This document shows, one piece after another, positions 1-64,000 of a stretch of 64,000 nt of DNA; within the stretch, counting starts at the first letter, position 1; each line of letters begins with the position of its first letter. A program made the translations under genes and the position numbers. The stretch is taken from sequence record MZ622713.1; one strand, written 5' to 3'. A model generated the notes under the pieces. That model was not told the origin of the DNA, made no database searches, and worked only from the letters and a program-made list of their open reading frames with translations.

Positions 1-268
1 GGTTAAAGAAAACATCCCTAATGATTTCGAGCACTCGGAGTTAGAGATGTGTAAAACTGTGCTTTACGATAAAGGCTGGTACCGCGGAGACGCGGAACTT
101 ACACATGATGTCAGTGTCGTTTTCTTGTGGTGGTATGAACTAAGTGGTGGTCGTGAGTTATTCATGAAACGCGCTTATGATCACTTCCATTTGCTAGGTG
201 ACTATAATTTCAAATTCTTCGGACATCTGGACGCTTTATACCAAACCTACGAAATCATGAAAAAGTAA
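1..268 (+). CDS. 3' end of a hypothetical protein, truncated by the window start
   Basis: The frame of ORF 47..268 is open back to position 2 (VKENIPNDFEHSELEM...); it stops just before a strong hairpin. Confidence 0.7.
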   Translation, partial: VKENIPNDFEHSELEMCKTVLYDKGWYRGDAELTHDVSVVFLWWYELSGGRELFMKRAYDHFHLLGDYNFKFFGHLDALYQTYEIMKK

Positions 269-270
269 TT

Positions 271-303
271 ATATCCTCCATCCCTTAAAGGGATGGAGGA
301 TAT
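271..303. terminator. Bidirectional hairpin between convergent genes
   Basis: Perfect 15-bp stem ATATCCTCCATCCCT-TAA-AGGGATGGAGGATAT, with a T-tract at about 311-321. Confidence 0.85.
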
Positions 304-320
304 TAACGTAGTTTATTTTT

Positions 321-3230
321 TTACTCTTTTGGTTCTTCTAAACCTTCATCGTCAGCTTGTTCTTCCTCTGACTCTTCCAGTTCTTCACCATCGATAGTCT
401 CATCAGGTTCTTCGAGTTCTTCAGTTTCTTCTTCCGGTGTTTCATCCAGTTCAGAATCTTCCAATTCTTCCTCTTCTTCTGAATCACCATCAAAGTCCTC
501 AAGCTCGTCTGAACCAGTATCAACTGTTTCATCAGGTTCTTCAACACCTAATGGGTCGTCGCCAGCTCCATCTGCATCAAACTCAGATTCAGGCTTAGGC
601 ATCGCCTTCATAATGCGGTCGATACGATCACCGAATTGTTTCATGTATTCTACCATGAAGTGACCCAAGTTCTCGTTAAAGTAATCGAGGTCATTAAGTA
701 GTGAATACATACCACCCTCTTTACCTTTGTTCATGACGTCATCGAACGGGGTAGGGATGTTAAACAACTTAAACGCACGGTAACGGATAACAGCAGCGAA
801 TTGAGCTTCCAGTTCATCCGGAGCGAGTTTATCTTCGGAGATACCAAGACGAGACAACAGAGGACCCATCAAACCTTTAGCCGCAGACATCTCAACCACT
901 TTCTGTGACCAATCTTCCGCTAGCTCCATCTTCTCTTTGATCTTAGTTACCGACTCCATAGTAGTAGGACGAGGAAGTTCAACGTAGAAGTTCTGAATAA
1001 AGTCATTCAGAATAATCATTACCTTTTCTTTCTCATTCCCTTCAATGGCTTCCTTGCTATCAGGAACCCATAGTTTCTTAGGAGTTTCCAAGATGGTATC
1101 CACCAGACGGTTCATGACTTGTTCGTTAACCATTAGGTTCTTACGAATCACGTCACTTAACATCTCAGCTAGATCAGATTGATACATGATGGTTTGGTTA
1201 CACAACGTTTCCTGTTCAGCCAGTGCTTCAATCTGGAAGTTGTTACCATTCTCATCACGCTCATCCAGCCAGCTACGTGGAAGACCAAAGGTATTAGCGA
1301 TAGAAGCTAATAGGTATTGACGAGAGTCTTCATCTACTCGTTTAAAACCAGTGCGATCAATCTGGTTAAGTTGCATCTGAGGAGCAGTAACGAATTTGTT
1401 GTCACCAGCTTCCACACGAATCAACAACGACTGTTCCTTTAAGGCATCCACGATCATTGGCATGGACAGAGTACCTGTAGAGATCAGGTTGTGTACCGTC
1501 GGGTTAGATTTAAAGAACTCATAACGAGCCATAGAGATCGTTAGATCAGGGTCCGTGTCTTGAGCTTCCAAAGCAACTACCAACTCATTACGAGTCTGTG
1601 CGTTATCTAACTGAGCTAGTGCATCCGCTACGTCCAAAGCCGCTAGACGTGCGATGAAGTCTTTAGCTTGAGTCGTTAAAGATTCACCGATACCTAAACG
1701 GTTATGCTGGAACGCCATGTAAGTGAAGTAACACTCAGGGATGTACAGTACACGAGTACGTTGTTGTTGGAACGCACGCTCTAGGAACAGTTTAAGTACG
1801 TCTTCTTCTAAATCAATGGAGATGTCCGAACCGTCACCACCAGACCATACCGCTTGGTAAAGTTCTTTCTCAATTTGGTTCTTCGCCATCATAGCGAATT
1901 CACTCATATCGAAATCACATTCACCACCTTGCTGTACTTTACGTAAGTTAGCGATTAAGGTGTTGGTGTCTGTACCAGAAGGTTTGTTATCAATCTTGTT
2001 AGCTTGTGCACTCAGTGATTGATAGAACTGGTAATCCTTACTCATCTTCAGGAATTCACCGTTGTCATCAATCAGTGCATAACCACCACGTAAACGCTTC
2101 ACATCGCCGTGAACGTGCACAGGGATGAAACATTCACTAGGAAGGTGATAACCTAGAGGTGTGCCCCAAGGAGCTTGTGTGTATACACGAGGAGCGCGTA
2201 TTGACTGAGTCGCCTTAGTAGGGTAGCTGCGTTCACCCGGCATGACTTGTTGCAGGGCTTCTTGTTGAGCCATACCCAAGTTAACAGTCTTAGCTCCCGG
2301 GTTAGGTTGCTTAGTTTTCTTTTTGTCTTTGTCTGCTTTAGCGTTTAACACGTCTGTTTTATTTAGACGGTTATTCACGTAGTTAGCAATAGACTCATTA
2401 CCTTCAATGTTGGACAAACGTTCTTTAATGCGTTGACGCATGTTTTGCATAGCTAACACACTGACGTTGTCCGTTACGGTAATGCCGAACTCAGGGGAGA
2501 CGATAGGGAATTCGTATTCGTCTTCCGTTTCCTCACCCCACAAACCTTCCATACCACCGACGTTTTTGTTCTTGGATGGGTCAGTAACGAAACCAATGTT
2601 CTTCGCTAGCATGACTGACTTGTCACCCAAAGTGGTGGTCTTGAATACTTTGTTTATTTCACCTTCAACCAGACTACGGTAATTCTGTTTAGAGAACGCT
2701 TCATTACCTTCAACCAGTTGGTTACCATTGATGATGTTATCCAAAGCAGGTCGGGTAATATTGAGTTTCACATAACTACCACTACCGATCAAAAGGTCCG
2801 AAACCATTTGAGGTAGTTCACGCTCGATTTTATAGTCGTTGGTGTAGTACTCACTTAAGACTTTTAACAGGCTGTCGTGCAGTTTTGTGTTTTTAAACTG
2901 ACTCGAATTAGTGTCGTAAGTCAAGATGTTTTTTGTGGCACCGTTAGGGTGTAGAATCAGCGTCTTCCAGATCACTTCAGCTTTAGTGATGTAAGGTGTG
3001 ATTTTCTTCAAATCCACTGTAGCGTTGATCGTATTAGCGATGATGTCGCCTAAGTTCTTTAACTTACGACCTTCTACACGACGTAGTTGTTCTTCTTCTG
3101 TCCCGGTGCCGGCGGCCCTTGTTTCCGCTACTCGTACATTAAGAATAGCTTCTAAAGGTTTAGGGACGTGCGTTAGCGACTTACGTAACTTCGTAAGATC
3201 GGCCCGAGTATTACCTCTCGTTCCTTTCAT
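321..3230 (-). CDS. Probable portal protein (phiKZ gp129-like), very acidic C-terminal tail
   Basis: 969 aa, divergent from a 703-aa virion gene as in phiKZ-like genomes; D/E-rich last ~90 aa. Assignment is from size and recalled synteny. Confidence 0.65.
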   Translation of the reverse strand: MKGTRGNTRADLTKLRKSLTHVPKPLEAILNVRVAETRAAGTGTEEEQLRRVEGRKLKNLGDIIANTINATVDLKKITPYITKAEVIWKTLILHPNGATKNILTYDTNSSQFKNTKLHDSLLKVLSEYYTNDYKIERELPQMVSDLLIGSGSYVKLNITRPALDNIINGNQLVEGNEAFSKQNYRSLVEGEINKVFKTTTLGDKSVMLAKNIGFVTDPSKNKNVGGMEGLWGEETEDEYEFPIVSPEFGITVTDNVSVLAMQNMRQRIKERLSNIEGNESIANYVNNRLNKTDVLNAKADKDKKKTKQPNPGAKTVNLGMAQQEALQQVMPGERSYPTKATQSIRAPRVYTQAPWGTPLGYHLPSECFIPVHVHGDVKRLRGGYALIDDNGEFLKMSKDYQFYQSLSAQANKIDNKPSGTDTNTLIANLRKVQQGGECDFDMSEFAMMAKNQIEKELYQAVWSGGDGSDISIDLEEDVLKLFLERAFQQQRTRVLYIPECYFTYMAFQHNRLGIGESLTTQAKDFIARLAALDVADALAQLDNAQTRNELVVALEAQDTDPDLTISMARYEFFKSNPTVHNLISTGTLSMPMIVDALKEQSLLIRVEAGDNKFVTAPQMQLNQIDRTGFKRVDEDSRQYLLASIANTFGLPRSWLDERDENGNNFQIEALAEQETLCNQTIMYQSDLAEMLSDVIRKNLMVNEQVMNRLVDTILETPKKLWVPDSKEAIEGNEKEKVMIILNDFIQNFYVELPRPTTMESVTKIKEKMELAEDWSQKVVEMSAAKGLMGPLLSRLGISEDKLAPDELEAQFAAVIRYRAFKLFNIPTPFDDVMNKGKEGGMYSLLNDLDYFNENLGHFMVEYMKQFGDRIDRIMKAMPKPESEFDADGAGDDPLGVEEPDETVDTGSDELEDFDGDSEEEEELEDSELDETPEEETEELEEPDETIDGEELEESEEEQADDEGLEEPKE

Positions 3231-3250
3231 AACACCCTCTTGGATAAACT

Positions 3251-5362
3251 ATGGAAAATATTGAATTTAACGCCCACGTGGAGAGCGTGTTCAGTTTGAT
3301 GCGCACCTTGGTTATCAAGTGTGAAGCAATAGGTGTCACTGATAACCGTCTCCTCGCAAATGCAGGATACCCGGTCTCCGAAGACAAACGCCAGTGGCGT
3401 TATTACCTCAACATGACCGGTGAATACCATCAGACTGACGAACCCATGTATGTGACCTCCATCGACAACGGAGAACAAATACTGTTTAATAAGACTAACC
3501 TAGATATCCACTTGGCTACACGCCGTGCATATCAGCCGGGGTCTTATTGGTATAAACGATTGTCCGAACAGTTCCCGGGACAAATCGACCTAATCAACGG
3601 GATTATGGATCCCATTGATATGGAGACCGCTATCACAGCCGAAGACTATAAGATCTTACGATACAATAAAGATCTTATTGAGTCTAATGAAGATCAACTC
3701 ATTCCGGGGCTGCAAAGATGGATAAACGCGTATACCCAGCGACATTTCAAAAGTGATTACATCCATACGGAGAACTTACAACTCCCTATAGATTTAGCAA
3801 CCATCTATGGATTGATGATACCGTTGGTTTTGATATTACGACTGGAAGCCTTCGGCACACGCAATGTGTCGGACTACCACGTATGGAACCGTCTCAACTC
3901 ATACGGGGATTTCCGTAGCTACCGTTCTGGTCTGGGTGATAAACAGAAGATGTGGTTGTACCGCAATATTGAATACTTGCGTAATAACCTAGGTAAGAAC
4001 TTTACCTTGGAACAACTCATCGAAAACCTACTTACTCCAGAATCGATTCCTATCTTCCATTACCGTTCTTTACTTAACACGGATAAGATGGAAGAAGAAA
4101 AAGCTCAACCAGAAGGATTGTTCATTAAAGAGCGTCTTAACTTCAAAGAGCTAGAATACGACACAGGTGAACGTTACACTAACCAACAGTTGTTAACGTT
4201 AGAAGACCCTATGGCTCGTGACAACGCTTTACTGAAAGCCCATCACGAAGTCTTAGCGGAACCAGAGTCCAAAGAATCCACATTTAACGACCTCAGTACT
4301 AAAGTGTTAGACTCCACCATGGAAGACTACACTAACCGTCACGATGACACGTTAATGAAGACGTTGTTCCATGAATGGATTTATATGTCCAAGCATGGTC
4401 TCTACGAATCCATTGTGGATTTTGTTGATCCTCTGAACGGCAACCACGTTAGACTCAACACCCACGACGCTTTGATCTACTGGCAGCTGTTGCTAAGGTC
4501 TTACCTTGGCACTCCGGTTGAAGTGATTGAACCGTTTTGGTTCCAATGGGTGATGACCAAAGATCTGCGTAGCTGGGAAACCTTCCGTGCAGCTGGCCCT
4601 AGTCCACAGTTACAAGACTACGTAGTTACCGATATCCGTAAGCAATGGGTTCCTACACTTAAGGTAATCTCTCCGGATACTTTCTTTGAACAATGTTTCG
4701 AAATCCATCAAGCTAAGTGGAAAGCTAAGAAGATTTACTCACAGCACGATGAACTGTATCAACACGCTTACACCAAAGAGTGTGTGCGTCGTTTGTACGA
4801 CCACGGTTTATACTGGATGCATGACCCTGAAACTTACCCTTCTGTACAATCTTGGTTGGATGACAAAGAACTTCATCTTGCTAAATACAGTAAAGGTGAG
4901 CTGATTGAGTTGTGTTGGGAAATCTTCACCAAAGCCACTGGTTGGGATGTGAAGGGGGTGGTGTCCTTACGTCAAATCCAAAGTAACCTAGTTTCTTTGA
5001 TGACCGACCTGAGTTCATACACTATTCAAATCTTGAAGGATATCGACGACGGTAATACTACCGCCGAAAACAAAGATGGTATTCATCTAGGTTTGACTGG
5101 GGATAATTACATGAGTAACGTTGGGGAATACTTAATTAACCCAATGGTACCTGTGGATGTTCACGCTGTCCCTATGGCGGGTATGAACGAATACCTCATC
5201 CAAATCGATAACCGTAATCATCACGATACATTGGAAGCGAGTACGAGAGATCACTTTAATATCGACATCGACTTGAATATCCAAGAAGTTCCGTTCGATC
5301 AAGTTTCTAATCTCCGCATACCACTTAATGTGGGTGTACGAGAAGCTACTTGGGCGTATTAA
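3251..5362 (+). CDS. Virion structural (baseplate-type) protein, phiKZ gp128-like
   Basis: 703 aa; N-terminal WRYYLNMTGEYHQTDEPMYVTSID motif typical of this jumbo-phage family; position next to the portal. Confidence 0.65.
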   Translation: MENIEFNAHVESVFSLMRTLVIKCEAIGVTDNRLLANAGYPVSEDKRQWRYYLNMTGEYHQTDEPMYVTSIDNGEQILFNKTNLDIHLATRRAYQPGSYWYKRLSEQFPGQIDLINGIMDPIDMETAITAEDYKILRYNKDLIESNEDQLIPGLQRWINAYTQRHFKSDYIHTENLQLPIDLATIYGLMIPLVLILRLEAFGTRNVSDYHVWNRLNSYGDFRSYRSGLGDKQKMWLYRNIEYLRNNLGKNFTLEQLIENLLTPESIPIFHYRSLLNTDKMEEEKAQPEGLFIKERLNFKELEYDTGERYTNQQLLTLEDPMARDNALLKAHHEVLAEPESKESTFNDLSTKVLDSTMEDYTNRHDDTLMKTLFHEWIYMSKHGLYESIVDFVDPLNGNHVRLNTHDALIYWQLLLRSYLGTPVEVIEPFWFQWVMTKDLRSWETFRAAGPSPQLQDYVVTDIRKQWVPTLKVISPDTFFEQCFEIHQAKWKAKKIYSQHDELYQHAYTKECVRRLYDHGLYWMHDPETYPSVQSWLDDKELHLAKYSKGELIELCWEIFTKATGWDVKGVVSLRQIQSNLVSLMTDLSSYTIQILKDIDDGNTTAENKDGIHLGLTGDNYMSNVGEYLINPMVPVDVHAVPMAGMNEYLIQIDNRNHHDTLEASTRDHFNIDIDLNIQEVPFDQVSNLRIPLNVGVREATWAY

Positions 5363-5423
5363 TTTTACTAAGTCAGTAATGATATGATAACCATTACAAA
5401 TTGATCAAAAAGGATCTACAAGC

Positions 5424-6338
5424 ATGGCTAACCAAAACGACCTGATCCGAGAATCAGATAACTCTCGTGTTCCGGCACAGATGGTGAGTACTCAACCTAT
5501 GGGTACAAACATCATGATCGCTAAAGCGACTAACCGTTCGCTTAACATCCCACCAAACACCACTCTTAATGAACACCATGAAGTTGAAGTGAATAACTCG
5601 TTAGGTGTTAAGAACGGTCTTGACTTCGTACTTGGTTATTTTGGTGTGGGTATCAAAGGTTATCAAGTGGTGGGCAACCACCCAGTAACACAAGTTCCGG
5701 TTAACTACACTAACCAACATCAACCGTTTGACCAAAACTTGTTCTACTCTATTCCAATGTGTGCTCGTCCTCTGGATGACGACTTGAATGACCAAGAGCG
5801 TGATAAATACCGTATGCGTACAGTGGCTATCTTAGACGGTGTACCTACAGCGCTTTACTGGTTAATGAAGACAGGTATGTCGGAGTTTAACCCTAAGACC
5901 AAGCGCGCTTACCGTAATCCAGCGACTGGTAACGAAGTTCCTGAAGATTACGTGTATCGTCCAGAGTCATTAAACCCGACTCCGATCACTTTGTCTTCTA
6001 ATGGCACTGTACCTCTTGCAAACACTTACTTGACATCTTCTGGTCTGATGGACTTGTCATTAAACGGCACTGCGCTGGAAGAACTGCGTAACGTATGTCG
6101 TCTAATGTTTGGTGACCCATCACTAGCGGCGGTATCGGAATACCAAATCGTTTGGGGTATCGAATCTACCACAGAAGGTCAAGGTGCTGGCGGTACTACG
6201 TTCCGTTACAAAGAGTTGATCTCTGCGGTAACACAATACGTGATCTCTGAGCGTCATGCTCGTGATGCTAACTCTAACGGTGACATCGTTCTTAAATATG
6301 ACTTGGGTGCCGCTTACCCAATGTTACTAGAAGAGTAA
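5424..6338 (+). CDS. Virion structural protein, phiKZ gp127-like
   Basis: 304 aa; HQPFDQNLFYSIPMCARPLDDDL...RDKYRMR motif; AAGGA Shine-Dalgarno. Confidence 0.65.
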   Translation: MANQNDLIRESDNSRVPAQMVSTQPMGTNIMIAKATNRSLNIPPNTTLNEHHEVEVNNSLGVKNGLDFVLGYFGVGIKGYQVVGNHPVTQVPVNYTNQHQPFDQNLFYSIPMCARPLDDDLNDQERDKYRMRTVAILDGVPTALYWLMKTGMSEFNPKTKRAYRNPATGNEVPEDYVYRPESLNPTPITLSSNGTVPLANTYLTSSGLMDLSLNGTALEELRNVCRLMFGDPSLAAVSEYQIVWGIESTTEGQGAGGTTFRYKELISAVTQYVISERHARDANSNGDIVLKYDLGAAYPMLLEE

Positions 6339-6940
6339 TGGAAGTACTCCCTTTACCCGATGGGTATATACGAGTCATTGCGATAGACCCATCCACATCA
6401 CGGATGGGTATGTCTATTATAGACGTCAACCTCGAAGTAGCTGATCTGTTTAAACTCCGTTGGGTGGAAACCATCCATGGGGATAAGATGGAACATTTCA
6501 GCTCTACGAACTATGACGATGATGGTGCTGTACAGTCTCGCATTCTGGGCTTGTCTAAGTCTTACCGTCAACTATTAGAATTCTTTAACCCAACTGTAGC
6601 AGCATGTGAAGATAACTTCTTAGGGGCGTCCCCAGACACCTTTAAACGACTTATCGAAGCGGTGTCACTGTTGCGTACAGAAACTGAATCTTACGGCAAT
6701 GGATTGTACATGGTCAATGTACCTCCTCGTGCTGCTAAAGAAACAGTAGGGGCTAACTTTAAGGGAACACAAAAAGAAGACGTGACCAAAGGGATTAAGA
6801 AATACAAAAATCTTGACCTTTGTGGACACGACTTAGATGTTTTGGATGAACACTCGATCGATGCTATAGCGATAAACTTAAATGTTTGTGAGCGTATCGC
6901 TAAAGACCGAGGTAAATTCCATGACACAAAAAGTACCTGA
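6338..6940 (+). CDS. ruvC: RuvC-like Holliday junction resolvase
   Basis: RVIAIDPS (catalytic D), AACEDNF (E), GA..G..KEDV..G and DEHSIDAIAI (D..D) motifs; TAATG overlap with the upstream gene. Confidence 0.85.
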   Translation: MEVLPLPDGYIRVIAIDPSTSRMGMSIIDVNLEVADLFKLRWVETIHGDKMEHFSSTNYDDDGAVQSRILGLSKSYRQLLEFFNPTVAACEDNFLGASPDTFKRLIEAVSLLRTETESYGNGLYMVNVPPRAAKETVGANFKGTQKEDVTKGIKKYKNLDLCGHDLDVLDEHSIDAIAINLNVCERIAKDRGKFHDTKST

Positions 6941-7274
6941 ACGTGGTGAACTGCTGGATACGGCTGAAGGTGTGGTTTTAGGAAAATGGGGAACTCGTAT
7001 CCGAACATTTTGTGGTATCGTTGCGGTACTTACTACTTGTTGGGTTTCATACTCCGGTATGAGTTCTATTGTTGCTTCTGTAAATGCTGGTAAAGGTTGG
7101 CCCAGTGACATGACAATCTTTTTGTTTGTCTTTGGTCCTGTAGCTATTGCTTGGCAATACATGAGTGTAAACAAACTGTTGTCCTTACTATTCTCATCTG
7201 ACAATCAGAACGCCGTAAACATCAAAGATCGAATACGTGGGTTTGTTGATCCAGCACCCCCGAATAAGCCATAA
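6921..7274 (+). CDS. Two-TM small membrane protein, holin candidate
   Basis: ATG at 6921 after GAGGT; two hydrophobic helices and a charged C-terminus; converges on the spanin-like pair. Confidence 0.5.
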   Translation: MTQKVPERGELLDTAEGVVLGKWGTRIRTFCGIVAVLTTCWVSYSGMSSIVASVNAGKGWPSDMTIFLFVFGPVAIAWQYMSVNKLLSLLFSSDNQNAVNIKDRIRGFVDPAPPNKP

Positions 7275-7280
7275 GTAAAT

Positions 7281-7314
7281 ATAACTCCCTACCCCAAACG
7301 GGGTAGGGAGTTAT
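7281..7314. terminator. Bidirectional terminator
   Basis: 15-bp stem ATAACTCCCTACCCC-AAAC-GGGGTAGGGAGTTAT between convergent genes. Confidence 0.85.
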
Positions 7315-7322
7315 TATTGCAT

Positions 7323-7829
7323 TTATTCTTCTACACTGTCTGGAGGCTGTGATTCCAGTATTGCATAAATACGGTTTAGTGTTTTTAGCAATGACTGAAT
7401 GGTGACCTTAGCCCCATAGAGTTCTTCAGATCTTCCGTCTGAACGATTTGCGAGTTCGATGGTGTAAACCACAGTTGCGTAATGACAACGTTTATCAACC
7501 AACTCACCTTCGCATTTATTGGAACTCAAGTACGCCTGTAACAAACCTAATTCACTAGGACTTAGGGTAGGTGGATTCTCTGTCAGATAGGGAGGTATAT
7601 CCAACACGCTACTTCTTAATGCCCCGACGTTGGCTCTCACGATATCCATCTTAGCGACTTCAGCATTGACTTTTAATTGCGCGCTACCTTCTTGAAAAGA
7701 AGGTTTACTGGAACAACCGCTCAACAGAAAGACTAAAAAGGTAATGAGTAAAACTGTCCCTACATTAACCTTCAGGCCCAACTGTTTCCACAACTGGATC
7801 CACTTCCAGATCTTCATCAATAATCCCAC
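7323..7829 (-). CDS. Lipoprotein, probable o-spanin
   Basis: Hydrophobic signal ending in lipobox LSG/C (LLSGCSS); overlaps the 3' end of a TM plus coiled-coil gene. Start may be 7817. Confidence 0.65.
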   Translation of the reverse strand: MGLLMKIWKWIQLWKQLGLKVNVGTVLLITFLVFLLSGCSSKPSFQEGSAQLKVNAEVAKMDIVRANVGALRSSVLDIPPYLTENPPTLSPSELGLLQAYLSSNKCEGELVDKRCHYATVVYTIELANRSDGRSEELYGAKVTIQSLLKTLNRIYAILESQPPDSVEE

Positions 7830-8154
7830 TAGGTATTACTCCGTTCATTTCTAGTTGATATTCTTCCATCATCGACTGGTAAGTCTCTCGACGGACACCT
7901 TTCTTTTCCTCAATGAAACGAGATAGCTCGAGGTTGCTTTTACGATTCTCCTCTAAGATCGCACGCGATTCCGCATTGATCTGTTGAAAAGTCTCCATGA
8001 TGCCTTCAAGCTGAGCGATGGTTTCTTTCGACATACCGTCGTTCTTGCTGTAGAAGGTTTCGGTTAAATTGACAATAACCAGTAAAAGCAGCAACCCAAT
8101 GATTGTGCCGAACTGAATCGCCCCCCAAGTCATACTCTTATCTTTTTCAGGCAT
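7765..8154 (-). CDS. Probable i-spanin
   Basis: Single N-terminal TM (IIGLLLLLVIVNL) followed by a predicted coiled coil; overlaps the downstream lipoprotein gene. Confidence 0.65.
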   Translation of the reverse strand: MPEKDKSMTWGAIQFGTIIGLLLLLVIVNLTETFYSKNDGMSKETIAQLEGIMETFQQINAESRAILEENRKSNLELSRFIEEKKGVRRETYQSMMEEYQLEMNGVIPSGIIDEDLEVDPVVETVGPEG

Positions 8155-8157
8155 AAT

Positions 8158-9393
8158 TTACATGTCCTTAAATATCGAATAAATTTTGAAGTGATAAGCT
8201 CCAACTCTTTTGTGTGGGTCGTATTGATTCACTTTATCATGAAACAAGCCGCCACCATTTTCAGAACCGGTAGAAAAGTCTGTCGAGATAGGAACGAAAT
8301 GAACATCAAAGTCCAGCAAACGTCTACCAGCACCATCACGATGTCGGTAAGTAGGGAAGCGACCATCAGACAGCATAACTGGATGGTGGAACTTATCCTC
8401 GGTTGCAAACGTAGTAGGGAATGTGTATTGTTCCAAAGGAACCGTCTCCACGCCCATGTACGGATTAGACATATAAATGATGAAACTGTTAATGTTAGTT
8501 AACAGCTGTTTTATCACGTCAGAACGTTCTAATAGTTCTGCTTCGACCACACCACTACGGCAATTTGCGATGTTGTCCAAGTCGATATGCTTAGCACCCC
8601 ATACTAACAGGCGTCCTAAGTCTAAAACACGTAAATCAAGTCGTAGGCTATTTTCACCTACTTTGGTTATGGCAGGGTCCCCACAAATGAGCTTACCTGC
8701 AATTACAAACCAGACCGTTTGTTCCAGTATTGGACGGTCCACGGTAACAAGGACAGAATGACCTTTTTCATCCACATCCAGTTGTTCTATCAAGAAAGGT
8801 TCTGTGTCAATGGAAGTAATACCTTTGAAGTCCAATGCACCTACGTGACCATCGTCGTCCACTCGGAAATTACGACCACCCCCTAGTAAATAGAAACCGT
8901 CCGGTCTAGCGATCGAACGAATGAAATACCCGTTGTAAGTAAAGAGGGATGTTTTGTTAAACTTGATGTAATCTGGTGATGTTGCACTTATGTGCTTCAC
9001 TAATAGATCAGTTGCACCAGAAGAAGTGATCTGTGATTGTCGGCCCGCTGCAAAGTCCACACGCCCCGGTAAAACTTTGTAACCAGCGAGCTGCATGTCC
9101 TCCATGCGGACATAGTTGTAGTTCTCACCTATCTTACCTAAATACAACTCTAAAGGAATTCGTTCCTTAGTGTCCAGCCAGTCTTGGACTGAACCTGTAA
9201 AATAAAGTGCTTCACTGCGATATACGGACATATCAACTGTCACTTCTTTTAATCGCAGTGCGTCCCAAACCGTAATAAACAGAGCCCGTGTCTTTTCCAT
9301 AACCGAGCTTAGCTTGGCATTCTCTATTTTAAGCGGCTGTAAGCCAGCCAGACTACCTTTATAAGCTCCGATAGCTCTTCGGTAAAGATACAT
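8158..9393 (-). CDS. Virion structural protein (phiKZ gp130-like)
   Basis: Start revised to MYLYRR (ATG 9393) after AAGGAG; divergent from the tail-fibre cluster. Confidence 0.55.
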   Translation of the reverse strand: MYLYRRAIGAYKGSLAGLQPLKIENAKLSSVMEKTRALFITVWDALRLKEVTVDMSVYRSEALYFTGSVQDWLDTKERIPLELYLGKIGENYNYVRMEDMQLAGYKVLPGRVDFAAGRQSQITSSGATDLLVKHISATSPDYIKFNKTSLFTYNGYFIRSIARPDGFYLLGGGRNFRVDDDGHVGALDFKGITSIDTEPFLIEQLDVDEKGHSVLVTVDRPILEQTVWFVIAGKLICGDPAITKVGENSLRLDLRVLDLGRLLVWGAKHIDLDNIANCRSGVVEAELLERSDVIKQLLTNINSFIIYMSNPYMGVETVPLEQYTFPTTFATEDKFHHPVMLSDGRFPTYRHRDGAGRRLLDFDVHFVPISTDFSTGSENGGGLFHDKVNQYDPHKRVGAYHFKIYSIFKDM

Positions 9394-9471
9394 TGTGTGA
9401 ATCTCCTTGGTGAATTCTATAGAATCGTTACGATACTTGTACGATTTGACACTAACATAAGGCCTTTTGTT

Positions 9472-11613
9472 ATGAGCTACATTATCCACCCTTGGAACCC
9501 CTTTGGGGACAATGAAAAGAGTGTGGTATATAACGAATCGATCAGTGCGTTAGGTGAGGAGCGTAGTTTATTAGTTCCTCGTTACGGCCCGTTCTTTGAG
9601 AAAGATTTAGTTCTTAAAGATGCGCAAACGGGTGTCGAACTAAAGCCGGGTCGTGATTTCGTTTTCAGCTACCCATTCGACGATTTCATTAAGTACTACA
9701 ATCGTACGGTTTTCGGCGGTATCACTCTTTTAGAGAGTGGACGTAACCGTCAGTTAATCCTTGAAAGTTACAAAACGATCGGTGAACCGTTTACTCAAAA
9801 CGACCAAGACTTTATCCGTCTTTGTTCTACGATCATTCACTCTGAGCGTATCGCGGACTGGAGTCAGGTGGTTAACCTACCTATGGAAGGTTTCCCGTCT
9901 GACCCACACTCCCATGAACCTGACCTAACGTACAACTACCATAAATTGATTGAGGTATTGACTGCGTTAGATCAAGCTCAACGTAACGAGTTCAACAACC
10001 CTACCGTAGCATCTGAGTTAGCAGAACACGTTACTCAAGCTTTCAAACTTGCTCACCCAGAAGTGAACGCCGCTGACTTTAACCTCGGTAACGTTCAAGA
10101 CTTCGGTGTCGCAACAGAGAACGATCTTAACGGTAACTCAGATCAACTTTACTTAACGTTAGCTAAAGGTCGTAAGTTAACCGAGATCGTATTAAAAGAG
10201 CTTGGTATTTATCCTGACGACACACCAACTGCTCCGGGAAGTGATGACGATCTAGATAAACCTCTTACGCTTCGTGAAGCGCTCGCCATGTTCATGGATA
10301 AAGACAGTGATCTAGGTGAGATTGATTCACGTGGTAAAGCAGCCCGCCGTAACGCCAGAAACAACCTTGGCTTAGGTGAAGCAGCGACAGCCGGCATAGA
10401 ACAAACTATCGGTAGTAGCTTAAAGGCTTTAATGTCCCAAAAAGCTATTACTGACGAGTTGGGTAAGCTAGTACCTAAGACGTTAAAAATTAACGGTCAG
10501 CCGTTAACCAAAGACATCATTATTGATGTCAATGACAACGACTCTTATTCTCGTGCTGAATCCGACCAACTGTTGGCGAAGAAGTTCGATAAGACTTCAG
10601 TGGTACAAGGTGTAGGTGGTGGTACTGGAACAGTAATGTCTCAAAAAGGTGTTACTGATCAGTTAAACGCTAAAGTACCTAATACTCGTAAAGTCAACGG
10701 CAAAGCATTAAGCTCAGACGTCACATTGACCGCTGCTGACATTAACGTCTTCACCAAGACCGAAGTCAACAACTTAGTCAATGGCCGTGTACCTAACAGT
10801 CGAACAGTCAATGGTAAGGCGTTAAGTTCTAACATCAGCTTGAGTTCTGCTGACGTTGGTGCTTACTCAAAAGCTGAAGTGAACACCCGTCTTGACGGTA
10901 AGTTTGACAAAGCGAACCTGACTAACAACTTAGGTACAAGCACCGTACACGCTATGACACAAAAAGGTGTTAATGACGCTATTAACACTCGTGTCCCTAC
11001 CAGCCGAACCATTAACGGCAAAGCGCTAACTGCAAACATTAGTTTGAGTGCCGCTAACGTAGGTGCGTATACGAAATCTGAAGTAGACACGCGTCTAAAT
11101 GCTAAGTTCGATAAGTCTAACTTAACCAGCTCACTGGGTACGAGTACAGCTCACGCCATGACTCAGAAGGGTGTGAACGACGCCATTGCAGGACGTGTAC
11201 CAACTTCACGTACTATCAACGGTAAACCACTAACCAGTAACATCTCACTAACTGCGGCAGACGTCGGCTTAAACTTAGTGGAAAACAAACGCTGGGTACG
11301 TATTAAGACGGCATCAGTCAGCTTTAACCTACGTAACGGTTACCGTGTTTTCACTGGTGAGGTTGACACTGGTATTCGTCTACCTTACAACGATGGTCGA
11401 CGTTTTGACACTGGTCGTTTCCGTGTTATCCCAGAAACGCTCGGTGGTATCGAATCGAGTAACCCTAATAACTGTTGGTGGGGTGTGGACTACGACATCG
11501 TCTTGAGACAGTACTGGAACAAAGGCCATCAAGTATGGATTAGATTCTACGGTTCAGGCGCTTACATCGCGGTCGGTAAAATCACCAACTATGAATTGTG
11601 GGAATGGAAATAA
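9472..11613 (+). CDS. Tail fibre with VP.SRT(V/I)NGK.L..(N/D)I.L.AADV repeats
   Basis: Likely start MSYIIHPWNP (9472); jumbo-phage fibre N-domain (LVPRYGPFF); tandem fibre repeats. Confidence 0.8.
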   Translation: MSYIIHPWNPFGDNEKSVVYNESISALGEERSLLVPRYGPFFEKDLVLKDAQTGVELKPGRDFVFSYPFDDFIKYYNRTVFGGITLLESGRNRQLILESYKTIGEPFTQNDQDFIRLCSTIIHSERIADWSQVVNLPMEGFPSDPHSHEPDLTYNYHKLIEVLTALDQAQRNEFNNPTVASELAEHVTQAFKLAHPEVNAADFNLGNVQDFGVATENDLNGNSDQLYLTLAKGRKLTEIVLKELGIYPDDTPTAPGSDDDLDKPLTLREALAMFMDKDSDLGEIDSRGKAARRNARNNLGLGEAATAGIEQTIGSSLKALMSQKAITDELGKLVPKTLKINGQPLTKDIIIDVNDNDSYSRAESDQLLAKKFDKTSVVQGVGGGTGTVMSQKGVTDQLNAKVPNTRKVNGKALSSDVTLTAADINVFTKTEVNNLVNGRVPNSRTVNGKALSSNISLSSADVGAYSKAEVNTRLDGKFDKANLTNNLGTSTVHAMTQKGVNDAINTRVPTSRTINGKALTANISLSAANVGAYTKSEVDTRLNAKFDKSNLTSSLGTSTAHAMTQKGVNDAIAGRVPTSRTINGKPLTSNISLTAADVGLNLVENKRWVRIKTASVSFNLRNGYRVFTGEVDTGIRLPYNDGRRFDTGRFRVIPETLGGIESSNPNNCWWGVDYDIVLRQYWNKGHQVWIRFYGSGAYIAVGKITNYELWEWK
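10378..11270 (+). repeat. Tandem ~67-aa fibre shaft repeats
   Basis: Units such as GAY(S/T)K.EV.TRL..KFDK.NLT..LGTST.HAMTQKGVNDAI..RVPTSRTINGK.LT.NISL.AA.V occur about four times, plus one half unit. Confidence 0.85.
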
Positions 11614-11625
11614 CACTTCCTTAGT

Positions 11626-11660
11626 TATAATCCAGAGGTCCAATGGACCTCTGGATTATA
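11626..11660 (+). terminator. Hairpin after tail fibre 1
   Basis: Perfect 16-bp stem TATAATCCAGAGGTCC-AAT-GGACCTCTGGATTATA. Confidence 0.75.
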
Positions 11661-11731
11661 TTACTGTATGAAGAATTTTATGATTCACTAACTTCTAGGG
11701 TAACCACCCGGAACTTATTAAAGGACGGATT

Positions 11732-14700
11732 ATGAACCTCCCCGAGATTAAACAATATCGGTTTGATGTATCAGGTGGAACGACTGAAAACCTCGTACCT
11801 CGCGAACTGATTCCTGCCAGTGACGAACGTAATGCAAAGATCGTGGTCCCTAGACACGCACCTTTCTTTATTGAGTCAGTAAACGTGTACCGAGCAGGTC
11901 ACACTATCCCATTAAACCTTGGCGAACATTACGACTTCGTAAGTATCGACCATGAACTATCTGAGTACTGTGGTAACCGTGTCTCTTGGGTTATTCGTAA
12001 ATTAAAAGACGACTTACCAGACTTAGAGATCACTTACCAAACTCTAGGTACGGTGCCGGTATTAACTGAGACCACTAAATACTGGTATGAAGCAGCAGCT
12101 CTAGACCAACGCCCAGTTTGGTTTGACCAACTACTGAATAAGCCACGTCATTTCATTCCGATGTTACACGGACATGACTTAGCCAAAGGTTTCTTTAACT
12201 TCAGTCGTATTATCGAGATCTACGAGAAGCGTTACGAAACTATGTTTAGTGAAGACGCTATGATTCCTTACCGTGATTGGTTTGTTGGTCAGCTCAATAA
12301 CCTAAAGACTTACGTGGAACCTTACCGTCTACTTTTAGAGCGCTATACTGACAACCACATCGATAATAAAGACGACCCTCACGGTACACGATCAAAGGAC
12401 ATCCCGGGTCTGGATAACCTTGATAGTGTTAAGACCGCCGATCGTCAACAAATCTTAGATGGTCTAAGTTCTAAACATCGTGTGGTCAGTGGTCAAGCAA
12501 AAGAAAGAATGCAAGCCGAGGGCCCTCGTAAAGTCGATCACTTACCTAACATTTTCCTAGGGGAAAATAAACAAGTGACTGGTACGGTTGTAGGTGAAGA
12601 CTTACCAGTTCCTGTTACTGAGATTTCAGTAGGCATTAAAGACATACTGATGAGTGTTTACGTAGACCGTACTGGGGTGGGTCGTGGTGAACAGATGTTC
12701 TTAGGTAAAGACGGTTATCAAGTTAGTCGTATTGTGAACCCTAACCCGATTAGTGCTCACCGTAATCCTGAGAAAAACATCTGGTATAACACCCATCGCT
12801 CTCCGGGATACGACATCCTAATCGCCGGTGGTAATGCTGATGCCCGAATCGGTTACCGTAAAAGTGATAAGCGTTGGTTACTTATTATGGACCGACCTCA
12901 AATCACTGACCATGATCAACAACCTACTCATACGGTGACCATCTCTGGTGACATGAGTGATGTACTGAACAACTTCCGTGAGTATCGTTTGGTACACACC
13001 GAAGGCGCTGTGCATCTGGTGCGTACGGTAGATCATCGTTTGAAACCAACGGTCATTTGGAAAACCATCAAGTACGATAAAGTAGCGGGCACTGCGACAG
13101 CGGTGACTGAATATACATTTAAGTATAACACCATCAACGATAATACGGCGTATAACGAACGTGGTCGCGTGGTGATGTTCCACCGTGGTTTTAATGCCGG
13201 TAAGTATTCCAACGGTGACTTGGTGTTCTCAGACCCAGTAGATTTGATCAGTGAAGACAACCAAGTGTTATTACTTCCTACTGTGTTTAAGGGTAAACTT
13301 TACGTAGAGTTCTTGTTACCGGAAACCTTCAGTTACAAAGGTGAACAAAGACGTTATGTCCACTCACACATGGCTGAGATGAACATGAACCACTCTACCA
13401 AGGTAGTCACCCTAACTTGGACGGATACCCGAGCTCGACCATACATCGTAACTGAGCGTTTGTTCTCTGACAATCCGGAAGCAAACAACTACTTCGAACA
13501 AGTAGCGGTTCCTTTCCCATTCGAATTAACCAGCCGTCGTGCTTCATTAGTAAGCATGAGTCAAGAAGGTTACTTTGGGTTTGGCTTTAAAGAATGTGGT
13601 TGTGCGGAGATGTTTAGCATCCGTTTAACGCCCGGAGCTTACACACTAAACGAGAAAGGACGTCTTTGGCATCTAGCGGATACCGGAGAGTTTAACGTTA
13701 CTCGTATTGGTGGTTCTTCTCCTACCGTCTACGACCGTTTAGATGCTGGACACATTATCCCTATGAACCCGTACATGGGTGTCTGGGCTGAGTCTAATGA
13801 GCGACATCGCTACGGACTGGTGAAAGGTATTCATTCAGAAAACGGTATGGGTTTCTTCTATAAGAACTTATACGGTGGGGTGAATGACTTAACGGTTGCA
13901 GGTGTTAAGGTTAAAACCAGTTTACCATTGGACAACATCGATTACGTACATGATCTTCCTCCATACGGTTGGATTGGTACTTGTCTGGATGTGTCCGAAC
14001 GGGAGAGTGAGTTCGTATGGTCCGTGGGTGGTTCAGATGCACCGACTTCCCATATCCCTAATCAGGTTGGTTTCGGTGGTGGTAACTACAAGGTCATCAA
14101 CTACGTAGAAGCCACAGACGCGTTCTTAACCAGCATGGGTGTCAATCTATCTGGTCATTGGACAATGGTCTTAGGAGCACGCTACGGGCTTCCTGATCTG
14201 ATTTACAACACTTACCCTGAAGGTGGTCAAGTCAAGACTAAAGTTTTGATATTCCGATTGAACGCTAACTCGTTAACTCGAATTGATGGTCTGCATAACG
14301 GTACCCCAGTAAGTCGTCTGTCTGCTGGTGATAAAGCGACGGTGTTACACCAACGTACTTTGACCCACACTACCCCGGCTTACATCAAACGAACTAAGGT
14401 CAATAAACCTGAACCTACTTTGAACACGAACGTGATCAACGTATTGGTGGGTGACTCTGGTCGTACAACTATCATGGTTTGTCCTAACAACCGATTCGGT
14501 AATGACTCACATCATACCACGTACCCTATCACTTTGGTGATCAACCAATCTGACAGCAGTGTGGTGGTGTTTGATGAAGAACGTTTCGATGGATGTATTG
14601 GGTTGTCTCCAGACTTCGGTTGGGTTAAGACCACCTTTGCAGAACAAACCAAGTTCGGTGGGATGATCAATGCTGGGGTTCAGTTAAACACGGGTTACCA

Positions 14701-14998
14701 AGTTCGTCCGTCTTATATTCCTGCGGCGAGTGGACCAGTCGGTATGTTTAACATCATTCCTGAGAACGTACACCAATTGTACTTCCCAGTCCCTATGGTT
14801 GCATTACGTGGTGATACCCTAGATCGTTCTGAGATGTTAGTTTACAACACTAAACAACTCATCAACGGTGCGTCAGCTGTTTACGACATTTATCTAGTAC
14901 AAGGACCTAACGGACTTTACTTAGAAGCGGGTAACGCTAAACAACTCGATGACGGGTACTCTGTCGAAGTAACACAAGCTGGTGTTAAACTGATTTAA
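11732..14998 (+). CDS. Tail fibre / tail-tip protein (phiKZ gp131-135-like family)
   Basis: 1088 aa; N-domain RFDVSG...IVVPRHAPFF shared with neighbours; H..NKDDPHGT hinge motif; beta-rich C-terminus. Confidence 0.7.
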   Translation: MNLPEIKQYRFDVSGGTTENLVPRELIPASDERNAKIVVPRHAPFFIESVNVYRAGHTIPLNLGEHYDFVSIDHELSEYCGNRVSWVIRKLKDDLPDLEITYQTLGTVPVLTETTKYWYEAAALDQRPVWFDQLLNKPRHFIPMLHGHDLAKGFFNFSRIIEIYEKRYETMFSEDAMIPYRDWFVGQLNNLKTYVEPYRLLLERYTDNHIDNKDDPHGTRSKDIPGLDNLDSVKTADRQQILDGLSSKHRVVSGQAKERMQAEGPRKVDHLPNIFLGENKQVTGTVVGEDLPVPVTEISVGIKDILMSVYVDRTGVGRGEQMFLGKDGYQVSRIVNPNPISAHRNPEKNIWYNTHRSPGYDILIAGGNADARIGYRKSDKRWLLIMDRPQITDHDQQPTHTVTISGDMSDVLNNFREYRLVHTEGAVHLVRTVDHRLKPTVIWKTIKYDKVAGTATAVTEYTFKYNTINDNTAYNERGRVVMFHRGFNAGKYSNGDLVFSDPVDLISEDNQVLLLPTVFKGKLYVEFLLPETFSYKGEQRRYVHSHMAEMNMNHSTKVVTLTWTDTRARPYIVTERLFSDNPEANNYFEQVAVPFPFELTSRRASLVSMSQEGYFGFGFKECGCAEMFSIRLTPGAYTLNEKGRLWHLADTGEFNVTRIGGSSPTVYDRLDAGHIIPMNPYMGVWAESNERHRYGLVKGIHSENGMGFFYKNLYGGVNDLTVAGVKVKTSLPLDNIDYVHDLPPYGWIGTCLDVSERESEFVWSVGGSDAPTSHIPNQVGFGGGNYKVINYVEATDAFLTSMGVNLSGHWTMVLGARYGLPDLIYNTYPEGGQVKTKVLIFRLNANSLTRIDGLHNGTPVSRLSAGDKATVLHQRTLTHTTPAYIKRTKVNKPEPTLNTNVINVLVGDSGRTTIMVCPNNRFGNDSHHTTYPITLVINQSDSSVVVFDEERFDGCIGLSPDFGWVKTTFAEQTKFGGMINAGVQLNTGYQVRPSYIPAASGPVGMFNIIPENVHQLYFPVPMVALRGDTLDRSEMLVYNTKQLINGASAVYDIYLVQGPNGLYLEAGNAKQLDDGYSVEVTQAGVKLI

Positions 14999-15002
14999 TC
15001 TT

Positions 15003-15020
15003 AGGGAGGGTAACCTCCCT
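15003..15020 (+). terminator. Short GC hairpin between fibre genes
   Basis: AGGGAGG-GTAA-CCTCCCT followed by TTCT. Confidence 0.55.
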
Positions 15021-15042
15021 TTCTCATTACAACGAGGACCTT

Positions 15043-17250
15043 ATGGAAATTGTTAAGGTTTTACCCTTAGACCTAAGAGCTGAGTTAGCGTCAAACTATA
15101 TTGATGAAACCCAGCCGGTCACTATTTTATCTCGTGACTGGTACCGTCCTGACTACAGTCCTTTTTACGTAGATGACTTCGAGCTGTACGACGGGGAAGG
15201 AATGTTGTTGAAACACAACGTTCACTACACGTTCGAATCTTTGAACCAAGAGATGCTGGATAAAACAGGTCGTCGTGTTTATCAGTTCTTCCGCATCAAA
15301 GATATTACGTTAAACTATAAAAAGTCTTATCGTATTAAATACCGCAGTATTGGTAACACTGGTTTCCCTCGTTCACTAATCGGTAAGATGGTGAATGATT
15401 TGGTCAACAGTGATTACTGGGTGGACTGGGACACACAAGTGTTAGGTAAACCACCTACCATGCCCGCTTATCAACACTGGCACGATGTGGCAACCGAAGT
15501 AGCTAACTGGGACCAGTTCATCGACTTCGCCAAACAACACTTAAACTTTGTTATGGAAACCAAGCGTAATCATTACGACCGCACCATGGCAATGATTAAC
15601 CAAGTCGAAGGTTTGTTCAGTAAAGAACACAAAGACTACCGTGCTCGTTTGAAAGAACACGATCAGAATTACAACAACCCGCATAAACTCACCAGAGAAC
15701 ACTTTGAGCTAGGGGAAATCCCTAACCTTCCTTTAGCTACACCTAAGGAAGACTATCAAGGTGGTGCACCTAACCGTTTCACGACACCAAAGGGATTAGC
15801 CATTGCGGTACGAGATCGTCAACGTATGTCACCGACTCTGGTTCGTTCAGGAGAGTTAAAGGTTAACGCGTTGCATGAACTCGGTGGGCTATCAACGGTT
15901 GCACCTGCACGTACCTTTAACATCGGTAAGTTGATTCGTGCTTCGGTAGTCCGTCACGGTATGGATGGAATCAACTTCTACGTGGGTGACGCCAGTGGGA
16001 TGCCTAGTACATCTTTGTACGCCAAAGATGGTGAGTTAACCTTAACGGGTAAACTCAATACCATTTTCAATGACGTGCCAAAGTTTGATGTGGTGTTACG
16101 TTGTGTGGGCGATGGTGTTGTGCTAACCCAGTCTACGTCCAAGGTAGGTCGTTATTACCCTAATCCTAACGACTTCCTAGACCCGAACAGTTCTGACTAT
16201 TATTCCTTAGACCTCACGTTGCTCGCGAGCCACTTTGGTGCTAACTGGGAGAACAGCTGTTGGTTCATTCCTATTAAAGGTGGGTTGTTGGTGGTACATC
16301 ATAATGCGACGTTACCTACGAAACCATTCTTAATGGATTTCCGTATGTTTACGTTCAACACCAACACCGGCCCAGCACCTACTTATTCACCAACCACTTT
16401 CACATTCGATTACGAGAGTGCAACTGGAGTGGATATCAAAGACGCTACCCGTATGTCTTTTGTGGAAGTATTGGAAGGTAGTGTATCTGGAACGTTTACT
16501 CGTTACCACCATGAGTTTACGACCCCTATTAAAGTGGCGGCGCTAGCAGGTCACGGTATGGCGATCATCGCGGATAACAATCCAAACAACCCAGACTTAA
16601 CCATGATTAAAATCTTGGCGTCTGCTACGTTGGATGGGAAGGATTATCCTATCGAGATGGCTTGGGAGTTTGATAATAAAGAACGTCGTTTTAGTCGCAT
16701 GGAGTCGGGCAGTAATGTTCGTCTAGTCGACAACGCAGCTAACGCACCTGAGTTTTCTAAACACATGGTGAAACTAACCAAGGGTGGTTACATCTATCCT
16801 ACCCTAGGTTACGCTAACGACGGCTCTATTGTAAACTACTTCGGTAACGGTAAATACACCGCGGGTAAAGTGGAATGTAAAAACTTCATCGAGTTCTACC
16901 GCACTTCCATTGAACACAAACTCTCAACTGAGGTGGTTTCTAAAGACTTAACCGTCGGTCTAGTGGTTCCTTCCGCACCAGATAGCTTTAACTGGACGGT
17001 GGTGGTTCCTAATGATTGTGAGATCATCTATAACGGTACCCGTAAAATCTTGAAAGCGGGGATGTTAGACGTTCGAACTATGATCGGTTGGACTTCAGGA
17101 GTGAATACCGTAAGACTGAGTGTTTATTCCGCATCAGACGGCTTACGTTTAACTGTTAACGGTAGTCGAATGAAAGGTGCTTTCCAAATCGCTACCATCG
17201 AAGCGGACAGTACAGGTATCATCAAATTTACTAAAGTGACCGGAGTCTAA
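15043..17250 (+). CDS. Tail fibre family protein
   Basis: 735 aa; paralogous N-domain (LPLDLR...RPDYSPFY) and HDQNYNNPHKLT...FTTPKGL motif; GAGGA Shine-Dalgarno. Confidence 0.7.
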   Translation: MEIVKVLPLDLRAELASNYIDETQPVTILSRDWYRPDYSPFYVDDFELYDGEGMLLKHNVHYTFESLNQEMLDKTGRRVYQFFRIKDITLNYKKSYRIKYRSIGNTGFPRSLIGKMVNDLVNSDYWVDWDTQVLGKPPTMPAYQHWHDVATEVANWDQFIDFAKQHLNFVMETKRNHYDRTMAMINQVEGLFSKEHKDYRARLKEHDQNYNNPHKLTREHFELGEIPNLPLATPKEDYQGGAPNRFTTPKGLAIAVRDRQRMSPTLVRSGELKVNALHELGGLSTVAPARTFNIGKLIRASVVRHGMDGINFYVGDASGMPSTSLYAKDGELTLTGKLNTIFNDVPKFDVVLRCVGDGVVLTQSTSKVGRYYPNPNDFLDPNSSDYYSLDLTLLASHFGANWENSCWFIPIKGGLLVVHHNATLPTKPFLMDFRMFTFNTNTGPAPTYSPTTFTFDYESATGVDIKDATRMSFVEVLEGSVSGTFTRYHHEFTTPIKVAALAGHGMAIIADNNPNNPDLTMIKILASATLDGKDYPIEMAWEFDNKERRFSRMESGSNVRLVDNAANAPEFSKHMVKLTKGGYIYPTLGYANDGSIVNYFGNGKYTAGKVECKNFIEFYRTSIEHKLSTEVVSKDLTVGLVVPSAPDSFNWTVVVPNDCEIIYNGTRKILKAGMLDVRTMIGWTSGVNTVRLSVYSASDGLRLTVNGSRMKGAFQIATIEADSTGIIKFTKVTGV

Positions 17251-17251
17251 T

Positions 17252-19816
17252 ATGAAAGTCATAAGTGGTGGTATTCCGGGTAGACCCCAACATACCACGG
17301 GTGCAGGTGATCTGTATTCTAAGTTGCACAAAATAGCTTATGCGCGCGCTATTCAACTGGAAGACACTGATCAACTTACATCTAGCCTTGGTGAGGAGAT
17401 TAAAGCAAAAGTAGTCAGTAACTACAAAGCGTTGAACGACAAACTAAGTGAACACATTGCTAAAGAAGGACCTCAGCACGGAGAAACCTTAAAGTCCCTT
17501 GGTCTGAGCATGGTTAACGACTTCCCGCTCACCCACTGGTCCCATATCGTCGAAGGTGAAGTTTACAATGAGTACGTTACTCCTAAGACTTTGAACGATG
17601 CGTTACACCAAGTGGATTACGGGATTGTCCCTGATCTGTTAGGAGTGGGTCGTTTTAACCTTAATTACGTCGACTCATTGCGTGGCATGGGTAACTGGAT
17701 TTGGAACTCTGGTGAGAGTGGTGGGACTCAGGCTTGGGAACGTGGTAGTGTGATTGGTTACCTCGGTGGCTGTGCATATCTAGGTTATCCTATTCGTGGG
17801 TCCAGTACTTCACTGTTGATTGACGCTTACCCGGGTGCTAAACAAGTTCAAGGCTTGCGTCAAGTAGGGAGCTTGTTTGGTCCTAACACCTTAAACGCTT
17901 ACGGTTGGAACGCTATTGGTTACGTAGAGACATCCAGCTGGAAACCACCAGTGTTTGTAAACTTCCAAAGCTTCCCTTTTGGTGAAGAATACGGAGCAGC
18001 CATGCACGACCAAGGTGATGTTACCGCTACCGCTAACCACCTTACTTGGTTAGACCCAAACATCGACAGTGATTGTTTCGGTGGTGTGATCTCCGCTAAC
18101 CTTAATGGTATTCGTTTTGGTCTGGTGAACACAAAACCTGCTGTACAAAAATACAACGTAGGTATCAATGGCTCTAACTTCTTTGGTTGGGGATGTGATA
18201 TTATCCAAGACCCTAATGTGTTTAAGTACACATTCGAAGGGAACACCAGTACCGATAAACTGATCAGTGTTCCTTGGGAAACCTTGACAGGTAAGACCGG
18301 TATCGTGTTTGACCACGTTGGTGAAGTTCATGGTGGGTTTGAATGGATTGAACGTGGACGTGAGTTGTTTATCTTCTTAAGCGTAAACCTAAGTGACGCG
18401 GATGGTAATAAACATACAGCGTTCTTTGGTTGGGTAGCTAACCTACGTAACCTTAAAGCAGTAACCATCACTCGACTTAACACGCCGTTTGATTGGTCTA
18501 CTTCAGCAGTACCGAGCTTACCTACGGAACATCCATTCCATCCGGTTAATGGCGCTGGTTTGTTAAGAACACAAGGTGGTCACTCCAACATCTATACTCA
18601 CAACATGACGTCTATGGTGTTAGAACATGTTCACGAAATCTCTTCATTAAAAGAGGTTTATGATCGTTGTCTAGAACTTCCAGACTTACCGGTGGCTACT
18701 GAACTTCGTTTGAACATCGGCATGGCTCCTATGCATTTAGGTAGCGCTCAAGGTCGAATGTTCTTGATGAATGATCACACCATGGTGAATGGTCAGTTCA
18801 ATGGCTCGGGTGAGTGGACGTTCTATCGTCAGGAATGGCATGATGGGATGTTCTGGACCGGTAGTACTCACCTGCCTTGGAAGCCGCCTTCTGCAACTCG
18901 TTTGATCTCTGAGTTCAAAGAGTTTAACCAAGAGTGTGTGAATACCATCAACTCTAATGGAGAAGTCCAGCTTACCGGTTTGGTGTGGTCGACTGAAAAC
19001 CTCCATGAGGCGATCGGTACGGTACGTGGTGTGGTTGGTAAGGGAATGATGGGTAAGGTTGCCCATTTGACTGAATCATCGCGTACGGCCATCGAGAAGG
19101 ACCATAAGGCGTTCCTAGTTGATAACGATTACAATGCTTATGCTTGTGTGATGGTTTATCCGGTAGGTAACGATTACCAAGGTCTGGGGATGCGTTGTGA
19201 CCAACAAGGTAATGTGGAAGTAGCGAAGTTAGAAGTAAGTAAGGTGGGGGACGACTACCAAGTAAGTAAGGTTGGTGATTATCAGAACATCTACCAAAGC
19301 GAAGGTCCAGTTAATGGTCCGGGTAACTTACGTCGTTTCTTGAAACGAGACTTCTACGTGCACCTAAATGGTAATGATGTTCCTAAGATTACCATTAAAC
19401 ACCCTCTAATGGACCGTACGTTGATTTTACGCATTGCAGTAGGACCAACGTTCACCGTAGAGGAAACTTACGCTCCTGAGCCTAATGAGGTCGGTTTAAC
19501 ATTATTCCACATTGTTATGCCTACGACGTATGGTCCTATGATGCCGGTACCGGGTGGTTTATCAGGTTTCTATCGTTTGGGTGATTACTCAGTAGATGGA
19601 AGTCATGTTGCTTATCCAGACCGTTATGTGTACTTAGCCAACCCTAATGACACGGTAACCATCAAAGGTCGTAACTACGCAATACCTCCGGGTTTCAGTT
19701 GGAACTATGAGTCCAGTTCAAAAGCTAACTGTAGCTTCACGTTAAAAGACGGTGAACTGTATCCATTAGGAACAGCTCAAGAAGTGAACGGTGGGTTGCA
19801 TTACGAAAAACCATAA
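17252..19816 (+). CDS. Tail fibre family protein
   Basis: 854 aa; HIAKEGPQHGETLKSLGL...YVTPKTL hinge motif; beta-rich body; directly follows its paralogue. Confidence 0.6.
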   Translation: MKVISGGIPGRPQHTTGAGDLYSKLHKIAYARAIQLEDTDQLTSSLGEEIKAKVVSNYKALNDKLSEHIAKEGPQHGETLKSLGLSMVNDFPLTHWSHIVEGEVYNEYVTPKTLNDALHQVDYGIVPDLLGVGRFNLNYVDSLRGMGNWIWNSGESGGTQAWERGSVIGYLGGCAYLGYPIRGSSTSLLIDAYPGAKQVQGLRQVGSLFGPNTLNAYGWNAIGYVETSSWKPPVFVNFQSFPFGEEYGAAMHDQGDVTATANHLTWLDPNIDSDCFGGVISANLNGIRFGLVNTKPAVQKYNVGINGSNFFGWGCDIIQDPNVFKYTFEGNTSTDKLISVPWETLTGKTGIVFDHVGEVHGGFEWIERGRELFIFLSVNLSDADGNKHTAFFGWVANLRNLKAVTITRLNTPFDWSTSAVPSLPTEHPFHPVNGAGLLRTQGGHSNIYTHNMTSMVLEHVHEISSLKEVYDRCLELPDLPVATELRLNIGMAPMHLGSAQGRMFLMNDHTMVNGQFNGSGEWTFYRQEWHDGMFWTGSTHLPWKPPSATRLISEFKEFNQECVNTINSNGEVQLTGLVWSTENLHEAIGTVRGVVGKGMMGKVAHLTESSRTAIEKDHKAFLVDNDYNAYACVMVYPVGNDYQGLGMRCDQQGNVEVAKLEVSKVGDDYQVSKVGDYQNIYQSEGPVNGPGNLRRFLKRDFYVHLNGNDVPKITIKHPLMDRTLILRIAVGPTFTVEETYAPEPNEVGLTLFHIVMPTTYGPMMPVPGGLSGFYRLGDYSVDGSHVAYPDRYVYLANPNDTVTIKGRNYAIPPGFSWNYESSSKANCSFTLKDGELYPLGTAQEVNGGLHYEKP

Positions 19817-19822
19817 CCGATA

Positions 19823-19858
19823 ATAACTCCTACCTCCCGTTAAGGAGGTAGGAGTTAT
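19823..19858. terminator. Bidirectional terminator
   Basis: 15-bp stem ATAACTCCTACCTCC-CGTTAA-GGAGGTAGGAGTTAT, then a T-tract. Confidence 0.85.
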
Positions 19859-19866
19859 ATTCTTTT

Positions 19867-20928
19867 TTACTCGGCACCAATAGGTGGAGAAGTAGGTGCG
19901 CCTTTGTTACCGGTATGCGTGTGTGCTTTTAACGACACGTTACCAGCAATAATGTCTACGTCAGACTTAATGGCTTCTTTGGCTTCGATACTACCAGAAG
20001 TAACCAAACCACCGCCACCGCCACCTGCCCCGGCTTTACAGCTCATAGAACCTGCCACGCCAAGGTTACCTTGGATACCAACGTTACCTTTGATACTCGT
20101 AGTAGGTGACACGATATTAATAGAGTCACCTTGCCAATCTGTAGTCTTAGCTTTCATGGTGAGACTGTCAGTTGTCACATCCATAGTCCCAGCGTTCATC
20201 ACAAAATCATTACATTTAACAAAGAACTTATCCGTCTTCATGTTAATGGATTTAGCGGCATCAAATAACTGGGTGCCCTTATTAATGAGGGAAATGTCTT
20301 TCCGGTTGATATTGAAAATAGAACCTTCTCGGTTACGCATCACCCAAGAGTGTTTCAAGGAATCCAAAGCAAACGCGTTTTGTTCAGTGTCTGTTAAAGC
20401 CCACGTCCCTTTACGGGTATTGAAACCTAAACGATAAGCCACAGGTTCTTTGTTAGCTTGAGTGGTCTTAAAGACTACTTCTTGGTGTCGTGTGGAGAAC
20501 ACCAGCGTGTAATAATCTTCAAAACTAAAAGGTGCGTTTTCATCTTTATTTGGATTGGCGTTCCATGCATAGAGTACGTGTTCTAAGCGGAAAGTCTCAT
20601 TACCAATCCCCCACGTGGTCCAATAGAGTTGGTCGTCGTCATTGAACTTGTAGATGGACACTTTGGTTCCAACTCGGACATCTGGGGCGGTTAAACGGTT
20701 AGGATTGAAGGAGAGCCACTTAGCAGTGTAGAAATTAGAACGTAAGACCTTACTGGTCTGGTAACCGTTCTCACCCGTAGGATTAGATACGGAAAGTTGT
20801 GTGGCGTTAGCGATGCCTGCACCATCAGTTTGAGGGAACTCCAATTTCGTCGTGACTTTAACGTAGTAAGAATTCTCAGGTTTGTTTTCTAAAACCGTAC
20901 CCACACCGATGAAATTAAGTAAATTCAT
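19867..20928 (-). CDS. Baseplate central spike (gpV-like / phiKZ gp164-like)
   Basis: OB-fold-like N-terminus, beta-helix-like repeats and C-terminal SLKAHTHTG (HxH iron-binding tip) plus PTSPP; divergent from sbcC. Confidence 0.8.
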   Translation of the reverse strand: MNLLNFIGVGTVLENKPENSYYVKVTTKLEFPQTDGAGIANATQLSVSNPTGENGYQTSKVLRSNFYTAKWLSFNPNRLTAPDVRVGTKVSIYKFNDDDQLYWTTWGIGNETFRLEHVLYAWNANPNKDENAPFSFEDYYTLVFSTRHQEVVFKTTQANKEPVAYRLGFNTRKGTWALTDTEQNAFALDSLKHSWVMRNREGSIFNINRKDISLINKGTQLFDAAKSINMKTDKFFVKCNDFVMNAGTMDVTTDSLTMKAKTTDWQGDSINIVSPTTSIKGNVGIQGNLGVAGSMSCKAGAGGGGGGLVTSGSIEAKEAIKSDVDIIAGNVSLKAHTHTGNKGAPTSPPIGAE

Positions 20929-20973
20929 ACACGGAGTCCTATAGATAAGTAAGGTAAATTAATCGAGTTTAAA

Positions 20974-23451
20974 ATGATCACAGAATTACGTTTAAAAAAT
21001 AACACGGGGTTATTGACCAAAGGAACCGTTTCAGTTGAGCTTTCTCTAAGCGACCTTGTGAACATTTTTATGGGTCGCAATGGCTTTGGTAAAACTAGCA
21101 TCCTAAATGAATGTCATCCCCTACCACCTGACAACGCTGATTACGCTAAAGGTGGTTACAAATACGTTAAGTGGGTAGTGTCTCCTCAGGAGTTCTACGT
21201 TATGGAGTCACACACCGGCTCCAGCTCCACACACTCTTTCAAAAAGAATGGAGTAGAGGAACTGAACACTGGCGGAACACTTACCGTACAAAAAGAGTTA
21301 TGTAAAGAGTACTTTGGACTCACTCCTAGTTTAGTTAAATACATGAGTGGTCTGAAAGTGAATGATTTGTTCACAACGTTGTCCACTATGGCACGTAAAC
21401 AAATCATCATGGACATGTATCCTAATGACACTCGTTATGCGGTTAACGTCCACAATAAAATCAAAACTGAGTTGCGTAACTGCATCGGTGCGATTAAGAA
21501 CCAACACCATCGCTTAGCGGAAGAAAACCAACGCAAAGAACAATTGATGGGTAAAAGTGTCGAAGATCTTGAGAAAGACATCGAGCTGCTCGACTCCCGT
21601 ATTAAAGAAGCCATGGTGCTATCCGGTGCTCTGGCACACATCGAAGCTCCTGATGATTCATTGAAGCAAGACATTCATCGTTTCATCAAAGCCACTAAGG
21701 AACTAGTGGTGGGTTCGGTGACTTCTATCCAGACTCAAGAAGAACTGGAGCGTGAAGTATTACAGTACAAACGCATTATGACTAAACTTAATACTGCGGT
21801 GACTGTACGACGCTCTAAGATCACAGACTTGATGGAGACACTCAGTGGTGTTAACTACGTTACTGAAACTCCAGAGGTGTTGGAAGAACAACTAAAGAAC
21901 CTCCAAGTGGTACACGACCAAGACCGCATCACCTTAGAGGGCGCTAAACGTATCGTTGAGCAAACCTTTGGTGAAATCGATGAGTCGGTAGTAGACCTTA
22001 TAAGTCGTGCGGCTCGTCAGCTGGTCCCGGTTTTGGAACAAGTCACCCTAGCCAGCAGTCCTAAGATTTGCACGCTCGATTACCGTTTATGGGAAGAACG
22101 CTTAGAAGAAGTGAACGCTCAAGGTCGTAACTTAAAGTTCCAAGTTGAAGAACTGCGACATGCGCTTAAACACTTTGATATGACGGAAGACATTCAGTGT
22201 CCAGATTGTGAACATGAGTTTAAGCCGGGCTTTGATATTAAAGACGTGGAAAACAAGCGTCGAGAGCTGGACCGTCTAACCGAACAGTTAGGTCGTGCAG
22301 TTAAAGAACGTGATAAGTTGAAAGCAAGACTGGAGTTAGATGAGGAGTTCTATACTTCTGTAAATAAGGTCGTTTCAACCACACGTTATTTAGATGATAA
22401 TGAGAACACCTTATTATGCATCTTGAAAGACCATAAGGTCGGTTATCGTAATGCAGAGCCGTTGATCAATGGCATTAAGACTGCGGTACTGTATCGCGAG
22501 AAACGAGACCTATTAAAACAACATGAATCCGAGATTCAATCGTTGTCTATTCGTATTGATACCTTACGAAGAAATGATATTTCAGAACTGGGGCGTCAAT
22601 TAACAGAGCATGAATCGTTATTGGCGAGTGAACAAAATTCATTACGTCGATTTAACGAAAAGCTTGAAACTGTTGAATACAAACTGGAGGAAATGCAAAG
22701 CAGAGACACCAAAATAGATTTACTTGGTGCACTAGGGGAACACATCTTAGATTCCTTTAGAGCCACGGGTAAGTATATCTTAAAACAAGCCACTAATAAT
22801 GCAATCAATGACTGGGTACCAACGAAAGATCAACACATGCAGATGTTGATTCGTGGTCGCAGTACGGAGTCCGTGATTGAATCCATTGAACAAGATATTG
22901 TTCGTCTGGAGGAACGTCGTGAGAAACTTCAATTATTACAAGATACGATCTGTCCTAATAAAGGTATGATCGCTAAATTGATGGAAGACTTTATTAAGGC
23001 ATTTGTGGGGAACATGAACTCTATCATTCGAGAAGTGTTCACAACTCCACTGTACGTTTTGCCGTGTCTCAATAACAAAGGCGAGTTGTCGTACCGTTTC
23101 CCTGTCATTAACTCTGTAGATGGTAAGCCGTCAAAAGACGTTAGTGATTGCTCGGGTGGGGAACAAGACATCATCAACCTTGCTTTCCGTATGGTGTTGA
23201 TGCGTTATCAATCCCGTAACCGATTCCCGTTGATACTGGATGAGGTAGGAGTAAAACTTGATACGTTCCACCAACAACGTTTGTTTGATTTCATCTTGAA
23301 CATTTCTACCAGTGGCGATATAAGTCAGATACTCATGGTTTCTCACTTCTTTAGTCACACTAGTATGTTTAAAGGTGCTAACGTCATAGCGCTAAATTCC
23401 GAAGGCATCTCGGTACCTGAAGACGCTAACCGTAATGCCAAGTTCAAATAA
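20974..23451 (+). CDS. sbcC: SbcC/Rad50-like ATPase
   Basis: Walker A GRNGFGKTS, coiled coils, zinc hook CPDC, signature CSGGE, Walker B LILDE, H-loop VSH. Confidence 0.9.
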   Translation: MITELRLKNNTGLLTKGTVSVELSLSDLVNIFMGRNGFGKTSILNECHPLPPDNADYAKGGYKYVKWVVSPQEFYVMESHTGSSSTHSFKKNGVEELNTGGTLTVQKELCKEYFGLTPSLVKYMSGLKVNDLFTTLSTMARKQIIMDMYPNDTRYAVNVHNKIKTELRNCIGAIKNQHHRLAEENQRKEQLMGKSVEDLEKDIELLDSRIKEAMVLSGALAHIEAPDDSLKQDIHRFIKATKELVVGSVTSIQTQEELEREVLQYKRIMTKLNTAVTVRRSKITDLMETLSGVNYVTETPEVLEEQLKNLQVVHDQDRITLEGAKRIVEQTFGEIDESVVDLISRAARQLVPVLEQVTLASSPKICTLDYRLWEERLEEVNAQGRNLKFQVEELRHALKHFDMTEDIQCPDCEHEFKPGFDIKDVENKRRELDRLTEQLGRAVKERDKLKARLELDEEFYTSVNKVVSTTRYLDDNENTLLCILKDHKVGYRNAEPLINGIKTAVLYREKRDLLKQHESEIQSLSIRIDTLRRNDISELGRQLTEHESLLASEQNSLRRFNEKLETVEYKLEEMQSRDTKIDLLGALGEHILDSFRATGKYILKQATNNAINDWVPTKDQHMQMLIRGRSTESVIESIEQDIVRLEERREKLQLLQDTICPNKGMIAKLMEDFIKAFVGNMNSIIREVFTTPLYVLPCLNNKGELSYRFPVINSVDGKPSKDVSDCSGGEQDIINLAFRMVLMRYQSRNRFPLILDEVGVKLDTFHQQRLFDFILNISTSGDISQILMVSHFFSHTSMFKGANVIALNSEGISVPEDANRNAKFK

Positions 23452-23459
23452 ATTTTAGA

Positions 23460-23477
23460 TCTATATTACCTGAGTGT
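23460..23477 (+). promoter_or_regulatory. Putative phage (virion RNAP) early promoter
   Basis: TCTATATTACCTGAGTGT; contains the TATATTAC core described for phiKZ early promoters; the motif recurs six times, always intergenic. Confidence 0.7.
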
Positions 23478-23541
23478 ACTTAGTGATTCGTTACAGCTAA
23501 ACCACTTTTATGGACACTCAGCTTCTTAAAGGAATTTAATC

Positions 23542-23817
23542 ATGTCGAACACAAGAGAACCCGTGCACCTAAATGGTGCGTATGATGGTAACGGCATCAT
23601 ACATCAAGATCCTAACGGTGCTGAACGTATCCGTGTGGAGTTTAACCGTTTACACAACCACCTGCAAGCATCGGTGTATATCAACGAAGTCAACCAAGGT
23701 TTTGTTACCTTCGGTATGAACAACGAACGTGTAGTAAACACCTTTGTGCAAGGTTATTGTGCAGATGAAAACCGAGTGGTGGAATCTATCCAGAACATCA
23801 TGTCGGAAATTCACTAA
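23542..23817 (+). CDS. Hypothetical protein
   Basis: 91-aa ORF with AAGGAA Shine-Dalgarno, first gene after the promoter motif. Confidence 0.75.
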   Translation: MSNTREPVHLNGAYDGNGIIHQDPNGAERIRVEFNRLHNHLQASVYINEVNQGFVTFGMNNERVVNTFVQGYCADENRVVESIQNIMSEIH

Positions 23818-23878
23818 ATAAGTTTAAGTTCGTAGGGTGGTTTCCATCCTACGAGCTTGCTTCTTTCTTGGAGTTTTT

Positions 23879-24307
23879 ATGCAAGGCGAAATACCTTTAA
23901 TGGGGACTGAGGGCGTTTATGGTGCTGACTACTTCCGATTAAAACTTGGTTTTAAGATTTCTTACTTTCCCCGTGATGACTTAGTCCGACTCACTATTGA
24001 AAATGAATTCGGTAGAGATGGTGGTGAGTTCGTCACCGAAAAATTTGAGTTCATGCAATTTGTAAATTGGTTGGATGAATTACCAGAAACACCGATCGAG
24101 TTTTCTTTAGACACCATGATTAAAGCAGTAAAGGACAAAAATGTCTTTACGACTAAAGTCAAAGAAAACCACCGTGACAAATACGTAGAGATGATCGAGG
24201 AACTGTTAAACGCATTTAAGTCACAATCACTTGATGCGAATTTCTTTATCCGTAATGATCTCTACACTTTCGCCAGACAGCTGGTATACGAAAAACACAT
24301 TAACTAG
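23879..24307 (+). CDS. Hypothetical protein
   Basis: Start revised to ATG 23879 after GGAG; in operon. Confidence 0.7.
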   Translation: MQGEIPLMGTEGVYGADYFRLKLGFKISYFPRDDLVRLTIENEFGRDGGEFVTEKFEFMQFVNWLDELPETPIEFSLDTMIKAVKDKNVFTTKVKENHRDKYVEMIEELLNAFKSQSLDANFFIRNDLYTFARQLVYEKHIN

Positions 24308-24319
24308 GAATTTAAATCA

Positions 24320-24955
24320 ATGCGTATTAATTTCGACATGGATGACACTTTGGTGGCAACACACGCTTACATCCGCGATAACTTATCCCCGTCCACTAAT
24401 GAGACTGCGCGAGTCATGCGTCAGTGTGATGAGCAAGGTCATGCCTACATCCATGCAGGTAAAGATCTCCAAGATGACATCTATGAACAAATCCTACGTA
24501 AAGAAGACTTTATGTTAGAGTCAGGCATCGCAGCTTGGGTAGAGAACCACTTCGAGGAGTTCGTGGAGTTTATCAACGAGCTTAAAGAACTGGGTCATAC
24601 TTTCAGCATTTGTACTCATCGTGGTTGGACTGAATACGGATACAGCAAAACTATCCGTTGGTTATCGGCCAAGGGGCTGGAGTTATTCGACGACATTCAT
24701 TGTTTGGATTCAGAAGAGACACCTTGTAAGTTATCTTACCTACAAGAAACTTACGGTAACGACTTTATCATCGTAGATGACAACCCGTCTTTTGAAATCG
24801 ACCGAGCTAAAGAACTCGCTTACAACAAACACGTATTGCAGTGTGTTGGCGAACACACCGTGCCTAACTACGTACACTTCCGTACGTTCAGTACGTTCCA
24901 TGAATTCAAATCCAATCTATTGACTTTATTAGGAGTCCATAATGAGTCTGTATAA
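24320..24955 (+). CDS. HAD-superfamily phosphatase (5'(3')-deoxyribonucleotidase-like)
   Basis: Motif I FDMDDTL, motif II ICTHRG, motif IV IIVDDNP. Confidence 0.75.
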   Translation: MRINFDMDDTLVATHAYIRDNLSPSTNETARVMRQCDEQGHAYIHAGKDLQDDIYEQILRKEDFMLESGIAAWVENHFEEFVEFINELKELGHTFSICTHRGWTEYGYSKTIRWLSAKGLELFDDIHCLDSEETPCKLSYLQETYGNDFIIVDDNPSFEIDRAKELAYNKHVLQCVGEHTVPNYVHFRTFSTFHEFKSNLLTLLGVHNESV

Positions 24956-26906
24956 AACACGACTAGAGACTCTGGCTAAGTTGATTCGTTATCACGCTAA
25001 CGTTTACTACCGTGAAGACCGTAGTGAAATAAGCGATACCGATTACGACATGCTGGTGTCAGAATACAATCAGCTCATCGCTGATCACCCGGAGTTACTT
25101 ACTCCTGAATTAGATGTCTTTAAAGATCGTGCTGTGCCGATCGAGGACACTAACTCAGAGTTTGAGAAAGTGACTCACGAGCCACCGATGTTGTCTTTGG
25201 ATAACGTTTACTCTATCGAAGGATATGAGAACTGGTTAGGTAAGTTGCCGGAACAAGATCAAAAAGATCAAGCATTAGAGTGGAAGTTTGATGGGATTGC
25301 GCTGCGTCTGGTTTACGAGGACGGGAAGCTTACACAAATCCTGACTCGTGGCACTGGTCTGGAAGGCGAGAACATCACAGAGAACCTCAACAATTTCTCC
25401 TACATACCGGAAGAAATAGAAGGTGACTTTGCTGATGGTTTAAAAATCATCATTGATGGTGAAGGTGCGGTAGAACTCGATGTTTACAAAGAGCTAAACG
25501 ACTTGTTACCAACTCCTTATGTGACTCCTCGTCATGCAGCGGCTGGCATATCTCGTAATCGTAAGTTAGGGGATATCGTAGCTGGTTCAGTTACTTTCAT
25601 CGCACACTCGTTCCCAAGAGCAATCAAAAGTGATTATGAATCCACGATGTTTGCTTTGCGTAAGCTAGGGTTCAAAACGAGCTCGGATTACAACGTACCG
25701 AAGATTACCGAAGAGCGTCCTAGTCACATTCCTTTCGCTATTGACGGTATTGTGTCTAAAGTACGTAATCACGAACGTCGCGCTGAATTAGGTGAGACTA
25801 ACCATCATCCTCGTTGGGCGATTGCCTTTAAGTTCCCTACTTTAACGGCTGACCCTAAACTGGAAGATGTGGTATGGGAAACTGGACGTACAGGTTCGGT
25901 GACTCCAGTGGCGACGTTTACTCCAGTAATGATTGCAGGTGTAATGGTTCAGCGTGCAACACTACATAACTTCCGTACATTCCAACGAGAAGCAGAAGGG
26001 CTACGTGTTGGGTCTATCATTCGTGTCGGTATGGCGGGTGATATTATCCCTCAGTTCCACTCGGTTGAGAAAGTAGGTAAGGGGCGTCAATGCAAACCAC
26101 CTAAGTCATGTCCGGCGTGTGATGAGCCATTGCGTTATGAAGGCGGTGATCAAGAACAAATCTTTTTGACTTGTACTAATCATGCGCGCTGTCCTGCACA
26201 AACGTTAGGTCGTCTCTACAACTTCGGTAGTAAGCACGGTATGAACTTCCGAGGCTTAGGTCCTGCGACGATTCGTCGATTCCATCAACTGGGTTATTTA
26301 AACTCGTTCTTGGGTTTCTTCCAACTACGAGAGTTAACACAAAACGTTCCTCTTAGTAAGAACGAACAAAAATTGTTGGATGAGATCGACAAACGACGTA
26401 CTACCACGTTTGCTCGTTTCATTACCGCTTTAGGTATCAATGGTGTGGGTAAAGGCACAGCTCGTGATCTAGCCGAACACATCAAAGATAAGAGTGAGTT
26501 CTTCAACTTAATGGAAGATCAAAACTCACTAATGGAAATCCCTGATATCGGTTGGGGGATTAGTATGAACGTTGCAAGTTACGTTAAGGAGAATCGTGCC
26601 GTTATTGAGTCTTTATTAGATCTATTGGAATTCGAATCCGTGGAAGTTCCTAAGGACTTGATTCCGGTGGTAGTGACTGGTAAGTTCCCGGTACGCCGCA
26701 ATGAGATCGCAGAAGTGTTTGCTCGACACGGTTATGAAGTCACAGACCGAGTGAACACCAAAACCAAACTCGTTGTATTAGGGGATTTCTACACTAAACA
26801 CAAAGAGACCTCAGCTAACGAGCTAGGCATTCCGGTGGTGTCTATTAGCGTCCATCCTGAGCTATCCGTTAAAGACATTTTAAAAGAAGTACAAGGGCGT
26901 GTATAA
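24942..26906 (+). CDS. ligA: NAD-dependent DNA ligase
   Basis: YY..D...ISD..YD, MLSLDN, EWKFDG (adenylated K), TRG.G..GENIT, DGIVSK, PRWAIAFKF, C4 zinc finger, HhH repeats, BRCT-like C-terminus. Confidence 0.95.
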   Translation: MSLYKTRLETLAKLIRYHANVYYREDRSEISDTDYDMLVSEYNQLIADHPELLTPELDVFKDRAVPIEDTNSEFEKVTHEPPMLSLDNVYSIEGYENWLGKLPEQDQKDQALEWKFDGIALRLVYEDGKLTQILTRGTGLEGENITENLNNFSYIPEEIEGDFADGLKIIIDGEGAVELDVYKELNDLLPTPYVTPRHAAAGISRNRKLGDIVAGSVTFIAHSFPRAIKSDYESTMFALRKLGFKTSSDYNVPKITEERPSHIPFAIDGIVSKVRNHERRAELGETNHHPRWAIAFKFPTLTADPKLEDVVWETGRTGSVTPVATFTPVMIAGVMVQRATLHNFRTFQREAEGLRVGSIIRVGMAGDIIPQFHSVEKVGKGRQCKPPKSCPACDEPLRYEGGDQEQIFLTCTNHARCPAQTLGRLYNFGSKHGMNFRGLGPATIRRFHQLGYLNSFLGFFQLRELTQNVPLSKNEQKLLDEIDKRRTTTFARFITALGINGVGKGTARDLAEHIKDKSEFFNLMEDQNSLMEIPDIGWGISMNVASYVKENRAVIESLLDLLEFESVEVPKDLIPVVVTGKFPVRRNEIAEVFARHGYEVTDRVNTKTKLVVLGDFYTKHKETSANELGIPVVSISVHPELSVKDILKEVQGRV

Positions 26907-26934
26907 CGCCCTTTAACCCATCAGAGGAATAATA

Positions 26935-27243
26935 GTGATGAATAAGATTTATTTGGTAACGGTTCATATTGGTGAACTGTCTGGAGATCAGATTGAATCC
27001 CGTCTGAAAGCCTTCCCTAAGTCACGTATCCATTCGGTTGAAAAATACCAAGTGACGTACTACACCAAGATCAACAACGAACACGTTATCCTAAATGAAT
27101 TGGAAGATGTCACAGGCATTTCCACTGATGGTCTGGAACTCATGCAGTTGAATGACCATCATTTTGTTGTCGGGCTAAAAGAAAACGGTGATATCCATTT
27201 TAATAGGAAAGATCACTCTTTAGCAGACAAACTTTTCAAATAA
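26935..27243 (+). CDS. Hypothetical protein
   Basis: 102-aa ORF, GAGGAA Shine-Dalgarno, in operon. Confidence 0.7.
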   Translation: MMNKIYLVTVHIGELSGDQIESRLKAFPKSRIHSVEKYQVTYYTKINNEHVILNELEDVTGISTDGLELMQLNDHHFVVGLKENGDIHFNRKDHSLADKLFK

Positions 27244-27273
27244 CCAACCCATCAGTAACAAGGAAATATAATC

Positions 27274-28587
27274 ATGGCTAAGCCTAAACAAGCAGTTAAA
27301 GCACCTGTATCTCTAGCAACAGCAACACCATGTAAATTGGACGAAACAGCAACTCCTGAACCATCGATTCCTGAGCAAACAGGACACGATTCACTGCCGG
27401 AAGTCGAGCAAGAAATTCGTTACGTTCATACAGGACCTAAAGGTTCGGTGGTCACCAAGGGTGGTGAAGTGTTGTCGATTGACACTAAGAACACTGACCC
27501 GGTTAGTGTCTCGGAACTCACCCGCGAATCTTACGCATTAAGAATGACGTTAGAAAATGTCGTCAATCGCATGATGTACCGCAAGTTCTTTTCCGAAGAA
27601 CGTGTTTCATTCTGTGATCGACCTTCTGAAAACATCGAAGACGTGAAACTTTATCCTGTCGTGGTTAGTCCTGAACTAACAGTTTGGATGGACGAACACT
27701 CCTCACTAAACCTAGATAGCAACGGTGAGTGTGATGGTTTCTACTCTCGTGTTCAAGATGAGCTTAACAAAACCAAACGTGTGCTGGTTTTGATTAACTC
27801 CTGTGTTGAACTCGGTGTGGTCAAAGTCCATGATCAGTCTTCATACAACACGTCGGTTTTAATCAACTGTACTGGTAAAGTTAGCTCTATCGCTAGTTCA
27901 GTTGTGGCGGCGGATACACACCATAACCGTGCCGAACTTGAAGTTGGGTCTATGATCAACTCGGACATCACTTTCCGTGGTTGGAAACTGAAGTGTGACC
28001 GTTTAGATACTGTTGATATCAGTGGTTCAACTGTCACTGTTAATGGCATAATCGAAAGTTCAGCCATTGAAGATTCACATATTTGTGGTGACAGTTACAG
28101 CAGCATGGTGTCAACCAATGTTCGTAACTCTACGTTGTACGTCAAGTCTTTCCATCTAGGCAACCGTCATGGTAACGACGTCTGGGCACCTCGTATTAAC
28201 ATCGATCGTGAAGCGTTCTACTTGAATGATCATTCGATTGAGATTCGTCGTGGTTTTGAGTTTGACTATATCGGTCGTGGTTACCGCTGTAATGGCTTGA
28301 TGTTTGTACCTCTACGCAACACAGGTGATGGCATCACCAAGTTCTTGTTAGCAGCGCCTAACAAAGAAGGTCGTGATTACTCATCTCCTGAAGCTATGAT
28401 CGATTGGGATATGAGCCGTGACGAGCTACGTAAAAACGTTACTGCTTTGTTGTTCCCTGAATTAAAATCCGACAATCCTTTGGCAGGCGTTGGCACGCTA
28501 GAAGGTTCTATCATTAATGAAGCGGTTTCGGTCCTATACAACCGTCTACGCATTATTAAACAGACTCGCCTAGCATCTGCTCTGTAA
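27274..28587 (+). CDS. Hypothetical protein with Pro-rich N-terminus and possible beta-helix segment
   Basis: 437 aa, AAGGAA Shine-Dalgarno; short I/V-x-(D/N/S)-S-x-I/V repeats mid-protein. Confidence 0.7.
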   Translation: MAKPKQAVKAPVSLATATPCKLDETATPEPSIPEQTGHDSLPEVEQEIRYVHTGPKGSVVTKGGEVLSIDTKNTDPVSVSELTRESYALRMTLENVVNRMMYRKFFSEERVSFCDRPSENIEDVKLYPVVVSPELTVWMDEHSSLNLDSNGECDGFYSRVQDELNKTKRVLVLINSCVELGVVKVHDQSSYNTSVLINCTGKVSSIASSVVAADTHHNRAELEVGSMINSDITFRGWKLKCDRLDTVDISGSTVTVNGIIESSAIEDSHICGDSYSSMVSTNVRNSTLYVKSFHLGNRHGNDVWAPRINIDREAFYLNDHSIEIRRGFEFDYIGRGYRCNGLMFVPLRNTGDGITKFLLAAPNKEGRDYSSPEAMIDWDMSRDELRKNVTALLFPELKSDNPLAGVGTLEGSIINEAVSVLYNRLRIIKQTRLASAL

Positions 28588-28597
28588 CATTCAATTA

Positions 28598-28631
28598 GTC
28601 CCCAGAGAGCCTTACAGGGCCTCTGGGGGTT
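28598..28631 (+). terminator. Imperfect hairpin
   Basis: CCCCAGAG...CTCTGGGG stem between genes. Confidence 0.45.
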
Positions 28632-28644
28632 ATTAGGAGTTCCC

Positions 28645-29127
28645 ATGGATAATCTACCAACAACAGAAGTTCCCATTTGTATTAATGGGGTAGAAGAAAC
28701 CGTAACGGTAACCATTAGTAATAAACCGCTTTTGGTTCCTATGGCTATCAATGCAGTGATGAATGACGACCCGTTCATTAAACTGGCGATCAACGAATGG
28801 GTTTCTAAGTATCCCGCAGATGGTGTTATTTTCACCTATGTGAGCGATGACGGGCTTTTAACCATTGAGTTCCAACCAGAGTGCACTTTGGATATTGAAG
28901 TCGATCTGACGAAGCCTACGGCGTTCTGGACGTTCGATAGTTCTTGGTGTGGTCGACTAAGAGTAGAAGGTGCTTGTGGGATGTTCAACTCTCATATCCC
29001 TTCTAGCGGCGTTGTACTGCGTGACTCGTTCTTATTCAACCAAGACAACCTTACCCCTACAGCTAAGTTGTTTAACACGACTCTGATCTGTTTAGAAGGC
29101 AATGAACGCAGTGTACATATCACTTAA
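28645..29127 (+). CDS. Hypothetical protein
   Basis: 160-aa ORF, AGGAG Shine-Dalgarno. Confidence 0.7.
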   Translation: MDNLPTTEVPICINGVEETVTVTISNKPLLVPMAINAVMNDDPFIKLAINEWVSKYPADGVIFTYVSDDGLLTIEFQPECTLDIEVDLTKPTAFWTFDSSWCGRLRVEGACGMFNSHIPSSGVVLRDSFLFNQDNLTPTAKLFNTTLICLEGNERSVHIT

Positions 29128-29133
29128 GTTCCA

Positions 29134-29169
29134 TAAGTTCCTCTGTGCCATCGGGTGCAGAGGAACTTA
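29134..29169 (+). terminator. Terminator hairpin
   Basis: TAAGTTCCTCTGTGCC-ATCG-GGTGCAGAGGAACTTA followed by a T-rich tract. Confidence 0.75.
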
Positions 29170-29245
29170 ATTTAAATTATTTTTTAACTGCAATTGACAT
29201 CTCTTTGGGGAGGGGGAGAAAGAGATTAATTAAGATAACTATTTA

Positions 29246-29269
29246 TTATTTTGTATATATACAAAATAA
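29246..29269. promoter_or_regulatory. Perfect 24-bp palindrome, candidate operator
   Basis: TTATTTTGTATATATACAAAATAA, about 20 bp upstream of the promoter motif of the AraC-like gene. Confidence 0.45.
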
Positions 29270-29289
29270 GATGTTTAATATAAAACAAA

Positions 29290-29307
29290 CCTATATAACC
29301 TAGATGT
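29290..29307 (+). promoter_or_regulatory. Putative early promoter (variant)
   Basis: CCTATATAACCTAGATGT, preceded by TAAAACAA like the copy at 33560. Confidence 0.5.
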
Positions 29308-29345
29308 ACTCCTTGACATAATAAACCTTTACTAAGGAAAGAGAC

Positions 29346-30308
29346 ATGAATACAAAAGTAGTTTCAAAGCCAACTAAACAAGATCTTGTAATGTGGGATA
29401 AAGTCACTAAATTCGTTAGTGGTAAACTAAGAAAAATCACTATCCCTGAAATCATGGAAGATGTAGATATTGGTAAACGTGAACTTGAAAGACTTTTTAA
29501 GAAGGTGGTTAAGAAACCAATAGGTGAATGGTTGGTGGGTGCTAGACTACGAGCAGTGACCTCATTCCTAAGAAACCCTAATTGTGATTTTGACCAACTA
29601 CATACGCTTATGGGTATGGAACAAGACAACAGCTTAACCACGTACTTACGTAAGCATTTTAACATCACTTACGGAATGGCGAAACAATTGCATGGCCGTG
29701 GTCGACTGTCAACCTACATAAACACCTTCCATAAACACAAATGCATCGAGTCCTTTTACGCAGAGGAAATGATCAAAGAGATTGAGAAACGCAAAGGTAA
29801 GATCAAGTCTACCGAACTCAAAGCTTTGTTCGATATCTCGGCTGCACACTTCTACCGCATCTGGAACGAGTACAACGGTCCAGAAACACTCCACGAGTAC
29901 GCTAGCTTTATCGAGATCAAATGTTTGCGAGAAGAGTTCCTAGAGGCTGATAACACGCCATTGGCTTTCTTAAGTGAACGTGGGATTGCGGTCCATCGAG
30001 TGGATAGTTTCCATGTTAAACACTATGGTGAAACTTTCCGTAGTTGGGGTGGTAAGAAGATCAAAGGTAAACCTCGTCACCGTGTAAATGGAAAGGAAGA
30101 GATATTAGGCAAACATTGGTTGAATGTAATCAGAGTGAATCTACAAAGCTCTGATACTCGCATCGAGGAACTTGCAGCTAAAATCAATATTACCGACATC
30201 TCTATCCGTAAAGTAATCACCCACTACGCAGGGATGACTTATTTGGAATACAAAAACTCCATCTTAAACAGTCGTCACTCAAATTTAACTGTCAGGTCCC
30301 ATGTATGA
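29346..30308 (+). CDS. AraC/XylS-type DNA-binding protein with repeated HTH domains
   Basis: ITIPEIMEDVDIGKRELERLFKKVVKKPIGEWLVGARL...LMGMEQDNSLTTYLRKHFNIT fits the AraC domain pattern; two further degenerate copies follow. Confidence 0.65.
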   Translation: MNTKVVSKPTKQDLVMWDKVTKFVSGKLRKITIPEIMEDVDIGKRELERLFKKVVKKPIGEWLVGARLRAVTSFLRNPNCDFDQLHTLMGMEQDNSLTTYLRKHFNITYGMAKQLHGRGRLSTYINTFHKHKCIESFYAEEMIKEIEKRKGKIKSTELKALFDISAAHFYRIWNEYNGPETLHEYASFIEIKCLREEFLEADNTPLAFLSERGIAVHRVDSFHVKHYGETFRSWGGKKIKGKPRHRVNGKEEILGKHWLNVIRVNLQSSDTRIEELAAKINITDISIRKVITHYAGMTYLEYKNSILNSRHSNLTVRSHV

Positions 30309-30333
30309 CGATAATTCAAAAGGAAAATAAATC

Positions 30334-30858
30334 ATGCTTATTATCAACACCGATGGCTCCTGCATAGGTGAATCGGGACCCGGACCATCTGGTTACGGGA
30401 TTGTCATCCGTGAAGGTGACGTAGTAATAGAACTAAGTGCGGGATATCGTCGTTCTACCAACAACCGTATGGAAATGTTGGCGACTATCGTAGCGCTGGA
30501 GGGATTGCCTGAGCGTCGTAAGGTATCGGTTACCACAGACTCACAATACGTCAAGCAAGGTATCGAGCAATGGATACACGGCTGGCGCAGAAGAGACTGG
30601 AAACGTGCAGATGGCGGTCCTGTTAAGAACGTGGATTTATGGAAGCGTCTTTATGACATGACACGTTATCATGATGTGACTTGGAATTGGGTTAAAGGAC
30701 ACTCCGGTGACCCAGACAACGAACGTTGTGATTCATTAGCTCAAGATGCTGCCCGTAACCACGCAACCTTAGAAGACGAAGGCTTTTTCACTTATAACGA
30801 AAACCTTCCTAAGTTCACACCAGACCCTAACCGTCAGTGGTGGAGAAGAAAAAGATGA
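30334..30858 (+). CDS. rnhA: Ribonuclease HI
   Basis: [55 protein letters not shown]; all four acidic catalytic residues present. Confidence 0.95.
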
Positions 30859-31175
30859 TAGACATGTCCGAATCCAAAGAGATTCTTAAAAAGATCAAAG
30901 ACTTCAACAAAAAGTCTTTTAAAGACATGAGTCCGGAAGAGGTTAGCGAGTTCAACACCGAGATACTGAGTAACCCTTTGGTTAACAGCATCGTTCGTAT
31001 TAACCTTATGACCGTACCAAACTACTCACCTTATTGTGGGTCTGTTGAGTGTAGGGTGGTTCCACGAACTAATTACAAAGGTGGTCAATTCCATTGTCCT
31101 TGTTGTAGCTGGGTTTCTAAGTTCCCGGATGACTTCATGGCATTGTACCACGGCCATTGGAGTCCAGATCAATAG
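30855..31175 (+). CDS. Small Cys-rich, probably zinc-binding protein
   Basis: ATGA overlap with rnhA; YCGSVEC...FHCPCCSW. Confidence 0.65.
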
Positions 31176-31234
31176 GGGGGGGTCATCCTCCCTTTTCTGC
31201 CGCTTATCAAATATTTGAGTTGAGAGATTAACAA

Positions 31235-31717
31235 ATGAAAATCAATTTAGACCATGTTAATAACGAGCCTAGTAAAGGTTACGTGAGTGTAAGTTTAGCA
31301 TACCATCAATGTGATCTCATCCGTGAGATTTTGGAACAGCAAGCTATCACTCCAATTGATGAAGGTAAATTCCATTGCACTATTGCTTATGACCGTGATC
31401 TAAGCAGTACTTTGGAAATCGACATAGACCCGGGTCGTGTTTATACCGGTGAAGTCATCGGGGTGGAATTACTTGGTGATGTGAAAGATGGATTACAAAG
31501 CGCTGTAGCCCTTACCTTTAAATCTCCGGAACTAACAGAAGAACACTTCCGTTGGATGGCGGTTGGGTTTGATCACAGTTGGCCGGAATACATCCCTCAC
31601 ATGTCCGTAGCTTATGATGTTCCAGTAGAGGAAGCTGAGCGCTTAGTGGACATCCTTCAAATTTTCGTAGGTCAAACATTCTACTTTGATGACCTATCAG
31701 CAGAACCAGTAAAATAA
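31235..31717 (+). CDS. acb1: 2H phosphodiesterase, Acb1 (T4 gp57B)-like anti-CBASS nuclease
   Basis: Two HxT/S motifs (KFHCTIAY, YIPHMSVAY), S.EL..EH....AVGFDHSWPEY and terminal EPVK parallel the recalled T4 57B/Acb1 layout; 160 aa. Confidence 0.7.
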   Translation: MKINLDHVNNEPSKGYVSVSLAYHQCDLIREILEQQAITPIDEGKFHCTIAYDRDLSSTLEIDIDPGRVYTGEVIGVELLGDVKDGLQSAVALTFKSPELTEEHFRWMAVGFDHSWPEYIPHMSVAYDVPVEEAERLVDILQIFVGQTFYFDDLSAEPVK

Positions 31718-31737
31718 TAATTCGTCAGGACAACGTC

Positions 31738-32391
31738 ATGGGAAAGAAAAACAAAGGTACACGTCGGGGTGTACAGATCGCTGCACGTCAAAACAGAATG
31801 GCGCGTATCAATAAATATACCATAGCCAAAGTGGTGAAACAAATCTCCGACCATCTGTATTTCTACGGGAGTCATTCACATCAACTGGATACCATAGACT
31901 GGAATCCAATCCTTACAAAGTTGGTGCGACATGAAGATCAACAAACAGCACTAAAGAGTATGGTGGGGTTATTATCCGAGAAGTCCCCGTGGCAATTGCT
32001 CTTGTTTGTTGGTGTTGAAACCGATGACGCCTTAGAACTGTTTTCTTTCTTAGAGACATTCAAAGATCACACTTACGTTAACGTTAGTGAGCCAACCATG
32101 GATTACATTGAAGCGCGCTTAGCGGATATTAAACAAAACATATCTGAAGAAGCACTATTCAAAGATACTCAGTTAACACTTAACTCTGAGATCAAGGGAT
32201 TTGGTTACTATTTGTTTAACTCTAGTGATTATAATTTAGAAGGGTCAGAGGATGAGATCGCTGACCTATTTTACGAGTCTGGGGTGTTTGACTTACCTTA
32301 CGACCCTAGCAACTATCAACGTGTGGAACGCAAACATTTCTCCGATATGTTTAAACGCCAAGAACTCCGACTTATTAAGGATAAAAAATGA
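31738..32391 (+). CDS. Hypothetical protein, basic N-terminus
   Basis: 217-aa ORF, AGGA Shine-Dalgarno; ATGA overlap with the next gene. Confidence 0.7.
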   Translation: MGKKNKGTRRGVQIAARQNRMARINKYTIAKVVKQISDHLYFYGSHSHQLDTIDWNPILTKLVRHEDQQTALKSMVGLLSEKSPWQLLLFVGVETDDALELFSFLETFKDHTYVNVSEPTMDYIEARLADIKQNISEEALFKDTQLTLNSEIKGFGYYLFNSSDYNLEGSEDEIADLFYESGVFDLPYDPSNYQRVERKHFSDMFKRQELRLIKDKK

Positions 32392-33548
32392 AACACTTTA
32401 TCGACGCTCTACAAGACATCAAAAATGAATCTCAGCTAGCTGTACAACAACGCACTAAAGTTAACTGGTCCCATCAATTCAACATCACCAAAGAGGGCTA
32501 CCTCCCACAATGGTCTGGTATCATCAATGTACCGGGATTAGAAGTCGCTGTAAAAGAGCTGGAGTGGGTTCTAAGTAAAGAGCGTAAACTAGACATCTTA
32601 CATGAAGCGGGTATGAACCACCGTGATTACCTAGCCGCGGCAGAAGACTTAATCCACACTCGTGAGTACACTTACGACGAACGTGTTGATCTTGCCATTA
32701 AGAAGTTCTCTGAGTCTGACGTAGTTTTACGCAATGCCGACGATCTACAACTAGCGCTGGTTGACAACGGTTTAATGCAACGTTACCTGACCGTAGAGAA
32801 ATGCTTAGACGCAATGGGCTTCACCGCTATCCGTGAAGAAGTGGTTTGTAAAGAAGGCGAGACAGCAATCAGCTGGGGTGAAGCGTTTGGTAACCCGACT
32901 AGCACCGGTGCTATTTTGTTCCACAACCCTAAGATGCTTCCTAAGGACCAAGGTATCTCGTACACACTTTGCTTGTCTGAAAACCGTTACACTTATCTGC
33001 CTAAACAAATCATGTTGAGCTTCATGCGCACAGACATCCCGTTGGAAGTTCGTATGGAAGGCATGGACGCACTAAAAGCTAACCCTTACGTTGATCTTAT
33101 CGAAGGCATCCTACAAAGCAAACCTTTTGCTGAGTTGAAGCGTCTTGGTTTAGAACTAACGGAAGAAGTTTACATGCAAGTTGGTGACCAGCACGTACTG
33201 CATCAACTGTTGGATGATTTGTTGATTCCACGTCACGAACTGCATTCCCGTCTACAACTAAGTGAACTAGACCCACTGAAAGAGTTCGGTATCGAAGTTC
33301 TACCTTACGCTTTGTACGCGGAACACGTGGCTCACCGCATGAACATGGTTCATTCTACGTTTACTCTAGATGTGAACTATTTGGTGATGGAACAAGAAAC
33401 GCTAGCTATGTTGGATAAAATCCAAGATGCAGGTGAGAAATACAAAGAACCTGCTCTAGTCCGAATCGATCGTCCGCAAGACCTAACACTAGTGGATGTT
33501 CCTTTGACTACAGAAGAAGTAAAAACTACTAGCTACTTCGGCGCGTAA
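32388..33548 (+). CDS. Thymidylate-synthase-fold protein lacking catalytic motifs
   Basis: MKHFIDALQDIKNE, QFNITKEGYLP, AVKELEWVLSKERKLDILHEAGM and IPRHELHSRLQLSELD...LPYALYAEHVAH align by eye with ThyA; PCH, QRS, N177 and HxY are absent. Confidence 0.65.
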   Translation: MKHFIDALQDIKNESQLAVQQRTKVNWSHQFNITKEGYLPQWSGIINVPGLEVAVKELEWVLSKERKLDILHEAGMNHRDYLAAAEDLIHTREYTYDERVDLAIKKFSESDVVLRNADDLQLALVDNGLMQRYLTVEKCLDAMGFTAIREEVVCKEGETAISWGEAFGNPTSTGAILFHNPKMLPKDQGISYTLCLSENRYTYLPKQIMLSFMRTDIPLEVRMEGMDALKANPYVDLIEGILQSKPFAELKRLGLELTEEVYMQVGDQHVLHQLLDDLLIPRHELHSRLQLSELDPLKEFGIEVLPYALYAEHVAHRMNMVHSTFTLDVNYLVMEQETLAMLDKIQDAGEKYKEPALVRIDRPQDLTLVDVPLTTEEVKTTSYFGA

Positions 33549-33559
33549 AATAAAACAAC

Positions 33560-33577
33560 TCTATATTACTTGGGTGT
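33560..33577 (+). promoter_or_regulatory. Putative early promoter
   Basis: TCTATATTACTTGGGTGT upstream of the chaperonin gene. Confidence 0.7.
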
Positions 33578-33615
33578 GAATCCACTACTTAAAAAACCTT
33601 ACGAGGAAAAATACA

Positions 33616-35175
33616 ATGTTACTTAAGACCAAAGAAACTAAACAAATCAAAACTGAAACTGTCCTAGACGTCACTAGCGCTATCATCGCTACCATGGGTC
33701 CGGATGGTAAGGTGGTTCTTTGTGATCGAAGTGGTAAACCATACCCAACTAAAGATGGTGTTACTGTAGCTAAAGCTATGCGCACAGGTGATAACACTAA
33801 AGACCTACTTGCTACCATGATTGCGGAATGTTGTTTACGCACAGACCAAGTTTGTGGTGATGGTACAACCACGACGGCTTTTCTGCTTCGTGAGATCTAC
33901 ACACGTTTCCAACACAAGAGCAACTTCCGTAACAAACGTTTGATCAATCAATACGTTAAAGAAGTTGTCGAAACGTTGAAGCAACTAGCGGTACGAGTGA
34001 ACATCGATTCAGACTTACTGCGTCAAGTAATGCTGACCACCAGTAACAACGACGAGCGTATCGTTAACAAAGTCTTGGAAATCTACCGTGAGCATCCTCA
34101 CTTGCCAGACTTGACGTTGCGTGAAGCGACTGACGATGAAGACTTAGTACAATCTAACAACGGTTGTGCTTGGCCGGGTGGTTTTGCTTCACCTGAGTTT
34201 TCTAACCTAGGTAACGGTACACCAGAACACTTTAACGCCTACGACCAATATCGTCCGATTCTCCTTTCTGGTAAATTGGACGGACTGGGTCAAGAAAAGC
34301 AGTTAACGGAGTTCATCGAGTACACCAAGGAATACGTTTCTAACGGTGGTACTTACTTGATCGTGTGTCGTAGTACTGAAGACGTTTCAGAACAAGCTCT
34401 GAAAAACATGAACGCTAACCTAGGTCGTACGGCTTACAAGGTGGTAACGGTTCGTGCGGCTGGTTCTTCTGGTGTGTCTATCATGAACGATATCGCGATT
34501 GTGTTGGGTGCTAAGATGCACAGTCAGTTGGTGGCTAACCATCCTGAATACCGTACAGCTAAGCAATACCCTATCGTGCATGTTAGTTCAGCTTCACTGG
34601 CTATCGTTGGTTTCAATGACAAGCATGAAGAACAACTAAATACAGCAATCAAAGAAGTTAACGCATCTTTGAATGAACTGAACGTTGATCAGCGTCACTC
34701 TGCTATCGGTAAGATCGTTGAATCTCGCCTACGCATTTTGTCTGGTGGTTCTATCACGTTGTATGTTGGTGGTTTATCTGAGTCTGAAATCAATGAGCGT
34801 AAAGGTCGTTTTGAAGACGTAGGTCGTGTTTGTAAGTCAGCATTACGTAATGGTGTTTTGCAAGGTTGTGGTTACTCACTAATCCTAGCATCTAAAGTAC
34901 TAAAAGCTAAATACCCTGATTGTGAAATCGCGGGTGATCTAGCTAGTGTACTTTGTCAACAAACCCAATACCTCATGCAACAAGACTACGAAGACGGCAT
35001 GGTCTTTACTAACCTAGCGACTGGTGAGCAAGCTAAAGAACCGGGAGCGATTGGTGTGTGGGATGCGGCATTGGCAACAATCACTGCTTTGGAGTCAGCG
35101 GCTTCTATGGCGTTGTTGATAATCGATACCGATTCCATCATCACTAACTCTCGTTTATCTGAAGTACATTTCTAA
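33616..35175 (+). CDS. groEL: GroEL-like phage chaperonin
   Basis: TMGPDGK.V, TKDGVTVAK, GDGTTT (ATP-binding), G.V.QGCG and C-terminal GVWDA...I.ALESAAS.A; no GGM tail. Confidence 0.9.
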   Translation: MLLKTKETKQIKTETVLDVTSAIIATMGPDGKVVLCDRSGKPYPTKDGVTVAKAMRTGDNTKDLLATMIAECCLRTDQVCGDGTTTTAFLLREIYTRFQHKSNFRNKRLINQYVKEVVETLKQLAVRVNIDSDLLRQVMLTTSNNDERIVNKVLEIYREHPHLPDLTLREATDDEDLVQSNNGCAWPGGFASPEFSNLGNGTPEHFNAYDQYRPILLSGKLDGLGQEKQLTEFIEYTKEYVSNGGTYLIVCRSTEDVSEQALKNMNANLGRTAYKVVTVRAAGSSGVSIMNDIAIVLGAKMHSQLVANHPEYRTAKQYPIVHVSSASLAIVGFNDKHEEQLNTAIKEVNASLNELNVDQRHSAIGKIVESRLRILSGGSITLYVGGLSESEINERKGRFEDVGRVCKSALRNGVLQGCGYSLILASKVLKAKYPDCEIAGDLASVLCQQTQYLMQQDYEDGMVFTNLATGEQAKEPGAIGVWDAALATITALESAASMALLIIDTDSIITNSRLSEVHF

Positions 35176-35182
35176 CATAAAG

Positions 35183-35206
35183 TGTGGGTTCCTACGGGGG
35201 CCCACA
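35183..35206 (+). terminator. Terminator after the chaperonin gene
   Basis: TGTGGGTTCC-TACG-GGGGCCCACA with a downstream T-tract. Confidence 0.6.
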
Positions 35207-35237
35207 TATTTTAGTAATTATTTTTTTAAGGCAAGAT

Positions 35238-35603
35238 ATGTTAGAGAAATTTTATCTATGGTTGCGTAAAAAAGTAGCGGGTGACGAACTTAACGAGTTA
35301 GCGGTGTTAAAGCAAAGACTCGGTGAAATGAAAAGTTACATGAGGTCCGAACCCAAGATCGTGGAAGCGGTGGATTGGATAGCTGGGAACAACCCATCCA
35401 ATATTCAAGGCTTTCGTGATGACTTTCGTTTTCGTTATACATCACGCCCTAACCCATCGCAACATTACCGTGAACAATTGTTAAAGTCGGAACCCAAGTA
35501 TTACGGCGCACACGATGCTTCTGAGTTATGCCCGCAATCAGTTAAGTCAACCATCGACGATGAACCGAGTCCGTCCAACGTCGTTCAGTTCCCGAGAGAA
35601 TAA
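35238..35603 (+). CDS. Hypothetical protein (paralogue of 35769..36044)
   Basis: Start revised to ATG 35238; shares VAG.ELNEL..LKQRL. Confidence 0.7.
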   Translation: MLEKFYLWLRKKVAGDELNELAVLKQRLGEMKSYMRSEPKIVEAVDWIAGNNPSNIQGFRDDFRFRYTSRPNPSQHYREQLLKSEPKYYGAHDASELCPQSVKSTIDDEPSPSNVVQFPRE

Positions 35604-35606
35604 GTT

Positions 35607-35756
35607 ATGAAGAAAAAGAAACAACGTAAAAAAGAAAAGAAACGGCAAGAACAAGCAGCTTTGGTCTTAGCGAAGTTTCAACTCAATCCGGGTATGGTAC
35701 TGACACCGACCCAACAAGCGGTATACTTAAGTATGAATACTCCTACTCGTTTTTAA
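35607..35756 (+). CDS. 49-aa basic peptide (not in the ORF track)
   Basis: MKKKKQRKKEKKRQEQAALVLAKFQLNPGMVLTPTQQAVYLSMNTPTRF fills the gap between two genes exactly. Confidence 0.55.
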   Translation: MKKKKQRKKEKKRQEQAALVLAKFQLNPGMVLTPTQQAVYLSMNTPTRF

Positions 35757-35768
35757 AAGGCAAAGGAT

Positions 35769-36044
35769 ATGAATTGGTTAAAACGTTTTATTAAAAATAT
35801 GGTGGCTGGTAAGGAACTCAACGAATTGTGGTTCCTTAAACAACGTCTCCATGATTTAGAACATTGGTGTTCTTACGACCCTGCTATCTCTGCGGCAGCA
35901 CGTTGGGCGCAAGCTCCACACGAGCGTACCAAAGTAGGGAATGATTTCTGTCCGGACATCGAGCTGATGCGCCGACACCTAAAAAGACACTACACACCTT
36001 CAACCATCATTAATAAAGAGAACAACAATGAACAATGCAAATAA
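35769..36044 (+). CDS. Hypothetical protein (paralogue of 35238..35603)
   Basis: AAGGA Shine-Dalgarno; shared VAG.ELNEL..LKQRL motif. Confidence 0.7.
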   Translation: MNWLKRFIKNMVAGKELNELWFLKQRLHDLEHWCSYDPAISAAARWAQAPHERTKVGNDFCPDIELMRRHLKRHYTPSTIINKENNNEQCK

Positions 36045-36333
36045 TAGTTTAGCTAAACAACTTCCTGTCTACCACCTTCTATCAGACCGTCGTGAGTTAT
36101 TCCGTATCGTACTGATGATTGCGCTCGGTGGAGCCGCATCTTTAATCGGATGGACATGGTTACAAGGAACGATAGGTATCGCTATTTTCTTCCTATTGTT
36201 TATTGTTAACTTTGGTAACTCTTACTTAGTCCGTGTTAAACCTTACGGTAACTTGTGGTTTAGCAAAGGTGCTATCGGTTTAGCATGTATCGTTGGCTTT
36301 GTGATTTGGTCTGGGGTGTCAGCGGTACTATGA
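36028..36333 (+). CDS. Small membrane protein (3 TM)
   Basis: Three hydrophobic segments; overlaps both neighbours. Confidence 0.7.
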   Translation: MNNANNSLAKQLPVYHLLSDRRELFRIVLMIALGGAASLIGWTWLQGTIGIAIFFLLFIVNFGNSYLVRVKPYGNLWFSKGAIGLACIVGFVIWSGVSAVL

Positions 36334-36623
36334 GAAACCTAAAGCATTTATTTACCCACGACATGGCTTCCGTTATGGTTCTTACTTTATACGGGGTGTC
36401 CTTAATTGCGTTCTCACAAGGTTTGTTATGGGTCGCGTTAGCCATCATCACGGTAGTCATAATCGATCTTGCCCATGTCGCTGTAATCAAACCTGAGGTC
36501 TACCACCGCCGTATGCGGAATAAAGAGTTCTTTACCGTTAAGGCTTTATGGTTGGATTTGATCATCTGGGGTCTGGTGTATTGGATTTACTTTAACGCTG
36601 ACTTTATTCGGAGCTTGGTGTAA
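36330..36623 (+). CDS. Small membrane protein (3 TM)
   Basis: Start revised to ATG 36330 (ATGA overlap); hydrophobic segments. Confidence 0.7.
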   Translation: MRNLKHLFTHDMASVMVLTLYGVSLIAFSQGLLWVALAIITVVIIDLAHVAVIKPEVYHRRMRNKEFFTVKALWLDLIIWGLVYWIYFNADFIRSLV

Positions 36624-36895
36624 TGGACGACTATGAGGGCGACCCAATCAATTGGAGAGCGTGGTTCTTTGGCACCACAATCATGGCTATATGTGCTGCT
36701 CTGGAACTTTATTCCGTAGTATTCGGGTTTATCTTAGGGTATGTGGTTCGTTGGTGGCTGGATGCCATCACGGACTCTCCAACCCATGAAATAAAGATCA
36801 AGGACGAGATCAAAATATCCATCACTAATTCTAACATCGCTATGATGTCTAGTTTGTTAATCGTCACGTCATTTTTGTTAATGGGATTCCAATGA
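36623..36895 (+). CDS. Small membrane protein (2-3 TM)
   Basis: TAATG overlap; hydrophobic segments. Confidence 0.7.
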   Translation: MDDYEGDPINWRAWFFGTTIMAICAALELYSVVFGFILGYVVRWWLDAITDSPTHEIKIKDEIKISITNSNIAMMSSLLIVTSFLLMGFQ

Positions 36896-36930
36896 GTAAA
36901 ATCTATTTCTATACCAGCGCCATGAATTAA
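36892..36930 (+). pseudogene. tdk: 12-codon 5' stub of thymidine kinase (MSKIYFYTSAMN*)
   Basis: ATG AGT AAA ATC TAT TTC TAT ACC AGC GCC ATG AAT TAA encodes exactly the first 12 aa of TK at 38284; ATGA overlap with the upstream gene. Confidence 0.9.
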
Positions 36931-36948
36931 CATGGAGTTGTTTTCAGG

Positions 36949-36966
36949 TCTACATTATCTAGGTGT
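36949..36966 (+). promoter_or_regulatory. Putative early promoter inside the HNH cassette
   Basis: TCTACATTATCTAGGTGT matches the 18-bp motif. Confidence 0.55.
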
Positions 36967-36990
36967 TATGATAACTTTATTAGGTGATGT

Positions 36991-38226
36991 ATGTTAAAGA
37001 AGATTTTAGGATCTGTGTATAGTGTGGATATAGAGACTAAGGACCTTTACAAAAACACAACTCTTATCCACAAAGGTAATAAAAAGGGAACTTTCAAAAT
37101 AACAATAAACGGTAAGATTTATAAGGTCGATATCAATTATTGTTACATTCTTGCTCTTTACGAGTTGCATTTTGAAACTGGTGATGAGCATATGTATTTC
37201 AATATTGAAATACAAAAGATGAAAATAAGAAAGTTAAAATCATCGCTTGAAGACATGGTGATTGAAATCCCAGTTTTCTCTTCACCTTTAGAAAAGGAAG
37301 GATATAGAACAATTTCCACGTTTCCTGAGTATGAAGTAAATGAAGAAGGCATTGTCCGTAAGAAAAGTGACGGTGAAGTCATACCACATTATTTTCACAA
37401 AGGTACTGGGTATTACACTTGTCGTGTAAGGGATCCTTTGTTAGGAAAGAATCGTTCGGTTAGAGTTCACCGTCTAATCGCAATGGCGTGGAAGAAAAAT
37501 TTAAACTATGTCGTTGCACATTATGTGAACCATATAGACGGTGATAAGTCGCACAACTATGCGAGTAATGTGGAATGGTGTACTCCTAGCCACAACACTA
37601 AACATGCTTGTGAAGAAGGTTTACAAAAAGCTAGAAAGTATCTAAAGAAGGATTTAGAGACTGAGGAGATCACCGGTCCGATGCTATTGGGCGATCTAGG
37701 GTTTCCAGTAGCTGAAATACGAAATTGGATGAAACGTTTAAATCGACTTTTACCATTCAAAAAGAAATGGGAGATAATAGAGGTCGGTGGTAAATGGGAA
37801 TCCAAGTTTGGAGAAAATAGCTGGATATGCAATGAATATGTAGGTCTAGGTGTGCAGGTTAAAGACGTGAGCAAATGGGAAGCTGGTGAAGACTTTTTAT
37901 TTGAATTTGACACTCAGAAAGCTGCCGCTGACTTTACATGTTCCGACCAAGGAAGAATTTCTAGATTATTAAAGTCGGGAGAACAAGATCAAATTTACAA
38001 TGGTTATTGTTTTAGACCAAAGTCTGATAAACCTTGGGATACCAAACCTTATATTCCGGGTGGTCAGAAAAGAAAGATAAAAATTTCTTGGGAAAATGGT
38101 AAGGAATTAATTTTTGATAATCTTAACTTGGCTGCCGATCATGTGAAGTTAACTCGACAGGCGTTAAGTAGACGTATTAAATTAAACTTATTATTGGACG
38201 GCTTTAGAGTTTCATATGTAAACTAA
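36991..38226 (+). CDS. HNH homing endonuclease (NUMOD4-HNH-NUMOD1-like)
   Basis: YRTISTFPEYEVNEEG.V...GYY.C (NUMOD4-like), VRVHRLIAMAW...VNHIDGDKSHNYASNVEWCTPSHN (HNH) and C-terminal F.(S/T/N)...AA repeats. Confidence 0.9.
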   Translation: MLKKILGSVYSVDIETKDLYKNTTLIHKGNKKGTFKITINGKIYKVDINYCYILALYELHFETGDEHMYFNIEIQKMKIRKLKSSLEDMVIEIPVFSSPLEKEGYRTISTFPEYEVNEEGIVRKKSDGEVIPHYFHKGTGYYTCRVRDPLLGKNRSVRVHRLIAMAWKKNLNYVVAHYVNHIDGDKSHNYASNVEWCTPSHNTKHACEEGLQKARKYLKKDLETEEITGPMLLGDLGFPVAEIRNWMKRLNRLLPFKKKWEIIEVGGKWESKFGENSWICNEYVGLGVQVKDVSKWEAGEDFLFEFDTQKAAADFTCSDQGRISRLLKSGEQDQIYNGYCFRPKSDKPWDTKPYIPGGQKRKIKISWENGKELIFDNLNLAADHVKLTRQALSRRIKLNLLLDGFRVSYVN

Positions 38227-38230
38227 TATT

Positions 38231-38272
38231 CCCTCCCTTTATGGGAGGGTATCATCTATCTTTATTTTTTTT
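38231..38272 (+). terminator. Hairpin plus displaced T-tract after the HNH gene
   Basis: CCCTCCC-TTTAT-GGGAGGG, then TATCATCTATCTTTATTTTTTTT. Confidence 0.55.
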
Positions 38273-38283
38273 AGGAAATTATA

Positions 38284-38877
38284 ATGTCAAAAATTTATTT
38301 TTACACAAGTGCGATGAATGCCGGAAAATCGACACTAGCTATTCAGACAGCGTTTAACTACAAAGAGCGAGGGATGTATCCTTACGTTCTTAAACCGGTT
38401 GTGGATACCCGTGATGGTTGTCCTCGTACGTTGTCAAGTCGTAGCGGTGCTAAGTGGGATAACTGCATTCCTTTCCCTAAAGAAGGGTTGGGTGAACTAG
38501 AGTTATGGTTGCGTAATCCTGAACAAGCACCAGACGTGATTATCATTGACGAAGTGCAATTCATCAGCGTAGACCAAATCGAGGCACTAAGCCTTATTTG
38601 TGCGGAACGTAAGATTCCTTTGTTGTGTTACGGTTTACGTAATAACTTCCAAGGTGGTGGATTCCCTGCTTCGGATTGGTTGTTGCGTCATGCGAGTTCG
38701 ATCAACATTGTGAAAGGGATGTGTTGGTGTGGTAAGAACGCGACACACAACATGATGGTGTTGGACGGGAAAGCTCACTACGGTAGCCCGGGTGAATCAG
38801 CGGTTGTGGTAGGTGGAAATGAAACTTATCATGCGGTGTGTTTAACCCATTTCCGTGAAGGTAAATACGAGCGTTAA
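38284..38877 (+). CDS. tdk: Thymidine kinase (TK1/bacterial type)
   Basis: SAMNAGKST (P-loop), IIIDEVQF, LCYGLRNNFQG..F..S..LL, zinc lasso CWCG...YHAVC..HF. Confidence 0.95.
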   Translation: MSKIYFYTSAMNAGKSTLAIQTAFNYKERGMYPYVLKPVVDTRDGCPRTLSSRSGAKWDNCIPFPKEGLGELELWLRNPEQAPDVIIIDEVQFISVDQIEALSLICAERKIPLLCYGLRNNFQGGGFPASDWLLRHASSINIVKGMCWCGKNATHNMMVLDGKAHYGSPGESAVVVGGNETYHAVCLTHFREGKYER

Positions 38878-38895
38878 ATTAAGTCTCCGCGATGC

Positions 38896-38922
38896 TATGG
38901 AGGTACAAGACGTGCCTCCATA
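38896..38922 (+). terminator. Hairpin between tk and the next gene
   Basis: TATGGAGGTAC-AAGAC-GTGCCTCCATA. Confidence 0.5.
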
Positions 38923-38940
38923 ATTAATCAAGGAGAAGAC

Positions 38941-40137
38941 ATGAAAGATCCAAGACAAATGCTCATCACTCGTATGAGCGAAGTCCGTATTTTGAATGCG
39001 AAGAACTCAGGTGACCCTGCTAAGTTAGAGGAAGCCGAACGTCTCTTCAAAGATTTAACGCTCGAGGAAGTTACGATTAGTGACATCCAAGAAACTGCAC
39101 CCGGTTCAGCTCGTTATTCCGCTAACATTGATCTAAGTCAACGAGGCGGTGGTGTTATCAAGCAGTTCTGGTCCCCGGCAACACCCACGGATGGGTTAAG
39201 AATATTGGCGGATGAACTGGAGATGTTCAGCTCCCAATATAACTTCATGAGTAATAAACCTGTGTACCACCCAATCCTTTTGGAGTACTACGGTTTAAAT
39301 GAAGTCGCTATGTTTTCCGGAGTCATCCCGTTCAATGATTTTGCGGTGAAGAAACTGGTAAACATAGACCCTGAGTTGGTGAAGACGTACTGCTTCGATG
39401 AGTACGTAGTCTTTGCTGGTCCATTCATTAACGGAATTATGCCAGTCCGTGATCTCACCAATCTTTTCCCGACGGAATGTGATCACCCTGACATCAAGAT
39501 TACTTTATGGCATGAAGATGCTAATGGAGTAAAGCAGTATCCGTTAGGTCCTCGTAAGCCTTTGAAAGTCGGTCCTCATGTCACATCTAAAATCATTATT
39601 GATTTAGAAAGTGTCCCGGGGATGGAAGACGGTGATATAATCACGGTGTATTCGACTGAAGGTGGAGCGTACTATAAGGTAGATACTCCTACCGGTTATA
39701 CCTACGCAGCAGGTTCGCCATTGGAAATTATTGTGGATGACCCAGCCGCTATCGGTAAGTGCGTTTGGCTTACGATCAGTAAAGGTTCTGAGTGGCGTGC
39801 TAGTATCCAAGCCATTCCGATCACCAACCACTCCTACCAGTTCATGTTGGACGGTACCATTAACGCCTCTGTTACTTACCCAGACACTGTCACCGGTTCG
39901 TTTAAATTCAAACCAGTCGGAAACGCGGTGTGGGAAATCCCAGAGGACGATGAACGTCCGGGTCTGTATCTTTTTGACCGCGAAGAATTGTTGTACTTCG
40001 TTGAGTTCAATGATCAAACCATGACTGACTTCGAGTTCCCTGTTCTGAACCCGGGCATCTACGAGTTGGCGATACGCACACCGGGTGCGTACAGCTTCCA
40101 ACGTGGAGGGATGCTAGTAATCGGAGCCCCGGAATAA
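38941..40137 (+). CDS. Probable virion protein sharing an N-domain with the Ig-repeat protein
   Basis: AAGGAG Shine-Dalgarno; the first ~80 aa align with 40208..44737; beta-sandwich-like C-terminus. Confidence 0.6.
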   Translation: MKDPRQMLITRMSEVRILNAKNSGDPAKLEEAERLFKDLTLEEVTISDIQETAPGSARYSANIDLSQRGGGVIKQFWSPATPTDGLRILADELEMFSSQYNFMSNKPVYHPILLEYYGLNEVAMFSGVIPFNDFAVKKLVNIDPELVKTYCFDEYVVFAGPFINGIMPVRDLTNLFPTECDHPDIKITLWHEDANGVKQYPLGPRKPLKVGPHVTSKIIIDLESVPGMEDGDIITVYSTEGGAYYKVDTPTGYTYAAGSPLEIIVDDPAAIGKCVWLTISKGSEWRASIQAIPITNHSYQFMLDGTINASVTYPDTVTGSFKFKPVGNAVWEIPEDDERPGLYLFDREELLYFVEFNDQTMTDFEFPVLNPGIYELAIRTPGAYSFQRGGMLVIGAPE

Positions 40138-40156
40138 CCTTATTTTTTTGTCATTT

Positions 40157-40183
40157 TATAAGTGGGGGACCGCCCCACTTATA
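40157..40183 (+). terminator. Hairpin
   Basis: TATAAGTGGGG-GACCG-CCCCACTTATA. Confidence 0.6.
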
Positions 40184-40207
40184 TTTGACGTGTACTAAGG
40201 AAGTATA

Positions 40208-43200
40208 ATGAAACACATTCGACAAATCCTGTTAGACAAAACGGCACTGATTCGTATCAGTTACGCTGAGTCTAAAGGTGACCCGGCGGAAATAGCATTA
40301 GCTAAAGCCCGCTTTGAAGGTCTAACGGACGATGAAGTCCAGTTCCTAAGTATCAACGAACGTTACACAGGTGCTGGAACTTATATCGGCGAAATCAAAA
40401 TCACGGGACGTGATGGGTTTGAGTTTAAGCAGGAGTGGTCACCGGGTGATACGGTACCTATGCTTAGCACTAAAGAGCGCATCAAAGTCCCTACTTTGGA
40501 AGTATTCCGCAATATCGTTATTCCGGGACTATATTACGTCGAAGACATCGCAGAACTATGTCTGGTCGTGAAAGACTCAATGACTATCCCTGACATTCAA
40601 CGTTTACTAGGTTTTGAATTTGACCCGGGTGAACTTGAAGTTCGCTTAAGTCATCTAAGGGTTCAGTCTCCTTTTGTAGATGGAACACTTCCTCTTAAAA
40701 CAGTAACTCCTAATCCTGACGGCACTATGACTGACGGTACAGGTATTACGGTAACAGACTCATCTATTGCTGGTAACATTTTGCCTGCTAACCCTTACGC
40801 TCCTACACAGTACATTACGGTGGAACGTGTGGGTTCAGAGCCAGTGTTCTCCGCAGAAATCGATAAAGCGTTTAAAGCTGAATTCGTAGGTAGCTACCGC
40901 CAAGGTGAAATCATCGAAGGCAGCCTAGCAGAAGACAACACATTCAGTGTTGATCTAGATGTTAAGAACCAATTGACTGACGACCTTCAATTATTAGTGT
41001 CGGTAGGTCTAGACCGCGATAAACTCACAGACGTTTACTCGGTGTCGTACATCGATGAACATTGGGCTATCGGCGAGTACACCACGGAAGTGGATTTAAC
41101 TCGTGTTGGTCAACCTTTCCGTATTGCTGGTTCAGTAAGTGGTGATTTCGGTCAAACGCCTTGGGGTAATGAATTACTTAATCCTAAGATCATTGTTGAA
41201 GAAATCGGTCAAGAACCTGTTGAGATACCTTTCAACGTGGATGGTACGTTTGACGTACGACACACACCAGTTGTTGCAGGTGAGATGACGGTTAAGTTTG
41301 TTTGTGGTCTACCACAAGACTTGAACGTGTTCTCTGAAACTCACCAGATCTTAGCCGCCCTTGCTGTGGATGATTTAATCCTAGGTCCTTTGTCAGCAGA
41401 CAAAACCGAAGTGGGTGCAGACGAACTGGTTACACTCACTAGTTCTTTGAAGTCAGCAGACGGACTAACGCTGACTGACGCTCCTGTGGACTTCTTGGTT
41501 GACGATCAAGTATTAACTCAGTTGTTTGCCAACCCAGAAGGTGTTTTACAACATATCTACGATGTAGAGAACGACACCACAGACCCAGTGACTTACGCAG
41601 TTAAACTTCGCTTAGGCGCGGAAGAGACCAACGTAATCACTATCACGGTTCAACCTTCTGATCAAATCCCGGGTCGCTTCGAGATTCTGGTTAATGAGGG
41701 TGAGTTGTTCAAGCCGGGTGAACTACGCTTTAAGATCTATGATACTGTAGATCGTCTGATGGTGGGAACCTCAGGTACTTGGTTCCGTGAGAACGGTGCA
41801 CCTAAAGCTTACGTGGTAGATGGTGAAGAATACGTTGCTCAACTAGATTCTCCTATCGATGTGGAAAACACCGTAGTGGAATCGATCACATTGAAATGTC
41901 AATCACTAGAAACTCCAGTAGACTTTACTTGGAATCTAGTGCGTCGTTTTGATGAAGTGTTCTTGGAACCTACTAACCCTACCGAAGGTGTGACGGATGC
42001 ATCCATCACTCTAAGTGGTAAAACGTTAGACCAGACCGATCAACCTATCGCTAACATTCCGTTGGTATTTAAAGATGATGGTTTGAAGGTATCTGATATC
42101 AGCTCTAACGACCAAGGTGTGTTTAGTGTTAGCGTGACTGCTACTGACGAAGCAGAACACCTATATTCTTTCGTAGGGGAGAATGACATCGGTGCTTCTA
42201 TCGCAGTACAGTGGACTAAGAACCACATCATGAGTTCATTGGAACTGACCAGTTCTACGTCGGTTACGTTGTTCACAGATGAGACTTTTGAAATCATCGG
42301 TAAACTGCTTGACCAGTACAATGAAAACATGGCTGGTGAAACAGTTACGTTGGAATACCCTGACGCTCATACCGTGGACCAACAAACCACAGCAGACGGC
42401 TTCAATTTCGTAGCAGCTTACCGTGACAACGGTTCTTTGAACCACACGTTAACTGTTAAGTCTGGTGAGCTATCCGCTGACGTTAATGTGACTTGGGAAA
42501 CGAAGAGTGACCCTATCATCGCTAACCTAACGGTAGTGCCTAACACTGTAGACATCGGTGAGCAATACACAGTAACTGGTGAGATTCAAGTTAACTACCC
42601 GTACGACTGGTCAACGACTCGCGTAGCTGTAACGAATGATGCAGGCGACGTAGTTAATGTGACGTGTGCGGCAGACGGTAGCTTCTCTTACACAGGTACT
42701 GCGGTTGCTCAAGGTAACTTTACACTACGTGCTGATGCAGTGGATGTGGTTACTCCAGAAGAAACGATCGTGCTTACGGTACGTGAACCTCGTGTAGCGA
42801 CTACTATCAACGTAGCTAACCTACCTGATAGCGCTAGCGTTTGGGACGGCCAAACCGCAGTGATCACTGGTACTATTCTGGACCAACATGGTGCTGTGAT
42901 TGATGTGCCGGTTACGGCTGATCTAGAGGGTACTCCGTTGACCAACACTTCTGAGGTAGCAGGTGAATTCGAGTTCTCTGCAACTTACGTTGGTGTAGGT
43001 ACCGCGGTTATGACCATCAATGCTGGCGAAGTGTCTCGTGAAATCACCATTACTTGGAAAGAAATCACTTACGACATCACTAGCATCAAGTACAGTCCTG
43101 AAGGTGTAGTACAAGGTCAGCCATTTACTTTCCAAGGTAAACTAGTATCTGCGGGCGGTGGTGATGTCGCGAACAAAGACATCGACCTAGTGTTGACTTC

Positions 43201-44737
43201 TGACTACACTGTACTGACTACGGTTACTACAGATGTGGACGGTAACTTCAGCGGTCAATACGCAACGAACACTCCGGGTGCTCTATCTACCTCGATCAAG
43301 TTCGGTACATTGGTTAAAGGTCCTTACACGACTATCATCAGTGAGATCATGGTTCCGACTACGGTTTCTATTAACACAGATCCTAAGACCGAGAACATCG
43401 GTACTAACGTTAACTTCTCAGGTCTAGTTAAAGACCAGAAAGGTAACATCATGGTTGGTGTGTTGGCAGAACTTAAAGACGGTGACACTGTTGTTAAGTC
43501 TCAGGAAACGTTGTTTAATGGTCGCTTTAGCATCGATCATACTGAAGCAACAGCTGGCGTTAAAGTCTACACTATCAAAGTGGGTGACGTTACTCATGAC
43601 ATCCAAGTTACTTGGATGGATCCTAATGCAGTGGCAACGATTAACCAAATCGCACCAATCGACAATGACGCATCAACCGGTGAAACCATCACGGTAACTG
43701 TTGAGCTACTAAACAGCTCTGGCGGTGCAGTGAGTGGTGTAACTCCAACGTTCACTTACACTGGTACAGCAACTCCTGAACAAAACGGTAACGTGTTCAC
43801 AATCACTGAAGCGGGTGAAACTAACGCAACATTGACAGTATCTGCTAATGGCGTTGATTTACCAGTTGCATTGACTTGGACTGCTCCGGCTCCGGTTTAC
43901 ACAGAACTAAGAATCGTCTCTGGCGATACTGAGGGTGTAATTGGTGAAGATGTTCCTGTCGTTGTAACAACGCTTGACCAGTTCGGCAACCCAATGGGTA
44001 ACCAAACTGTTGTTTGGGATGACGGTGGTATTCCATACCCTGTAAGAACTTCAGGTCCAGATGGTACGTTGACGTTTAATATGTCACACGACCAAGCTGA
44101 AGCTGTAACTTACAACTTCGCTGGCGACAGCGGTCAGGTTAAAGCTACCCACACCATTACTTGGTCAGCACCAGCACCAGTTTACTCTTCTATCGAAGTA
44201 GTATCAGGTGTAACTGAAGCGTCTGTTGGTACCGATGTACAAGTTAAGGTAGTAACTAAAGACCAATATGGTAACCCAATGCCTAACCAGTTGATCATCT
44301 GGGATACAGGCGGCATTCCGTTCCCTCAAACATCAAGTGATGAGAATGGTGAGAAGACCTTTACGTTCAATGAAGCTAGCCCGACTACAATCACTTACCG
44401 ATTCGCCGGTGGCAGCGCAAGCGTAACGAAAGCTACTCACACTATCACTTGGTCTGAACCTACTCCTGTTTACACAAGCATCGATGTTCAACACGGTAAT
44501 CTAGATGTCGCAGTAGGTGAAACGGTAACCTTCACCATCACTACCCTTGACCAAAATGGACAACCAATGGATCAAGAGCAAGTTGTGATGTATGATGGTA
44601 GTATGACTTGGCCGGCTCGCACTTCTAATCTAGAAGGCGTGGTGGTGTATGAGTTTACGTCAGCCGAAGCTAAGAGCGTAACTTACACATTCATTGGCGG
44701 AGACGATCGTAAAGAGTACACCGTAACTTGGAGCTAA
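40208..44737 (+). CDS. Large acidic protein with tandem bacterial Ig-like (Big) domains; probable virion surface fibre
   Basis: 1509 aa; ~95-aa Thr/Val-rich repeats with (L/K)DQ.G.P(M/I)....V and S/TD..G.F motifs, ending in TW. Confidence 0.8.
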   Translation: MKHIRQILLDKTALIRISYAESKGDPAEIALAKARFEGLTDDEVQFLSINERYTGAGTYIGEIKITGRDGFEFKQEWSPGDTVPMLSTKERIKVPTLEVFRNIVIPGLYYVEDIAELCLVVKDSMTIPDIQRLLGFEFDPGELEVRLSHLRVQSPFVDGTLPLKTVTPNPDGTMTDGTGITVTDSSIAGNILPANPYAPTQYITVERVGSEPVFSAEIDKAFKAEFVGSYRQGEIIEGSLAEDNTFSVDLDVKNQLTDDLQLLVSVGLDRDKLTDVYSVSYIDEHWAIGEYTTEVDLTRVGQPFRIAGSVSGDFGQTPWGNELLNPKIIVEEIGQEPVEIPFNVDGTFDVRHTPVVAGEMTVKFVCGLPQDLNVFSETHQILAALAVDDLILGPLSADKTEVGADELVTLTSSLKSADGLTLTDAPVDFLVDDQVLTQLFANPEGVLQHIYDVENDTTDPVTYAVKLRLGAEETNVITITVQPSDQIPGRFEILVNEGELFKPGELRFKIYDTVDRLMVGTSGTWFRENGAPKAYVVDGEEYVAQLDSPIDVENTVVESITLKCQSLETPVDFTWNLVRRFDEVFLEPTNPTEGVTDASITLSGKTLDQTDQPIANIPLVFKDDGLKVSDISSNDQGVFSVSVTATDEAEHLYSFVGENDIGASIAVQWTKNHIMSSLELTSSTSVTLFTDETFEIIGKLLDQYNENMAGETVTLEYPDAHTVDQQTTADGFNFVAAYRDNGSLNHTLTVKSGELSADVNVTWETKSDPIIANLTVVPNTVDIGEQYTVTGEIQVNYPYDWSTTRVAVTNDAGDVVNVTCAADGSFSYTGTAVAQGNFTLRADAVDVVTPEETIVLTVREPRVATTINVANLPDSASVWDGQTAVITGTILDQHGAVIDVPVTADLEGTPLTNTSEVAGEFEFSATYVGVGTAVMTINAGEVSREITITWKEITYDITSIKYSPEGVVQGQPFTFQGKLVSAGGGDVANKDIDLVLTSDYTVLTTVTTDVDGNFSGQYATNTPGALSTSIKFGTLVKGPYTTIISEIMVPTTVSINTDPKTENIGTNVNFSGLVKDQKGNIMVGVLAELKDGDTVVKSQETLFNGRFSIDHTEATAGVKVYTIKVGDVTHDIQVTWMDPNAVATINQIAPIDNDASTGETITVTVELLNSSGGAVSGVTPTFTYTGTATPEQNGNVFTITEAGETNATLTVSANGVDLPVALTWTAPAPVYTELRIVSGDTEGVIGEDVPVVVTTLDQFGNPMGNQTVVWDDGGIPYPVRTSGPDGTLTFNMSHDQAEAVTYNFAGDSGQVKATHTITWSAPAPVYSSIEVVSGVTEASVGTDVQVKVVTKDQYGNPMPNQLIIWDTGGIPFPQTSSDENGEKTFTFNEASPTTITYRFAGGSASVTKATHTITWSEPTPVYTSIDVQHGNLDVAVGETVTFTITTLDQNGQPMDQEQVVMYDGSMTWPARTSNLEGVVVYEFTSAEAKSVTYTFIGGDDRKEYTVTWS

Positions 44738-44767
44738 GCTCTAAACCAAAATAATTAAAATAAGAAG

Positions 44768-44796
44768 TATAAAGCGGACGTTTGGTCCGCTTTATA
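44768..44796 (+). terminator. Terminator hairpin
   Basis: TATAAAGCGGAC-GTTTG-GTCCGCTTTATA then TTATTTT. Confidence 0.75.
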
Positions 44797-44806
44797 TTAT
44801 TTTAAG

Positions 44807-44824
44807 TCTATATCATAAGAGTGT
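44807..44824 (+). promoter_or_regulatory. Putative early promoter
   Basis: TCTATATCATAAGAGTGT, just after a terminator and at the head of an ORF run. Confidence 0.6.
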
Positions 44825-44847
44825 AAGGGAAACTTAATTAAGCTTTT

Positions 44848-45618
44848 ATGAGTAAGGAATTGTCTATGCAACATCAACGTTATTGTCATGACTTCCAGCA
44901 GTTAATGGTCTCTTTGTCATGGCTAGGACAAATCATGGGTTACGTGGAAGTATTCGATGAATACCGAGATCGTAAACTCATTAGTACTGATCACGTATCT
45001 TTCGGGATACACCATGAAAACCAATACGCTTCATATTTCTTTCTGGACGAAGATGGGAAATTCCATGAAGTGCCGTTAAACGAAAAAGGACGTTTGCCAA
45101 CGGTTAAAGTTATTCAGAATCTACGCTCCCTTATCCTTAACCAACCTGAGTTGTTCCGGTTATTGGCGGAGAATGCTGAATCTCTAAATAAACAAATCAT
45201 CAAAGTGGGGGGTGAAACCATGAAACTCCACAGCGATGACATAGCGGTCAAACTAAGGGCACATGGGTTATCAGATTACCAGAGCATCCTAGATGACGAT
45301 CTAAAGGCTTTTAGTAGCAATTGGATGTCTATGTGGATGTGGTTCTTTTGTTTACCTCAGATCGCCGCTGAGTTCGATTTAAGATGTGATGAATCGCATC
45401 TTTTAACCAAAGGTATCATCCGACCAAGAAGTCGTGAGTATTGTGAAACCAAAGTTCAGATCGTCCATACTGAACTGGATAACTACTACATTACTCTGCA
45501 CTTCGAAACCATCAACACCACCAATACTTCGATTGTGTACAAGCACCTAGACCCTAGTTTCTGGGACGACGATCGTTTAGACTCTTTTATCTTAATCCAA
45601 AACTTATACCAAGGTTAA
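44848..45618 (+). CDS. Hypothetical protein
   Basis: 256-aa ORF; alternative start 44866 after AAGGAA. Confidence 0.7.
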   Translation: MSKELSMQHQRYCHDFQQLMVSLSWLGQIMGYVEVFDEYRDRKLISTDHVSFGIHHENQYASYFFLDEDGKFHEVPLNEKGRLPTVKVIQNLRSLILNQPELFRLLAENAESLNKQIIKVGGETMKLHSDDIAVKLRAHGLSDYQSILDDDLKAFSSNWMSMWMWFFCLPQIAAEFDLRCDESHLLTKGIIRPRSREYCETKVQIVHTELDNYYITLHFETINTTNTSIVYKHLDPSFWDDDRLDSFILIQNLYQG

Positions 45619-45665
45619 CACTAATGGTGTCTTCGGGCACCATTAGTTATTATGCCGGAGAACAT

Positions 45666-46685
45666 ATGAAAAAGTTAATACAAGTTATAAAAACCACTTT
45701 AGGTGGACTGGATGTAAACTTTGTTCCTTTCGCAACTGAAGTGGGTGGAGATCACAACGTTGTTTTGGAATGCCAATCTCCCGAAGATTGGAAACTACGT
45801 ACAACTGAGCAAGAAGACATTTTGACTTGCAGTCGTGGTACGGTGGATGTGGTCTTTAAAGAACACCCTAATAAGTTCAATTACTTAATTGGACGCTTGA
45901 GTGATGCGGTCAATCTAGCTTACTTGGACCACCGTGATATCAATCGCTGGATTCCTAAAATCGTAGATCGTGACGTAACTCGTGGTTACTTCAACTTACT
46001 GGTCACCGTTCGTACTATTCTCCGTCACCTTAAGGCTAATGAGGAACATTTCCCTTTCCCTATTAAGCTTGGTGAAGAAAGCGCACTACCGATGTCTTTA
46101 GGACGTTGGAGTGATGACCCAGAAAAAATCCTTTGGAGTTTGGATTTAGCTGGAACAGAAACGTGGATGTTCTTAGATGACCCAGAACCTTGTTACACAC
46201 CAGCAGCTGAATGTCTAGCTATGTGGTGTTCTCGTAATGAGTTAGTCGTGGATGAATTAATCCAGCAACTACGTCAAGAAGCTAAGGCACGCTTTGGTGT
46301 AGAATTCCATTACGACGTTCCGGTCGGGTTATCTATCTTAGCGGAGTTAATGGACCATTCTAAATACCTCGCTACTTACGGACACCTCCCTGCTCCAAAC
46401 ATCGAAGGTGGTAAAGATGGCGTGACCTTAAAGCTAAGTCCGAGTTCTGAACACGGTCGTATCTTGGAACTAACCATCGAAGGTAATCACTATTGTGTCT
46501 CTATCGAATCAGGAGCGATTCTAGATGTTCCTGAAGACATTCTCCCAAGTGATTATCTAAAGTTGAACGTGGTGCTTATCACGTACATTTACAACTACTT
46601 TGGTAACCATGACGCTGAACCATCAGGTCGTGTTATGTTCTGTGACATGATCGATGAGAAAATCAACCAATTAACCGAGATCTAA
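45666..46685 (+). CDS. Hypothetical protein
   Basis: Start revised to ATG 45666 after GGAG. Confidence 0.7.
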   Translation: MKKLIQVIKTTLGGLDVNFVPFATEVGGDHNVVLECQSPEDWKLRTTEQEDILTCSRGTVDVVFKEHPNKFNYLIGRLSDAVNLAYLDHRDINRWIPKIVDRDVTRGYFNLLVTVRTILRHLKANEEHFPFPIKLGEESALPMSLGRWSDDPEKILWSLDLAGTETWMFLDDPEPCYTPAAECLAMWCSRNELVVDELIQQLRQEAKARFGVEFHYDVPVGLSILAELMDHSKYLATYGHLPAPNIEGGKDGVTLKLSPSSEHGRILELTIEGNHYCVSIESGAILDVPEDILPSDYLKLNVVLITYIYNYFGNHDAEPSGRVMFCDMIDEKINQLTEI

Positions 46686-46688
46686 ATT

Positions 46689-47009
46689 ATGTTAAAAGCC
46701 CAATTGCAATTATTCCGCGACTCTATTGATCTTCGTGGTAAAGAGCCTTGCGGTAAGTATTTCGAAGTGGATGGCTTTGAGATCTTAGCCACTGGTATGA
46801 AAATGGAAGAGGACGGAACAGACGATCTTCCACATGCTGAAAAGAAAGAACTGAAACCACACGAAATCAAATTTGCCGAGTGTGTGAAAGAAACCTTTGA
46901 GAACGACATCCTTAATGCTCAGGAGTTGTTAGGTGACGCGTGTCCTTTTGAAGTGACATGGGTGATCGGTGATTACTTGATTGGTTTCGTGTCAAAACAA
47001 ATCAAATAA
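46689..47009 (+). CDS. Hypothetical acidic protein
   Basis: 106-aa ORF in operon. Confidence 0.65.
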   Translation: MLKAQLQLFRDSIDLRGKEPCGKYFEVDGFEILATGMKMEEDGTDDLPHAEKKELKPHEIKFAECVKETFENDILNAQELLGDACPFEVTWVIGDYLIGFVSKQIK

Positions 47010-47098
47010 GTAAGTTAAGACTGTGCCTTTGAATTTTATTGATCAAGAAACTTCACTCCTTCAAAAGTGAACTCAGTAAAAATAATAAGGTACAGTCT

Positions 47099-47551
47099 AT
47101 GAACACGTCATTAGCAGAAATGATTAAGCGCTCAGTCCAGTCACAAACAAATACCAAACTAGAGGGTGACTTTGATGTCGACCTATCTACGGTAAAACAG
47201 AACTGTGATTATCCAGATCGCTTCACTGCTGAAGGTTTCTTAAATGGTAAACGTATTCCGTTGGCTTGGAAGCGTGTGAGCATAACACCTAAGCTCAATG
47301 AAATTTGTGTTGCTCAAGGTGAACGCGAGCATGGTAAAGAAGGTTTGTATTATGACCAAGGCAAGATGCATCATTATCTGGCCGTTCTCCCTAACCACAA
47401 ACTGGAAGACGTCAACCGTTTACTAGGTACTTCTTTTACAGAAGACCAACTTCTATTTAAACCGGAAGGTTTTGAAGGCCGTTGGGTATTACAACACCCA
47501 TGTTACTACGGTCGCATTTTCACTAACGTCTTGCTACCTAAAGCAAGCTAA
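47099..47551 (+). CDS. Hypothetical protein resembling the N-region of the Ig-repeat protein
   Basis: Start revised to ATG 47099 (AAGG Shine-Dalgarno); GLYY...EDVNRLLGTSFTEDQL versus GLYY...PDIQRLLGFEFDPGEL. Confidence 0.6.
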   Translation: MNTSLAEMIKRSVQSQTNTKLEGDFDVDLSTVKQNCDYPDRFTAEGFLNGKRIPLAWKRVSITPKLNEICVAQGEREHGKEGLYYDQGKMHHYLAVLPNHKLEDVNRLLGTSFTEDQLLFKPEGFEGRWVLQHPCYYGRIFTNVLLPKAS

Positions 47552-47571
47552 TATGCTAAGGTTTTATAACC

Positions 47572-48096
47572 ATGAAACAGGAAATAATTTTTATAAAAAT
47601 GGCTGAGGATTTCGCCAGTTCAGTTGTCTCTCTTCGTAAGAGTAATGATGCCACATGTTTACGTGGTATTGGGACTCGTCTCTATGACGCTCGTCGTCAA
47701 GTTCATCGTGCGGTGTCCAAGCTGGGAGCTAAACCCGGCACTCTAACAGTCTCTAACTGTATCAACATGGAGATCAGTCTAAAAGACTTTAAAGCAACGT
47801 TGAACACCAAACTAGGGCTTAAGTCTGACCTCAAGTATTCAGAATACCCAGTTCACAACAAACTGGACTCTGTGTTGCCAGAAGAGTTTTTCCGACATGT
47901 TTGCATTGAGTCGTATCGACTTGCTAAGGAAGAAGACGGTAAGTACTTCACCGGTGAAGAGTTACAACAACGCTTCACTGAACACCTTAACGGTCACCTG
48001 CCTGACGATAGCAAACTGGGATTAAGCGGTACGGTTTTCCATCCTCATACTCATAAAGCAGCGTTCAGCTTGACTCTTACAGACCTAGTAGGTTAA
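47572..48096 (+). CDS. Hypothetical protein
   Basis: 174-aa ORF, AAGG Shine-Dalgarno. Confidence 0.7.
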   Translation: MKQEIIFIKMAEDFASSVVSLRKSNDATCLRGIGTRLYDARRQVHRAVSKLGAKPGTLTVSNCINMEISLKDFKATLNTKLGLKSDLKYSEYPVHNKLDSVLPEEFFRHVCIESYRLAKEEDGKYFTGEELQQRFTEHLNGHLPDDSKLGLSGTVFHPHTHKAAFSLTLTDLVG

Positions 48097-48098
48097 TT

Positions 48099-48596
48099 AT
48101 GAATGCTGACCTTCCGGACTCGCTTGAAGACATAGACGTCTCAAAAGCAGTCGTGTACCAACATCAACATTATTGGTGTGTGGTGGAGAAACGGGAAGGT
48201 AAGTGGTTCGGTTACGTTGGTTCCTCAGGTAAGGGGAACCAACGTACCAAGTATACTGCTTTCAAAATATTTCGACCTGTTCACTCCAACATGTTAGTGA
48301 GTGTGTTATTCGAATATCTAACAAACTCTTATCTTTTCACTCAAACCAGCAGACGGTCTTACAAGTTCACTTTAGGTGTACTAAAACACTTATTAGAACA
48401 AACTAACGAACACCAGTGGACTGTACTGTATCGTAACCACAACGCATCTTTGTATCTTGGTCATGGCCGTAAACTAGGCATCAAGGTTAAAGGACGTTGT
48501 AATCTATCTTTAAACATTGATGATTGGATTCCAACCATTTTGCACAACAGAGTCTATCATCGCAAACATTCATTTAAGGAGTTACTCCATGTCTAA
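48099..48596 (+). CDS. Hypothetical protein
   Basis: 165-aa ORF in operon. Confidence 0.7.
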   Translation: MNADLPDSLEDIDVSKAVVYQHQHYWCVVEKREGKWFGYVGSSGKGNQRTKYTAFKIFRPVHSNMLVSVLFEYLTNSYLFTQTSRRSYKFTLGVLKHLLEQTNEHQWTVLYRNHNASLYLGHGRKLGIKVKGRCNLSLNIDDWIPTILHNRVYHRKHSFKELLHV

Positions 48597-49080
48597 CCAA
48601 ACAATTTTTGAAGGTCGTCGTTTTACTTTCAATACACAAACTACATCTTCAATCGAATCTTCTTTTGATGGCGCTTACGCTACTCTGGTGATCTCTCTTA
48701 ACGATGGACGAGAAACCAACACCATTCGTCGTACTTATCCGAAAAACTTCGTAGACGGCTTCTCAGGCGGCGAGGAGTGGGGTCCATCTAACCTTACTCA
48801 GATCTTACTGGGTTTATTCTTGATCGAGCCAAAAGGCGTAGTGACGTTAACCCGCACCCCACGCACTTGTTTGTCTACCTTGATCAACATCTACCGTGAA
48901 GAGTTCACCATCAAAGGTTGCTTCTTTTATACTGAACTAGATCTAAGTAAAGACTACATCCGTATCTCATCACAAATCGATAAAGACGTTGTAGTTGAAA
49001 CCCCTAACATCCGAGAACTAACCACCACAATGTTAAGCGGTATCATGTCAGCTTCAGAGCGTTACGCAAGAAAGCGATAA
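48589..49080 (+). CDS. Hypothetical protein
   Basis: Start revised to ATG 48589 after AAGGAG. Confidence 0.7.
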   Translation: MSNQTIFEGRRFTFNTQTTSSIESSFDGAYATLVISLNDGRETNTIRRTYPKNFVDGFSGGEEWGPSNLTQILLGLFLIEPKGVVTLTRTPRTCLSTLINIYREEFTIKGCFFYTELDLSKDYIRISSQIDKDVVVETPNIRELTTTMLSGIMSASERYARKR

Positions 49081-49085
49081 GCAAA

Positions 49086-49120
49086 TATAACTCCCTACCC
49101 TCAGTGGGTAGGGAGTTATA
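49086..49120. terminator. Bidirectional terminator
   Basis: 15-bp stem TATAACTCCCTACCC-TCAGT-GGGTAGGGAGTTATA between convergent genes. Confidence 0.85.
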
Positions 49121-49134
49121 ATCGCATTTATTTT

Positions 49135-51894
49135 TTAGAACAAGTCCATTGGGTTATAAGCCGTATTTACCGGTGGTGGTAATTCAGCCGCGCCCCACAT
49201 GGTGTCAGAATCGAACAACATTTCTGTACCCGCCACACCAACTAGTGTAATGTCATCCCCGTGTTGCACAGACATGATTTGTTCCACTTGTTGTTTACTC
49301 CATTCCATGATGTCTAGGTTACGTCCAGTGACGTTCTCACGTCCATTAGTGTCTAGCTCAAAGATGTAAGCAAAGGTAGGTGCGGTTTGTCCTTGACGGT
49401 GAACACGAGCGATGGTTTGAGTCATGATATACTCACGCCAAGGTGCGTTCATACACAGTACTTGGTTTGCCATGATCAATGGGTAACCAGTGGACAACGA
49501 CTTGAAGGTGGTGATTAACGGGTTCTTACGTTCTTCTTGTTCGAAGACTTTCACTAATCGATCTCGCTCGTTAGTGTTATCTCCGTAAACAAAGATAGTG
49601 TCGTAACCCAGTTTGGTCAAGTGGTCGTCACATTCGTAAACTACGTCTACGTGGTCTGTAAAGATCAATGTTTTCTTTTCAACGTGATCAATGTACTTAG
49701 GTAAGTCTGCGTATTCGACCAGCGCCTTTACAGCTTCGATACGAGCTTTACCTAATACGTTACCTAACGCCTCACCTTGAATCTTCAAACCTACGTACTT
49801 AACGATAGACTTAGCATTACGGAAATGTTTACGGTCCGTTGGAGCCATCCAGTTTTCGATGTCAAGTTCGATAGCTTTCGCACGTTTAGACAAGTCAGCA
49901 TCCGTGAAGTTATTGTAACCATCTTTACGGAACTTGTTTACAATACGTAAGTACTCTTCCAGTTCAGCCAACGCTTGTTGATCATTGCGTTTAGTGCAAT
50001 AGAAACGGTAGTCTGAAATAACTTGGTTGAAGTAGTTAACGTATTTGTCCATGTTGTTGGAGTAATACTTGTAACGGTCTTGGATGTAGGTCTGCATTTG
50101 CATGCGGATGGAATCCAAAGTGAAATGTTCACCATGTGGTACTTTCACTTTGACACGTTCCGCCGCTGGCGCGTCATCCATACCATCCAATACTGCGATA
50201 GTGTATTTCTCCGCACCAATACGGTGAGCGAGCAATTCGTTCAGTTTATCACGAGAACGTCCGTAACCGTCTTGGAAGGCTTTTCTTACATTACCTTTAA
50301 AGAAGCTATCGATAAGACAGAAGATCGCGTAGGATTCCTTACCGACCCCTTTAATCGGAGTACCCGACATTGGTAGCGCATCCGTGAATTGGAACTGTTC
50401 ATTAAACTCGATCAGTTTCTTGGTGCGCTTAGAGTTAGGGTCGTTAAAGTTATGACACTCGTCCACGATCATTTTGAATGCAGGGTTTCCGGCGTTGAAC
50501 TGATGAATCATTCGCATGTATTTATCACACAACGGGTCAACCATGAACTCATAATGGATGAAATAGTATTCGTCATCTTTTTGTGGGGGACGGTCCATTT
50601 TAGAGTGCCAGAACTTAGGAGGATTCACCCACACTTCGTGCTTGATGTTATTGGTCATGTGGTTACCCCACACTTCGTCAATAACGTTCAAAGGTACAAA
50701 CCCTACGGTCTTACCCTTAGGTAAAGATTCCGCCCACATCAAAGATAACGCAGTGTTATGAGTAACGACGTAGTCATTCGTGATGTAAAGGTGTTCAGGG
50801 TCGTCCACCATGATACACTGGGTAAGTTGATCTTCCATACGAGTGATGCGAGTGATACGAAGTTTATTCGCTTTCACCGCTTCTACTAGGTAACGATCAC
50901 CTTTTAGTGTAGCGCTGGCTTTCATACCAATACTACGAGCTACTTCCACGATGAGGTTAGCTAGGGATTGTTCTTGGAAATAACCGTAAGTCTTACCCGG
51001 GTCCAGAACGCCACGTAGCCAAGAATAACGTTCTTGCTCAGTAGTCTTATTGACTAGTTCCTTATCGTAGCTTGTGGTGGCTCCTACGCGCAGCATCATC
51101 CCTTGGTTGTACCAGCAAGGAATGTCTTGTTCAGGAGTTTCAAATGCGACCAGAGGAATGTAGTGAGGTTCGGTTTCATAGACGTCCATGATGTCATGAG
51201 TTTCTTTAACTAACCACTCCTTACCATCATATACCTTCCACAAGTGTTCTGGGTTACACTGCGCGGTACGACCATCTTCGAATTCCAGTTCGACTACTTC
51301 AGTTAAGCCTTGTGGATAAACACCCACAACTGTGCAGTAGCCACCGTCCGGTGATTCGATAACTTTACCACGGTGCATCTCACCCATGGTAGACCAACCA
51401 CCCGGTACTTTGATCTTAGCATTTAATGGCTGTGCTTTACCGGAACCTGCTTTACCGTCTAGTAACAAACCCTTTAGATGGTACGACGCTTTACGGGAAC
51501 TGTAGGTTTCTAAGAAACGTAACTGTGGGTCTAATGGTTTGAGCTTAACCGTACGTTTTAGTCGGTTGAAGTCAAAAGTAGACGGTCTAGGCACTAGGGT
51601 ATCGCGTATCCAAGTTTCGGTTTGGATGAATTCTTGGACTTTCTTTAAATCACGACGATTTACTCTTGTACTTTTTAACTGCAAGAGTTTAGTTATTAGG
51701 TGATTAAGTTCCAAGAGGAAAAATGACTTGACTTCGAATTTGCGAGAGTTGATTCGGGTCATCATATATTTCGTTACGGTCGTGGTTCCGTAAAGTCTTA
51801 CAATGTCCTGTTCGAAAGGTCGCCAAGATAATCCGCTGATTATAGCACGATTATCGTCGACCTCGATACTAGGTCCAAATAAACCACTAAACAT
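49135..51894 (-). CDS. SF2 (SNF2/DEAD-like) helicase containing an intein
   Basis: Walker A GKAGSGK|T split by the intein, IVDECHN, MSGTP, STGYPL and QTIARVHRQGQ; about 692 aa after splicing. Confidence 0.85.
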   Translation of the reverse strand: MFSGLFGPSIEVDDNRAIISGLSWRPFEQDIVRLYGTTTVTKYMMTRINSRKFEVKSFFLLELNHLITKLLQLKSTRVNRRDLKKVQEFIQTETWIRDTLVPRPSTFDFNRLKRTVKLKPLDPQLRFLETYSSRKASYHLKGLLLDGKAGSGKAQPLNAKIKVPGGWSTMGEMHRGKVIESPDGGYCTVVGVYPQGLTEVVELEFEDGRTAQCNPEHLWKVYDGKEWLVKETHDIMDVYETEPHYIPLVAFETPEQDIPCWYNQGMMLRVGATTSYDKELVNKTTEQERYSWLRGVLDPGKTYGYFQEQSLANLIVEVARSIGMKASATLKGDRYLVEAVKANKLRITRITRMEDQLTQCIMVDDPEHLYITNDYVVTHNTALSLMWAESLPKGKTVGFVPLNVIDEVWGNHMTNNIKHEVWVNPPKFWHSKMDRPPQKDDEYYFIHYEFMVDPLCDKYMRMIHQFNAGNPAFKMIVDECHNFNDPNSKRTKKLIEFNEQFQFTDALPMSGTPIKGVGKESYAIFCLIDSFFKGNVRKAFQDGYGRSRDKLNELLAHRIGAEKYTIAVLDGMDDAPAAERVKVKVPHGEHFTLDSIRMQMQTYIQDRYKYYSNNMDKYVNYFNQVISDYRFYCTKRNDQQALAELEEYLRIVNKFRKDGYNNFTDADLSKRAKAIELDIENWMAPTDRKHFRNAKSIVKYVGLKIQGEALGNVLGKARIEAVKALVEYADLPKYIDHVEKKTLIFTDHVDVVYECDDHLTKLGYDTIFVYGDNTNERDRLVKVFEQEERKNPLITTFKSLSTGYPLIMANQVLCMNAPWREYIMTQTIARVHRQGQTAPTFAYIFELDTNGRENVTGRNLDIMEWSKQQVEQIMSVQHGDDITLVGVAGTEMLFDSDTMWGAAELPPPVNTAYNPMDLF
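50755..51435 (-). mobile_element. 227-aa class-3 intein with a truncated LAGLIDADG remnant
   Basis: Starts AQPLNAKI (Ala1); block B CNPEHLW (His B10, Trp B12); block F QCIMVDDPEHLY (Cys F4); block G VVTHN followed by Thr+1; WLRGVLD and LIVEVARSIG remnants. Confidence 0.9.
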
Positions 51895-51942
51895 ATTAAC
51901 CTCTTATTAGTTATAAATTGAAAAAAGAAAAAGGAAACTGAC

Positions 51943-53301
51943 ATGACTAAGTCAAAACCTAACCACGAACTTTGGAAACTGTTTACCTACGTGGTGGAAG
52001 GCCTTGATGAAAATACTTTCGTGATGCCTATTGAAGTTCACGGCACGCCGGCACTATCTCACACAGGTATCGCGCCTGAAGATATGACGGTGACTATCAC
52101 TAAGCACGATTACCTTCCAATGACACGTATTCATGTTGACTTCAACATCCCAGTGGAAGTAGAAGAATACTTGAACTCTGACGACGAAAACAAACCGCAC
52201 GCAGCTAAATGGCTTAAGAACTGGTTTGACACACGTGGTCCAGTTGAGTACCTTGTGTACAACGTGATGGTAGATACACTCCTAGAGCAACTTCGTGAAA
52301 TCCGCACGATGATGCAGGATACTGAACGTTACGTCGATCATAGTGAAGTTAAGAAACTAATCGGTTTCCTAGCTAACCTAAGCATGGAAGACGTTGATAA
52401 GACAATTCAAAAATCTCGCAATCGTTACTACCCATTGGTTGTTAACCGCGTCGCTAATATCACCGTTGACGAACCTTCAGATGAATGGATCGATAAACAC
52501 TTCGGTGATATGACAGCGCAAGATGTTCAACACGTTGACCTAGTGGTTAACCGCAACGCTGAACGTATCGCTAAGTGTCTAGGTAAGATTGGCGAATTAG
52601 TCAACGAGTGGGGAGAGAAAACTAAAAAGATTAAGGATTACGATCTTTGGTTCTCTCTTAACATTGAAGATCATAAAATCGCTCTCGGTCTGGATGCTCA
52701 ACCTTACCGTTCCGAAGAAGACTTTGTGATCAACCGCTCACCAGTTAAGATGAGTGAATGGGAGAACGACGAGTACGATCTAGACGTCATCACCAAGGTT
52801 CGAGTACAGATTGATAAGATGAACATTATCATCGGTAACTTGCTTAACTACAACACTGGCTACGAGTCATTGAACAAAGAAATCAACAAGCAGTACTTCC
52901 GTGCGGTTCACCACCCGATTGCAAAACACACGGTACGCGTCTGGTCGTTTGATGATGTTTGTGAAGAAGGTCGTGCTAAGATCGATGCAGAGATCTCTTG
53001 GATGTTGGATACCATTACTGAACTAGGTCTACAAAAAGGTCGTACGGTTCGTCTGGATATTTCTAACATGTATCTACATACTACTGAGGCAGGTGAAGCA
53101 TTCATCTTACCTCATGATGAACAAGTTATCGCGCAACGCTGTCAGACTTACTCTGGTACGTTCTTCGACGCACTGCAACAACACTTGTTCGATGTAGAGA
53201 CTGATCTGTTTGGTCCTTACACCAACCTGAAACCTGCTGATCTAGACAATCAAAAGGTGATCACTGAGTCTGATCTACTTAACCCTCCTACCATCCACTA
53301 A
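51943..53301 (+). CDS. Hypothetical protein
   Basis: 452-aa ORF, AAGGAA Shine-Dalgarno, divergent from the helicase. Confidence 0.8.
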   Translation: MTKSKPNHELWKLFTYVVEGLDENTFVMPIEVHGTPALSHTGIAPEDMTVTITKHDYLPMTRIHVDFNIPVEVEEYLNSDDENKPHAAKWLKNWFDTRGPVEYLVYNVMVDTLLEQLREIRTMMQDTERYVDHSEVKKLIGFLANLSMEDVDKTIQKSRNRYYPLVVNRVANITVDEPSDEWIDKHFGDMTAQDVQHVDLVVNRNAERIAKCLGKIGELVNEWGEKTKKIKDYDLWFSLNIEDHKIALGLDAQPYRSEEDFVINRSPVKMSEWENDEYDLDVITKVRVQIDKMNIIIGNLLNYNTGYESLNKEINKQYFRAVHHPIAKHTVRVWSFDDVCEEGRAKIDAEISWMLDTITELGLQKGRTVRLDISNMYLHTTEAGEAFILPHDEQVIAQRCQTYSGTFFDALQQHLFDVETDLFGPYTNLKPADLDNQKVITESDLLNPPTIH

Positions 53302-53353
53302 TAATGTTATGGGGACCCGGTCCCCTTATCGTTTAATCAAACAGGAGACAATC

Positions 53354-53641
53354 ATGTCAGCGATTATCAATCATTCGCTCGCTTCGGCTAAAGTAGGTCG
53401 CGGTGAACCAATCAAAGTTCATGGTAAATTCGACGGCCTAGCTCAACCTCATCTTGTAGCTCTGTCTATCGATGGCAAGCCAGCAGGGGATGTTTACACC
53501 GACCAACAAGGTTACTTCTCAGCTGAGCTTGATTCGAAAGATTTGACGGTTGGTAACCACAAAGTAACGTGGTTCTTAGAAGAGCGTACGGAAGCTGCCA
53601 CTGAGCACACTGGTGAAATCAAAGTCCGTGTGACTAAGTAA
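53354..53641 (+). CDS. Stand-alone Ig-like domain protein
   Basis: Start revised to ATG 53354 (AGGAG); 95 aa with VYTDQQGYFSAELD and LTVGNHKVTW, echoing Big repeats. Confidence 0.6.
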   Translation: MSAIINHSLASAKVGRGEPIKVHGKFDGLAQPHLVALSIDGKPAGDVYTDQQGYFSAELDSKDLTVGNHKVTWFLEERTEAATEHTGEIKVRVTK

Positions 53642-53647
53642 GTCTTG

Positions 53648-53681
53648 TAATACTCTGCTCCTTAGCGGGAGCAGAGTATTA
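53648..53681 (+). terminator. Terminator
   Basis: TAATACTCTGCTCC-TTAGCG-GGAGCAGAGTATTA then T-rich tract. Confidence 0.85.
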
Positions 53682-53715
53682 TATTTTTTTTTTGCATTCT
53701 GTAAATTTTAACAGG

Positions 53716-53733
53716 TCTATATTACTATGGTGT
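53716..53733 (+). promoter_or_regulatory. Putative early promoter
   Basis: TCTATATTACTATGGTGT just after a terminator. Confidence 0.7.
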
Positions 53734-53775
53734 GTAATGTTGCACATCTTTTTTTAACTCAAGAGGATAAACATC

Positions 53776-54513
53776 ATGTCCGATAAACACATCAAAGATA
53801 TTATCACATCTGGAACAGAAGTCGGTGAAGGTCACCACATTGGAATTAAGTTCAGCGTAGTAAATGCTGACGGTGCCAAAGTTTCTGTTTACTGTGGGAA
53901 ACACCATCTCCAAGATATTCCCATCTTTGATAAGAAAACCCGTATCCGTCTCTCCATCGACCAACGACTAGAGTTGTCTCAACACGCTCCTATTTACATT
54001 TACGTAGATATGGACGGTAAGACGGTGGAACAAAAGAGTTTAGGATTCCTAGTGATTCCAGCCAGCCAATACTACTCTAAACGAGTTTTGGGTATGGGTG
54101 CGAATCTCGAAGACCTGAGACGTAACTTAGCGACCATCACATGCATGGCGTTGACTGCCCGAGTTAACGCGGTTAACTCTGTTGAGAAACCAAAAGAGGT
54201 AGCAGTCTTAGACTTCGAAACACCAACCATGTCTTATAAAGTTTCCATCACCCGTAAAACGAAAGCCTGCATGCTGAACTTTGCATTAAAGGACGACCTC
54301 GGTGATGAGTTCCTTTTAACAACACCATTAAAAGGCTGGTTGTATACCGTAGATCAAATTTTAAGTTGTCTGGATAAAAAGCCGTACTTAAAGCTAGCGA
54401 TGGATTTGGCATTAGAGTCCACCACTAAATCTTTAATGCAACTTAAAGATGACGATCTTTACTCCGCGTCTTTTACTGACGCACTTTTCACCGTAATTAG
54501 ACATAGCAAATAG
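53776..54513 (+). CDS. Hypothetical protein (beta-rich N-domain)
   Basis: 245 aa, GAGGA Shine-Dalgarno. Confidence 0.75.
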   Translation: MSDKHIKDIITSGTEVGEGHHIGIKFSVVNADGAKVSVYCGKHHLQDIPIFDKKTRIRLSIDQRLELSQHAPIYIYVDMDGKTVEQKSLGFLVIPASQYYSKRVLGMGANLEDLRRNLATITCMALTARVNAVNSVEKPKEVAVLDFETPTMSYKVSITRKTKACMLNFALKDDLGDEFLLTTPLKGWLYTVDQILSCLDKKPYLKLAMDLALESTTKSLMQLKDDDLYSASFTDALFTVIRHSK

Positions 54514-54522
54514 GATACAACA

Positions 54523-56043
54523 ATGGATAAGCACACTGAAGCGTTTTTAGGGAAAGTGGTTGAGTACTGTGAGTTTTTACAACGTTTCACCGGTCAAAAC
54601 TCAGCATTCCCTGATATGATGCGCTCTATTCTAATGGACTCACGTCTACCTAAAGAGTTCCAAATGGTAGGTGAGGAAGACCGCATTGAACACGTCAGTC
54701 ACGGGTTCAATCAAAACGGTAAAACTGAATGGGGTGAAATTGTTACTCCTTGCTACCAGAAAGATTGGGAAGAGTTAATCGTTAAACATGGTGCAGCAGG
54801 ATGGTCGGTGGAAGAAGAACACATCAAGTTGGATTTAGACTGGTGTAGAGCTCGCCGTCACATAAATGCTCCTAGCTGGTCATTCTGCATGCCTCATCCG
54901 GACCCTCGAGTGATCGCAACTGATCGCTGGATGCCGGCTAACATTAAACTTACCAATTACTTGAATTCACGTCTTGCTGGATTGCTAGGTTTGTTACCGG
55001 GGTTTGCTGAAGAGAACGCTCGTAATGATCACCATGGGGTAGTTAAGGAGATCAAGAATAAAGCGATGGGTATCCTATCGACCTTTATCATGCAGTCCCG
55101 TGCTCCGTTTGTTATCACGGGTGCTCGTAATAGCGCTTCTTATGCTCAAGTCGATTTGACTGAGTCTTTCGTTCTACCACATGATTTCAGTCTAAATGCA
55201 GAGTGCATGTTGGTGCTAGCTCACGGCGACTGGAAACTTCGTGCCTACCAAGGCGGGGAAGTCCACGTTATGAAACGCAGTCGTAGTGTCTGGCAGAAAG
55301 TGGATTTTGAAGATATGGATAAGTTTAGCAAGAAAGATTTCGAAGCGTTCTGTAAGGTATTCGATACTGACTTGAAACTTAAAGAGAAACAAATCCATCC
55401 AACCTTAGAAGCAATCAAAAGTGTCGTAGACCGACGTCCAACTGGGGGTTACCTACCTTGCGCTACATTAAATGTGGTTGTTAAGGATAACTCAGGTGAG
55501 ACTGTATCTAAGAAACTTCACGTCTTTGCTGATCAAGTGACCTCCGACTCTATCAATTCTGAATTACGTATTAAGTGCCGTGAACTCAGTACTGAATTAG
55601 TGGTTGAAGGGGTTGATGTAATACAAGCCGCTAGTGAGGCAGTAAAACAGTCTTGTAAGGTGATTGATGACTTTGCTCGAGAGAAAGAGATCAAACTCAC
55701 TATTGAACATCAGCACGTTGTACGTGTACTGAATAAAGACGGTTACACATTGCTCGATAGTCGTGTGGTAAATCCGAAAGCCCTTGAAGATTTCAAACAC
55801 CTACTCTACCGACTAGGTGGATATCCTATCAAAGAGATCAAAGATTTCGACGACAAGGATTTATCTGAATCTTTATTGGGTATTAAGAAAACTGCTAATG
55901 AACACCGTAGCGACTTTGTTGTTGAAGGTCCGGGCGATGAACTAATCTATGAAAAGGTTATGGGGTTGATCGAGGCGTTGTGTGACAAAGGCACACTCGA
56001 CGGTCGTCACATTTACAAAGTTCTGGCTGAAACAAGTTACTAA
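54523..56043 (+). CDS. Hypothetical protein
   Basis: 506 aa, AGGA Shine-Dalgarno. Confidence 0.8.
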   Translation: MDKHTEAFLGKVVEYCEFLQRFTGQNSAFPDMMRSILMDSRLPKEFQMVGEEDRIEHVSHGFNQNGKTEWGEIVTPCYQKDWEELIVKHGAAGWSVEEEHIKLDLDWCRARRHINAPSWSFCMPHPDPRVIATDRWMPANIKLTNYLNSRLAGLLGLLPGFAEENARNDHHGVVKEIKNKAMGILSTFIMQSRAPFVITGARNSASYAQVDLTESFVLPHDFSLNAECMLVLAHGDWKLRAYQGGEVHVMKRSRSVWQKVDFEDMDKFSKKDFEAFCKVFDTDLKLKEKQIHPTLEAIKSVVDRRPTGGYLPCATLNVVVKDNSGETVSKKLHVFADQVTSDSINSELRIKCRELSTELVVEGVDVIQAASEAVKQSCKVIDDFAREKEIKLTIEHQHVVRVLNKDGYTLLDSRVVNPKALEDFKHLLYRLGGYPIKEIKDFDDKDLSESLLGIKKTANEHRSDFVVEGPGDELIYEKVMGLIEALCDKGTLDGRHIYKVLAETSY

Positions 56044-56050
56044 CATTACA

Positions 56051-56068
56051 GGGAGGGGAGACCCTCCC
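56051..56068 (+). terminator. Short hairpin
   Basis: GGGAGGG-GAGA-CCCTCCC then ATTTTT. Confidence 0.55.
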
Positions 56069-56095
56069 ATTTTTAATCAATTAAGGATATTTTCC

Positions 56096-57127
56096 ATGTC
56101 TAACTACTATGTTGAATTAAGTCATTTAAAACACACCAGCCGTGCCTGTAACGCGGTTCACTTCTACACTGACGTATGTCGCTTTGGTCGTCGTCTACGC
56201 ATCGCTCTGATGGATAAGAAGATGTTAGATGAAGAATTCGAAGCCGGTGTTCCTTCTACGGAAAGTGGGATTGTGATCTATGATGAAATGATCGAATCTA
56301 GAATCATCACGGCCACCATCCTCCCACAACATCTGAGTAAGTTTGAATCTGATTACATGGTCAAGCTGTGTGTCTTCGACGAAGATGATCGGTTGGTGGA
56401 AACCATTCCCCACATGACGGTTTTGTTAGACGACACAATGAACATGAGAGACACAGTCGTCCACTTGAGAGACCGTGCTCTATATCGTTTGTTCTGTTTA
56501 CTTAGCCCTATGTCCTTTGCACTAGGTTCGGGTGAACAAGAAATCATGTGTACCTACATTGCCGGTTACCAGTTCAATCTAGTGGTTAACAATGGTACGT
56601 GGAAAGCAACACTGCGTGACGACACAGATCTGGTAGTAGGTAGCGTGGAAGCTCTAAACGTCAACAATCTACTAGAGTTGATTAAGACTAACGGTGACTT
56701 TGCTGAAGTTGTCGATTCAGCGTTGTTGTTTGATTACTTCATCGCACCTGTATGGTTCCAAAAAGACCCTACGTTCAAGTCTAGACTCAGAATGAAAAAT
56801 GAATTCATTTATCAGACCTTTGAGCGTGATGAAAAGTCAACAGAGCCACCTGTGCGATATGTCGCCAACGCCAAACCTAAGTTGGACATCTTAGCTTACC
56901 TCAGTTTCATGAGTGAGTTAGATGCCAAGTACGATTTCCAAAAACAAATTGACCGCAAGTTGTTCTTGCACCAATTCAGAACTCGTTTCCCTAAGTTCCT
57001 AGCTTTATACGACCTAGAAGAAAAATGGAAGATCAAAGACTACCATTTGAGTTTCTTCTTGAACGATCAAGGTTGGGGTTACGAAGGCAACACTAACCTT
57101 AAGGAGTTATTAGAACATGTCTCATAA
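56096..57127 (+). CDS. Hypothetical protein (beta-rich N-domain)
   Basis: Start revised to ATG 56096 after AAGGA. Confidence 0.75.
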   Translation: MSNYYVELSHLKHTSRACNAVHFYTDVCRFGRRLRIALMDKKMLDEEFEAGVPSTESGIVIYDEMIESRIITATILPQHLSKFESDYMVKLCVFDEDDRLVETIPHMTVLLDDTMNMRDTVVHLRDRALYRLFCLLSPMSFALGSGEQEIMCTYIAGYQFNLVVNNGTWKATLRDDTDLVVGSVEALNVNNLLELIKTNGDFAEVVDSALLFDYFIAPVWFQKDPTFKSRLRMKNEFIYQTFERDEKSTEPPVRYVANAKPKLDILAYLSFMSELDAKYDFQKQIDRKLFLHQFRTRFPKFLALYDLEEKWKIKDYHLSFFLNDQGWGYEGNTNLKELLEHVS

Positions 57128-57419
57128 ACCAGACTTTTGTTTAGCCGACTTTAAACTGGCTTTAGTTGCGTGGTTTAAATGTAACACACCGGTATCTAAG
57201 CACGCCAACAACATAGAGTTAGCTAACGATTATTCGATTCCCTTCGGCATATGGATGTTGGAAAAGCTTAAGTCTTACTCCAATGTTGATTCCCGTTGGT
57301 TCCATGAAGGCTACGGGCTTGTTTTTAAAAGAAACGATCTCGATGGTTGGGAAGTTCAACTAAACGAACTCGCATTAGAGTTTATAGAAAGTAGTCGTCA
57401 AACCCGTTCACTCGGTTAG
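57117..57419 (+). CDS. Hypothetical protein
   Basis: 100 aa, AAGGAG Shine-Dalgarno. Confidence 0.7.
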   Translation: MSHKPDFCLADFKLALVAWFKCNTPVSKHANNIELANDYSIPFGIWMLEKLKSYSNVDSRWFHEGYGLVFKRNDLDGWEVQLNELALEFIESSRQTRSLG

Positions 57420-57434
57420 TATTTATTTAGAGAG

Positions 57435-58004
57435 GTGTCCATTGATAGGACACCTCCACATTTTTTAATTAAGGTAATCACCATGATCGACCCAGATATG
57501 AGACCAGCCTCTGGTTTATTCTTAACTTTGTACGGCGCACTTAAGCGTCAACGTGAAACAGAGAACAGCCTCCGCGAATTAGCTAAGGGTTGTAAAAATG
57601 GCCGTGTGTCTTTAGAGTTAGTGAATTGTTTTGATCCAGCTAACTATCGTTTCAGTGTTTTTGACATTACACTGTTTTACTGGTTAAATGAAGAAATAGG
57701 CGAACCTATTTGTTTGTTCACTATTCGTGATGAAGGTCAGGGCAACCAGATGAACATCATCACTCTTGACATCAGTAATCCAGACGCTAAGTTGGAAGAT
57801 TTATTTACCAGCCTACTTTACATCTTAGCATGTCATTATCCAGATACCTTAACCCGTATCGCTGAATCAGAAAACGATATTCTTGAAAAACTTAGATGGG
57901 GTGAAGAATACGTCTTAGCAGGCAAACCTCGATTTAAGATCAAAGAACAAGCTTTATACCGTGACTTAGTCCTTCCACTACTACCACCAACAGAATGCGA
58001 GTAA
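57435..58004 (+). CDS. Hypothetical protein
   Basis: 189 aa; start could be ATG 57483. Confidence 0.65.
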   Translation: MSIDRTPPHFLIKVITMIDPDMRPASGLFLTLYGALKRQRETENSLRELAKGCKNGRVSLELVNCFDPANYRFSVFDITLFYWLNEEIGEPICLFTIRDEGQGNQMNIITLDISNPDAKLEDLFTSLLYILACHYPDTLTRIAESENDILEKLRWGEEYVLAGKPRFKIKEQALYRDLVLPLLPPTECE

Positions 58005-58008
58005 TACC

Positions 58009-58794
58009 ATGAAAAAATTTAACCTAGAACTGAGCAAGCAAATTCATCACCGTGACGAAACCATCACATTGCACCCGTCTTACCGTGACTTAGGTGAGTT
58101 AGAAGACCGTCATGAGCTTAGCGGTATTTTGTTCCTTAATGACGAAATGATCGGTACCGGTTACAACATCGACAATGTGAGTTTCTGTATCCCTGAAAGT
58201 AAACAGAAAGAGTTGCTTGGCAAAGATTACAAAGTCACGTTCGACATCTACCGTAACAACGAATTGATCATGGAATCTTACCCAAGTTGGTTGCGTTGTG
58301 AGACCCGTCTAGGTGCAGAGTTCAGCGCAATGAATCTACGCACTCGTGGTGTGGACTTCTTTGGTACTCTTATTCACGCACTTGCTTTGATGGTCCCTCG
58401 TTATACAAACGAGAACACCATTCACCCAGATGACAGCTACCGTCTTTTCTCTTGGGAAATCGGTCCTTGGTACCTTGAGTTAAACTGGAACGTTGAGCGA
58501 GCAGGTTTTGACTTCCTTTACAGTCCGTCTAATGACACTGACAACATCAACTGTATCGAAGTTAATTCTACTGATTACGCAAGTATTGGTGTCTCACTAT
58601 TCCCGTTACTGGACTCTCCACTGGAAGAGTGGATTCTACATCCTAACTTCCGTAAAGCCATCATCGAAGAACCTATCGGTAAAGACATGATGCACCACTA
58701 CGTGTTCTTAATGGCGCTGGCATCGGCTAACAATCCAATTAACAACTTGCCGGGTAACTTGCGTATGCTAACCAACTTGACAAGAAGACTCTAA
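58009..58794 (+). CDS. Hypothetical protein (beta-rich N-domain)
   Basis: 261 aa in operon. Confidence 0.75.
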   Translation: MKKFNLELSKQIHHRDETITLHPSYRDLGELEDRHELSGILFLNDEMIGTGYNIDNVSFCIPESKQKELLGKDYKVTFDIYRNNELIMESYPSWLRCETRLGAEFSAMNLRTRGVDFFGTLIHALALMVPRYTNENTIHPDDSYRLFSWEIGPWYLELNWNVERAGFDFLYSPSNDTDNINCIEVNSTDYASIGVSLFPLLDSPLEEWILHPNFRKAIIEEPIGKDMMHHYVFLMALASANNPINNLPGNLRMLTNLTRRL

Positions 58795-58795
58795 T

Positions 58796-59473
58796 ATGAA
58801 GTGCAGAGTCTGTAAACCGAATATAGCTCCCGGGAGCTATATTCGTATCGAAACTACGGAGTGGGAACATAAACCCAACGTGACTCTCAATGGGGATTTA
58901 AAGCGTGTGGAGACTGGTGCGATGCGTGCCGTCCACATGAAGAACTTCCGCATTGAGAACGGTTACGTTTCGTTTATCGATACAAAAGGTTTGGAACCCG
59001 GTAAGTATGAGTTGTGCGTTTGGGAACGCGGGTGTTATGCTCATCGAGGGGATGTCTCGTTCACCATAAGTGAAGAAGGTACTCCTCGTCATCATAAGCT
59101 AGAATCAGAGATTCGTACTTTGTACTGGATACTGTGGAAATGGATGGAGTCGATTGAGATTTATTCTGAACCGATTACTTTGGGTGAGTTGGTGATTACA
59201 CCAATCGCTGATAAGAAAGTCCTGACCGTTGGCTTCCGTAACAAAGCTGGTTTGACCTACATAGAGCTTGATCAAATCATAACTGGGTATGACGATCTAT
59301 GTGTGATGTTAGCGTCTAAGTTTAACAGCATACATGACGTCATTCCGGATGAGGACATGCGAAGCTTGCGTGAACACTTGTCTGGCTTAGGTCAATTGAA
59401 ATATGACTTTGAGATAGATGCTATCCGTCTCTCTTCATTGTTCCCTCGTACTTTAGAGCTATGTGCTGTTTAA
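58796..59473 (+). CDS. Hypothetical protein (Ig-like N-domain)
   Basis: 225 aa; IDTKGLEPGKYELCVW strand pattern. Confidence 0.7.
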   Translation: MKCRVCKPNIAPGSYIRIETTEWEHKPNVTLNGDLKRVETGAMRAVHMKNFRIENGYVSFIDTKGLEPGKYELCVWERGCYAHRGDVSFTISEEGTPRHHKLESEIRTLYWILWKWMESIEIYSEPITLGELVITPIADKKVLTVGFRNKAGLTYIELDQIITGYDDLCVMLASKFNSIHDVIPDEDMRSLREHLSGLGQLKYDFEIDAIRLSSLFPRTLELCAV

Positions 59474-59483
59474 GGAGAAGTTC

Positions 59484-60095
59484 GTGTTAATTAAGAAAAT
59501 CGAAGATACTAAGTATTTACCTAATGACGAAGACCAATATCGTCGTGGTATGATTGCTCGTCAGAAAGACGACAATGGTGAACGTTTAGTACTCACGGTA
59601 GTGGCTGGAGGACAAACCCCTTTCTTCCACTTAAGCGACAAAGTGTGTGCTGACCCTAAAGAAGCGTTAGCTCACCTTATCGCTATCGATCGCGATTACC
59701 GCACCTCAGAAGTTTACGGTGACTTCACACCGGAAGTAGTGTGTTACTTACGCGAGCACGGTTATCATGTTAACTTGATTTCTTTTCCATTATTCCAAGA
59801 CGTCAAACACTTAAAGATCTGGCGAGTGAGCGATGTCGAAGAATTAGAGTTTCAAGAACACATTAAGGTTGGTTCAGTGTTTAAGTGTGGTGAAGAATTG
59901 GCATTCCAGCAATCAGGTCTTGGTGAGGTGCAGGCGGTTCTAGTTAGCACTGGACCTATTAACACCATTAAAGAACTGATGTCGGTACTTAAGATCATCT
60001 CCACTCAAGTTAAGAAAGCTAACGTTTACATTGAGTGTGGTAACGGGTTTTCTAAATTGATGACTGAGAAGGGTTTTGTACATCATGTCTATTGA
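59484..60095 (+). CDS. Hypothetical protein with an internal two-domain repeat
   Basis: Start revised to GTG 59484 after TAAGGAG. Confidence 0.7.
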   Translation: MLIKKIEDTKYLPNDEDQYRRGMIARQKDDNGERLVLTVVAGGQTPFFHLSDKVCADPKEALAHLIAIDRDYRTSEVYGDFTPEVVCYLREHGYHVNLISFPLFQDVKHLKIWRVSDVEELEFQEHIKVGSVFKCGEELAFQQSGLGEVQAVLVSTGPINTIKELMSVLKIISTQVKKANVYIECGNGFSKLMTEKGFVHHVY

Positions 60096-60414
60096 GTTAA
60101 ATCTTTGGACTTACGATGAACTGAACCCTGACGATTATCGTGAGATCAGAGCCTTTGACACTCGACATTATGTTTACTGTCAAATCGAGTACGACACTCA
60201 CTCTGAAGAAAGTCACTTCTTTGGTGACACTTTCGATCATCACGTTCCAATCGTTATTCTACGTCAACTAAGTCCTGAGGTATTGTTATCACACCTCCGT
60301 AAGTTGGAGACGTTAGAACGTAATCGCATTATCGTGTTTATCCCTCAATACCAAGAAATGTTAGATACTCTAACTGAACATGGTTACGAGGTTAAACCGG
60401 CAGCGGGCGAATAA
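60085..60414 (+). CDS. Hypothetical protein
   Basis: Start revised to ATG 60085; C-terminus resembles the repeats of the upstream gene. Confidence 0.7.
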   Translation: MSIELNLWTYDELNPDDYREIRAFDTRHYVYCQIEYDTHSEESHFFGDTFDHHVPIVILRQLSPEVLLSHLRKLETLERNRIIVFIPQYQEMLDTLTEHGYEVKPAAGE

Positions 60415-60422
60415 TAAAGGTA

Positions 60423-60455
60423 AGTACTCTCCTCCCATTGCGGGAGGAGAGTACT
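60423..60455. terminator. Bidirectional terminator
   Basis: 14-bp stem AGTACTCTCCTCCC-ATTGC-GGGAGGAGAGTACT, with a T-tract ~10 nt downstream. Confidence 0.85.
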
Positions 60456-60477
60456 ATTATACCTGTTTTTTTTTTCT

Positions 60478-61113
60478 TTAGTTCTGAAGACTACGAAGTT
60501 TTTCTTCTAACACCGCGATGTACTTACGATCAATAATTTGTTGTTCTTCTAATTGCTTGACACGGATAGCATCAGAAGGGTTCTTAGTGATCGCCGCACG
60601 ACGGGTATTTTCAAATACTTGGTTTTGTTCTTTAGAAACATAAGACTTAGTTGGTACTGTTCCTAAATGAACCTCAGGGTCTTCTATACCAGTGATCGCT
60701 GAAGTTTGATCTTTAAGGTATGTTTGGAAGGTCTTCAGTTCATCTTTCAACGATGGCGGAACTGCACCTAGGTCTACGATGAAACAAAGTCGCTCATACA
60801 CCACACCATCAATGAGGGGGAACGATTTGAAATACGTAGAAGGAATATGGAGCGTAGGAAGTCCGGGAGCGATAAGGGTGACTACCACGCCACCAACTTG
60901 ATCGAGTTGCTCCATCAAACTGGCGGTGTCTTCCGAACTCATATTCACCGGTTCTCCTACCAGTAAATACGTATTGACTTTAGCGATGTTAAGTTCATCT
61001 ACTGTACGGATAGCTTCCACACGATACATGTACTTTGGATCACAAATTTTGTCAAAGGGAGTAATCGCAACAAATGACCCACTGGCTCCAATTTGAGGAA
61101 TTACGTTATTCAT
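60478..61113 (-). CDS. Conserved jumbo-phage virion-associated protein
   Basis: 211 aa, coupled to the upstream 442-aa gene; C-terminal coiled coil. Confidence 0.6.
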   Translation of the reverse strand: MNNVIPQIGASGSFVAITPFDKICDPKYMYRVEAIRTVDELNIAKVNTYLLVGEPVNMSSEDTASLMEQLDQVGGVVVTLIAPGLPTLHIPSTYFKSFPLIDGVVYERLCFIVDLGAVPPSLKDELKTFQTYLKDQTSAITGIEDPEVHLGTVPTKSYVSKEQNQVFENTRRAAITKNPSDAIRVKQLEEQQIIDRKYIAVLEEKLRSLQN

Positions 61114-62434
61114 TCACTACTCCGTCTTTAACCATCTGCCATAGCGTAGGACACAAATAGTTTACCTTATCAATACGCTTAGTAACGTATAAGAAACCAT
61201 GACGTTCCAGACGCTTAATGCCAGCAGGAGGGATACCATCAGGTCGCACTACTTCAGCCGCTGACAGTAACGCTTCCATTTGTTTGATGAAGTGGTAAGT
61301 GTCAGGTTCTACGCGTCCGTTGTCCACGTCAATCGTACTTAAGATCTGATAATCAGGCACAACCTGCTTGATCTTAATTTTCTCACCGTAGTTATTTGGC
61401 TTAGCGACAAAAGAAACTAAAGTGTTATTATACATGAACGGTACAGTTTGCAAGGATTTTATGAGGTCCTCGTTATTAACAGACGGACAATACTTGATAG
61501 GTAAAGCAAGTAAAGTTTCGTAATCCCCAATAGGAGAATACGTCGAAGCTCGTTTTGTCTCGTTTGTTACACCCACTGTATTCCAATGCGGAACACATGT
61601 AAACTCGAGTGGGTTGAACAAATCAGGTAGGTGAGGTTCCCAAGTTGCTTCATCACTATTTGAGTTTTCTAAGATGGTGTTTTTGATAGCTTCGTAAATC
61701 TGCTCATCGGCGTCAGTGGCGTTGCCATAAATGATGACAGTGAAGTACAGAGGTACGGTGACACCATTGGTGGTATCCAAGAACTCGAACTTAACTGGCT
61801 TACGTGCAGAGTACGGGTATTTCTGACCAAATGTCAAAACGTTAACACGTTCCTGAATATGATCTGCGGTTTCTTGTGACAAACGCTCTTCTATTTCAAG
61901 ATGATTGTGGGTTAACAAGAAGTCCATCTCTTTAGGAGGTAGAGGTAATGCTACTAGGACTTCACGATATGGGTAACCGGATTCAAAGTGTCCAGTTGCG
62001 TACCATATGCGAGCCGTTACCGGATCCGTAGTAGGGAATTTAATCTCTACAAAAGACGGTAGGTAAATAGCGCTATTCGTTACCATCTCACCGACGCTAA
62101 CAATTTCGATATCTTTTGTGAACGTGGCTCGGAGCTGTTGCAGGCATTCTTGGGCGTCTTGGTTCAAGTTGCCTTTCTTACCTTGGTCTAACAACCAAAC
62201 AGTAACTTCGTTCTGACGATCGATTAAGGCTTGGTCTAAATAGATCTCTTCGTCATTAAGGTTTTTGGAATAGAAGTTGACCAATGAGACTGTCCCGTCT
62301 TTACTAGGGTAGTAATTAGGGTCTTTACTGAAGGTCATCTCTTGTGAGGTGAGTTCACCGATCGGAGACGTCACCAAAGGGTGTCGATCATGGAGTTCCG
62401 GAATACTTCCGAACGATAAGAAATTAACAGGCAT
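61106..62434 (-). CDS. Virion structural protein (phiKZ gp157-like by synteny)
   Basis: 442 aa; SPIGELT.QEMTFSKD and PDLF.PLEF..VP.W motifs; position next to the RNase H-like gene. Confidence 0.55.
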   Translation of the reverse strand: MPVNFLSFGSIPELHDRHPLVTSPIGELTSQEMTFSKDPNYYPSKDGTVSLVNFYSKNLNDEEIYLDQALIDRQNEVTVWLLDQGKKGNLNQDAQECLQQLRATFTKDIEIVSVGEMVTNSAIYLPSFVEIKFPTTDPVTARIWYATGHFESGYPYREVLVALPLPPKEMDFLLTHNHLEIEERLSQETADHIQERVNVLTFGQKYPYSARKPVKFEFLDTTNGVTVPLYFTVIIYGNATDADEQIYEAIKNTILENSNSDEATWEPHLPDLFNPLEFTCVPHWNTVGVTNETKRASTYSPIGDYETLLALPIKYCPSVNNEDLIKSLQTVPFMYNNTLVSFVAKPNNYGEKIKIKQVVPDYQILSTIDVDNGRVEPDTYHFIKQMEALLSAAEVVRPDGIPPAGIKRLERHGFLYVTKRIDKVNYLCPTLWQMVKDGVVNE

Positions 62435-62465
62435 AATAGTTTCCCACTAATAAAAACAATAAGGT

Positions 62466-62906
62466 GTGTTAGCGATGTTTATAGTTCTACAAGAACTGGC
62501 GGACCGTATCATAGAATCTGTGGTCCCGAAGGTTAAAGGAGAGACTTACGGAGAAAAGATAAGGATCGTTCTAAGGTGGTCTGTCTTCTACTCTACGATA
62601 GTAACGTGGCTACTGTTTGGCCTCGGCATTCAGTACACCCACACACTGTTAAAGAAGCAGGAGTGGAAGGAAACCAGTGCAGTTATACAGCAAATCTTTG
62701 CAGTCGAAGATAACCCGTTAAAATCATTCGTGACCATTAACCGGGGTTTAACTGCCCGCCTTGAAGCTATTCAGGACGAACACATCGCGATATTGAAAGA
62801 ACGTGCAGTATTGGCTAGAGATAATGAAAGGTTAACTCGCGAGAACATACAGCTTAAACGTTTAATAGAGTCAAGACAGTGTTCTATTCAGAATGAACAA
62901 CAATAA
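62466..62906 (+). CDS. Membrane-anchored coiled-coil protein
   Basis: GTG start after AAGG; one TM (WSVFYSTIVTWLLFGLGI) and a C-terminal coiled coil. Confidence 0.65.
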   Translation: MLAMFIVLQELADRIIESVVPKVKGETYGEKIRIVLRWSVFYSTIVTWLLFGLGIQYTHTLLKKQEWKETSAVIQQIFAVEDNPLKSFVTINRGLTARLEAIQDEHIAILKERAVLARDNERLTRENIQLKRLIESRQCSIQNEQQ

Positions 62907-62913
62907 GAAAATG

Positions 62914-62941
62914 CTAGTCCGTTCCTTAGGGGGCGGGCTAG
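62914..62941 (+). terminator. Hairpin
   Basis: CTAGTCCGTTCC-TTAG-GGGGCGGGCTAG. Confidence 0.5.
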
Positions 62942-62998
62942 TATATTTCCACCTCGGTGTTGATATATAGGTTATCAACACAAACTAGTGGTATCATA

Positions 62999-64000
62999 AT
63001 GACAACGCTTAAAAAGAACATGGTGGTTTACATTGGAGCTGGAACCACCACCTTCAAGAAGACACGTCGTACCCCGGAGCATAAAGAATACCATGCCGCA
63101 TTACACGGGTACACGTATAACCCAGAAATTGAAGGGAAAAAGCAGCTCAAGAAAAATGTCCCAGCCACTATGGGATACTGGACGAGCTCGACCACTACAT
63201 CAGGTATCGTAGTTAACCAACAAGACATCATCGCAGGTTACAGTTCTTCTCGTAAAGAGGAATGGGAAGCGTGGTTGACCTTGCTGGAACAACTTAAGTC
63301 ATACATCGAGTCAGTCACTAAAGAAACCGTAGTAGAGAAGAAAGAAGAGAAAGAGTACGATGTAGAATGGACACGCATTTGTTTCATTCCAGATTCTCCG
63401 TTCTTCTATCGTCTTATGGAACTGACTGAAAGTCGTAAAGCTTCCTGCCCAGATAAACTGTATGACCGAGTAGTAGAAGTACAGAAGTTCTTTAAACCTT
63501 ACTTGCCGAGCGCTAAGTCTGTTGACGTTCGTGTGGCTTTTGTTAAGGGCGGTTTGGGTGCTAAACGTTTAGCAGAAGAACTAGGGTTATCTGACGTAAT
63601 GACTTTATGGGGTGATGCACCTGAGTGTTACGTTACTTCGACTCCATTGAAAGCTTACGAGAATCCTGAAACTGGATTACCTAAGATCATCAGTGGTAAC
63701 CGTTGGTACTTCCGTACAGGTAAAGGTACTGATTACTGGGAACAAATCGAAGGGTATCGTCGTTACCAATTCGGTAAAGTTGAGAAAGGTAAACACTACT
63801 ACGGTAAATTAACGCCTGACGTAACGTACAGCGCGTTGTTTACTAAAGAGACAATACCTTACTTCGATAAACTGTTTAACTTCACAGAAGCCCGTACAGA
63901 CAACCCTCGTGAGTTAATGTGTACTGGTAACATGCAGTACGTAACCAGTAAAGGTGTCGCTCGATTAATCGACACTTATCCGGGTGTTCGTAAAGGTAAG
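62999..64000 (+). CDS. RNase H-like protein (phiKZ gp155-like), truncated by the window end; active site degenerate
   Basis: Frame open from 62999 to the end (absent from the ORF track): MTTLKKNMVVYIGAG...ALHGYTY...IPDSPF...FVKGG...LPKIISGNRWYF...YGKLTPDVTYS. Confidence 0.6.
   Translation, partial: MTTLKKNMVVYIGAGTTTFKKTRRTPEHKEYHAALHGYTYNPEIEGKKQLKKNVPATMGYWTSSTTTSGIVVNQQDIIAGYSSSRKEEWEAWLTLLEQLKSYIESVTKETVVEKKEEKEYDVEWTRICFIPDSPFFYRLMELTESRKASCPDKLYDRVVEVQKFFKPYLPSAKSVDVRVAFVKGGLGAKRLAEELGLSDVMTLWGDAPECYVTSTPLKAYENPETGLPKIISGNRWYFRTGKGTDYWEQIEGYRRYQFGKVEKGKHYYGKLTPDVTYSALFTKETIPYFDKLFNFTEARTDNPRELMCTGNMQYVTSKGVARLIDTYPGVRKGK

Follow-up and report, generated by a model that had tools for sequence, protein, structure and literature searches.

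Two and a half tandem AraC-type DNA-binding units in a jumbo-phage protein lacking a sensor domain

The protein encoded at positions 29346-30308 (plus strand) of the window, i.e., the 64,000-nucleotide stretch of record MZ622713.1 under analysis, is almost certainly built from two complete AraC/XylS-type DNA-binding domains followed by an extra first-half helix-turn-helix (HTH) unit, without a sensor domain. It is a previously unrecognised fourth AraC array in its phage group. The 320-aa product is CDS UPT53916.1 of Vibrio phage phiKT1019, deposited as "hypothetical protein" in a record of 238,840 bp (record position = window position + 62000). The phage belongs to the Chimalliviridae jumbo phages, and its phage nucleus has been seen by microscopy (PMC10587174). 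UPT53916.1 is basic overall (pI 9.64) and contains five HTH motifs with a period of ~123 aa, within the following architecture.

29346-30308, plus strand: coding sequence, 320 aa, 2.5 AraC/XylS-type units
29373-29699, plus strand: D1, aa 10-118, seven-helix double HTH (HTH_18, PDB profile matches, AlphaFold2)
29706-29726, plus strand: linker helix between D1 and D2, aa 121-127 (AlphaFold2 secondary structure)
29745-30065, plus strand: D2, aa 134-240, second seven-helix double HTH (hhalign, PDB structure search, dN)
30075-30104, plus strand: beta-hairpin, aa 244-253, within the basic D2-D3 linker (AlphaFold2, alignments)
30114-30302, plus strand: D3, aa 257-319, half unit comprising a first HTH and a long fourth helix (hhalign, phrog_7620, structure matches)

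At the level of direct sequence comparison, D1 is the unit that reveals itself. The Pfam model HTH_18 (PF12833) matches aa 40-108 with 29.3 bits against a cut-off of 33.6; it is likewise matched by all six orthologues examined (best E 2.1e-11), with those of Aphrodite1 and pTD1 exceeding the cut-off (44.1 and 38.4 bits, respectively). The initial annotation had read a first full double HTH at aa ~25-105 and had proposed a search with HTH_18; the match falls in that region, with a sub-threshold score in phiKT1019 itself. Searches of the PDB with phmmer and with the family profile returned MarA, SoxS, AdpA, XylR, and others, solely at positions ~11-115. As the Pfam and PDB matches are confined to D1, a single AraC-type domain is visible by direct sequence search; Pfam gave no match on the D2 and D3 fragments, and NCBIfam models matched single units only (on the DNA-binding ends of classical AraC/XylS regulators), with no model covering two units.

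AraC-type sequence was therefore recognised directly in the D1 orthologues and indirectly, via profile-profile alignment to D1, in D2 and D3. For this self-alignment (hhalign), a 10-member family alignment was used with 60 column-shuffled controls. Residues 10-118 aligned in exact register to residues 132-240, spanning 95 columns (E 4.6e-10, probability 96.7 %), with a score of 56.9 versus 11.0 +/- 1.7 for the shuffles (maximum 15.9; z about 28). The first HTH of D1 also aligned to aa 271-306 within D3 (E 4.3e-6), at a score of 33.5 versus 10.0 +/- 2.2 for the shuffles. A shallower alignment yielded the same outcome with weaker values. In addition, the D3 fragment alone matches phrog_7620 at positions 552-598, where the D1 alignment also starts.

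Structural predictions led to the same division of the chain. The full-length AlphaFold2 model, computed from an alignment of seven sequences, reached a mean pLDDT of 87.0 and a pTM of 0.69, with an HTH fold predicted in each of the three units, as anticipated when the gene was first annotated; a separate model of aa 127-320 (mean pLDDT 87.6) agrees with it. In D1, helices span aa 11-24, 33-40, 44-54, 59-76, 82-88, 94-105, and 109-117. D2 repeats this seven-helix pattern, such that the AraC-type fold of ~100 aa, seven helices, two HTHs, and a long central helix is present in both D1 and D2, while D3 forms a four-helix half unit corresponding to just the first half of that fold. Domains of this type typically contact DNA with helices 3 and 6, which enter neighbouring major grooves. 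Inter-domain geometry is moderately defined (pTM 0.69), and the BFVD orthologue superposes at an rmsd of 8.1 A.

D1 superposes on the MarA/DNA complex 1bl0 with a Z of 7.2 (rmsd 3.1 A, 109 residues), and on XylR and SoxS as well. When the 127-320 model was compared in an unbiased manner with 48,161 PDB chains, the top 14 matches were all AraC-family DNA-binding domains (Z 7.0-9.6), each with ~100 of its ~105-112 residues aligned and all located on aa ~131-242, i.e., on D2; below these, scores fall to generic single-HTH matches. D3 in turn superposes on 1u8b, where the lone AraC-type HTH of N-Ada sits on DNA (Z 6.7, with an rmsd of 2.8 A over 61 residues); TetR-type heads (Z 6.5-6.8) and RpiR heads are matched too. 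None of the 48,161 chains matched across more than one unit, and the ESM Atlas yielded ordinary AraC clusters only, with no large cluster matching beyond one unit. A similarity to sigma factors was considered and dismissed, the corresponding Foldseek rows having TM values <= 0.23 and rmsd > 20 A.

Outside the three units, the AlphaFold2 model contains only helix 121-127 and the basic beta-hairpin 244-253. The D2-D3 linker carries a K-G-x-P-R-R-R-type motif in Aphroditevirus and a net charge of +0 to +3. Given that three HTH units and two short linkers account for the whole chain, there is no sensor domain; neither Pfam nor the AlphaFold2 model of UPT53916.1 revealed any domain other than AraC-type units. 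The initial annotation had described ~2.5 tandem AraC domains with no sensor, a description on which the AlphaFold2 model, structure searches, and self-alignment all agree, and its half third unit is recovered by both hhalign and the model. The second unit is likewise present, but it had been called degenerate. That part does not hold, since the self-alignment, the predicted seven-helix pattern, and the 14 leading AraC-family matches indicate a complete domain, and D2 shows the lowest dN of the three units (0.12-0.16, versus 0.27-0.46 in D1).

The gene is real and under purifying selection, with omega values of 0.07-0.14 where dS is unsaturated. UPT53916.1 matches the profile of phrog_27247 over its whole length (E 3e-61; aa 14-320 on positions 20-326 of 327). 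That family is a Gorgonvirinae one, labelled "unknown function". When 1.84 billion cluster representatives were searched exhaustively with HMMER, nine proteins emerged, seven of them full-length relatives (314-342 aa) and two of ordinary AraC or MarA size that match D1 alone; all full-length relatives come from Gorgonvirinae-type jumbo phages. Word-index protein searches recovered near-identical copies only, a single-sequence scan of IMG/VR found no match, and an alignment-based scan of IMG/VR found only phage genomes already known. No paralogue was detected by tblastn at E <= 1, and the literature, searched for AraC domains in tandem or duplicated form, gave no account of this gene. The gene lies just upstream of that for RNase HI in six genomes and on two metagenomic contigs, within a block composed of NAD-ligase, three small genes, the AraC-array gene, RNase HI, an Acb1-like gene, and Cpn60. 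This block is common to Aphroditevirus, Tidunavirus, and the two metagenomic contigs, i.e., to all relatives with known context.

UPT53916.1 is not the sole AraC array of these phages. In BFVD, pTD1 carries further AraC-type proteins, and an HTH_18 scan of the whole phiKT1019 record uncovered three overlapping genes encoding proteins of 385, 239, and 232 aa with 3, 2, and 2 HTH_18 domains, respectively. This 3+2+2 operon (UPT54022-54024, record positions 211898-214459) lies ~120 kb from the UPT53916.1 gene, is repeated in Aphrodite1 and pTD1, and encodes proteins that are found full-length in Gorgonvirinae only. Like UPT53916.1, its products are pure AraC-type arrays from first unit to last, with a period of ~120-124 aa; unit starts fall at residues 10/134/257 in UPT53916.1 and at 7/124/245, 4/126, and 2/124 in the operon proteins. 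The latter score above the Pfam cut-offs and have been annotated as regulators, whereas UPT53916.1 is sub-threshold and was deposited as hypothetical. It further differs in being monocistronic, with its own promoter-like motif, and in ending on a half unit. The units of all four arrays are 6-24 % identical, without sub-grouping. With the 3+2+2 operon found, UPT53916.1 is thus a fourth, cryptic member of a Gorgonvirinae theme and not singular. The initial annotation had rightly perceived a multiplied AraC form in a jumbo phage and had called it unusual; such a form is not unique to this gene. It had also regarded AraC regulators as typically bacterial, yet AraC-type proteins occur outside bacteria too, as seen from PHROGs 7620 and 11275 and several phage entries in BFVD.

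Comparison with characterised regulators situates the protein more precisely. MarA and SoxS of E. coli share the seven-helix double-HTH fold and likewise have neither a sensor nor a dimerisation domain; 1bl0 and 7w5w_J align with D1, and the same chains align with D2 at Z 8.8-9.1. Their activity is set by abundance, as presumed for UPT53916.1. In contrast, each is a single domain of ~110-130 aa that reads ~20 bp and works with the host sigma70 RNA polymerase (RNAP), activating through contacts with its alpha-CTD / sigma70 region 4, whereas UPT53916.1 comprises 2.5 units in 320 aa, is 12-18 % identical to them at best, and is encoded by a phage using non-canonical RNAPs of its own. Not being single-domain, it is not of the MarA/SoxS type. 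Classical AraC/XylS regulators (AraC, XylS, RhaS, ToxT) combine an N-terminal ligand/dimerisation domain with one C-terminal DNA-binding domain, and as UPT53916.1 lacks the sensor, it is not among them either. Structurally, D3 is matched best by the N-terminal domain of Ada (1u8b / 1wpk), in which an HTH sub-domain sits on DNA; these structures indicate that a single such sub-domain can do so. The HTH of Ada comes after a zinc methyl-acceptor domain, whereas D3 is preceded by D1, D2, and a basic hairpin. The N-terminal DNA-binding domain of Rob (1d5y) is of the MarA type (Z 5.1-5.5), and in the Rob crystal only one of the two HTHs inserts into the groove, such that AraC-family units need not all engage DNA; Rob differs in having a C-terminal GyrI-like sensor and a single DNA-binding domain. 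Several HTHs per chain also occur in the eukaryotic Myb R1R2R3 and paired-domain proteins, where consecutive major grooves are read with a gain in specificity and site length; those sequences are unrelated and their HTH sub-type is different. By analogy, UPT53916.1 would most likely work as a multiplied MarA/SoxS, and most likely belongs with the Gorgonvirinae AraC arrays. It may represent an unusual natural case in which concatenation of a bacterial activator domain affords a longer DNA site. Interest is tempered by a well-known domain type and by a family confined to one phage subfamily.

The 218-bp gap upstream of the gene is far better conserved than the protein, with non-coding blocks that are invariant among phages whose proteins are just 20-39 % identical. 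Its features are as follows.

29134-29169, plus strand: terminator-like hairpin after the upstream gene, with a 16-pair stem and a T-rich tail
29176-29218, plus strand: composite "site B", consisting of the box ATTATTTTTTAACTG, 16 nt, and the G-tract GGGGAGGGGGAG
29246-29269, plus strand: AT-rich palindrome, perfect over 24 bp, in which the TTATTTT box recurs
29287-29300, plus strand: promoter-like motif AAACCTATATAACC, a candidate for an early promoter of the virion RNAP, 45 nt upstream of the ATG
29334-29338, plus strand: AAGGA as Shine-Dalgarno sequence, 7 nt upstream of the ATG and conserved among orthologues

The sequence of the 29134-29169 stem varies while the hairpin is kept in all relatives. 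Further downstream, the motif AAAYCTATATWAYC, of which the gene has a perfect copy (29287-29300), occurs 14 times in the genome at <=1 mismatch, always on the plus strand; 13 copies are intergenic and sit 8-85 nt before an ORF, and the extended consensus reads TAAATATTTTC, core, TAGGTG. According to reviews of jumbo phages that encode their own RNAPs, the sole bioinformatically detectable motif marks early, virion-RNAP promoters, that of phiKZ being an extended -10 element with a T-rich tract upstream (PMC7598289, PMC8244752). The phiKT1019 motif has a corresponding anatomy, with an AT/T-rich upstream tract and a conserved -10-like core as in descriptions of phiKZ-type early promoters. The 13-copy intergenic motif thus supports assignment as an early gene, and the early expression that had been proposed at first annotation is plausible as judged from sequence; the motif may instead be of the phiKZ middle type (TACT after an A-run). 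No sigma70-type promoter was found in the gap before the gene, Rfam returned nothing credible there, a screen of RNA sequencing runs found none containing the locus, and the Pfam RNAP beta model had no match in the phage, such subunits being very divergent. A small ORF within the gap (29145-29303; 52 aa, GTG start) was dismissed, as relatives do not keep it and it runs across the conserved non-coding blocks.

Site B, located between the hairpin and the promoter-like motif, has a single counterpart: the box-plus-G-tract arrangement occurs in exactly two copies in the 239-kb genome. The second (site A, record positions 41881-41924) lies upstream of the gene for a 290-aa phrog_27923 protein of uncharacterised role. 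Five other genomes carry this pair of sites as well, 48-50 kb apart, and the arrangement occurs exactly twice per genome in all six examined; site B is also found upstream of distant metagenomic homologues. The parts are less distinctive than the whole, with the G-tract alone not being rare (6 sites vs ~4 expected) and the box occurring beside two ordinary promoter copies too. Several other readings of these parts were set aside: (i) the G-tract as a general promoter component, as the exact tract is unique with one near-copy, (ii) a common promoter formed by the AT block of site A, as this block occurs once only, and (iii) a conserved hairpin around the G-tract, as it forms in phiKT1019 only and is absent from relatives. 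The conserved core of the composite element spans ~43-50 bp. One MarA domain reads ~20 bp (1bl0 complex), so the core amounts to ~2.5 such sites. Adjacency and this matching length are what link the element to UPT53916.1; it is our leading candidate for the target of the protein, though a tentative and rather doubtful one. An adjoining element of this kind is a feature that the other three arrays lack.

UPT53916.1 is probably a DNA-binding regulator. The best explanation at present, to which we assign a probability of roughly 0.55, is that it regulates phage genes by binding long DNA sites, under the control of its own abundance and possibly with autoregulation via site B. The gene would be transcribed from an early-type phage promoter of its own, within a replication/repair gene block, and the protein would most likely bind double-stranded DNA sequence-specifically as a monomer. 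As with MarA and SoxS, its amount would set its activity, with no ligand involved. Up to five heads could enter successive major grooves of a long asymmetric site of ~40-55 bp; at ~20 bp per MarA domain, 2.5 units would read ~50 bp. Binding of site B, ~125 nt upstream of its own start codon, would constitute autoregulation, with site A, ~49 kb away and upstream of the phrog_27923 gene, as a second target.

A broader proposal is that the four arrays (3, 2, 2, and 2.5 units; 19 HTH motifs) make up a transcription-factor layer inside the phage nucleus that serves the non-canonical multisubunit RNAPs of the phage; each array would read a long composite site, and the 2.5-unit protein would read the two-copy element and control both its own gene and the phrog_27923 operon. 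We regard this as speculative and, taken as a whole, improbable. If true, phiKZ-type RNAPs would thereby gain their first described system of sequence-specific transcription factors. Gene timing in nucleus-forming jumbo phages is poorly understood: at most promoters their RNAPs work without a sigma-like specificity factor, sequence-specific regulators are not known, and the middle and late promoter specificity of phiKZ-type enzymes is unexplained (PMC7598289). Four sensor-less AraC strings under selection thus offer concrete regulator candidates.

Alternatively, and in line with the MarA/SoxS-like activator suggested in the initial annotation, the protein could act on the host, remaining in the cytoplasm to bind host promoters, or pre-recruiting host sigma70 RNAP in the manner of MarA and SoxS, so as to reprogram or shut off host transcription early in infection. 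The closest relatives of D1 are indeed MarA, SoxS, and Rob-type activators that use host RNAP, and the early-type promoter motif of the gene would suit such a role; moreover, the phage nucleus imports proteins selectively (PMC10299810), and a protein that is not imported would meet host DNA only. However, nucleus-forming phages transcribe independently of host RNAP (PMC7598289, PMC8244752), such that activating host promoters would be of no obvious benefit, and the strongly conserved non-coding element that adjoins the gene lies on phage DNA. A host-directed role is therefore unlikely in our estimation, with regulation of phage genes preferred.

That the gene lies in a replication/repair block, with NAD-ligase on one side and RNase HI on the other, raises the alternative of an origin-binding or genome-organising protein, with the box, G-tract, and AT palindrome constituting a transcript-primed (R-loop type) start or other cis site marked by the neighbouring multi-HTH protein. 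Genes for initiators are frequently neighbours of the origins they serve; Rob, itself of the MarA type, was originally isolated as a protein that binds oriC, and in ColE1 and at mitochondrial CSB II the primer R-loop is stabilised by runs of G. The element combines an AT-rich box and a G-rich tract with the perfect AT palindrome of 24 bp, and is present twice per genome at conserved positions. Against this, the GC skew shows no inflection at the site (its cumulative minimum falls near window 10-12 kb), both elements lie directly upstream of genes in the manner of leaders or promoters, and we know of no AraC-type replication initiator. We consider an origin function quite improbable.

Some observations weigh against regulation through DNA contacts, as preferred here. 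In D1, the exposed positions of the recognition helices vary among orthologues. Across the family, net charge ranges from -4 to +7 in D2 and from -1 to +5 in D3; as neither is uniformly basic, not every unit need contact DNA. Taken to its extreme, this would leave D1 as the sole DNA-binding unit and D2/D3 as HTH-shaped protein-interaction modules (docking, e.g., phage RNAP, AraC-array paralogues, or an import factor), for which one could invoke that D2, although the best conserved of the units, has a near-neutral or acidic charge in several members, that it is rich in invariant aromatics (F162, W173, Y227, W234), and that a conserved S/T-Y/H-V C-terminal tail of low pLDDT is typical of a docking peptide, but D2 superposes full-length on DNA-bound AraC domains and retains the family Y/F-G-x-T/S signature at the end of helix 6, making such an adaptor function improbable as well. 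In D1, the exposed positions of the recognition helices vary among orthologues.

The DNA upstream of the gene encoding the 320-aa array of AraC-type DNA-binding units carries a composite noncoding element, made up of a box and a G-tract, that occurs in exactly two copies in the 239-kb phiKT1019 genome. In Aphrodite1, 2 TSL-2019, PDCC-1, VP4B, and phiKT1028, this element occupies the same two positions, separated by 48-50 kb. It is a candidate operator, special promoter or leader, or R-loop-type origin. The features concerned are as follows (L016 and L037 being other parts of the phiKT1019 record).

Window 29134-29169: terminator-like hairpin of 16 pairs, after the upstream 160-aa gene
Window 29176-29218: composite element, site B; box ATTATTTTyTwACTG, 16 nt, then GGGGnAGGGGG tract
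Window 29246-29269: perfect AT-rich palindrome of 24 bp, TTATTTTGTATA / TATACAAAATAA
Window 23457-23470, 29287-29300, and 33557-33570, + strand: promoter-like motif copies, the last with 2 mismatches
L016:1582-1625 (record 41881-41924), outside the window: composite element, site A (second copy)
L016:1576-1655 and L016:1681-1740 (record ~41875-42040), beyond the window: site A repeat and leader hairpins
L037:1399-3960 (record 211898-214459), beyond the window: three-gene operon, the genes overlapping

At site A, the G-tract is flanked on both sides by a 15-nt inverted repeat (L016:1576-1655 region), and two hairpins follow in the leader ahead of the phrog_27923 gene. These hairpins display a compensatory change, i.e., GTATGTA/TACATAC in phiKT1019 versus GTATATAC/GTATATAC in 2 TSL-2019; this stretch at site A may function as a structured 5' leader or as a small RNA. 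At site B, the TTATTTT box of the element recurs within the 24-bp palindrome, the exact form of which is found in phiKT1019 only. In the hairpin at 29134-29169, pairing is kept across relatives despite a stem sequence that differs in each, which suggests that intrinsic-type terminators would be functional for the phage RNA polymerases.

The ~30-nt promoter-like motif (TAAATATTTTC / AAAYCTATATWAYC / TAGGTG) is recurrent and intergenic, lying on the + strand only and 8-85 nt before ORFs (14 copies genome-wide), and is a candidate early promoter for the virion RNA polymerase of phiKT1019. A one-mismatch copy lies inside the array gene, within unit 3 (window 30181-30194), 139 nt upstream of the start codon of RNase HI; this copy may serve RNase HI as an internal promoter, or the match may be fortuitous.

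Between the orthologous loci of 2 TSL-2019 and PDCC-1 (L008:2900-3300 versus L010), a ~400-bp patch is 100% identical against a background of 70-90%. It spans the promoter-proximal DNA together with unit 1 and stops at the unit 1/unit 2 border. This pattern suggests a recent recombination that would have swapped one DNA-binding unit along with its upstream region. At its other end, the protein closes with a conserved S/T-Y/H-V tail (aa 318-320, window 30297-30305), reading SHV in phiKT1019 and SYV or YYV in most relatives; disordered in the predicted model, this tail might serve as a signal for docking or for degradation.

The proteins of the operon at record 211898-214459 contain 3, 2, and 2 HTH_18 domains and no other content. 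In GenBank they bear the product names "lactose operon transcriptional activator" and "Msm operon regulatory protein", which were carried over misleadingly from bacterial regulators that possess a sensor.

Follow-up and report, generated by a model that had tools for sequence, protein, structure and literature searches.

An Acb1-family 2H phosphodiesterase lacking the C-terminal lid of T4 Acb1 is predicted in the nucleus-forming Vibrio phage phiKT1019

The anti-CBASS protein Acb1 of phages T4 and FBB1 is a 2H phosphodiesterase with a catalytic tetrad of two HxT motifs (H44, T46, H113 and T115), four base-stacking aromatic residues (Y12, W74, F107 and W147), a glutamate (E141) that contacts adenine N6, and a flexible C-terminal lid formed by residues 145–152 (Hobbs et al. 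2022, PMC9117128). Both 3'3'-cGAMP and cAAA are substrates of T4 Acb1 and of nine homologues, and cA4 is not cleaved by T4 Acb1 (PMC9117128). Viral 2H phosphodiesterases (PDEs) fall into structural groups in which the substrate range tracks the core of the protein (Doherty et al. 2025 preprint, 10.1101/2025.08.21.671373). Group 3, which includes T4 Acb1, PDE-8 and PDE-9, is the broadest and acts on CD-NTase messengers as well as on type III CRISPR and homeostatic nucleotides. Broad activity on CBASS signals is common to the members of one structural group, whereas other groups have a narrow specificity or no known substrate, some cleaving none of the 18 messengers tested (10.1101/2025.08.21.671373). 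2H PDE-9, from Burkholderia phage BCSR5 (PDB entries 9Q2G and 9Q2Y), degrades 3'3'-cGAMP and largely spares 2'3'-c-di-AMP, with the result that Panoptes is not triggered. The lid of PDE-9 is made up of its N-terminal 15 residues rather than its C-terminus, and the lid-deleted enzyme retains the ability to degrade 3'3'-cGAMP, whereas T4 Acb1 without residues 145–152 loses the activation of Panoptes (10.1101/2025.08.21.671373).

Signalling and RNA-guided defences are not blocked by the nucleus that some jumbo phages build, and a 2026 review names Tad1 as the sole anti-defence protein described from jumbo phages (PMC13282480). Acb1 genes have already been reported in jumbo phages by AntiDefenseFinder-type surveys (PMC13573597). 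In the literature searched, Acb1 was mentioned neither for phiKT1019 nor for nucleus-forming phages in general, and the lid-less jumbo-phage branch of Acb1 discussed below was not described as such. A search of supplementary files of Hobbs et al. (2022) and Doherty et al. (2025) turned up no Vibrio, RisingSun or Miami proteins. Tad1 of phiKZ is likewise a counter-measure of a nucleus-forming phage to signalling-based immunity. However, it is an unrelated protein that acts as a sponge, by sequestration, whereas members of the Acb1 family act by hydrolysis.

The window analysed here, a stretch of 64,000 nucleotides, is 100% identical by megablast to Vibrio phage phiKT1019 (MZ622713.1, 238,840 bp; window position = record position − 62000). 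This phage, also known as "Eric", has been assigned to the Chimalliviridae, and fluorescence microscopy has shown its DNA to be surrounded by a shell of GFP-tagged ChmA, demonstrating that a phage nucleus is formed (PMC10587174). Neither CBASS nor Acb1 is mentioned in that paper. The sequence-only reading of this DNA, which had proposed an Acb1-like anti-CBASS phosphodiesterase in a phiKZ-related jumbo phage, was correct as to the type of phage, since phiKT1019 is a nucleus-forming chimallivirus (PMC10587174). A close relative, pTD1, belongs to the genus Tidunavirus, subfamily Gorgonvirinae, of the same family.

The acb1-like gene is a single intact ORF, as seen from the ORF listing and its translation, that begins with ATG and ends with a double stop (TAA TAA). 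The product is entered in GenBank as UPT53919.1 with the label 'hypothetical protein'. The coordinates of the gene and of its features are collected in Table 1, together with the residues that correspond to those of known function in T4 Acb1.

Table 1. Features of the acb1-like gene of phiKT1019 and of its product (window coordinates) and their T4 Acb1 counterparts.
Feature	Position in window	Strand	T4 Acb1 counterpart	State	Basis or remark
Terminator-like G-rich hairpin with T-run	31175..31201	+			Between the upstream 112-aa ORF and acb1; pattern scan only
acb1-like gene	31235..31717	+			160-aa single-domain 2H phosphoesterase; ORF, Pfam Acb1, AF2 model, fold matches
Candidate N-terminal lid, 13 residues before first strand	31235..31273	+			Position only; pLDDT <50 for residues 1–10
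Y16			Y12	Kept	Alignment
First catalytic motif, H47-C-T49	31373..31381	+	H44-x-T46		H47 and T49 invariant in all alignments
L80, G81 or V83, depending on method			W74	Lost	Alignments
W116			F107	Kept as aromatic	Alignment
Second catalytic motif, H122-M-S124	31598..31606	+	H113-x-T115		Conservative Thr to Ser change
C-terminal E157-P158-V-K and stop	31703..31717	+	E141-P142		E157-P158 aligned with E141-P142 (alignment only)
None			Lid 145–152 with W147	Lost	Chain ends at T4 K144 equivalent

Within the Gorgonvirinae the acb1-like gene is retained downstream of RNase HI and upstream of two unknown genes and GroEL (in phiKT1019, with the gene in the same place in pTD1). This setting differs from that of the T4-type genes, which adjoin 57A and gene 1, while the phiKT1019 gene lies downstream of RNase HI. 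When the four genes around it were scanned against Pfam and PHROG, the outcome was RNase HI, an AraC-like HTH protein and unknowns, with no counter-defence island among them. The terminator-like hairpin upstream is no evidence of the function of the acb1-like gene. Directly upstream of the gene is an ORF of 112 residues (window 30837–31175, +) that overlaps the end of the RNase HI gene. The C-terminal half of its product is Cys-rich, with a zinc-ribbon-like C..C..CPCC pattern, and it has no match in Pfam or PHROG. The two downstream genes (window 31738–33548, +) encode proteins of 217 and 386 residues that match only Gorgonvirinae-specific PHROGs, to which no function is assigned, and their 4-nt overlap suggests that they are co-translated.

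Elsewhere in the window, an ORF of 1509 residues (40208–44737, +; record 102208–106737) carries the GenBank label 'diguanylate cyclase/phosphodiesterase (GGDEF & EAL domains) with PAS/PAC sensor(s)'. A Pfam scan found no GGDEF, EAL or PAS domain in this ORF and returned Ig-like domains alone (Big_1, 55 bits, in three stretches near the C-terminus). The label therefore looks wrong, and a structural or surface protein is more likely.

The product of the acb1-like gene matches the Pfam family PF23474 (Anti-CBASS protein Acb1) with E 4.1e-16 and 59.5 bits over model positions 4–127 of 144. The curated cutoff of this model is 27 bits, and T4 Acb1 itself scores 202.7 bits. PHROG 755 is matched with E 8.6e-31. 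The sequence-only reading had started from two HxT/S motifs in Acb1-like surroundings and an EPVK end. All of these are present in the translation, EGKFHCTIAY as residues 43–52, GFDHSWPEYIPHMSVAY as residues 111–127 and EPVK as residues 157–160, and, given the PF23474 and PHROG 755 matches, the occurrence of the two motifs is far beyond chance. The match to PF13563 (2'-5' RNA ligase) is partial and, at 23.9 bits versus a threshold of 27, below cutoff, and NCBIfam has no model for the protein. UniRef names the orthologues from PDCC-1 and Aphrodite1 'Anti-CBASS protein Acb1'. The label 'RNA ligase' that is attached to the RefSeq and PHROG homologues is uninformative, as T4 gene 57B, which encodes Acb1, is labelled likewise.

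Structural comparison to Acb1, which had been put forward as a check on this identity, gave a consistent result. An AlphaFold2 model built with 12 sequences has a mean pLDDT of 83.9 and a pTM of 0.79, and values below 50 occur only in residues 1–10. The top four matches of the model in the PDB by Foldseek are the PDE-9 and FBB1 Acb1 entries (9Q2Y, 9Q2G, 7T26 and 7T27; E 1.3e-8 to 1.5e-6), and the next fold is the Arabidopsis cyclic nucleotide phosphodiesterase (E 4.5e-4). Significant sequence matches in the PDB are likewise limited to Acb1 entries, namely 7T26 (Erwinia phage FBB1 Acb1) and 9Q2G/9Q2Y. The predicted fold is a compact single-domain 2H phosphoesterase, which matches a feature of the Acb1 family. 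The superfamily fold and the two-histidine mechanism are common to the phiKT1019 protein and to LigT/ThpR, plant CPDase, Usb1 and AKAP18, and also to the poxvirus cGAMP PDE and the coronavirus ns2 and rotavirus VP3 proteins. Sequence, profile and structure comparisons thus all place the phiKT1019 protein among those viral 2H phosphodiesterases of Acb1 type whose biochemistry has been characterised. It is an expected member of the Acb1 family in a slightly unusual form and does not represent a new kind of system.

To map functional residues, T4 57B was aligned with the phiKT1019 protein (25% identity) both pairwise and in multiple alignments, and residue roles were taken from PMC9117128. The catalytic residues are intact. 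In addition to both residues of the first motif, H122 is invariant in the alignments and S124 is invariant within the lid-less branch. However, the C-terminal lid, W147 and W74, all present in the T4/FBB1 enzyme (7T26/7T27), are missing from the phiKT1019 protein. Its hairpin segment 77–84 (VELLGDVK) has no aromatic residue at all. The chain end at the equivalent of T4 K144 is also found in all Gorgonvirinae orthologues and in the Miami, RisingSun, MIZ-Pa99 and GAP32 homologues. Loss of the lid as an artefact of truncation was ruled out by this common end of all orthologues, by the double stop and by the start of the next gene 20 nt after the stop. Hence the proposed Acb1-like identity stands in so far as Pfam is over threshold and profile and structure agree, and does not extend to the T4 type, since the C-terminal Trp lid and W74 are missing and the protein lies on a separate branch.

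The residue at position 157 varies between close relatives, being Ala in pTD1 and VP4B and Glu in phiKT1019, Aphrodite1, USC-1 and PDCC-1, and the position equivalent to E141 also differs in the RisingSun and Miami homologues. Because of this variation the specificity of these proteins may not equal that of T4 Acb1, and, judging from the alignments, the replacement of Glu by Ala might alter base preference within a single phage subfamily.

PDE-9 is the closest solved relative of the phiKT1019 protein, at an identity of about 16–22%. A profile of the lid-less branch matches PDE-9 (3.6e-11) better than FBB1 Acb1 (1e-8). In the structural alignment residue 160 of the model pairs with the last residue of PDE-9 (165) and with the last ordered residue of apo FBB1 Acb1, and the aligned core starts at model residues 9–12, corresponding to PDE-9 residues 12–15. 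The protein therefore has 13 N-terminal residues, modelled with low confidence, in the position occupied by the PDE-9 lid. PDE-9 has the closest core structure, and the phiKT1019 chain, like that of PDE-9, ends without a C-terminal lid. From the model, it is a reasonable guess that the phiKT1019 protein has an N-terminal lid, and this segment may replace the missing C-terminal lid as in PDE-9. Five Gorgonvirinae orthologues (phiKT1019, pTD1, VP4B, Aphrodite1 and USC-1) have the start MKxNxD in common. No sequence similarity was seen between the N-terminal segment of the phiKT1019 protein and the PDE-9 lid, and the extension is nearly absent from the RisingSun, MIZ-Pa99 and GAP32 homologues. 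The two proteins also differ in that the hairpin Trp equivalent to W74 is kept in PDE-9 and is Leu-Gly in the phiKT1019 protein, and in that the activity of PDE-9 was assayed whereas that of the phiKT1019 protein is predicted.

Homologues of the gene were found by tblastn in 207 phage records. A word-based protein search yielded 11 relatives, all with the Pfam Acb1 tag, and a search of IMG/VR, by protein and then by alignment, returned only close Gorgonvirinae orthologues. Among indexed sequencing runs, the sequence was found in DNA metagenomes and in no RNA run. The hairpin aromatic and the C-terminal Trp are both kept in T4, in KVP40 57B, in Acinetobacter phage Berthold (Straboviridae, T4-type) and in two metagenomic proteins. 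Both are missing, and the helix after the second motif is longer than in T4/FBB1 Acb1, in the proteins of the Gorgonvirinae (phiKT1019 included), Klebsiella phage Miami, Stenotrophomonas phage BUCTxx100, Erwinia phage RisingSun, Pseudomonas phage MIZ-Pa99 and Cronobacter phage GAP32. In a maximum-likelihood tree of 14 proteins, a small sample with a root placed for drawing only, the lid-less and T4-type forms split on one branch with 99/98 support. Searches with the family model found a single PF23474-type gene in each of phiKT1019, pTD1, RisingSun and Miami and no Acb1-family gene in phiKZ. Thus, the gene is accessory, rather than core, in the Chimalliviridae. It is under purifying selection, as dN/dS is 0.025 and 0.039 in the two orthologue pairs with unsaturated synonymous sites. 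A family search found no Tad2-family gene in phiKT1019. The Acb2 family model gave no match in phiKT1019 and none in controls either, so this blank is uninformative.

In the 210-kb Pseudomonas phage MIZ-Pa99 (PV472050.1; locus positions 1–814) the lid-less gene is directly downstream of an annotated DHH phosphoesterase gene, and the two possibly form a pair of nucleotide-degrading enzymes. The Straboviridae taxonomy of MIZ-Pa99 looks doubtful for a phage of this size, and its homologue clusters with the one from the chimallivirus RisingSun. In GAP32 (locus positions 395–1175) a Sir2-like (NAD-dependent deacetylase) gene is found two genes downstream of the homologue, and this neighbourhood may be anti-defence or NAD-related.

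We propose that the phiKT1019 protein is a cytoplasmic, metal-independent phosphodiesterase that would open the rings of 3'-5' cyclic di- and trinucleotide signals and thereby prevent the activation of CBASS effectors, a reading by analogy with characterised family members to which we assign a probability of about 0.6. Its translation would take place in the cytoplasm of the host, not within the phage nucleus, and the U-shaped pocket of the 2H fold would bind the 3'-5'-linked cyclic di- and trinucleotide immune signals. Acid–base catalysis by H47/T49 and H122/S124 would then cut these signals via a 2',3'-cyclic phosphate intermediate. CBASS effectors would stay off, as possibly would the cA3-activated NucC of type III CRISPR. 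The main weaknesses of the CBASS-signal reading include the lack of two of the four base-stacking aromatics of T4 Acb1, W74 and, with the lid, W147, and the replacement of E141 by Ala in pTD1 and VP4B. The reading is further weakened because lid-deleted T4 Acb1 loses its effect in the Panoptes assay, because viral 2H PDEs of other structural groups are narrow in specificity or have no known substrate, and because the neighbouring genes are not known for counter-defence.

The sequence-only reading had also considered type III CRISPR cA signals as targets. This is plausible for cA3 only, and cA3 is possibly among the substrates of the phiKT1019 protein if it resembles its characterised relatives. 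It is the signal of a Vibrio metoecus type III-B/NucC system (PMC8682760) and of the Serratia type III (NucC) system that restricts the nucleus-forming phage PCH45 (PMC13282480). Cleavage of cA4 is unlikely and was ruled out as the default expectation, because T4 Acb1 does not cleave it (PMC9117128).

The same structural differences could have other meanings. The altered pocket, with no W74, no C-terminal lid and a variable E141 position, could reflect a different specificity, in which case the protein would be a 2H phosphodiesterase for another messenger, such as a narrower subset of signals, a 2'-5'-linked or larger cyclic oligoadenylate, or a novel signal. The substrate range of viral 2H PDEs does track variation in the core, with some groups cleaving 0/18 messengers, and the 99/98 split of the lid-less forms, the missing W74 and W147 and the variation at the position of E157 are all consistent with this. 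However, the nearest solved relatives, PDE-9 and FBB1 Acb1, both degrade 3'3'-cGAMP, one structural group shares broad CBASS-signal activity (Doherty et al.), and Y16, W116 and E157 are kept in the phiKT1019 protein, and we consider a different messenger to be rather unlikely. It is doubtful, to a slightly greater degree, that the lid-less branch, which occurs in jumbo phages of several nucleus-forming genera among others, constitutes a functionally distinct subfamily with a remodelled pocket (no hairpin Trp, no C-terminal lid and perhaps an N-terminal lid) and a substrate profile unlike that of T4 Acb1. One possibility under that heading, by analogy with PDE-9, is that CBASS signals and the cA3 of type III CRISPR would be destroyed while the Panoptes decoy 2'3'-c-di-AMP would be spared, and another is that larger rings that T4 Acb1 excludes would be accepted.

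A role outside immunity is less probable again. A housekeeping enzyme of the LigT/ThpR type acting on RNA ends, as a 2',3'-cyclic phosphodiesterase or 2'-5' ligase in the repair or processing of phage RNA, would fit the name 'RNA ligase' given to homologues by PHROG 755 and RefSeq, the partial PF13563 match of 23.9 bits and the position of the gene next to RNase HI, and on balance we regard it as improbable. That the protein is a non-catalytic remnant, or binds its ligand like a sponge, is suggested by the loss of a lid that T4 Acb1 needs. However, both His and the Thr/Ser residues of the tetrad are invariant in all aligned homologues, purifying selection is strong, and PDE-9 without its lid works on its preferred substrate, all of which make this explanation very improbable.

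Nucleus-forming phages are promoted for therapy and for aquaculture because the shell protects their DNA against restriction enzymes and CRISPR systems that target DNA, and phiKT1019 is itself a component of a shrimp cocktail. Such phages are still exposed to signalling immunity in the cytoplasm, including CBASS and type III CRISPR with NucC. The Acb1-family enzyme conserved in the Vibrio chimalliviruses, and found in RisingSun and Miami but not in phiKZ, is a candidate answer of some of these phages to this weakness. The gain in knowledge is incremental, since Acb1 proteins, their mechanism and their distribution among phages have been described before. As the C-terminal lid has been lost naturally, the proteins of this branch allow its contribution to be tested. 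If the lid-less branch did prove to be a distinct subfamily, it would be the first enzymatic counter-defence in nucleus-forming phages against signalling immunity.

Follow-up and report, generated by a model that had tools for sequence, protein, structure and literature searches.

A stretch of 64,000 nucleotides of record MZ622713.1 was analysed (the window, to which positions refer unless stated otherwise); it comes from phiKT1019, a giant nucleus-forming Vibrio phage of the family Chimalliviridae, subfamily Gorgonvirinae. Within it, a putative transcription unit, whose features all lie on the + strand, starts with a gene for an Acb1-like 2H phosphoesterase (31235..31717; PF23474, E 4.1e-16, 59.5 bits against a cutoff of 27; PHROG 755). 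There follow an ORF of 217 aa (31738..32391), recognised by synteny and co-occurrence and having, according to its charge figures, an acidic body preceded by a basic tail at the N-terminus, and the ORF that is the subject of this work (32388..33548), which starts with ATG, encodes 386 aa and is deposited as UPT53921.1, "hypothetical protein". From the ORF list, AF2 modelling, Foldseek and hhalign, this last ORF is regarded as a ThyA-fold relic, predicted to be inactive as a thymidylate synthase (TS), and will be called the relic hereafter. The unit continues with a gene for a phage GroEL-type chaperonin (33616..35175; PF00118; PHROG 5725, E 7e-148), placed 67 nt 3' of the relic with no terminator between them, and it ends at a terminator-like hairpin with an 11-bp stem (35182..35207) detected in a terminator scan. 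A weaker hairpin is found at 31175-31191, upstream of the Acb1-like gene. In a scan of the region for sigma-70 promoters, sites were rarer than in shuffled sequence, a result that is uninformative because chimalliviruses transcribe with their own RNA polymerases. The syntenic block also holds genes for RNase H, DNA ligase and thymidine kinase besides GroEL, and no hypermodification genes (glycosyltransferases, extra kinases) adjoin the relic. The Acb1-like gene does lie two genes upstream of the relic, as had been pointed out in the original prediction, which was made from the sequence alone; since the synteny is fixed within a single phage clade, this adjacency probably says little on function.

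The 217-aa ORF is more closely tied to the relic. Its TGA stop overlaps the ATG of the relic (ATGA), and an AAGGA Shine-Dalgarno sequence, identified by reading the sequence, is located within its 3' end (32377..32381), leaving a 6-nt spacer to that ATG. In phiKT1019 the relic is predicted to be translationally coupled to this partner, which was found in precisely the nine phages that carry the relic, always directly upstream of it. No identity for the partner was obtained from Pfam or the PDB, where a profile search gave only matches with E of at least 0.1, and no homologues of it were found near the long-form ThyAs described below. Similarities to Nmad2 (E 0.12) and to DUF6075 (E 0.0025) were discarded as noise, each involving single members and that to Nmad2 being out of register.

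The relic gene itself is labelled "hypothetical" in all nine carrier genomes, and a PHROGs search assigned it to a family without assigned function. As a single-sequence query it had no match in Pfam, NCBIfam, the PDB (by phmmer) or, at significant level, PADLOC, the models of the latter describing defence systems and not anti-defence. An exhaustive HMMER search found relatives in nine Gorgonvirinae genomes and a few metagenomic sequences and nowhere else; neither a word-indexed protein search nor a metagenome scan for further members added any. The family defined in this way has 16 members.

Homology to thymidylate synthases

Evidence on the nature of the relic comes from its predicted structure. 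An AF2 model built without templates, from an alignment of the 16 family members that included no ThyA sequence, reached a pLDDT of 87.8 and a pTM of 0.81; a previous model made from 4 close homologues, with a pLDDT of 39, was discarded in favour of the one based on the 16 diverse members. All 50 of the top 50 Foldseek matches of this model in the PDB were ThyA (probability 1.00, E 2e-8 to 6e-7, about 1e-7 for the E. coli ThyA entries), with TM-scores of 0.55-0.68 when normalised by the target. In BFVD, the best annotated matches were the long TSs of the jumbo phages 201phi2-1, Aeromonas D3, Yoloswag and RisingSun (E 2e-13 to 6e-9), and such jumbo-phage structures scored better than canonical TSs, while the match to a gp42-type protein was far weaker (E 1.7e-3).

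Profile comparisons led to the same superfamily. Against six jumbo-phage long-form ThyAs, hhalign gave a probability of 98.1% in local mode (E 6.4e-14, 345 columns) and of 99.3% in global mode (E 4e-19), the alignments spanning 345-347 columns, whereas in the reversed-profile control the probability did not exceed 0.3%. With the short canonical ThyAs only residues 1-83 were aligned (75%, E 2.6e-5), and of the 24 weak matches obtained when the PDB was searched with the family profile, 23 were ThyA, with positions 1-83 falling on ThyA 1-84. The best-scoring member of the relic family (P0008) aligned its residues 303-383 with positions 177-254 of PF00303 (20.3 bits, E 3.3e-4), below the gathering threshold of 24.3 bits; the phiKT1019 relic had no match to PF00303 at E<=1 and did not reach that threshold, and no pairwise similarity between it and the phage's own ThyA was detectable. 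By BLASTP, the best HSP with E. coli ThyA was weak (residues 51-83 with 52-84, E 0.14), and it fell, in equal register, on the ELxWxL..LHE motif, one of those by which the relationship had originally been noticed. Taken together, the predicted fold and the full-length profile homology support the homology to ThyA, and the relic is confirmed by model and profiles as a homologue within the TS/dCMP-hydroxymethylase superfamily, its similarity being well above chance.

Architecture of the relic and loss of active-site residues

The relic begins with an N-terminal ThyA core formed by residues 1-83 (32388..32636; helix A, strand i and helices B and C by hhalign and AF2), which is the most confident region in every HH alignment. 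This core retains E57 and D80, equivalent to Glu58 and Asp81 of ThyA, and carries H78-R79 in place of Ile79-Trp80 and L82 in place of Trp83, so that the folate-binding residues Trp80 and Trp83 have become Arg79 and Leu82. It is followed by insert 1, or "small domain" (residues 84-156, 32637..32855), homologous by hhalign and HMMER to the insert found at the same site in long-form ThyAs; its 73 residues align with the 62-80-residue insert of the Xoo-sp14-like and LucasX enzymes. Insert 1 contains a family-specific motif defined by invariant columns (residues 121-140, 32748..32807), F-V-D-N-G-M-M-x-K-H-L-T-L-x-x-C, which is the best-conserved 20-residue window of the relic (conservation 0.72). 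N127, T135 and C139 are invariant within it and have no conserved ThyA counterpart in the profile alignment.

Next, the segment G157-x-x-G160-x-x-(W/H)163-G164-x-x-F167 (32856..32888) is a relic of the Tyr94 loop, aligning with ThyA G88-D-L-G-P-V-Y94-G95-K-Q-W98 by HMMER to the Xoo-sp14-like L056 sequence and with an HH confidence of 7-9. Tyr94 is here replaced by Trp163; the position is His in 12 of the 16 members and Ala, Ser or Gln in the three closest relatives of the phiKT1019 protein. Across residues 170-200 the register is ambiguous. Profile alignments and the residue table then place P205-K206-Q207 (33000..33008) where ThyA has Pro145-Cys146-His147, immediately before a strand (207-216) that is the equivalent of beta-iii in the AF2 model. 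Insert 3 (residues 217-282, 33036..33233), common to viral long-form ThyAs, lies between beta-iii and beta-iv, is helical, with helices spanning 219-277 in the model, and includes an invariant R222 that corresponds to the Arg of the "EER" frame of those enzymes. The equivalents of beta-iv and helix J (residues 283-317, 33234..33338) were mapped identically by three HH alignments and one HMMER alignment.

Against this background, the catalytic and binding residues of ThyA can be followed one by one. The position of Cys146 is Lys in 13 of the 16 members and Asn in the other 3. Gln165-Arg166-Ser167 is L291-S292-E293 in phiKT1019, the Arg166 column containing S, T, M, E, G or A across the family and that of Ser167 being variable. 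Arg21 aligns with a variable column without Arg, and the segment of Arg126/127 is deleted on the best template, an alternative register giving Ser/Thr and other non-Arg residues. Asn177 corresponds to Glu303, invariant in 16/16, a mapping that agrees in four alignments although the HH confidence there is low (2). His207 is replaced by a hydrophobic residue and Tyr209 by Asp or Glu. Only Glu58, Asp81, Gly95, Pro145 and Tyr181 (Y307) are still kept. According to the residue table, all 16 relic sequences are devoid of the catalytic set, while all six long-form ThyAs retain theirs. Because the nucleophile, the four phosphate-binding arginines, Asn177, Tyr94, His207/Tyr209 and the folate tryptophans are replaced or deleted in the whole family, TS chemistry is judged to be lost, and as regards that chemistry the relic is, in operational terms, a predicted ThyA-derived pseudoenzyme.

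The original prediction of a catalytically dead ThyA homologue, in which the PCH, QRS, Asn177 and HxY elements had disappeared and large insertions like those of long-type ThyA were present, is borne out by these results, as is its expectation of a ThyA fold in structure prediction. Two of the motifs on which it relied do not survive: the "xRT" (R22-T23) occurs only in phiKT1019 and does not align with Arg21, and the Asn of "NP..L" (N180-P181) is not conserved and falls where the register is ambiguous.

It could be argued that the relic is still a working TS, or a pyrimidine hydroxymethylase, with relocated residues, for instance with C139 as nucleophile, considering that C139 is invariant and that its spacing from N127 equals that between N134 and C146 of E. 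coli ThyA. However, C139 sits in insert 1 and not ahead of strand beta-iii, the mapped site contains no phosphate-binding arginine, position 177 is neither Asn nor Asp, and the genome already has a complete ThyA, so that this explanation appears hardly credible. The specific register that would make C139 the nucleophile was rejected, being absent from all profile alignments and not collinear with the Tyr94-loop match.

Selection and divergence

The ORF is intact in all 16 members (376-431 aa), and the dN/dS of the gene is 0.067 for USC-1 versus Aphrodite1, at a dS of 0.20. For PDCC-1 versus 2 TSL-2019 the values are 0.036 for the relic, 0.067 for GroEL, 0.033 for RNase H and 0.044 for the partner ORF. 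The relic gene is under strong purifying selection, and the earlier suggestion that an intact 386-aa ORF implies selection agrees with these figures (0.04-0.07). At the same time, no other gene of the block diverges as fast: cross-clade identities are 49/49/30% for the relic, 55/54/44% for the partner and 73/73/57% for GroEL.

Rapid divergence would suit a functionless, decaying remnant, and the fact that ThyA binds its own mRNA would suit an RNA-binding autoregulator that had inherited this property. Against decay stand the intact ORFs and the low dN/dS values, and against general RNA binding, which had also been put forward originally, the acidic character of the family (pI 4.5-5.0). Both possibilities are considered very improbable.

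The second ThyA and known relatives

The search for an active-type thyA elsewhere in the genome, proposed from the outset, revealed a second, complete ThyA of 302 aa (positions 159492-160400 of the record; PF00303, E 3.5e-52), whose gene is about 65 kb from that of the relic. This compact enzyme is present in all nine relic-carrying phages with 89-98% identity, its nearest relatives outside the clade are enzymes of Vibrio siphophages, and it keeps the catalytic set except that Arg127 is Gly and that His147 has no aligned residue.

The coexistence of a disabled and an active-type homologue raises the question of whether the relic may pair with phage or host ThyA as the regulatory or dominant-negative half of a heterodimer. 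ThyA is obligately dimeric, each active site receiving Arg126' and Arg127' from the opposite subunit, and the relic and the true ThyA occur together in nine out of nine phages. The situation is similar to that of the trypanosomatid deoxyhypusine synthase and AdoMetDC "prozymes", in which selection maintains a disabled homologue beside an active one with the same fold in one genome, and other families provide examples of dead paralogues regulating their active counterpart (PMC3663545). However, complex formation is a feature of prozymes, whereas in the relic the dimer-interface segment (Arg126/127 and strand beta-ii) is deleted, or rewritten without Arg, and its evolutionary rate is decoupled from that of the active ThyA: the relic is 30-49% identical where ThyA is 89-98% identical, so a conserved partner is not being tracked. 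The distance between the two genes argues in the same direction, and a dominant-negative partnership, one of the roles initially proposed, is quite improbable.

The closest known proteins are the long-form ThyAs (Xoo-sp14-like L056 and L100, and LucasX; more loosely Goslar, Asesino and CR5). They have the ThyA core in common with the relic; those of Xanthomonas have an insert 1 of nearly equal size (62-80 residues versus 73), and all those compared have an insert 3 of 56-67 residues (66 in the relic) with the same "ER" and "(V/I)P-x-x-x-L" frame. In contrast, every catalytic and substrate-binding residue is present in them and almost none in the relic family, the identity is only about 16%, and their genes lie in DHFR/thymidylate-kinase modules, unlike the relic locus, which has no synteny with active long-form loci. 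Canonical ThyA (E. coli, PF00303) has the same fold, with the N-terminal 83 residues in register and Glu58 and Asp81 in common, but the relic lacks the nucleophile and the phosphate and folate sites and is about 120 residues longer. T4 gp42 dCMP hydroxymethylase, the dUMP hydroxymethylases, MilA and the RB69/DLP3 5-hydroxy-dCMP synthases also have the ThyA fold. The position of Asn177 is acidic both in the cytosine-specific relatives (Asp) and in the relic (Glu), whereas the phosphate-binding arginines are conserved in the hydroxymethylase and 5-hydroxy-dCMP synthase branches, and the relic locus has no hypermodification genes nearby. Moreover, the viral TS homologues aligned in PMC13326640 retain Cys146, which the relic family lacks.

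Vertical descent from one chimallivirus ThyA lineage was considered and withdrawn, the maximum-likelihood tree being uninformative on this point. In this tree of the relic, long-form and other ThyAs, the stem leading to the relic family has a length of about 5 substitutions per site, the ThyAs of chimalliviruses do not form a single clade, and no sister group of the relic family is resolved.

Possible functions of the relic

The former active site is still constrained. Mean conservation is 0.70 at the positions aligned to the 12 residues that lie no more than 6 A from dUMP C5, compared to 0.55 in the other ThyA-aligned columns (permutation p about 0.009). In the mapped cleft, conserved acidic residues are at least as numerous as conserved basic ones.

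These observations may be interpreted as the signature of a new enzyme, in which the ThyA scaffold has been re-tooled to perform another reaction, its substrate lacking a 5'-phosphate and its catalytic residues being K206 (at the place of Cys), E303, E57, H78, the His163 of most members and/or C139. The former pocket is conserved above background with new reactive side chains, polar Lys, His, Glu and Tyr residues and an invariant Cys would suit such an enzyme, the lid motif has three invariant residues (N127, T135 and C139), and the superfamily has yielded unexpected chemistries, such as that of the flavin-linked 5-hydroxy-dCMP synthases (PMC13326640). Yet in that same work Cys146 is conserved in the alignment of verified viral homologues, the 5-hydroxy-dCMP synthases included (PMC13326640). 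In addition, position 206 switches between Lys and Asn, the Trp, Ala, Ser or Gln found at position 163 in the phiKT1019 subclade would hardly be expected of a residue whose part in catalysis is fixed, and hypermodification genes do not adjoin the relic. A new catalytic activity is considered a minor possibility.

Alternatively, the relic could serve in anti-defence, either sequestering an immune signal as a sponge or acting on a host defence protein as its decoy or inhibitor, in a small cluster with the Acb1-like gene and the partner. The Acb1-family gene in the same putative transcription unit would fit this proposal, as would the acidity of the family and the fact that the relic and its partner outpace the neighbouring housekeeping genes in divergence, as host-interface proteins often do. 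On the other hand, none of the arginines that bound anions at the old nucleotide site is left, which, together with the acidic balance of the cleft, disfavours the nucleotide sponge suggested in the original prediction. There is no significant match in PADLOC (defence models only), and the top 50 Foldseek matches in the PDB are all ThyA. The block with RNase H, DNA ligase, GroEL and thymidine kinase is a replication/nucleotide region and does not look like an evident island of anti-defence genes, and dN/dS in close pairs goes down to the level of GroEL. An anti-defence role is regarded as unlikely. Among the Foldseek matches listed (top 50 per library), none is to the sponge families Acb2, Tad1 and Tad2.

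A non-catalytic binding role is favoured because the former cleft and the family-specific motif stay conserved. In the proposed model, the relic would descend from a long-form TS of the jumbo-phage kind, the particular lineage not being placed by the tree; it would have lost TS chemistry while keeping the fold and both large inserts, and dTMP synthesis in phiKT1019 would be handled by the separate 302-aa ThyA. We infer that it now acts as a non-catalytic binding module. The remodelled cleft, formed by E57, H78, R79, D80, Y203, K206, Q207, E299 and E303, would hold a new ligand or protein partner, and N127, T135 and C139 of the lid motif would share in holding it, the likeliest partner being the 217-aa protein with its basic N-terminal tail, which strictly co-occurs with the relic and is predicted to be coupled to it in translation. 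The components of this model merit different degrees of confidence. It is very probable that the relic has the ThyA fold, is dead as a TS and is under selection. That it works together with the 217-aa partner as a binding module is proposed only tentatively, as adjacency in one narrow clade is weak functional evidence, and the conservation of the former pocket could be purely structural, reflecting, for instance, a network of buried salt bridges that occupies the cavity. Considered jointly, TS-dead relic and binding module together, the explanation is held to be slightly on the probable side.

Implications

The TS superfamily is a textbook case of a fold bound to one covalent mechanism. A branch without nucleophile, phosphate clamp or folate site, and nevertheless selected like GroEL or RNase H, would mean that this scaffold is reusable. 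The arrangement would also represent a clean functional displacement, in which the compact ThyA supplies the chemistry and the long-form, jumbo-phage-type copy is freed to change. On the practical side, phages of this group, phiKT1019 among them, are under development for aquaculture phage therapy (PMC10587174), and the relic is one of the "hypothetical" genes, belonging to an unassigned PHROG, that such phages carry.

No description of a non-catalytic ThyA-fold protein was found in the literature. It is conceivable, if rather doubtful at present, that in one subfamily of nucleus-forming jumbo phages the ThyA fold has become a module with a new function, working as one of a pair of proteins whose other member is a private partner with a basic tail. 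Such a module could be an enzyme with a Lys/Glu site, or a ligand- or protein-binding factor involved in counter-defence or regulation. If true, it would be, within the literature searched, the first described non-TS function of a ThyA scaffold without the Cys146 mechanism.

Identification of a ThyA-fold protein

The window is 100% identical to part of Vibrio phage phiKT1019 (MZ622713.1, 238,840 bp; record position minus 62,000 gives the window position), a phage for which nucleus formation has been demonstrated by experiment (PMC10587174) and whose clade is classified in the Gorgonvirinae, Chimalliviridae. The target, a 386-aa ORF (32388-33548, +), is annotated as 'hypothetical protein'. Direct searches found no match in Pfam at E<=1, none in NCBIfam or PADLOC and, with phmmer, none in the PDB, while PHROGs assigned it solely to the function-unknown family 26020. 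The top BLASTP segment against E. coli ThyA corresponded to the ELxWxL..LHE motif, with no shift in register (E 0.14). A 12-member family profile gave 24 weak matches in the PDB, 23 of them ThyA entries, always aligning positions 1-83 with ThyA 1-84, and one family member matched Pfam PF00303 in the C-terminal third (E 3.3e-4). Global hhalign of the family against a 42-sequence viral ThyA profile reached 89-93%, compared with <=0.3% for the reversed-profile control.

HMMER run exhaustively over 1.84 billion representatives retrieved nine family clusters only; with three further phage orthologues included, the family alignment comprised 16 sequences, none of them a ThyA. Template-free AF2 reached a pLDDT of 87.8 and a pTM of 0.81 from this alignment, and a pLDDT of 39 from four close sequences. 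Every one of the best 50 Foldseek matches in the PDB was a thymidylate synthase (E 2e-8 to 6e-7, probability 1.0, TM 0.55-0.68 by target). Because a model made without ThyA sequences retrieves thymidylate synthases, the ThyA fold proposed in the original prediction stands.

Relationship to long-form jumbo-phage ThyAs

The target is a full-length homologue of the long-form, insert-bearing ThyAs of jumbo phages. Outside the family, the annotated entries of a viral structure library that matched best were long 'thymidylate synthases' from jumbo phages (201phi2-1, Aeromonas D3, Yoloswag and RisingSun; E 2e-13 to 6e-9), with canonical enzymes ranking behind. The family HMM scored highest, in three collinear segments, with a 401-407-aa ThyA of a 234-kb viral contig, which shares 89% identity with the ThyA of Xanthomonas phage Xoo-sp14 and has relatives in Goslar, Asesino, Kwan, CR5, SPN3US-like and Pseudomonas jumbo phages; the Chimalliviridae include Goslarvirus and Erskinevirus. 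Against a profile of six long-form enzymes, the family scored 98.1% locally (E 6.4e-14) and 99.3% globally (E 4e-19) over 345-347 columns, its full length; with short canonical ThyAs or the group that includes the phage's own 302-aa ThyA, residues 1-84 alone matched (63-75%, E ~1e-5).

Two inserts are homologous: insert 1, after Trp83, has 73 residues in the target and 62-80 in Xanthomonas-phage ThyAs, and the helical insert 3, between beta-iii and beta-iv, has 66 residues versus 56-67 in long-form ThyAs, target and long-form insert 3 having the frame ER...(V/I)P-x-x-x-L in common. In a maximum-likelihood tree the family was left unplaced, with a stem of ~5 substitutions per site and chimallivirus ThyAs not monophyletic; what is claimed is therefore architectural and profile similarity to long-form ThyAs, not specific descent.

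A helical beta-iii/beta-iv insert of ~50-65 residues, framed by EL(T/S)xxER ... GVPx(R/H)xLS, is conserved in the viral long-form ThyAs at compared loci L100-L105 and many of L011-L090, and is present in active enzymes of very different phage groups. Two unnamed viral proteins, BFVD UPI001EA56C5A (393 aa, E 2e-17) and A0A1C3NFC4 (471 aa, E 3e-14), are structurally nearer the target than any annotated thymidylate synthase, and may represent additional ThyA-fold proteins of a non-canonical type in other phages.

Loss of the catalytic apparatus alongside an active ThyA

E. coli ThyA numbering was carried to the family through the long-form alignment. The nucleophile Cys146 (Pro-Cys-His) is replaced by P205-K206-Q207, with Lys in 13 members and Asn in 3. 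Among the dUMP phosphate ligands, Arg21 falls at a variable, non-Arg position and Arg166-Ser167 at the variable S292-E293; the segment with Arg126/127 (phosphate, dimer interface), strand beta-ii and Trp133-Asn134 is deleted relative to the best template, or Arg-free in an alternative register. Asn177 (pyrimidine recognition) is an invariant Glu303, Asp169 (folate/N3) is variable, the general base Tyr94 is Trp163 in the target (His in 12/16 members), His207/Tyr209 (3'-OH) are hydrophobic and Asp or Glu, and the folate-binding Trp80/Trp83 are Arg79/Leu82. The family retains Glu58 (E57), Asp81 (D80), Gly95, Trp98 (as Phe), Pro145 and Tyr181. In contrast, the catalytic set is intact in 6/6 long-form ThyAs and in the phage's own 302-aa ThyA. 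Cys146 is conserved among the homologues aligned in PMC13326640, new 5-hydroxy-dCMP synthases included, and the target therefore lies outside all branches compared there. By each functional membership criterion examined here it is not a ThyA, and it misses the Pfam threshold, whereas by fold and homology it belongs to the TS superfamily. Residual TS activity is scarcely credible. Of the motifs read earlier as shared with ThyA, xRT proved to occur in phiKT1019 alone, and in NP..L the Asn is not conserved across the family and the register is uncertain.

A search for an active thyA elsewhere in the genome, as had been suggested, found a complete 302-aa enzyme (record 159492-160400, outside the window; Pfam E 3.5e-52). 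This compact ThyA is present in all nine phages carrying the target family, at 89-98% mutual identity; its next relatives belong to Vibrio phages of ~76-81 kb, SSP002 and MAR10 among them (56-59% identity), and it was absent among the long-form enzyme's relatives at E<=1e-40. It has Gly at Arg127 and nothing aligned at His147. The ORF of an HD-domain phosphohydrolase overlaps the start of this gene by a single base of the start codon (record 158698-160400 for both; L006:8698-10400 in the compared locus), and the two may form a coupled dNMP-metabolism pair; phiKT1019 also encodes thymidine and thymidylate kinases.

Among sequenced phages, the target family occurs in exactly nine (phiKT1019, phiKT1028, pTD1, VP4B, Aphrodite1, USC-1, 5 TSL-2019, 2 TSL-2019 and PDCC-1), plus a few metagenomic contigs. 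Its dN/dS was 0.067 between USC-1 and Aphrodite1 (dS 0.20) and 0.036 between PDCC-1 and 2 TSL-2019, where GroEL, RNase H and the ORF upstream of the target gave 0.067, 0.033 and 0.044. At longer distances the target outpaces its neighbours in divergence (49/49/30% identity to phiKT1019, versus 73/73/57% for GroEL and 91/92/76% for RNase H). The core of the original prediction, a catalytically dead ThyA homologue maintained by selection, holds: the apparatus for TS catalysis and substrate binding is missing from the target, strong purifying selection acts on it, and the phage encodes a complete ThyA besides.

Genomic neighbourhood

The synteny block is constant: DNA ligase ... HTH protein, RNase H, small ORF(s), Acb1-like, ~215-aa ORF, target, GroEL ... 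thymidine kinase. The Acb1-family 2H phosphoesterase (31235-31717, +; PF23474, E 4e-16) shows both H-x-T/S catalytic motifs (FHCTIAY, PHMSVAY) and, since it is conserved across the clade at 63-72% identity, probably has cyclic-nucleotide phosphodiesterase activity of the anti-CBASS type, here in a phage that forms a nucleus. The GroEL-type chaperonin (33616-35175, +; PHROG 5725, E 7e-148) lies directly 3' of the target in every member locus with downstream flank available, and no GroES-like ORF adjoins it. Hairpins resembling terminators lie at 31175-31191 and 35182-35207, and none was found between target and GroEL, which suggests that Acb1-like, upstream ORF, target and GroEL would form a single transcription unit. 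A very strong hairpin (29134-29169, +; 16-bp stem), 3' of the ORF at 28645-29127, probably bounds an upstream unit.

Genes 3' of GroEL have 81-97% protein identity to pTD1, compared with 21-76% in the block 27274-35175, the breakpoint falling at ~35200-35750 (segments 35769-36333 and 38284-40002); compact ThyA is likewise 98% identical to that of pTD1. This mosaicism suggests that lineages of the Gorgonvirinae recombined recently. An HNH homing endonuclease is annotated at 36991-38226 (+; record 98991-100226), immediately 5' of the gene for thymidine kinase. It resembles a mobile element inserted in phiKT1019 alone: at the pTD1 locus (L010) there is no homologous ORF >=70 aa, and the ~270-nt gap between flanking homologues is too small. 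A 4.5-kb ORF (40208-44737, +; record 102208-106737) is annotated 'diguanylate cyclase/phosphodiesterase (GGDEF & EAL) with PAS sensor', and a second annotation of this kind lies at record 222814-224883. For a phage this is unusual; either the annotation is mistaken or the protein may really manipulate c-di-GMP. A 320-aa protein (29346-30308, +) weakly matches the AraC-type HTH_18 (E 1e-6, below Pfam's threshold) and is among the block's fastest-diverging (38/38/21% identity to orthologues); several further AraC-like annotations lie near record 211898-214459.

Conserved cleft, putative partner gene and possible function

Conservation averages 0.70 in the columns at 12 residues within 6 A of dUMP C5, as listed in PMC13326640, against 0.55 in the remaining ThyA-aligned columns (permutation p ~0.009), and 22 functional positions are likewise better conserved (p ~0.01). 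The conserved residues of the former site are new: H78, R79, D80, Y203, K206, Q207, E299 and E303. A neo-enzyme using these polar residues is conceivable, if unlikely; as a caution, the conserved cleft could be a buried salt-bridge network merely filling an empty pocket. The most conserved stretch is the family-specific 121-140 of insert 1, with N127, T135 and C139 invariant.

Every family member is acidic (pI 4.5-5.0). This charge, the lost arginines and the altered dimer-interface segment disfavour the earlier guesses of an RNA binder, a nucleotide sponge or a dominant-negative ThyA partner. A counter-defence sponge or decoy is rather improbable; regulation of ThyA, despite the complete enzyme encoded by the phage, is more doubtful still, and decay or RNA binding, set against the low dN/dS and the acidity, deserves very little credence. 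In the literature that could be searched, no account of a ThyA-fold protein without catalytic function was found.

The 217-aa ORF directly upstream (31738-32391, +) has a TGA stop that overlaps the start codon of the target (ATGA); a Shine-Dalgarno sequence, AAGGA, lies six bases 5' of that ATG. This partner occurs in the identical nine phages, each time directly upstream, and its divergence tracks that of the target (55/54/44% identity); no relative adjoins active long-form ThyA loci. Its first 30 residues include 8-11 Lys/Arg and the rest is acidic; Pfam and PDB searches found no recognisable family, the matches being noise. Our tentative reading is that the target may serve as a non-catalytic binding module, in which a remodelled cleft and lid would act together with the co-translated 217-aa protein.

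Follow-up and report, generated by a model that had tools for sequence, protein, structure and literature searches.

In the jumbo phage phiKT1019, which infects Vibrio, the start of the thymidine kinase gene (tk) is present twice, with an intact HNH endonuclease gene between the two copies. We analyzed a window of 64,000 nucleotides of this genome (sequence record MZ622713.1) and conclude that the insert is a real and recurrent terminus-replacing homing cassette, whose nuclease activity, cleavage site and immunity we infer. Specifically, we consider it probable (roughly 0.75) that a free-standing HNH homing cassette interrupts the tk open reading frame (ORF) at the junction of codons 12 and 13, immediately before the P-loop codons, and that it carries a foreign tk 5' end. 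To our knowledge, homing endonuclease genes (HEGs) have been thought to persist inside essential or useful genes only by way of self-splicing introns, inteins and, occasionally, gene splitting. The phiKT1019 locus and its counterparts point to a DNA-level alternative in phages, in which the element brings along a spare gene end.

The peptide MSKIYFYTSAMN is encoded at 36892-36927, where TAA follows directly, and again at 38284-38319 (Table 1). The upstream copy, or stub, reads ATGAGTAAAATCTATTTCTATACCAGCGCCATGAATTAA (translated as MSKIYFYTSAMN and a stop), while the downstream, live copy begins with ATGTCAAAAATTTATTTTTACACAAGTGCGATGAATGCCGGAAAA (translated as MSKIYFYTSAMNAGK...) and opens an intact thymidine kinase (TK) of 197 aa that matches the Pfam TK family (E = 3e-29) and is 97.5% identical to the TK of phage pTD1. 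The two copies are identical at 27 of 36 nt (75%), with a longest identical run of 6 nt. As the initial annotation had stated, 7 of the 12 codons differ silently: all nine nucleotide differences are synonymous, an outcome that random placement of nine substitutions produced in none of 200,000 trials. We found that a six-frame protein comparison of the two flanks scored 67, against a maximum of 43 in 100 shuffles, and the duplication thus exceeds chance, although the key signals are carried by only 36-63 nt. The protein-level test was adopted because blastn-short misses synonymously diverged repeats, including the window's own. The insert is AT-rich, as had also been noted (GC 0.356, versus 0.43-0.46 in the flanks), and the stub does close a chain of coupled genes, with start/stop overlaps at 36330 (ATGA), 36623 (TAATG) and 36892 (ATGA).

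Table 1. Features of the tk region of phiKT1019 (window coordinates).
Feature	Position	Strand	Basis
geneU, membrane-like, 90 aa	36623..36895	+	stop overlaps stub ATG (ATGA)
Stub, displaced tk start	36892..36930	+	12 codons MSKIYFYTSAMN, then TAA
Cassette leader: conserved TAYATTAT element and HEG Shine-Dalgarno AGGTGA	36931..36990	+	alignment with L006 leader
Predicted free-standing I-HmuI-like HNH homing endonuclease gene, 411 aa, intact	36991..38226	+	family profile, PHROG 59, Pfam
Cassette 3' module: hairpin CCCTCCC-TTTAT-GGGAGGG, 11-nt spacer, TTTATTTTTTTT	38231..38272	+	
New tk ribosome-binding region AGGAAATTATA	38273..38283	+	read off the sequence
Live copy, tk codons 1-12, proposed to have arrived with the cassette	38284..38319	+	
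P-loop patch, tk codons 13-19: end of foreign tract, candidate immunity/target region	38320..38340	+	comparison with pTD1
Thymidine kinase gene, functional-looking hybrid of foreign 5' end and resident body	38284..38877	+	Pfam TK

The anatomy of the locus sets it apart from the familiar ways in which a HEG occupies a gene. The downstream ORF encodes the complete TK, residues 1-12 included, so that tk is neither spliced nor split in the manner of Aeh1 nrdA-mobE. The would-be downstream exon has its own ribosome-binding site (RBS), its own ATG and a repeat of codons 1-12, unlike the exon of a group I or group II intron, and a search of 36500-38700 against Rfam gave no match with E <= 1 and thus no intron or ribozyme. 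Nor does the insert resemble an intein: TAA ends the stub, and the HEG, preceded by a Shine-Dalgarno sequence of its own, forms a separate ORF. The initial annotation had proposed an insertion within the tk frame at the P-loop codons, without splicing and unlike intron, intein, intergenic or Aeh1 mobE-type homing. Our results bear this out, with the element just 5' of the P-loop and a stub left inside the ORF.

The cassette itself has recognizable parts. Its leader aligns with that of the homologous HEG on the metagenomic contig L006 (46% identical), starting at CATGGAGTT / CATATAGTT. A 21-codon ORF at 36932-36997 was considered as the remnant of an upstream gene from a donor; this was rejected, as the stretch aligns with the non-coding L006 leader and the ORF is not conserved there. 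The 3' module folds into a hairpin of -14.8 kcal/mol, and a hairpin/spacer/T-run module also follows the L006 HEG. The sequence TTTATTTTTTT occurs twice in the 64-kb window, against 0.12 occurrences expected, and its second copy belongs to a native terminator between convergent genes at 265-325. Because this native terminator shares the module, the idea of a hairpin/T-run signal specific to the cassette was partly rejected; the cassette's terminator is of the type native to the phage group. A second HNH-like match in the window (27424-28092) was treated as spurious (E = 0.005, inside a 437-aa ORF without HNH features).

By its sequence, the enzyme is a member of the I-HmuI-like HNH homing endonuclease family. 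A profile of three close family members matches the I-HmuI structure (PDB 1U3E) with E = 1.7e-10 over aa 113-210, an alignment that places an HNH/HNN catalytic motif on a beta-beta-alpha-metal core: H181, N193 and N202 align to the HNN motif of I-HmuI and are invariant in the three close members, although the position of the metal-binding Asp74 of I-HmuI is Asn180 in all three. The protein also matches PHROG 59 'HNH endonuclease' (3e-31, aa 17-409), and Pfam HNH_3 matches all three close members weakly. Further matches are to NUMOD4 (4.5e-4, the L007 member) and to I-HmuI_NUMOD-like (0.014, one member), and a second stretch, aa 364-411 at the C terminus, matches 1U3E weakly at 5 bits. The HEG is full length relative to homologs of 415, 410 and 410 aa. 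Close relatives are rare, with only three among 15 billion proteins and none in IMG/VR. The best GenBank match, in PhiPA3, was considered as the intron nickase gp210; it proved instead to be an unannotated ORF inside a split 'putative helicase'.

Comparison with related phages shows that the insert is polymorphic at one precise site. Seven relatives (pTD1, VP4B, phiKT1028, PDCC-1, 2 TSL-2019, USC-1 and Aphrodite1) have a single uninterrupted tk start, with neither HEG nor duplication; a duplication in any of these HEG-less genomes was what the initial annotation had named as evidence against its reading. In the three Tidunavirus relatives, pTD1, VP4B and phiKT1028, tk begins at the stub's position, as had been predicted, overlapping the stop codon of the upstream gene and without an RBS spacer. 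The accompanying prediction that uninterrupted alleles would run into GCCGGAAAA failed: because the foreign tract extends to about codon 19, naive alleles run instead into AGT/TCT-GGN-AAR-ACN (SGKTTT). Among further tk relatives, metagenome contigs yielded none above 42% identity and IMG/VR yielded only known isolates.

The live tk start is, by sequence comparison, a foreign tract that extends as far as codon ~19 (window 38340). Against pTD1, identity stands at about 0.9 as far as 36615, is lost from 36616 to about 38340, and exceeds 0.9 beyond. Within tk, 17 of 63 nt differ from pTD1 at the 5' end, versus 38 of 531 elsewhere (Fisher p = 1e-5), whereas the same comparison between pTD1 and VP4B gave p = 1.0. 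The maximum-likelihood change point falls after tk nt 57, and from nt 64 on the gene is 92.8% identical to pTD1. The P-loop patch alone differs from pTD1 at 12 of 21 nt and encodes AGKSTLA in place of SGKTTTA, which is invariant in the seven relatives; the changes are S13A, T16S and T18L. Neither the HEG nor the AGKSTL patch is present in phiKT1028. Together with the divergent gene upstream, a foreign tract reaching to tk nt 57 is the pattern of flanking co-conversion. The stub also differs from HEG-less pTD1 in 7 of 12 codons, and natural tk alleles differ among themselves by 3-9 codons. We therefore regard the live start as a foreign natural allele rather than a special recoding. Of the earlier proposal that the element supplies its own RBS and a recoded 5' end, the complete replacement start stands, and the recoding becomes ordinary allelic divergence. 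A degenerate pattern scan of viral and cellular genomes (IMG/VR and 185,579 species genomes) turned up no donor of the AGKSTLAIQT patch and no allele with AMNAGKSTLAIQT, so that the foreign origin is read from divergence.

The left side of the insert has its own history. The geneU protein is 24% identical to its pTD1 counterpart, whereas neighboring genes are 81-97% identical and the pTD1 and VP4B versions of geneU are 65% identical to each other; a tblastn search of GenBank phages returned no homolog. Nucleotide identity to pTD1 collapses at about 36616, so that geneU forms the left part of a divergent block. The stub differs from pTD1 at 8 of 36 nt, above the rate of the tk body (p = 0.003). 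It is thus not simply the resident start, and the history of the locus needs at least two steps. The initial annotation took the stub for the original tk start; we find that it is probably not the old start of the phiKT1019 lineage, lying with geneU in a block sharply divergent from pTD1.

The same layout of stub, HEG and live terminus recurs elsewhere. Two metagenomic homologs of the HEG, L006 and L007, have it at other genes. On L006, the HEG is flanked by two copies of the 3' end of an RNA polymerase beta gene, a duplication that takes in its last 12 codons, stop and terminator (flank score 64, shuffle maximum 46; a 29-nt repeat is 90% identical). On L007, about 10 codons of the start of the downstream gene are duplicated, with 23 of 34 nt matching in register, a value equaled in 0 of 5000 shuffles. 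A further close relative, L016, has no right flank and lay outside the flank test, and the distant family members L017 and L019 showed no flanking duplication in it. The AT-rich 300 nt upstream of the L006 stub were considered as a decayed earlier HEG, and blastn and tblastn found no similarity.

A fourth setting is found at tk codon 11 in the Klebsiella-type jumbo phages KPN8, VB_ZK_P1, BUCTxx100 and phiKp_32, where a stub (MAKIYF.YSS plus 2 nt) and a HEG of a different HNH lineage from that of phiKT1019 precede tk. Miami and YC1 are without this insert, giving four HEG-bearing and two HEG-less genomes at one site. Up to the end of the stub, the left flank of the KPN8 group is 96-98% identical to Miami; the tk gene is 83-88% identical and the next 600 nt 92-98%. 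The displaced copy is thus cleanly native, matching Miami, and the live tk divergent, whereas in phiKT1019 the live 5' end is foreign but the stub, beside the divergent geneU, is also unusually far from pTD1. Within the KPN8 genome the flank test is not significant (35, shuffle maximum 42), and this case rests on the comparison with Miami and YC1. The starts annotated for the HNH gene and for tk in KPN8 and phiKp_32 appear to be wrong on account of the stub. An endonuclease ORF thus lies between two diverged copies of one gene end, of which one is contiguous with the gene, in four independent cases: tk of phiKT1019, RNA polymerase beta of L006, L007, and tk of the Miami-like phages. In all four the stub lies on the 5' side of the HEG.

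We propose that the cassette consists of leader, 411-codon ORF and hairpin/T-run terminator, and that it would travel together with an RBS, an ATG and tk codons 1 to about 19. This foreign end would join the resident tk body through homologous recombination at about 38340, and the old 12-codon start would stay behind as a dead stub, still coupled to geneU. In homing, the nuclease would nick or cleave naive alleles of tk within the conserved region around codons 11-19, and repair would copy the cassette and its replacement start off the HEG-bearing genome, with the stub and upstream DNA as left homology arm and the tk body as right arm. The HEG-linked allele may be protected because its sequence around the site is divergent: 12 of 21 nt differ, with the substitutions S13A, T16S and T18L, which keep a valid Walker A motif. 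I-HmuI offers a precedent for this geometry of target and immunity in codons 13-19: its nick falls in the downstream exon, 3 nt 3' of the insertion site, and it uses sequence differences rather than site disruption (PMC3428280). With at most 6 identical nt in a row between stub and live copy, deletion of the insert should also be impeded. The arrangement probably originated by one-sided repair, in which the right side was joined by homologous recombination within tk and the left side non-homologously at the break.

The locus might instead be the scar of a single illegitimate recombination event, in which an intergenic HEG and adjoining tk DNA were pasted in; the stub would then be functionless and the element might no longer home here. 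The origin of the left junction is non-homologous under any model, the left flank of KPN8 is native right up to the break, and phiKT1019 is the sole genome with this particular insert, all as expected of a scar. We nevertheless consider this unlikely, given the identical layout in four independent settings with the stub always on the same side. Moreover, four genomes that differ in background share the Miami-like insert, implying spread; the HEG ORFs are intact, with conservation over their whole length; and for two unrelated HEG lineages the break adjoins the tk motif that is most conserved.

Direct repeats flanking an insert, and a cassette whose left ends in phiKT1019 and L006 fall at almost equivalent cassette positions, would also suit a transposon-like insertion whose target-site duplication later diverged in place. 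This reading is very improbable: all nine differences are synonymous even though the stub is untranslated or unselected, repeat lengths vary by locus (36 nt, ~34 nt, 32 nt, and >39 nt plus terminator), the changed tract extends 21 nt past the repeat into tk with three amino-acid changes, and no transposase is present. Still less credence attaches to a cryptic intron, or another bypass at the RNA or translation level, that joins the stub to codon 13. The stub is indeed in frame, coupled to geneU and ends at the codon just before the P-loop; against this, TAA follows it directly, Rfam returns nothing at E <= 1 for 36500-38700, and the second copy's RBS, ATG and perfectly conserved peptide would be pointless if spliced out. 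No register of the two repeats offers the combination usual for group I introns, with U at the 5' splice site and G closing the intron. An assembly or annotation artefact is just as hard to credit. The laboratory that was the source of the genome also handled the sibling phage phiKT1028, and the genome paper's statement of the nearest relative disagrees with this region. However, the copies differ at 9 of 36 nt and so are no collapsed or duplicated repeat, phiKT1028 has neither HEG nor AGKSTL patch, and the architecture appears in five other independently sequenced genomes or contigs.

If homing is confirmed, the terminus-replacing cassette would account for some of the hybrid termini of genes, and of the sharp mosaic boundaries, in jumbo-phage genomes, would caution annotators about wrong starts derived from stubs, and would be a natural case of marker-free, site-specific gene-end replacement. 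It would also tie phage biology to a phenomenon documented before only in fungal mitochondria, and offer tractable pairs (phiKT1019 with phiKT1028 or pTD1; KPN8 with Miami) for one-sided gene conversion by nickase-type HEGs. Tentatively, and at slightly less than even odds, we suggest that such cassettes are a general, as yet unnamed fourth lifestyle of HEGs in phage genes, in addition to introns, inteins and gene splitting. In nucleus-forming jumbo phages, I-HmuI-like nickases would then repeatedly invade ORFs about 10-12 codons from an end, with cassettes that carry a diverged replacement end and its expression signals. The stub would serve as left homology arm, and divergence between stub and live copy would be selected because it blocks deletion. 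If so, these elements would contribute, unnoticed, to the hybrid gene ends and mosaic boundaries of phage genomes.

The design is not without precedent: besides the phage genomes above, fungal mitochondrial mobile ORFs (mORFs) at gene 3' ends carry a foreign gene C-terminus in Allomyces macrogynus atp6, Glomus atp6, atp9, cox2 and nad3, Rhizopus atp9 and Mortierella cox2 (PMC3630166). The arrangement is thus known in fungal mitochondria and apparently not yet described in phages. In both, an endonuclease ORF lies inside a gene near one end, a diverged, apparently foreign end becomes the expressed one, and the presumed native end survives as a displaced duplicate that is not expressed, the copies differing largely synonymously. 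The mORFs, however, act at the 3' end of organelle genes, usually as in-frame fusions, and encode LAGLIDADG or GIY-YIG enzymes, whereas the phiKT1019 cassette is a phage element, free-standing with its own start and terminator, and its enzyme is of predicted HNH nickase type. Unlike the mORFs, phiKT1019, L007 and KPN8 replace the 5' end, so that the cassette must also supply an RBS and start codon; L006 is a phage example of the 3'-end version. The likeness lies in mechanism and does not reflect homology.

Among phage systems, I-HmuI and I-HmuII, as well as I-BasI, of Bacillus phages belong, as judged from the HNH_3 core, to the same protein family, in which NUMOD4-type strands precede the core and a helix-turn-helix lies at the C terminus, an architecture weakly matched in the phiKT1019 family. 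Their targets are highly conserved parts of genes for nucleotide metabolism or replication, as would be that of the phiKT1019 enzyme, and their immunity through sequence differences 3' of the insertion site, rather than site disruption, is what we would expect in phiKT1019. These nicking enzymes, however, reside in self-splicing group I introns, whereas phiKT1019 has no ribozyme and restores continuity at the DNA level. Like SegF, SegG and MobE in T4 intronless homing, the phiKT1019 HEG is free-standing, adjoins its target gene, shows presence/absence polymorphism, and has co-converted flanking markers with a mosaic boundary at the HEG; the T4 elements are intergenic and duplicate no gene fragment, whereas the phiKT1019 insertion lies within an ORF and leaves a stub. 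Finally, in Aeh1 nrdA-mobE and T4 gene 39/60-mobA, a HEG likewise interrupts a coding region at a critical motif with no intron or intein (PMC2988022). Those genes yield two polypeptides that reassemble, whereas in phiKT1019 the full TK is encoded downstream and the 12-residue stub is redundant.

The window matches Vibrio phage phiKT1019 (MZ622713) at 100%. phiKT1019 is a nucleus-forming jumbo phage (PMC10587174), in which the initial annotation proposed that an HNH-type homing endonuclease gene (HEG) had displaced the 5' end of the thymidine kinase gene (tk). We found that the duplicated tk start with the HEG between its copies is a genuine feature, and the core of that idea stands. Exactly as described, the same 12-residue peptide is encoded twice, on either side of the HNH gene; the displaced copy (the stub) and the live copy differ by 9 nt in 7 codons, every change being silent, and the chain of start/stop overlaps described upstream of the stub is present (at 36330, 36623 and 36892). 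The insert has a GC content of 35.6%, compared with 43-46% in the surrounding DNA. The tk-start duplication is far beyond chance: a six-frame protein comparison of the two HEG flanks (flank test) scored 67 against a maximum of 43 among 100 shuffles, and when 9 substitutions were placed randomly the peptide was kept in 0 of 200,000 trials.

Features of the phiKT1019 tk locus (window coordinates)
Feature	Position	Strand	Description
Stub	36892-36930	+	codes for MSKIYFYTSAMN, then TAA
HNH ORF	36991-38226	+	411 codons, between both tk-start copies
Live tk	from 38284	+	intact, 197 aa; first 12 residues identical to those of the stub

The relative pTD1 is ~90% identical to the window on either side of the insert and lacks the insert entirely. 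A single tk start with no second copy was found in all seven HEG-less relatives compared (pTD1, VP4B, phiKT1028, PDCC-1, 2 TSL-2019, USC-1 and Aphrodite1). In pTD1, VP4B and phiKT1028, the start of tk and the stop of the gene before it overlap precisely at the stub's position, as had been predicted for relatives without the HNH gene; because tk begins there in these phages, we conclude that the stub is a displaced tk start. The phiKT1019 paper names Aphrodite1 as the closest phage to phiKT1019 and pTD1 as the closest to phiKT1028 (PMC10587174), whereas the window of the phiKT1019 record is ~90% identical to pTD1 and far more distant from the Aphrodite group; this mismatch reflects either a mosaic genome or names swapped between records.

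Insertion without splicing was likewise borne out. Rfam gave no match across 36500-38700 even at E <= 1, and the live tk has its own AGGAAA-type ribosome-binding site (RBS) and ATG; an intron reading is thus unsupported. The notion that the silent recoding is special or deliberate, in contrast, did not survive comparison: the stub differs just as much from HEG-less pTD1 (7/12 codons), and natural tk alleles differ among themselves at 3-9 codons. The two copies therefore evolved in separate lineages, each as a functional start of tk.

Judged from the sequence, the putatively foreign tract extends beyond the 12-codon repeat into tk. Codons 13-19 encode AGKSTLA in phiKT1019 and SGKTTTA in all seven relatives, and 12 of the 21 nt past the insertion point are changed relative to pTD1, with identity of ~93% thereafter. 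Differences from pTD1 are enriched in the first 63 nt of tk relative to the remainder (Fisher p = 1e-5), with no such 5' excess in the control pair pTD1-VP4B (p = 1.0), and the maximum-likelihood change point falls after tk nt 57 (window 38340). Leftward, similarity to pTD1 is lost near 36616; the 90-aa gene that precedes the stub shares 24% identity with its equivalent in pTD1, compared with 81-97% for neighbouring genes and 65% between pTD1 and VP4B at this gene. The stub also carries more differences from pTD1 (8/36 nt, p = 0.003) than would be expected from the tk body. The simplest history of the block would comprise two steps: the stub arrangement would have arisen in some other lineage, and the segment that begins with the upstream gene, includes the stub and HEG, and ends at tk codon 19 would then have entered the phiKT1019 lineage by homologous recombination, with a right crossover <= ~20 nt from the insertion point. 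The 90-aa hydrophobic protein (36623-36895), for which no homolog was detected in GenBank phages, Pfam or PHROGs, occupies the slot of a conserved small membrane-like gene of pTD1, VP4B and phiKT1028, directly upstream of the stub.

A profile built from the phiKT1019 endonuclease and its two closest homologs matched I-HmuI (PDB 1U3E, E = 1.7e-10), with H181, N193 and N202 aligned to the catalytic motif and a second, weak match to the C-terminal helix-turn-helix; PHROG 59, Pfam HNH_3, NUMOD4 and I-HmuI_NUMOD-like also back this family. I-HmuI nicks the downstream exon 3 nt downstream of the insertion site, and also cuts intron-containing DNA (PMC3428280), so its protection lies in sequence differences 3' of the site. 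By analogy, this geometry would be consistent with the heavily changed patch just 3' of the phiKT1019 insertion point. Elsewhere in the window, a 437-aa ORF (27274-28587) gave a weak tblastn match to the endonuclease (24% identity, E = 0.005); it has no HNH features, and the match is probably spurious. In Pseudomonas phage PhiPA3, an unannotated HNH-like ORF (L087 2501-3184), 32% identical to endonuclease residues 1-229, lies between two 'putative helicase' fragments (genes 134 and 131) and beside gene 133, a small 'putative endonuclease'. This ORF is distinct from the characterised gp210; the helicase gene around it is interrupted, presumably by an intron or a split.

Among ~15 billion proteins, only three close relatives of the endonuclease were found. 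The neighbour of the HEG at the metagenomic locus L006 (46% identical) is a convergent gene for an RNA polymerase beta subunit (phrog_2962, 5e-50), whose 3' end adjoins the HEG. Its last 12 codons, stop, T-run and hairpin are duplicated: the copy before the HEG reads SVRIYSLSDLFE* and the live one SVRNYELSDLFE* (flank test 64, shuffle maximum 46; 29-nt repeat 90% identical). At metagenomic locus L007 (43% identical), the first ~10 codons of the downstream gene are doubled (MTIKKEGTLN and MSIQKAGSLN), with an in-register match of 23/34 nt that 0 of 5000 shuffles reached. The third, L016, lacks its right flank, and the flank test found no flanking duplication at L017 and L019, which hold more distant family members. 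The phiKT1019 and L006 cassette leaders are homologous from CATGGAGTT / CATATAGTT on, and both HEGs end in a hairpin, spacer and TTTATTTTTTT, a terminator type that belongs to the phage group itself, since it also occurs between convergent genes at window 265-325. There, TTAACGTAGTTTATTTTTTTA comes after the hairpin ATATCCTCCATCCC...GGGATGGAGGATAT and touches the stop of a gene on the minus strand, an arrangement that resembles a bidirectional terminator. The spacer and T-run at this site are nearly identical to L006 4880-4905, suggesting that the L006 phage is a relative with the same signal. Between terminator and the stub's hairpin, L006 also holds ~300 nt of AT-rich DNA (4540-4850) with no convincing gene, no similarity found to the HEG, and a 27-nt tandem repeat (4786-4839).

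A different HNH gene, of an independent lineage, interrupts tk in Klebsiella phage KPN8 and in the related VB_ZK_P1, BUCTxx100 and phiKp_32 (just 30% identity to the phiKT1019 enzyme, across 103 aa of core; HNH_3 1.6e-6); it is inserted at codon 11, 4 nt off the homologous phiKT1019 position. The native terminator and RBS precede their stub (MAKIYF[Y/T]YSS plus 2 nt), and the live tk (MAKVFF...MNSGK) begins at the HEG stop codon (TAATG). In Miami and YC1 the neighbourhood is the same, with neither HEG nor stub. Compared with Miami, the HEG-containing genomes are 96-98% identical over left flank and stub and only 83-88% over the tk body, with recovery after tk. For these phages the native start is clearly the stub, and the expressed tk is a foreign allele that arrived with the HEG. 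The deposited KPN8 HNH call (L089 1419-2501) starts at GTG and runs through the terminator and tk stub in another frame, and the deposited tk start of KPN8 and phiKp_32 (L089, L093 2462-3088) lies at a GTG, 39 nt before the conserved ATG; these calls look like artefacts of the stub arrangement. When stub and live positions were compared in L089, L091, L092 and L093 (1469-1500 and 2501-2533), codon 7 was ACT in both copies of VB_ZK_P1 and phiKp_32, and TAT in the stub but AAT in the live tk of KPN8 and BUCTxx100, a pattern that hints at stub/live exchange or different recombinants.

The evidence best supports a homing cassette that sits at its own target site within an ORF and restores the gene by the end it carries. 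Introns likewise occupy a target site in an ORF; the cassette differs in mending the gene at the DNA level. It would spread by repair induced by a double-strand break or nick, with homology supplied on the left by the stub and the DNA upstream of it, and on the right by the gene body; such repair would copy the structure precisely, which would account for the native-looking stub of the Miami-like set. When the structure first formed, the break must have been joined without homology on the 5' side of the HEG, which fits the constant polarity of all cases (stub 5' of the HEG, live end 3'). In phiKT1019 the longest identical run between stub and live copy is 6 nt; such divergence should impede loss of the insert, and perhaps only diverged pairs therefore persist. 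That the nuclease is active, where it cuts, how the cassette-bearing allele is protected and how the cassette arose are all inferred.

The stub-HEG-live-end layout recurs unremarked in public phage genomes. It suggests a general way for HEGs to enter ORFs, and two natural phage pairs allow a direct test of cassette homing. For HEG insertions in coding regions, a review covering the mobile DNA of T4-like phages lists split genes only, with duplication unmentioned (PMC2988022). In an ICP1/T4 survey of HEGs at recombination boundaries, 'duplication' refers only to HEG coding sequences and DNA-binding-domain repeats, and duplicated host-gene ends are not described (PMC10448857). Our full-text searches for HEGs with partial duplication, thymidine kinase or intronless homing returned organellar papers only; provisionally, a phage precedent is absent from the literature searched, whose scope left out most subscription journals. 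Contrary to what had been supposed, the design is not unique: similar layouts occur at L006, at L007 and in the KPN8 set, and there is a fungal mitochondrial counterpart. In fungal mitochondria, mobile endonuclease ORFs lie near the 3' end of atp6, atp9, cox2 and nad3 (PMC3630166; see also PMC6279837), bringing a foreign C-terminus and displacing the native one, which for atp6 and cox2 is untranscribed (PMC3630166). These ORFs work like the phage elements without homology to them. The phage elements, in contrast, encode a free-standing HNH enzyme and in 3/4 settings replace the 5' end rather than the 3' end, and must therefore bring an RBS and start codon.
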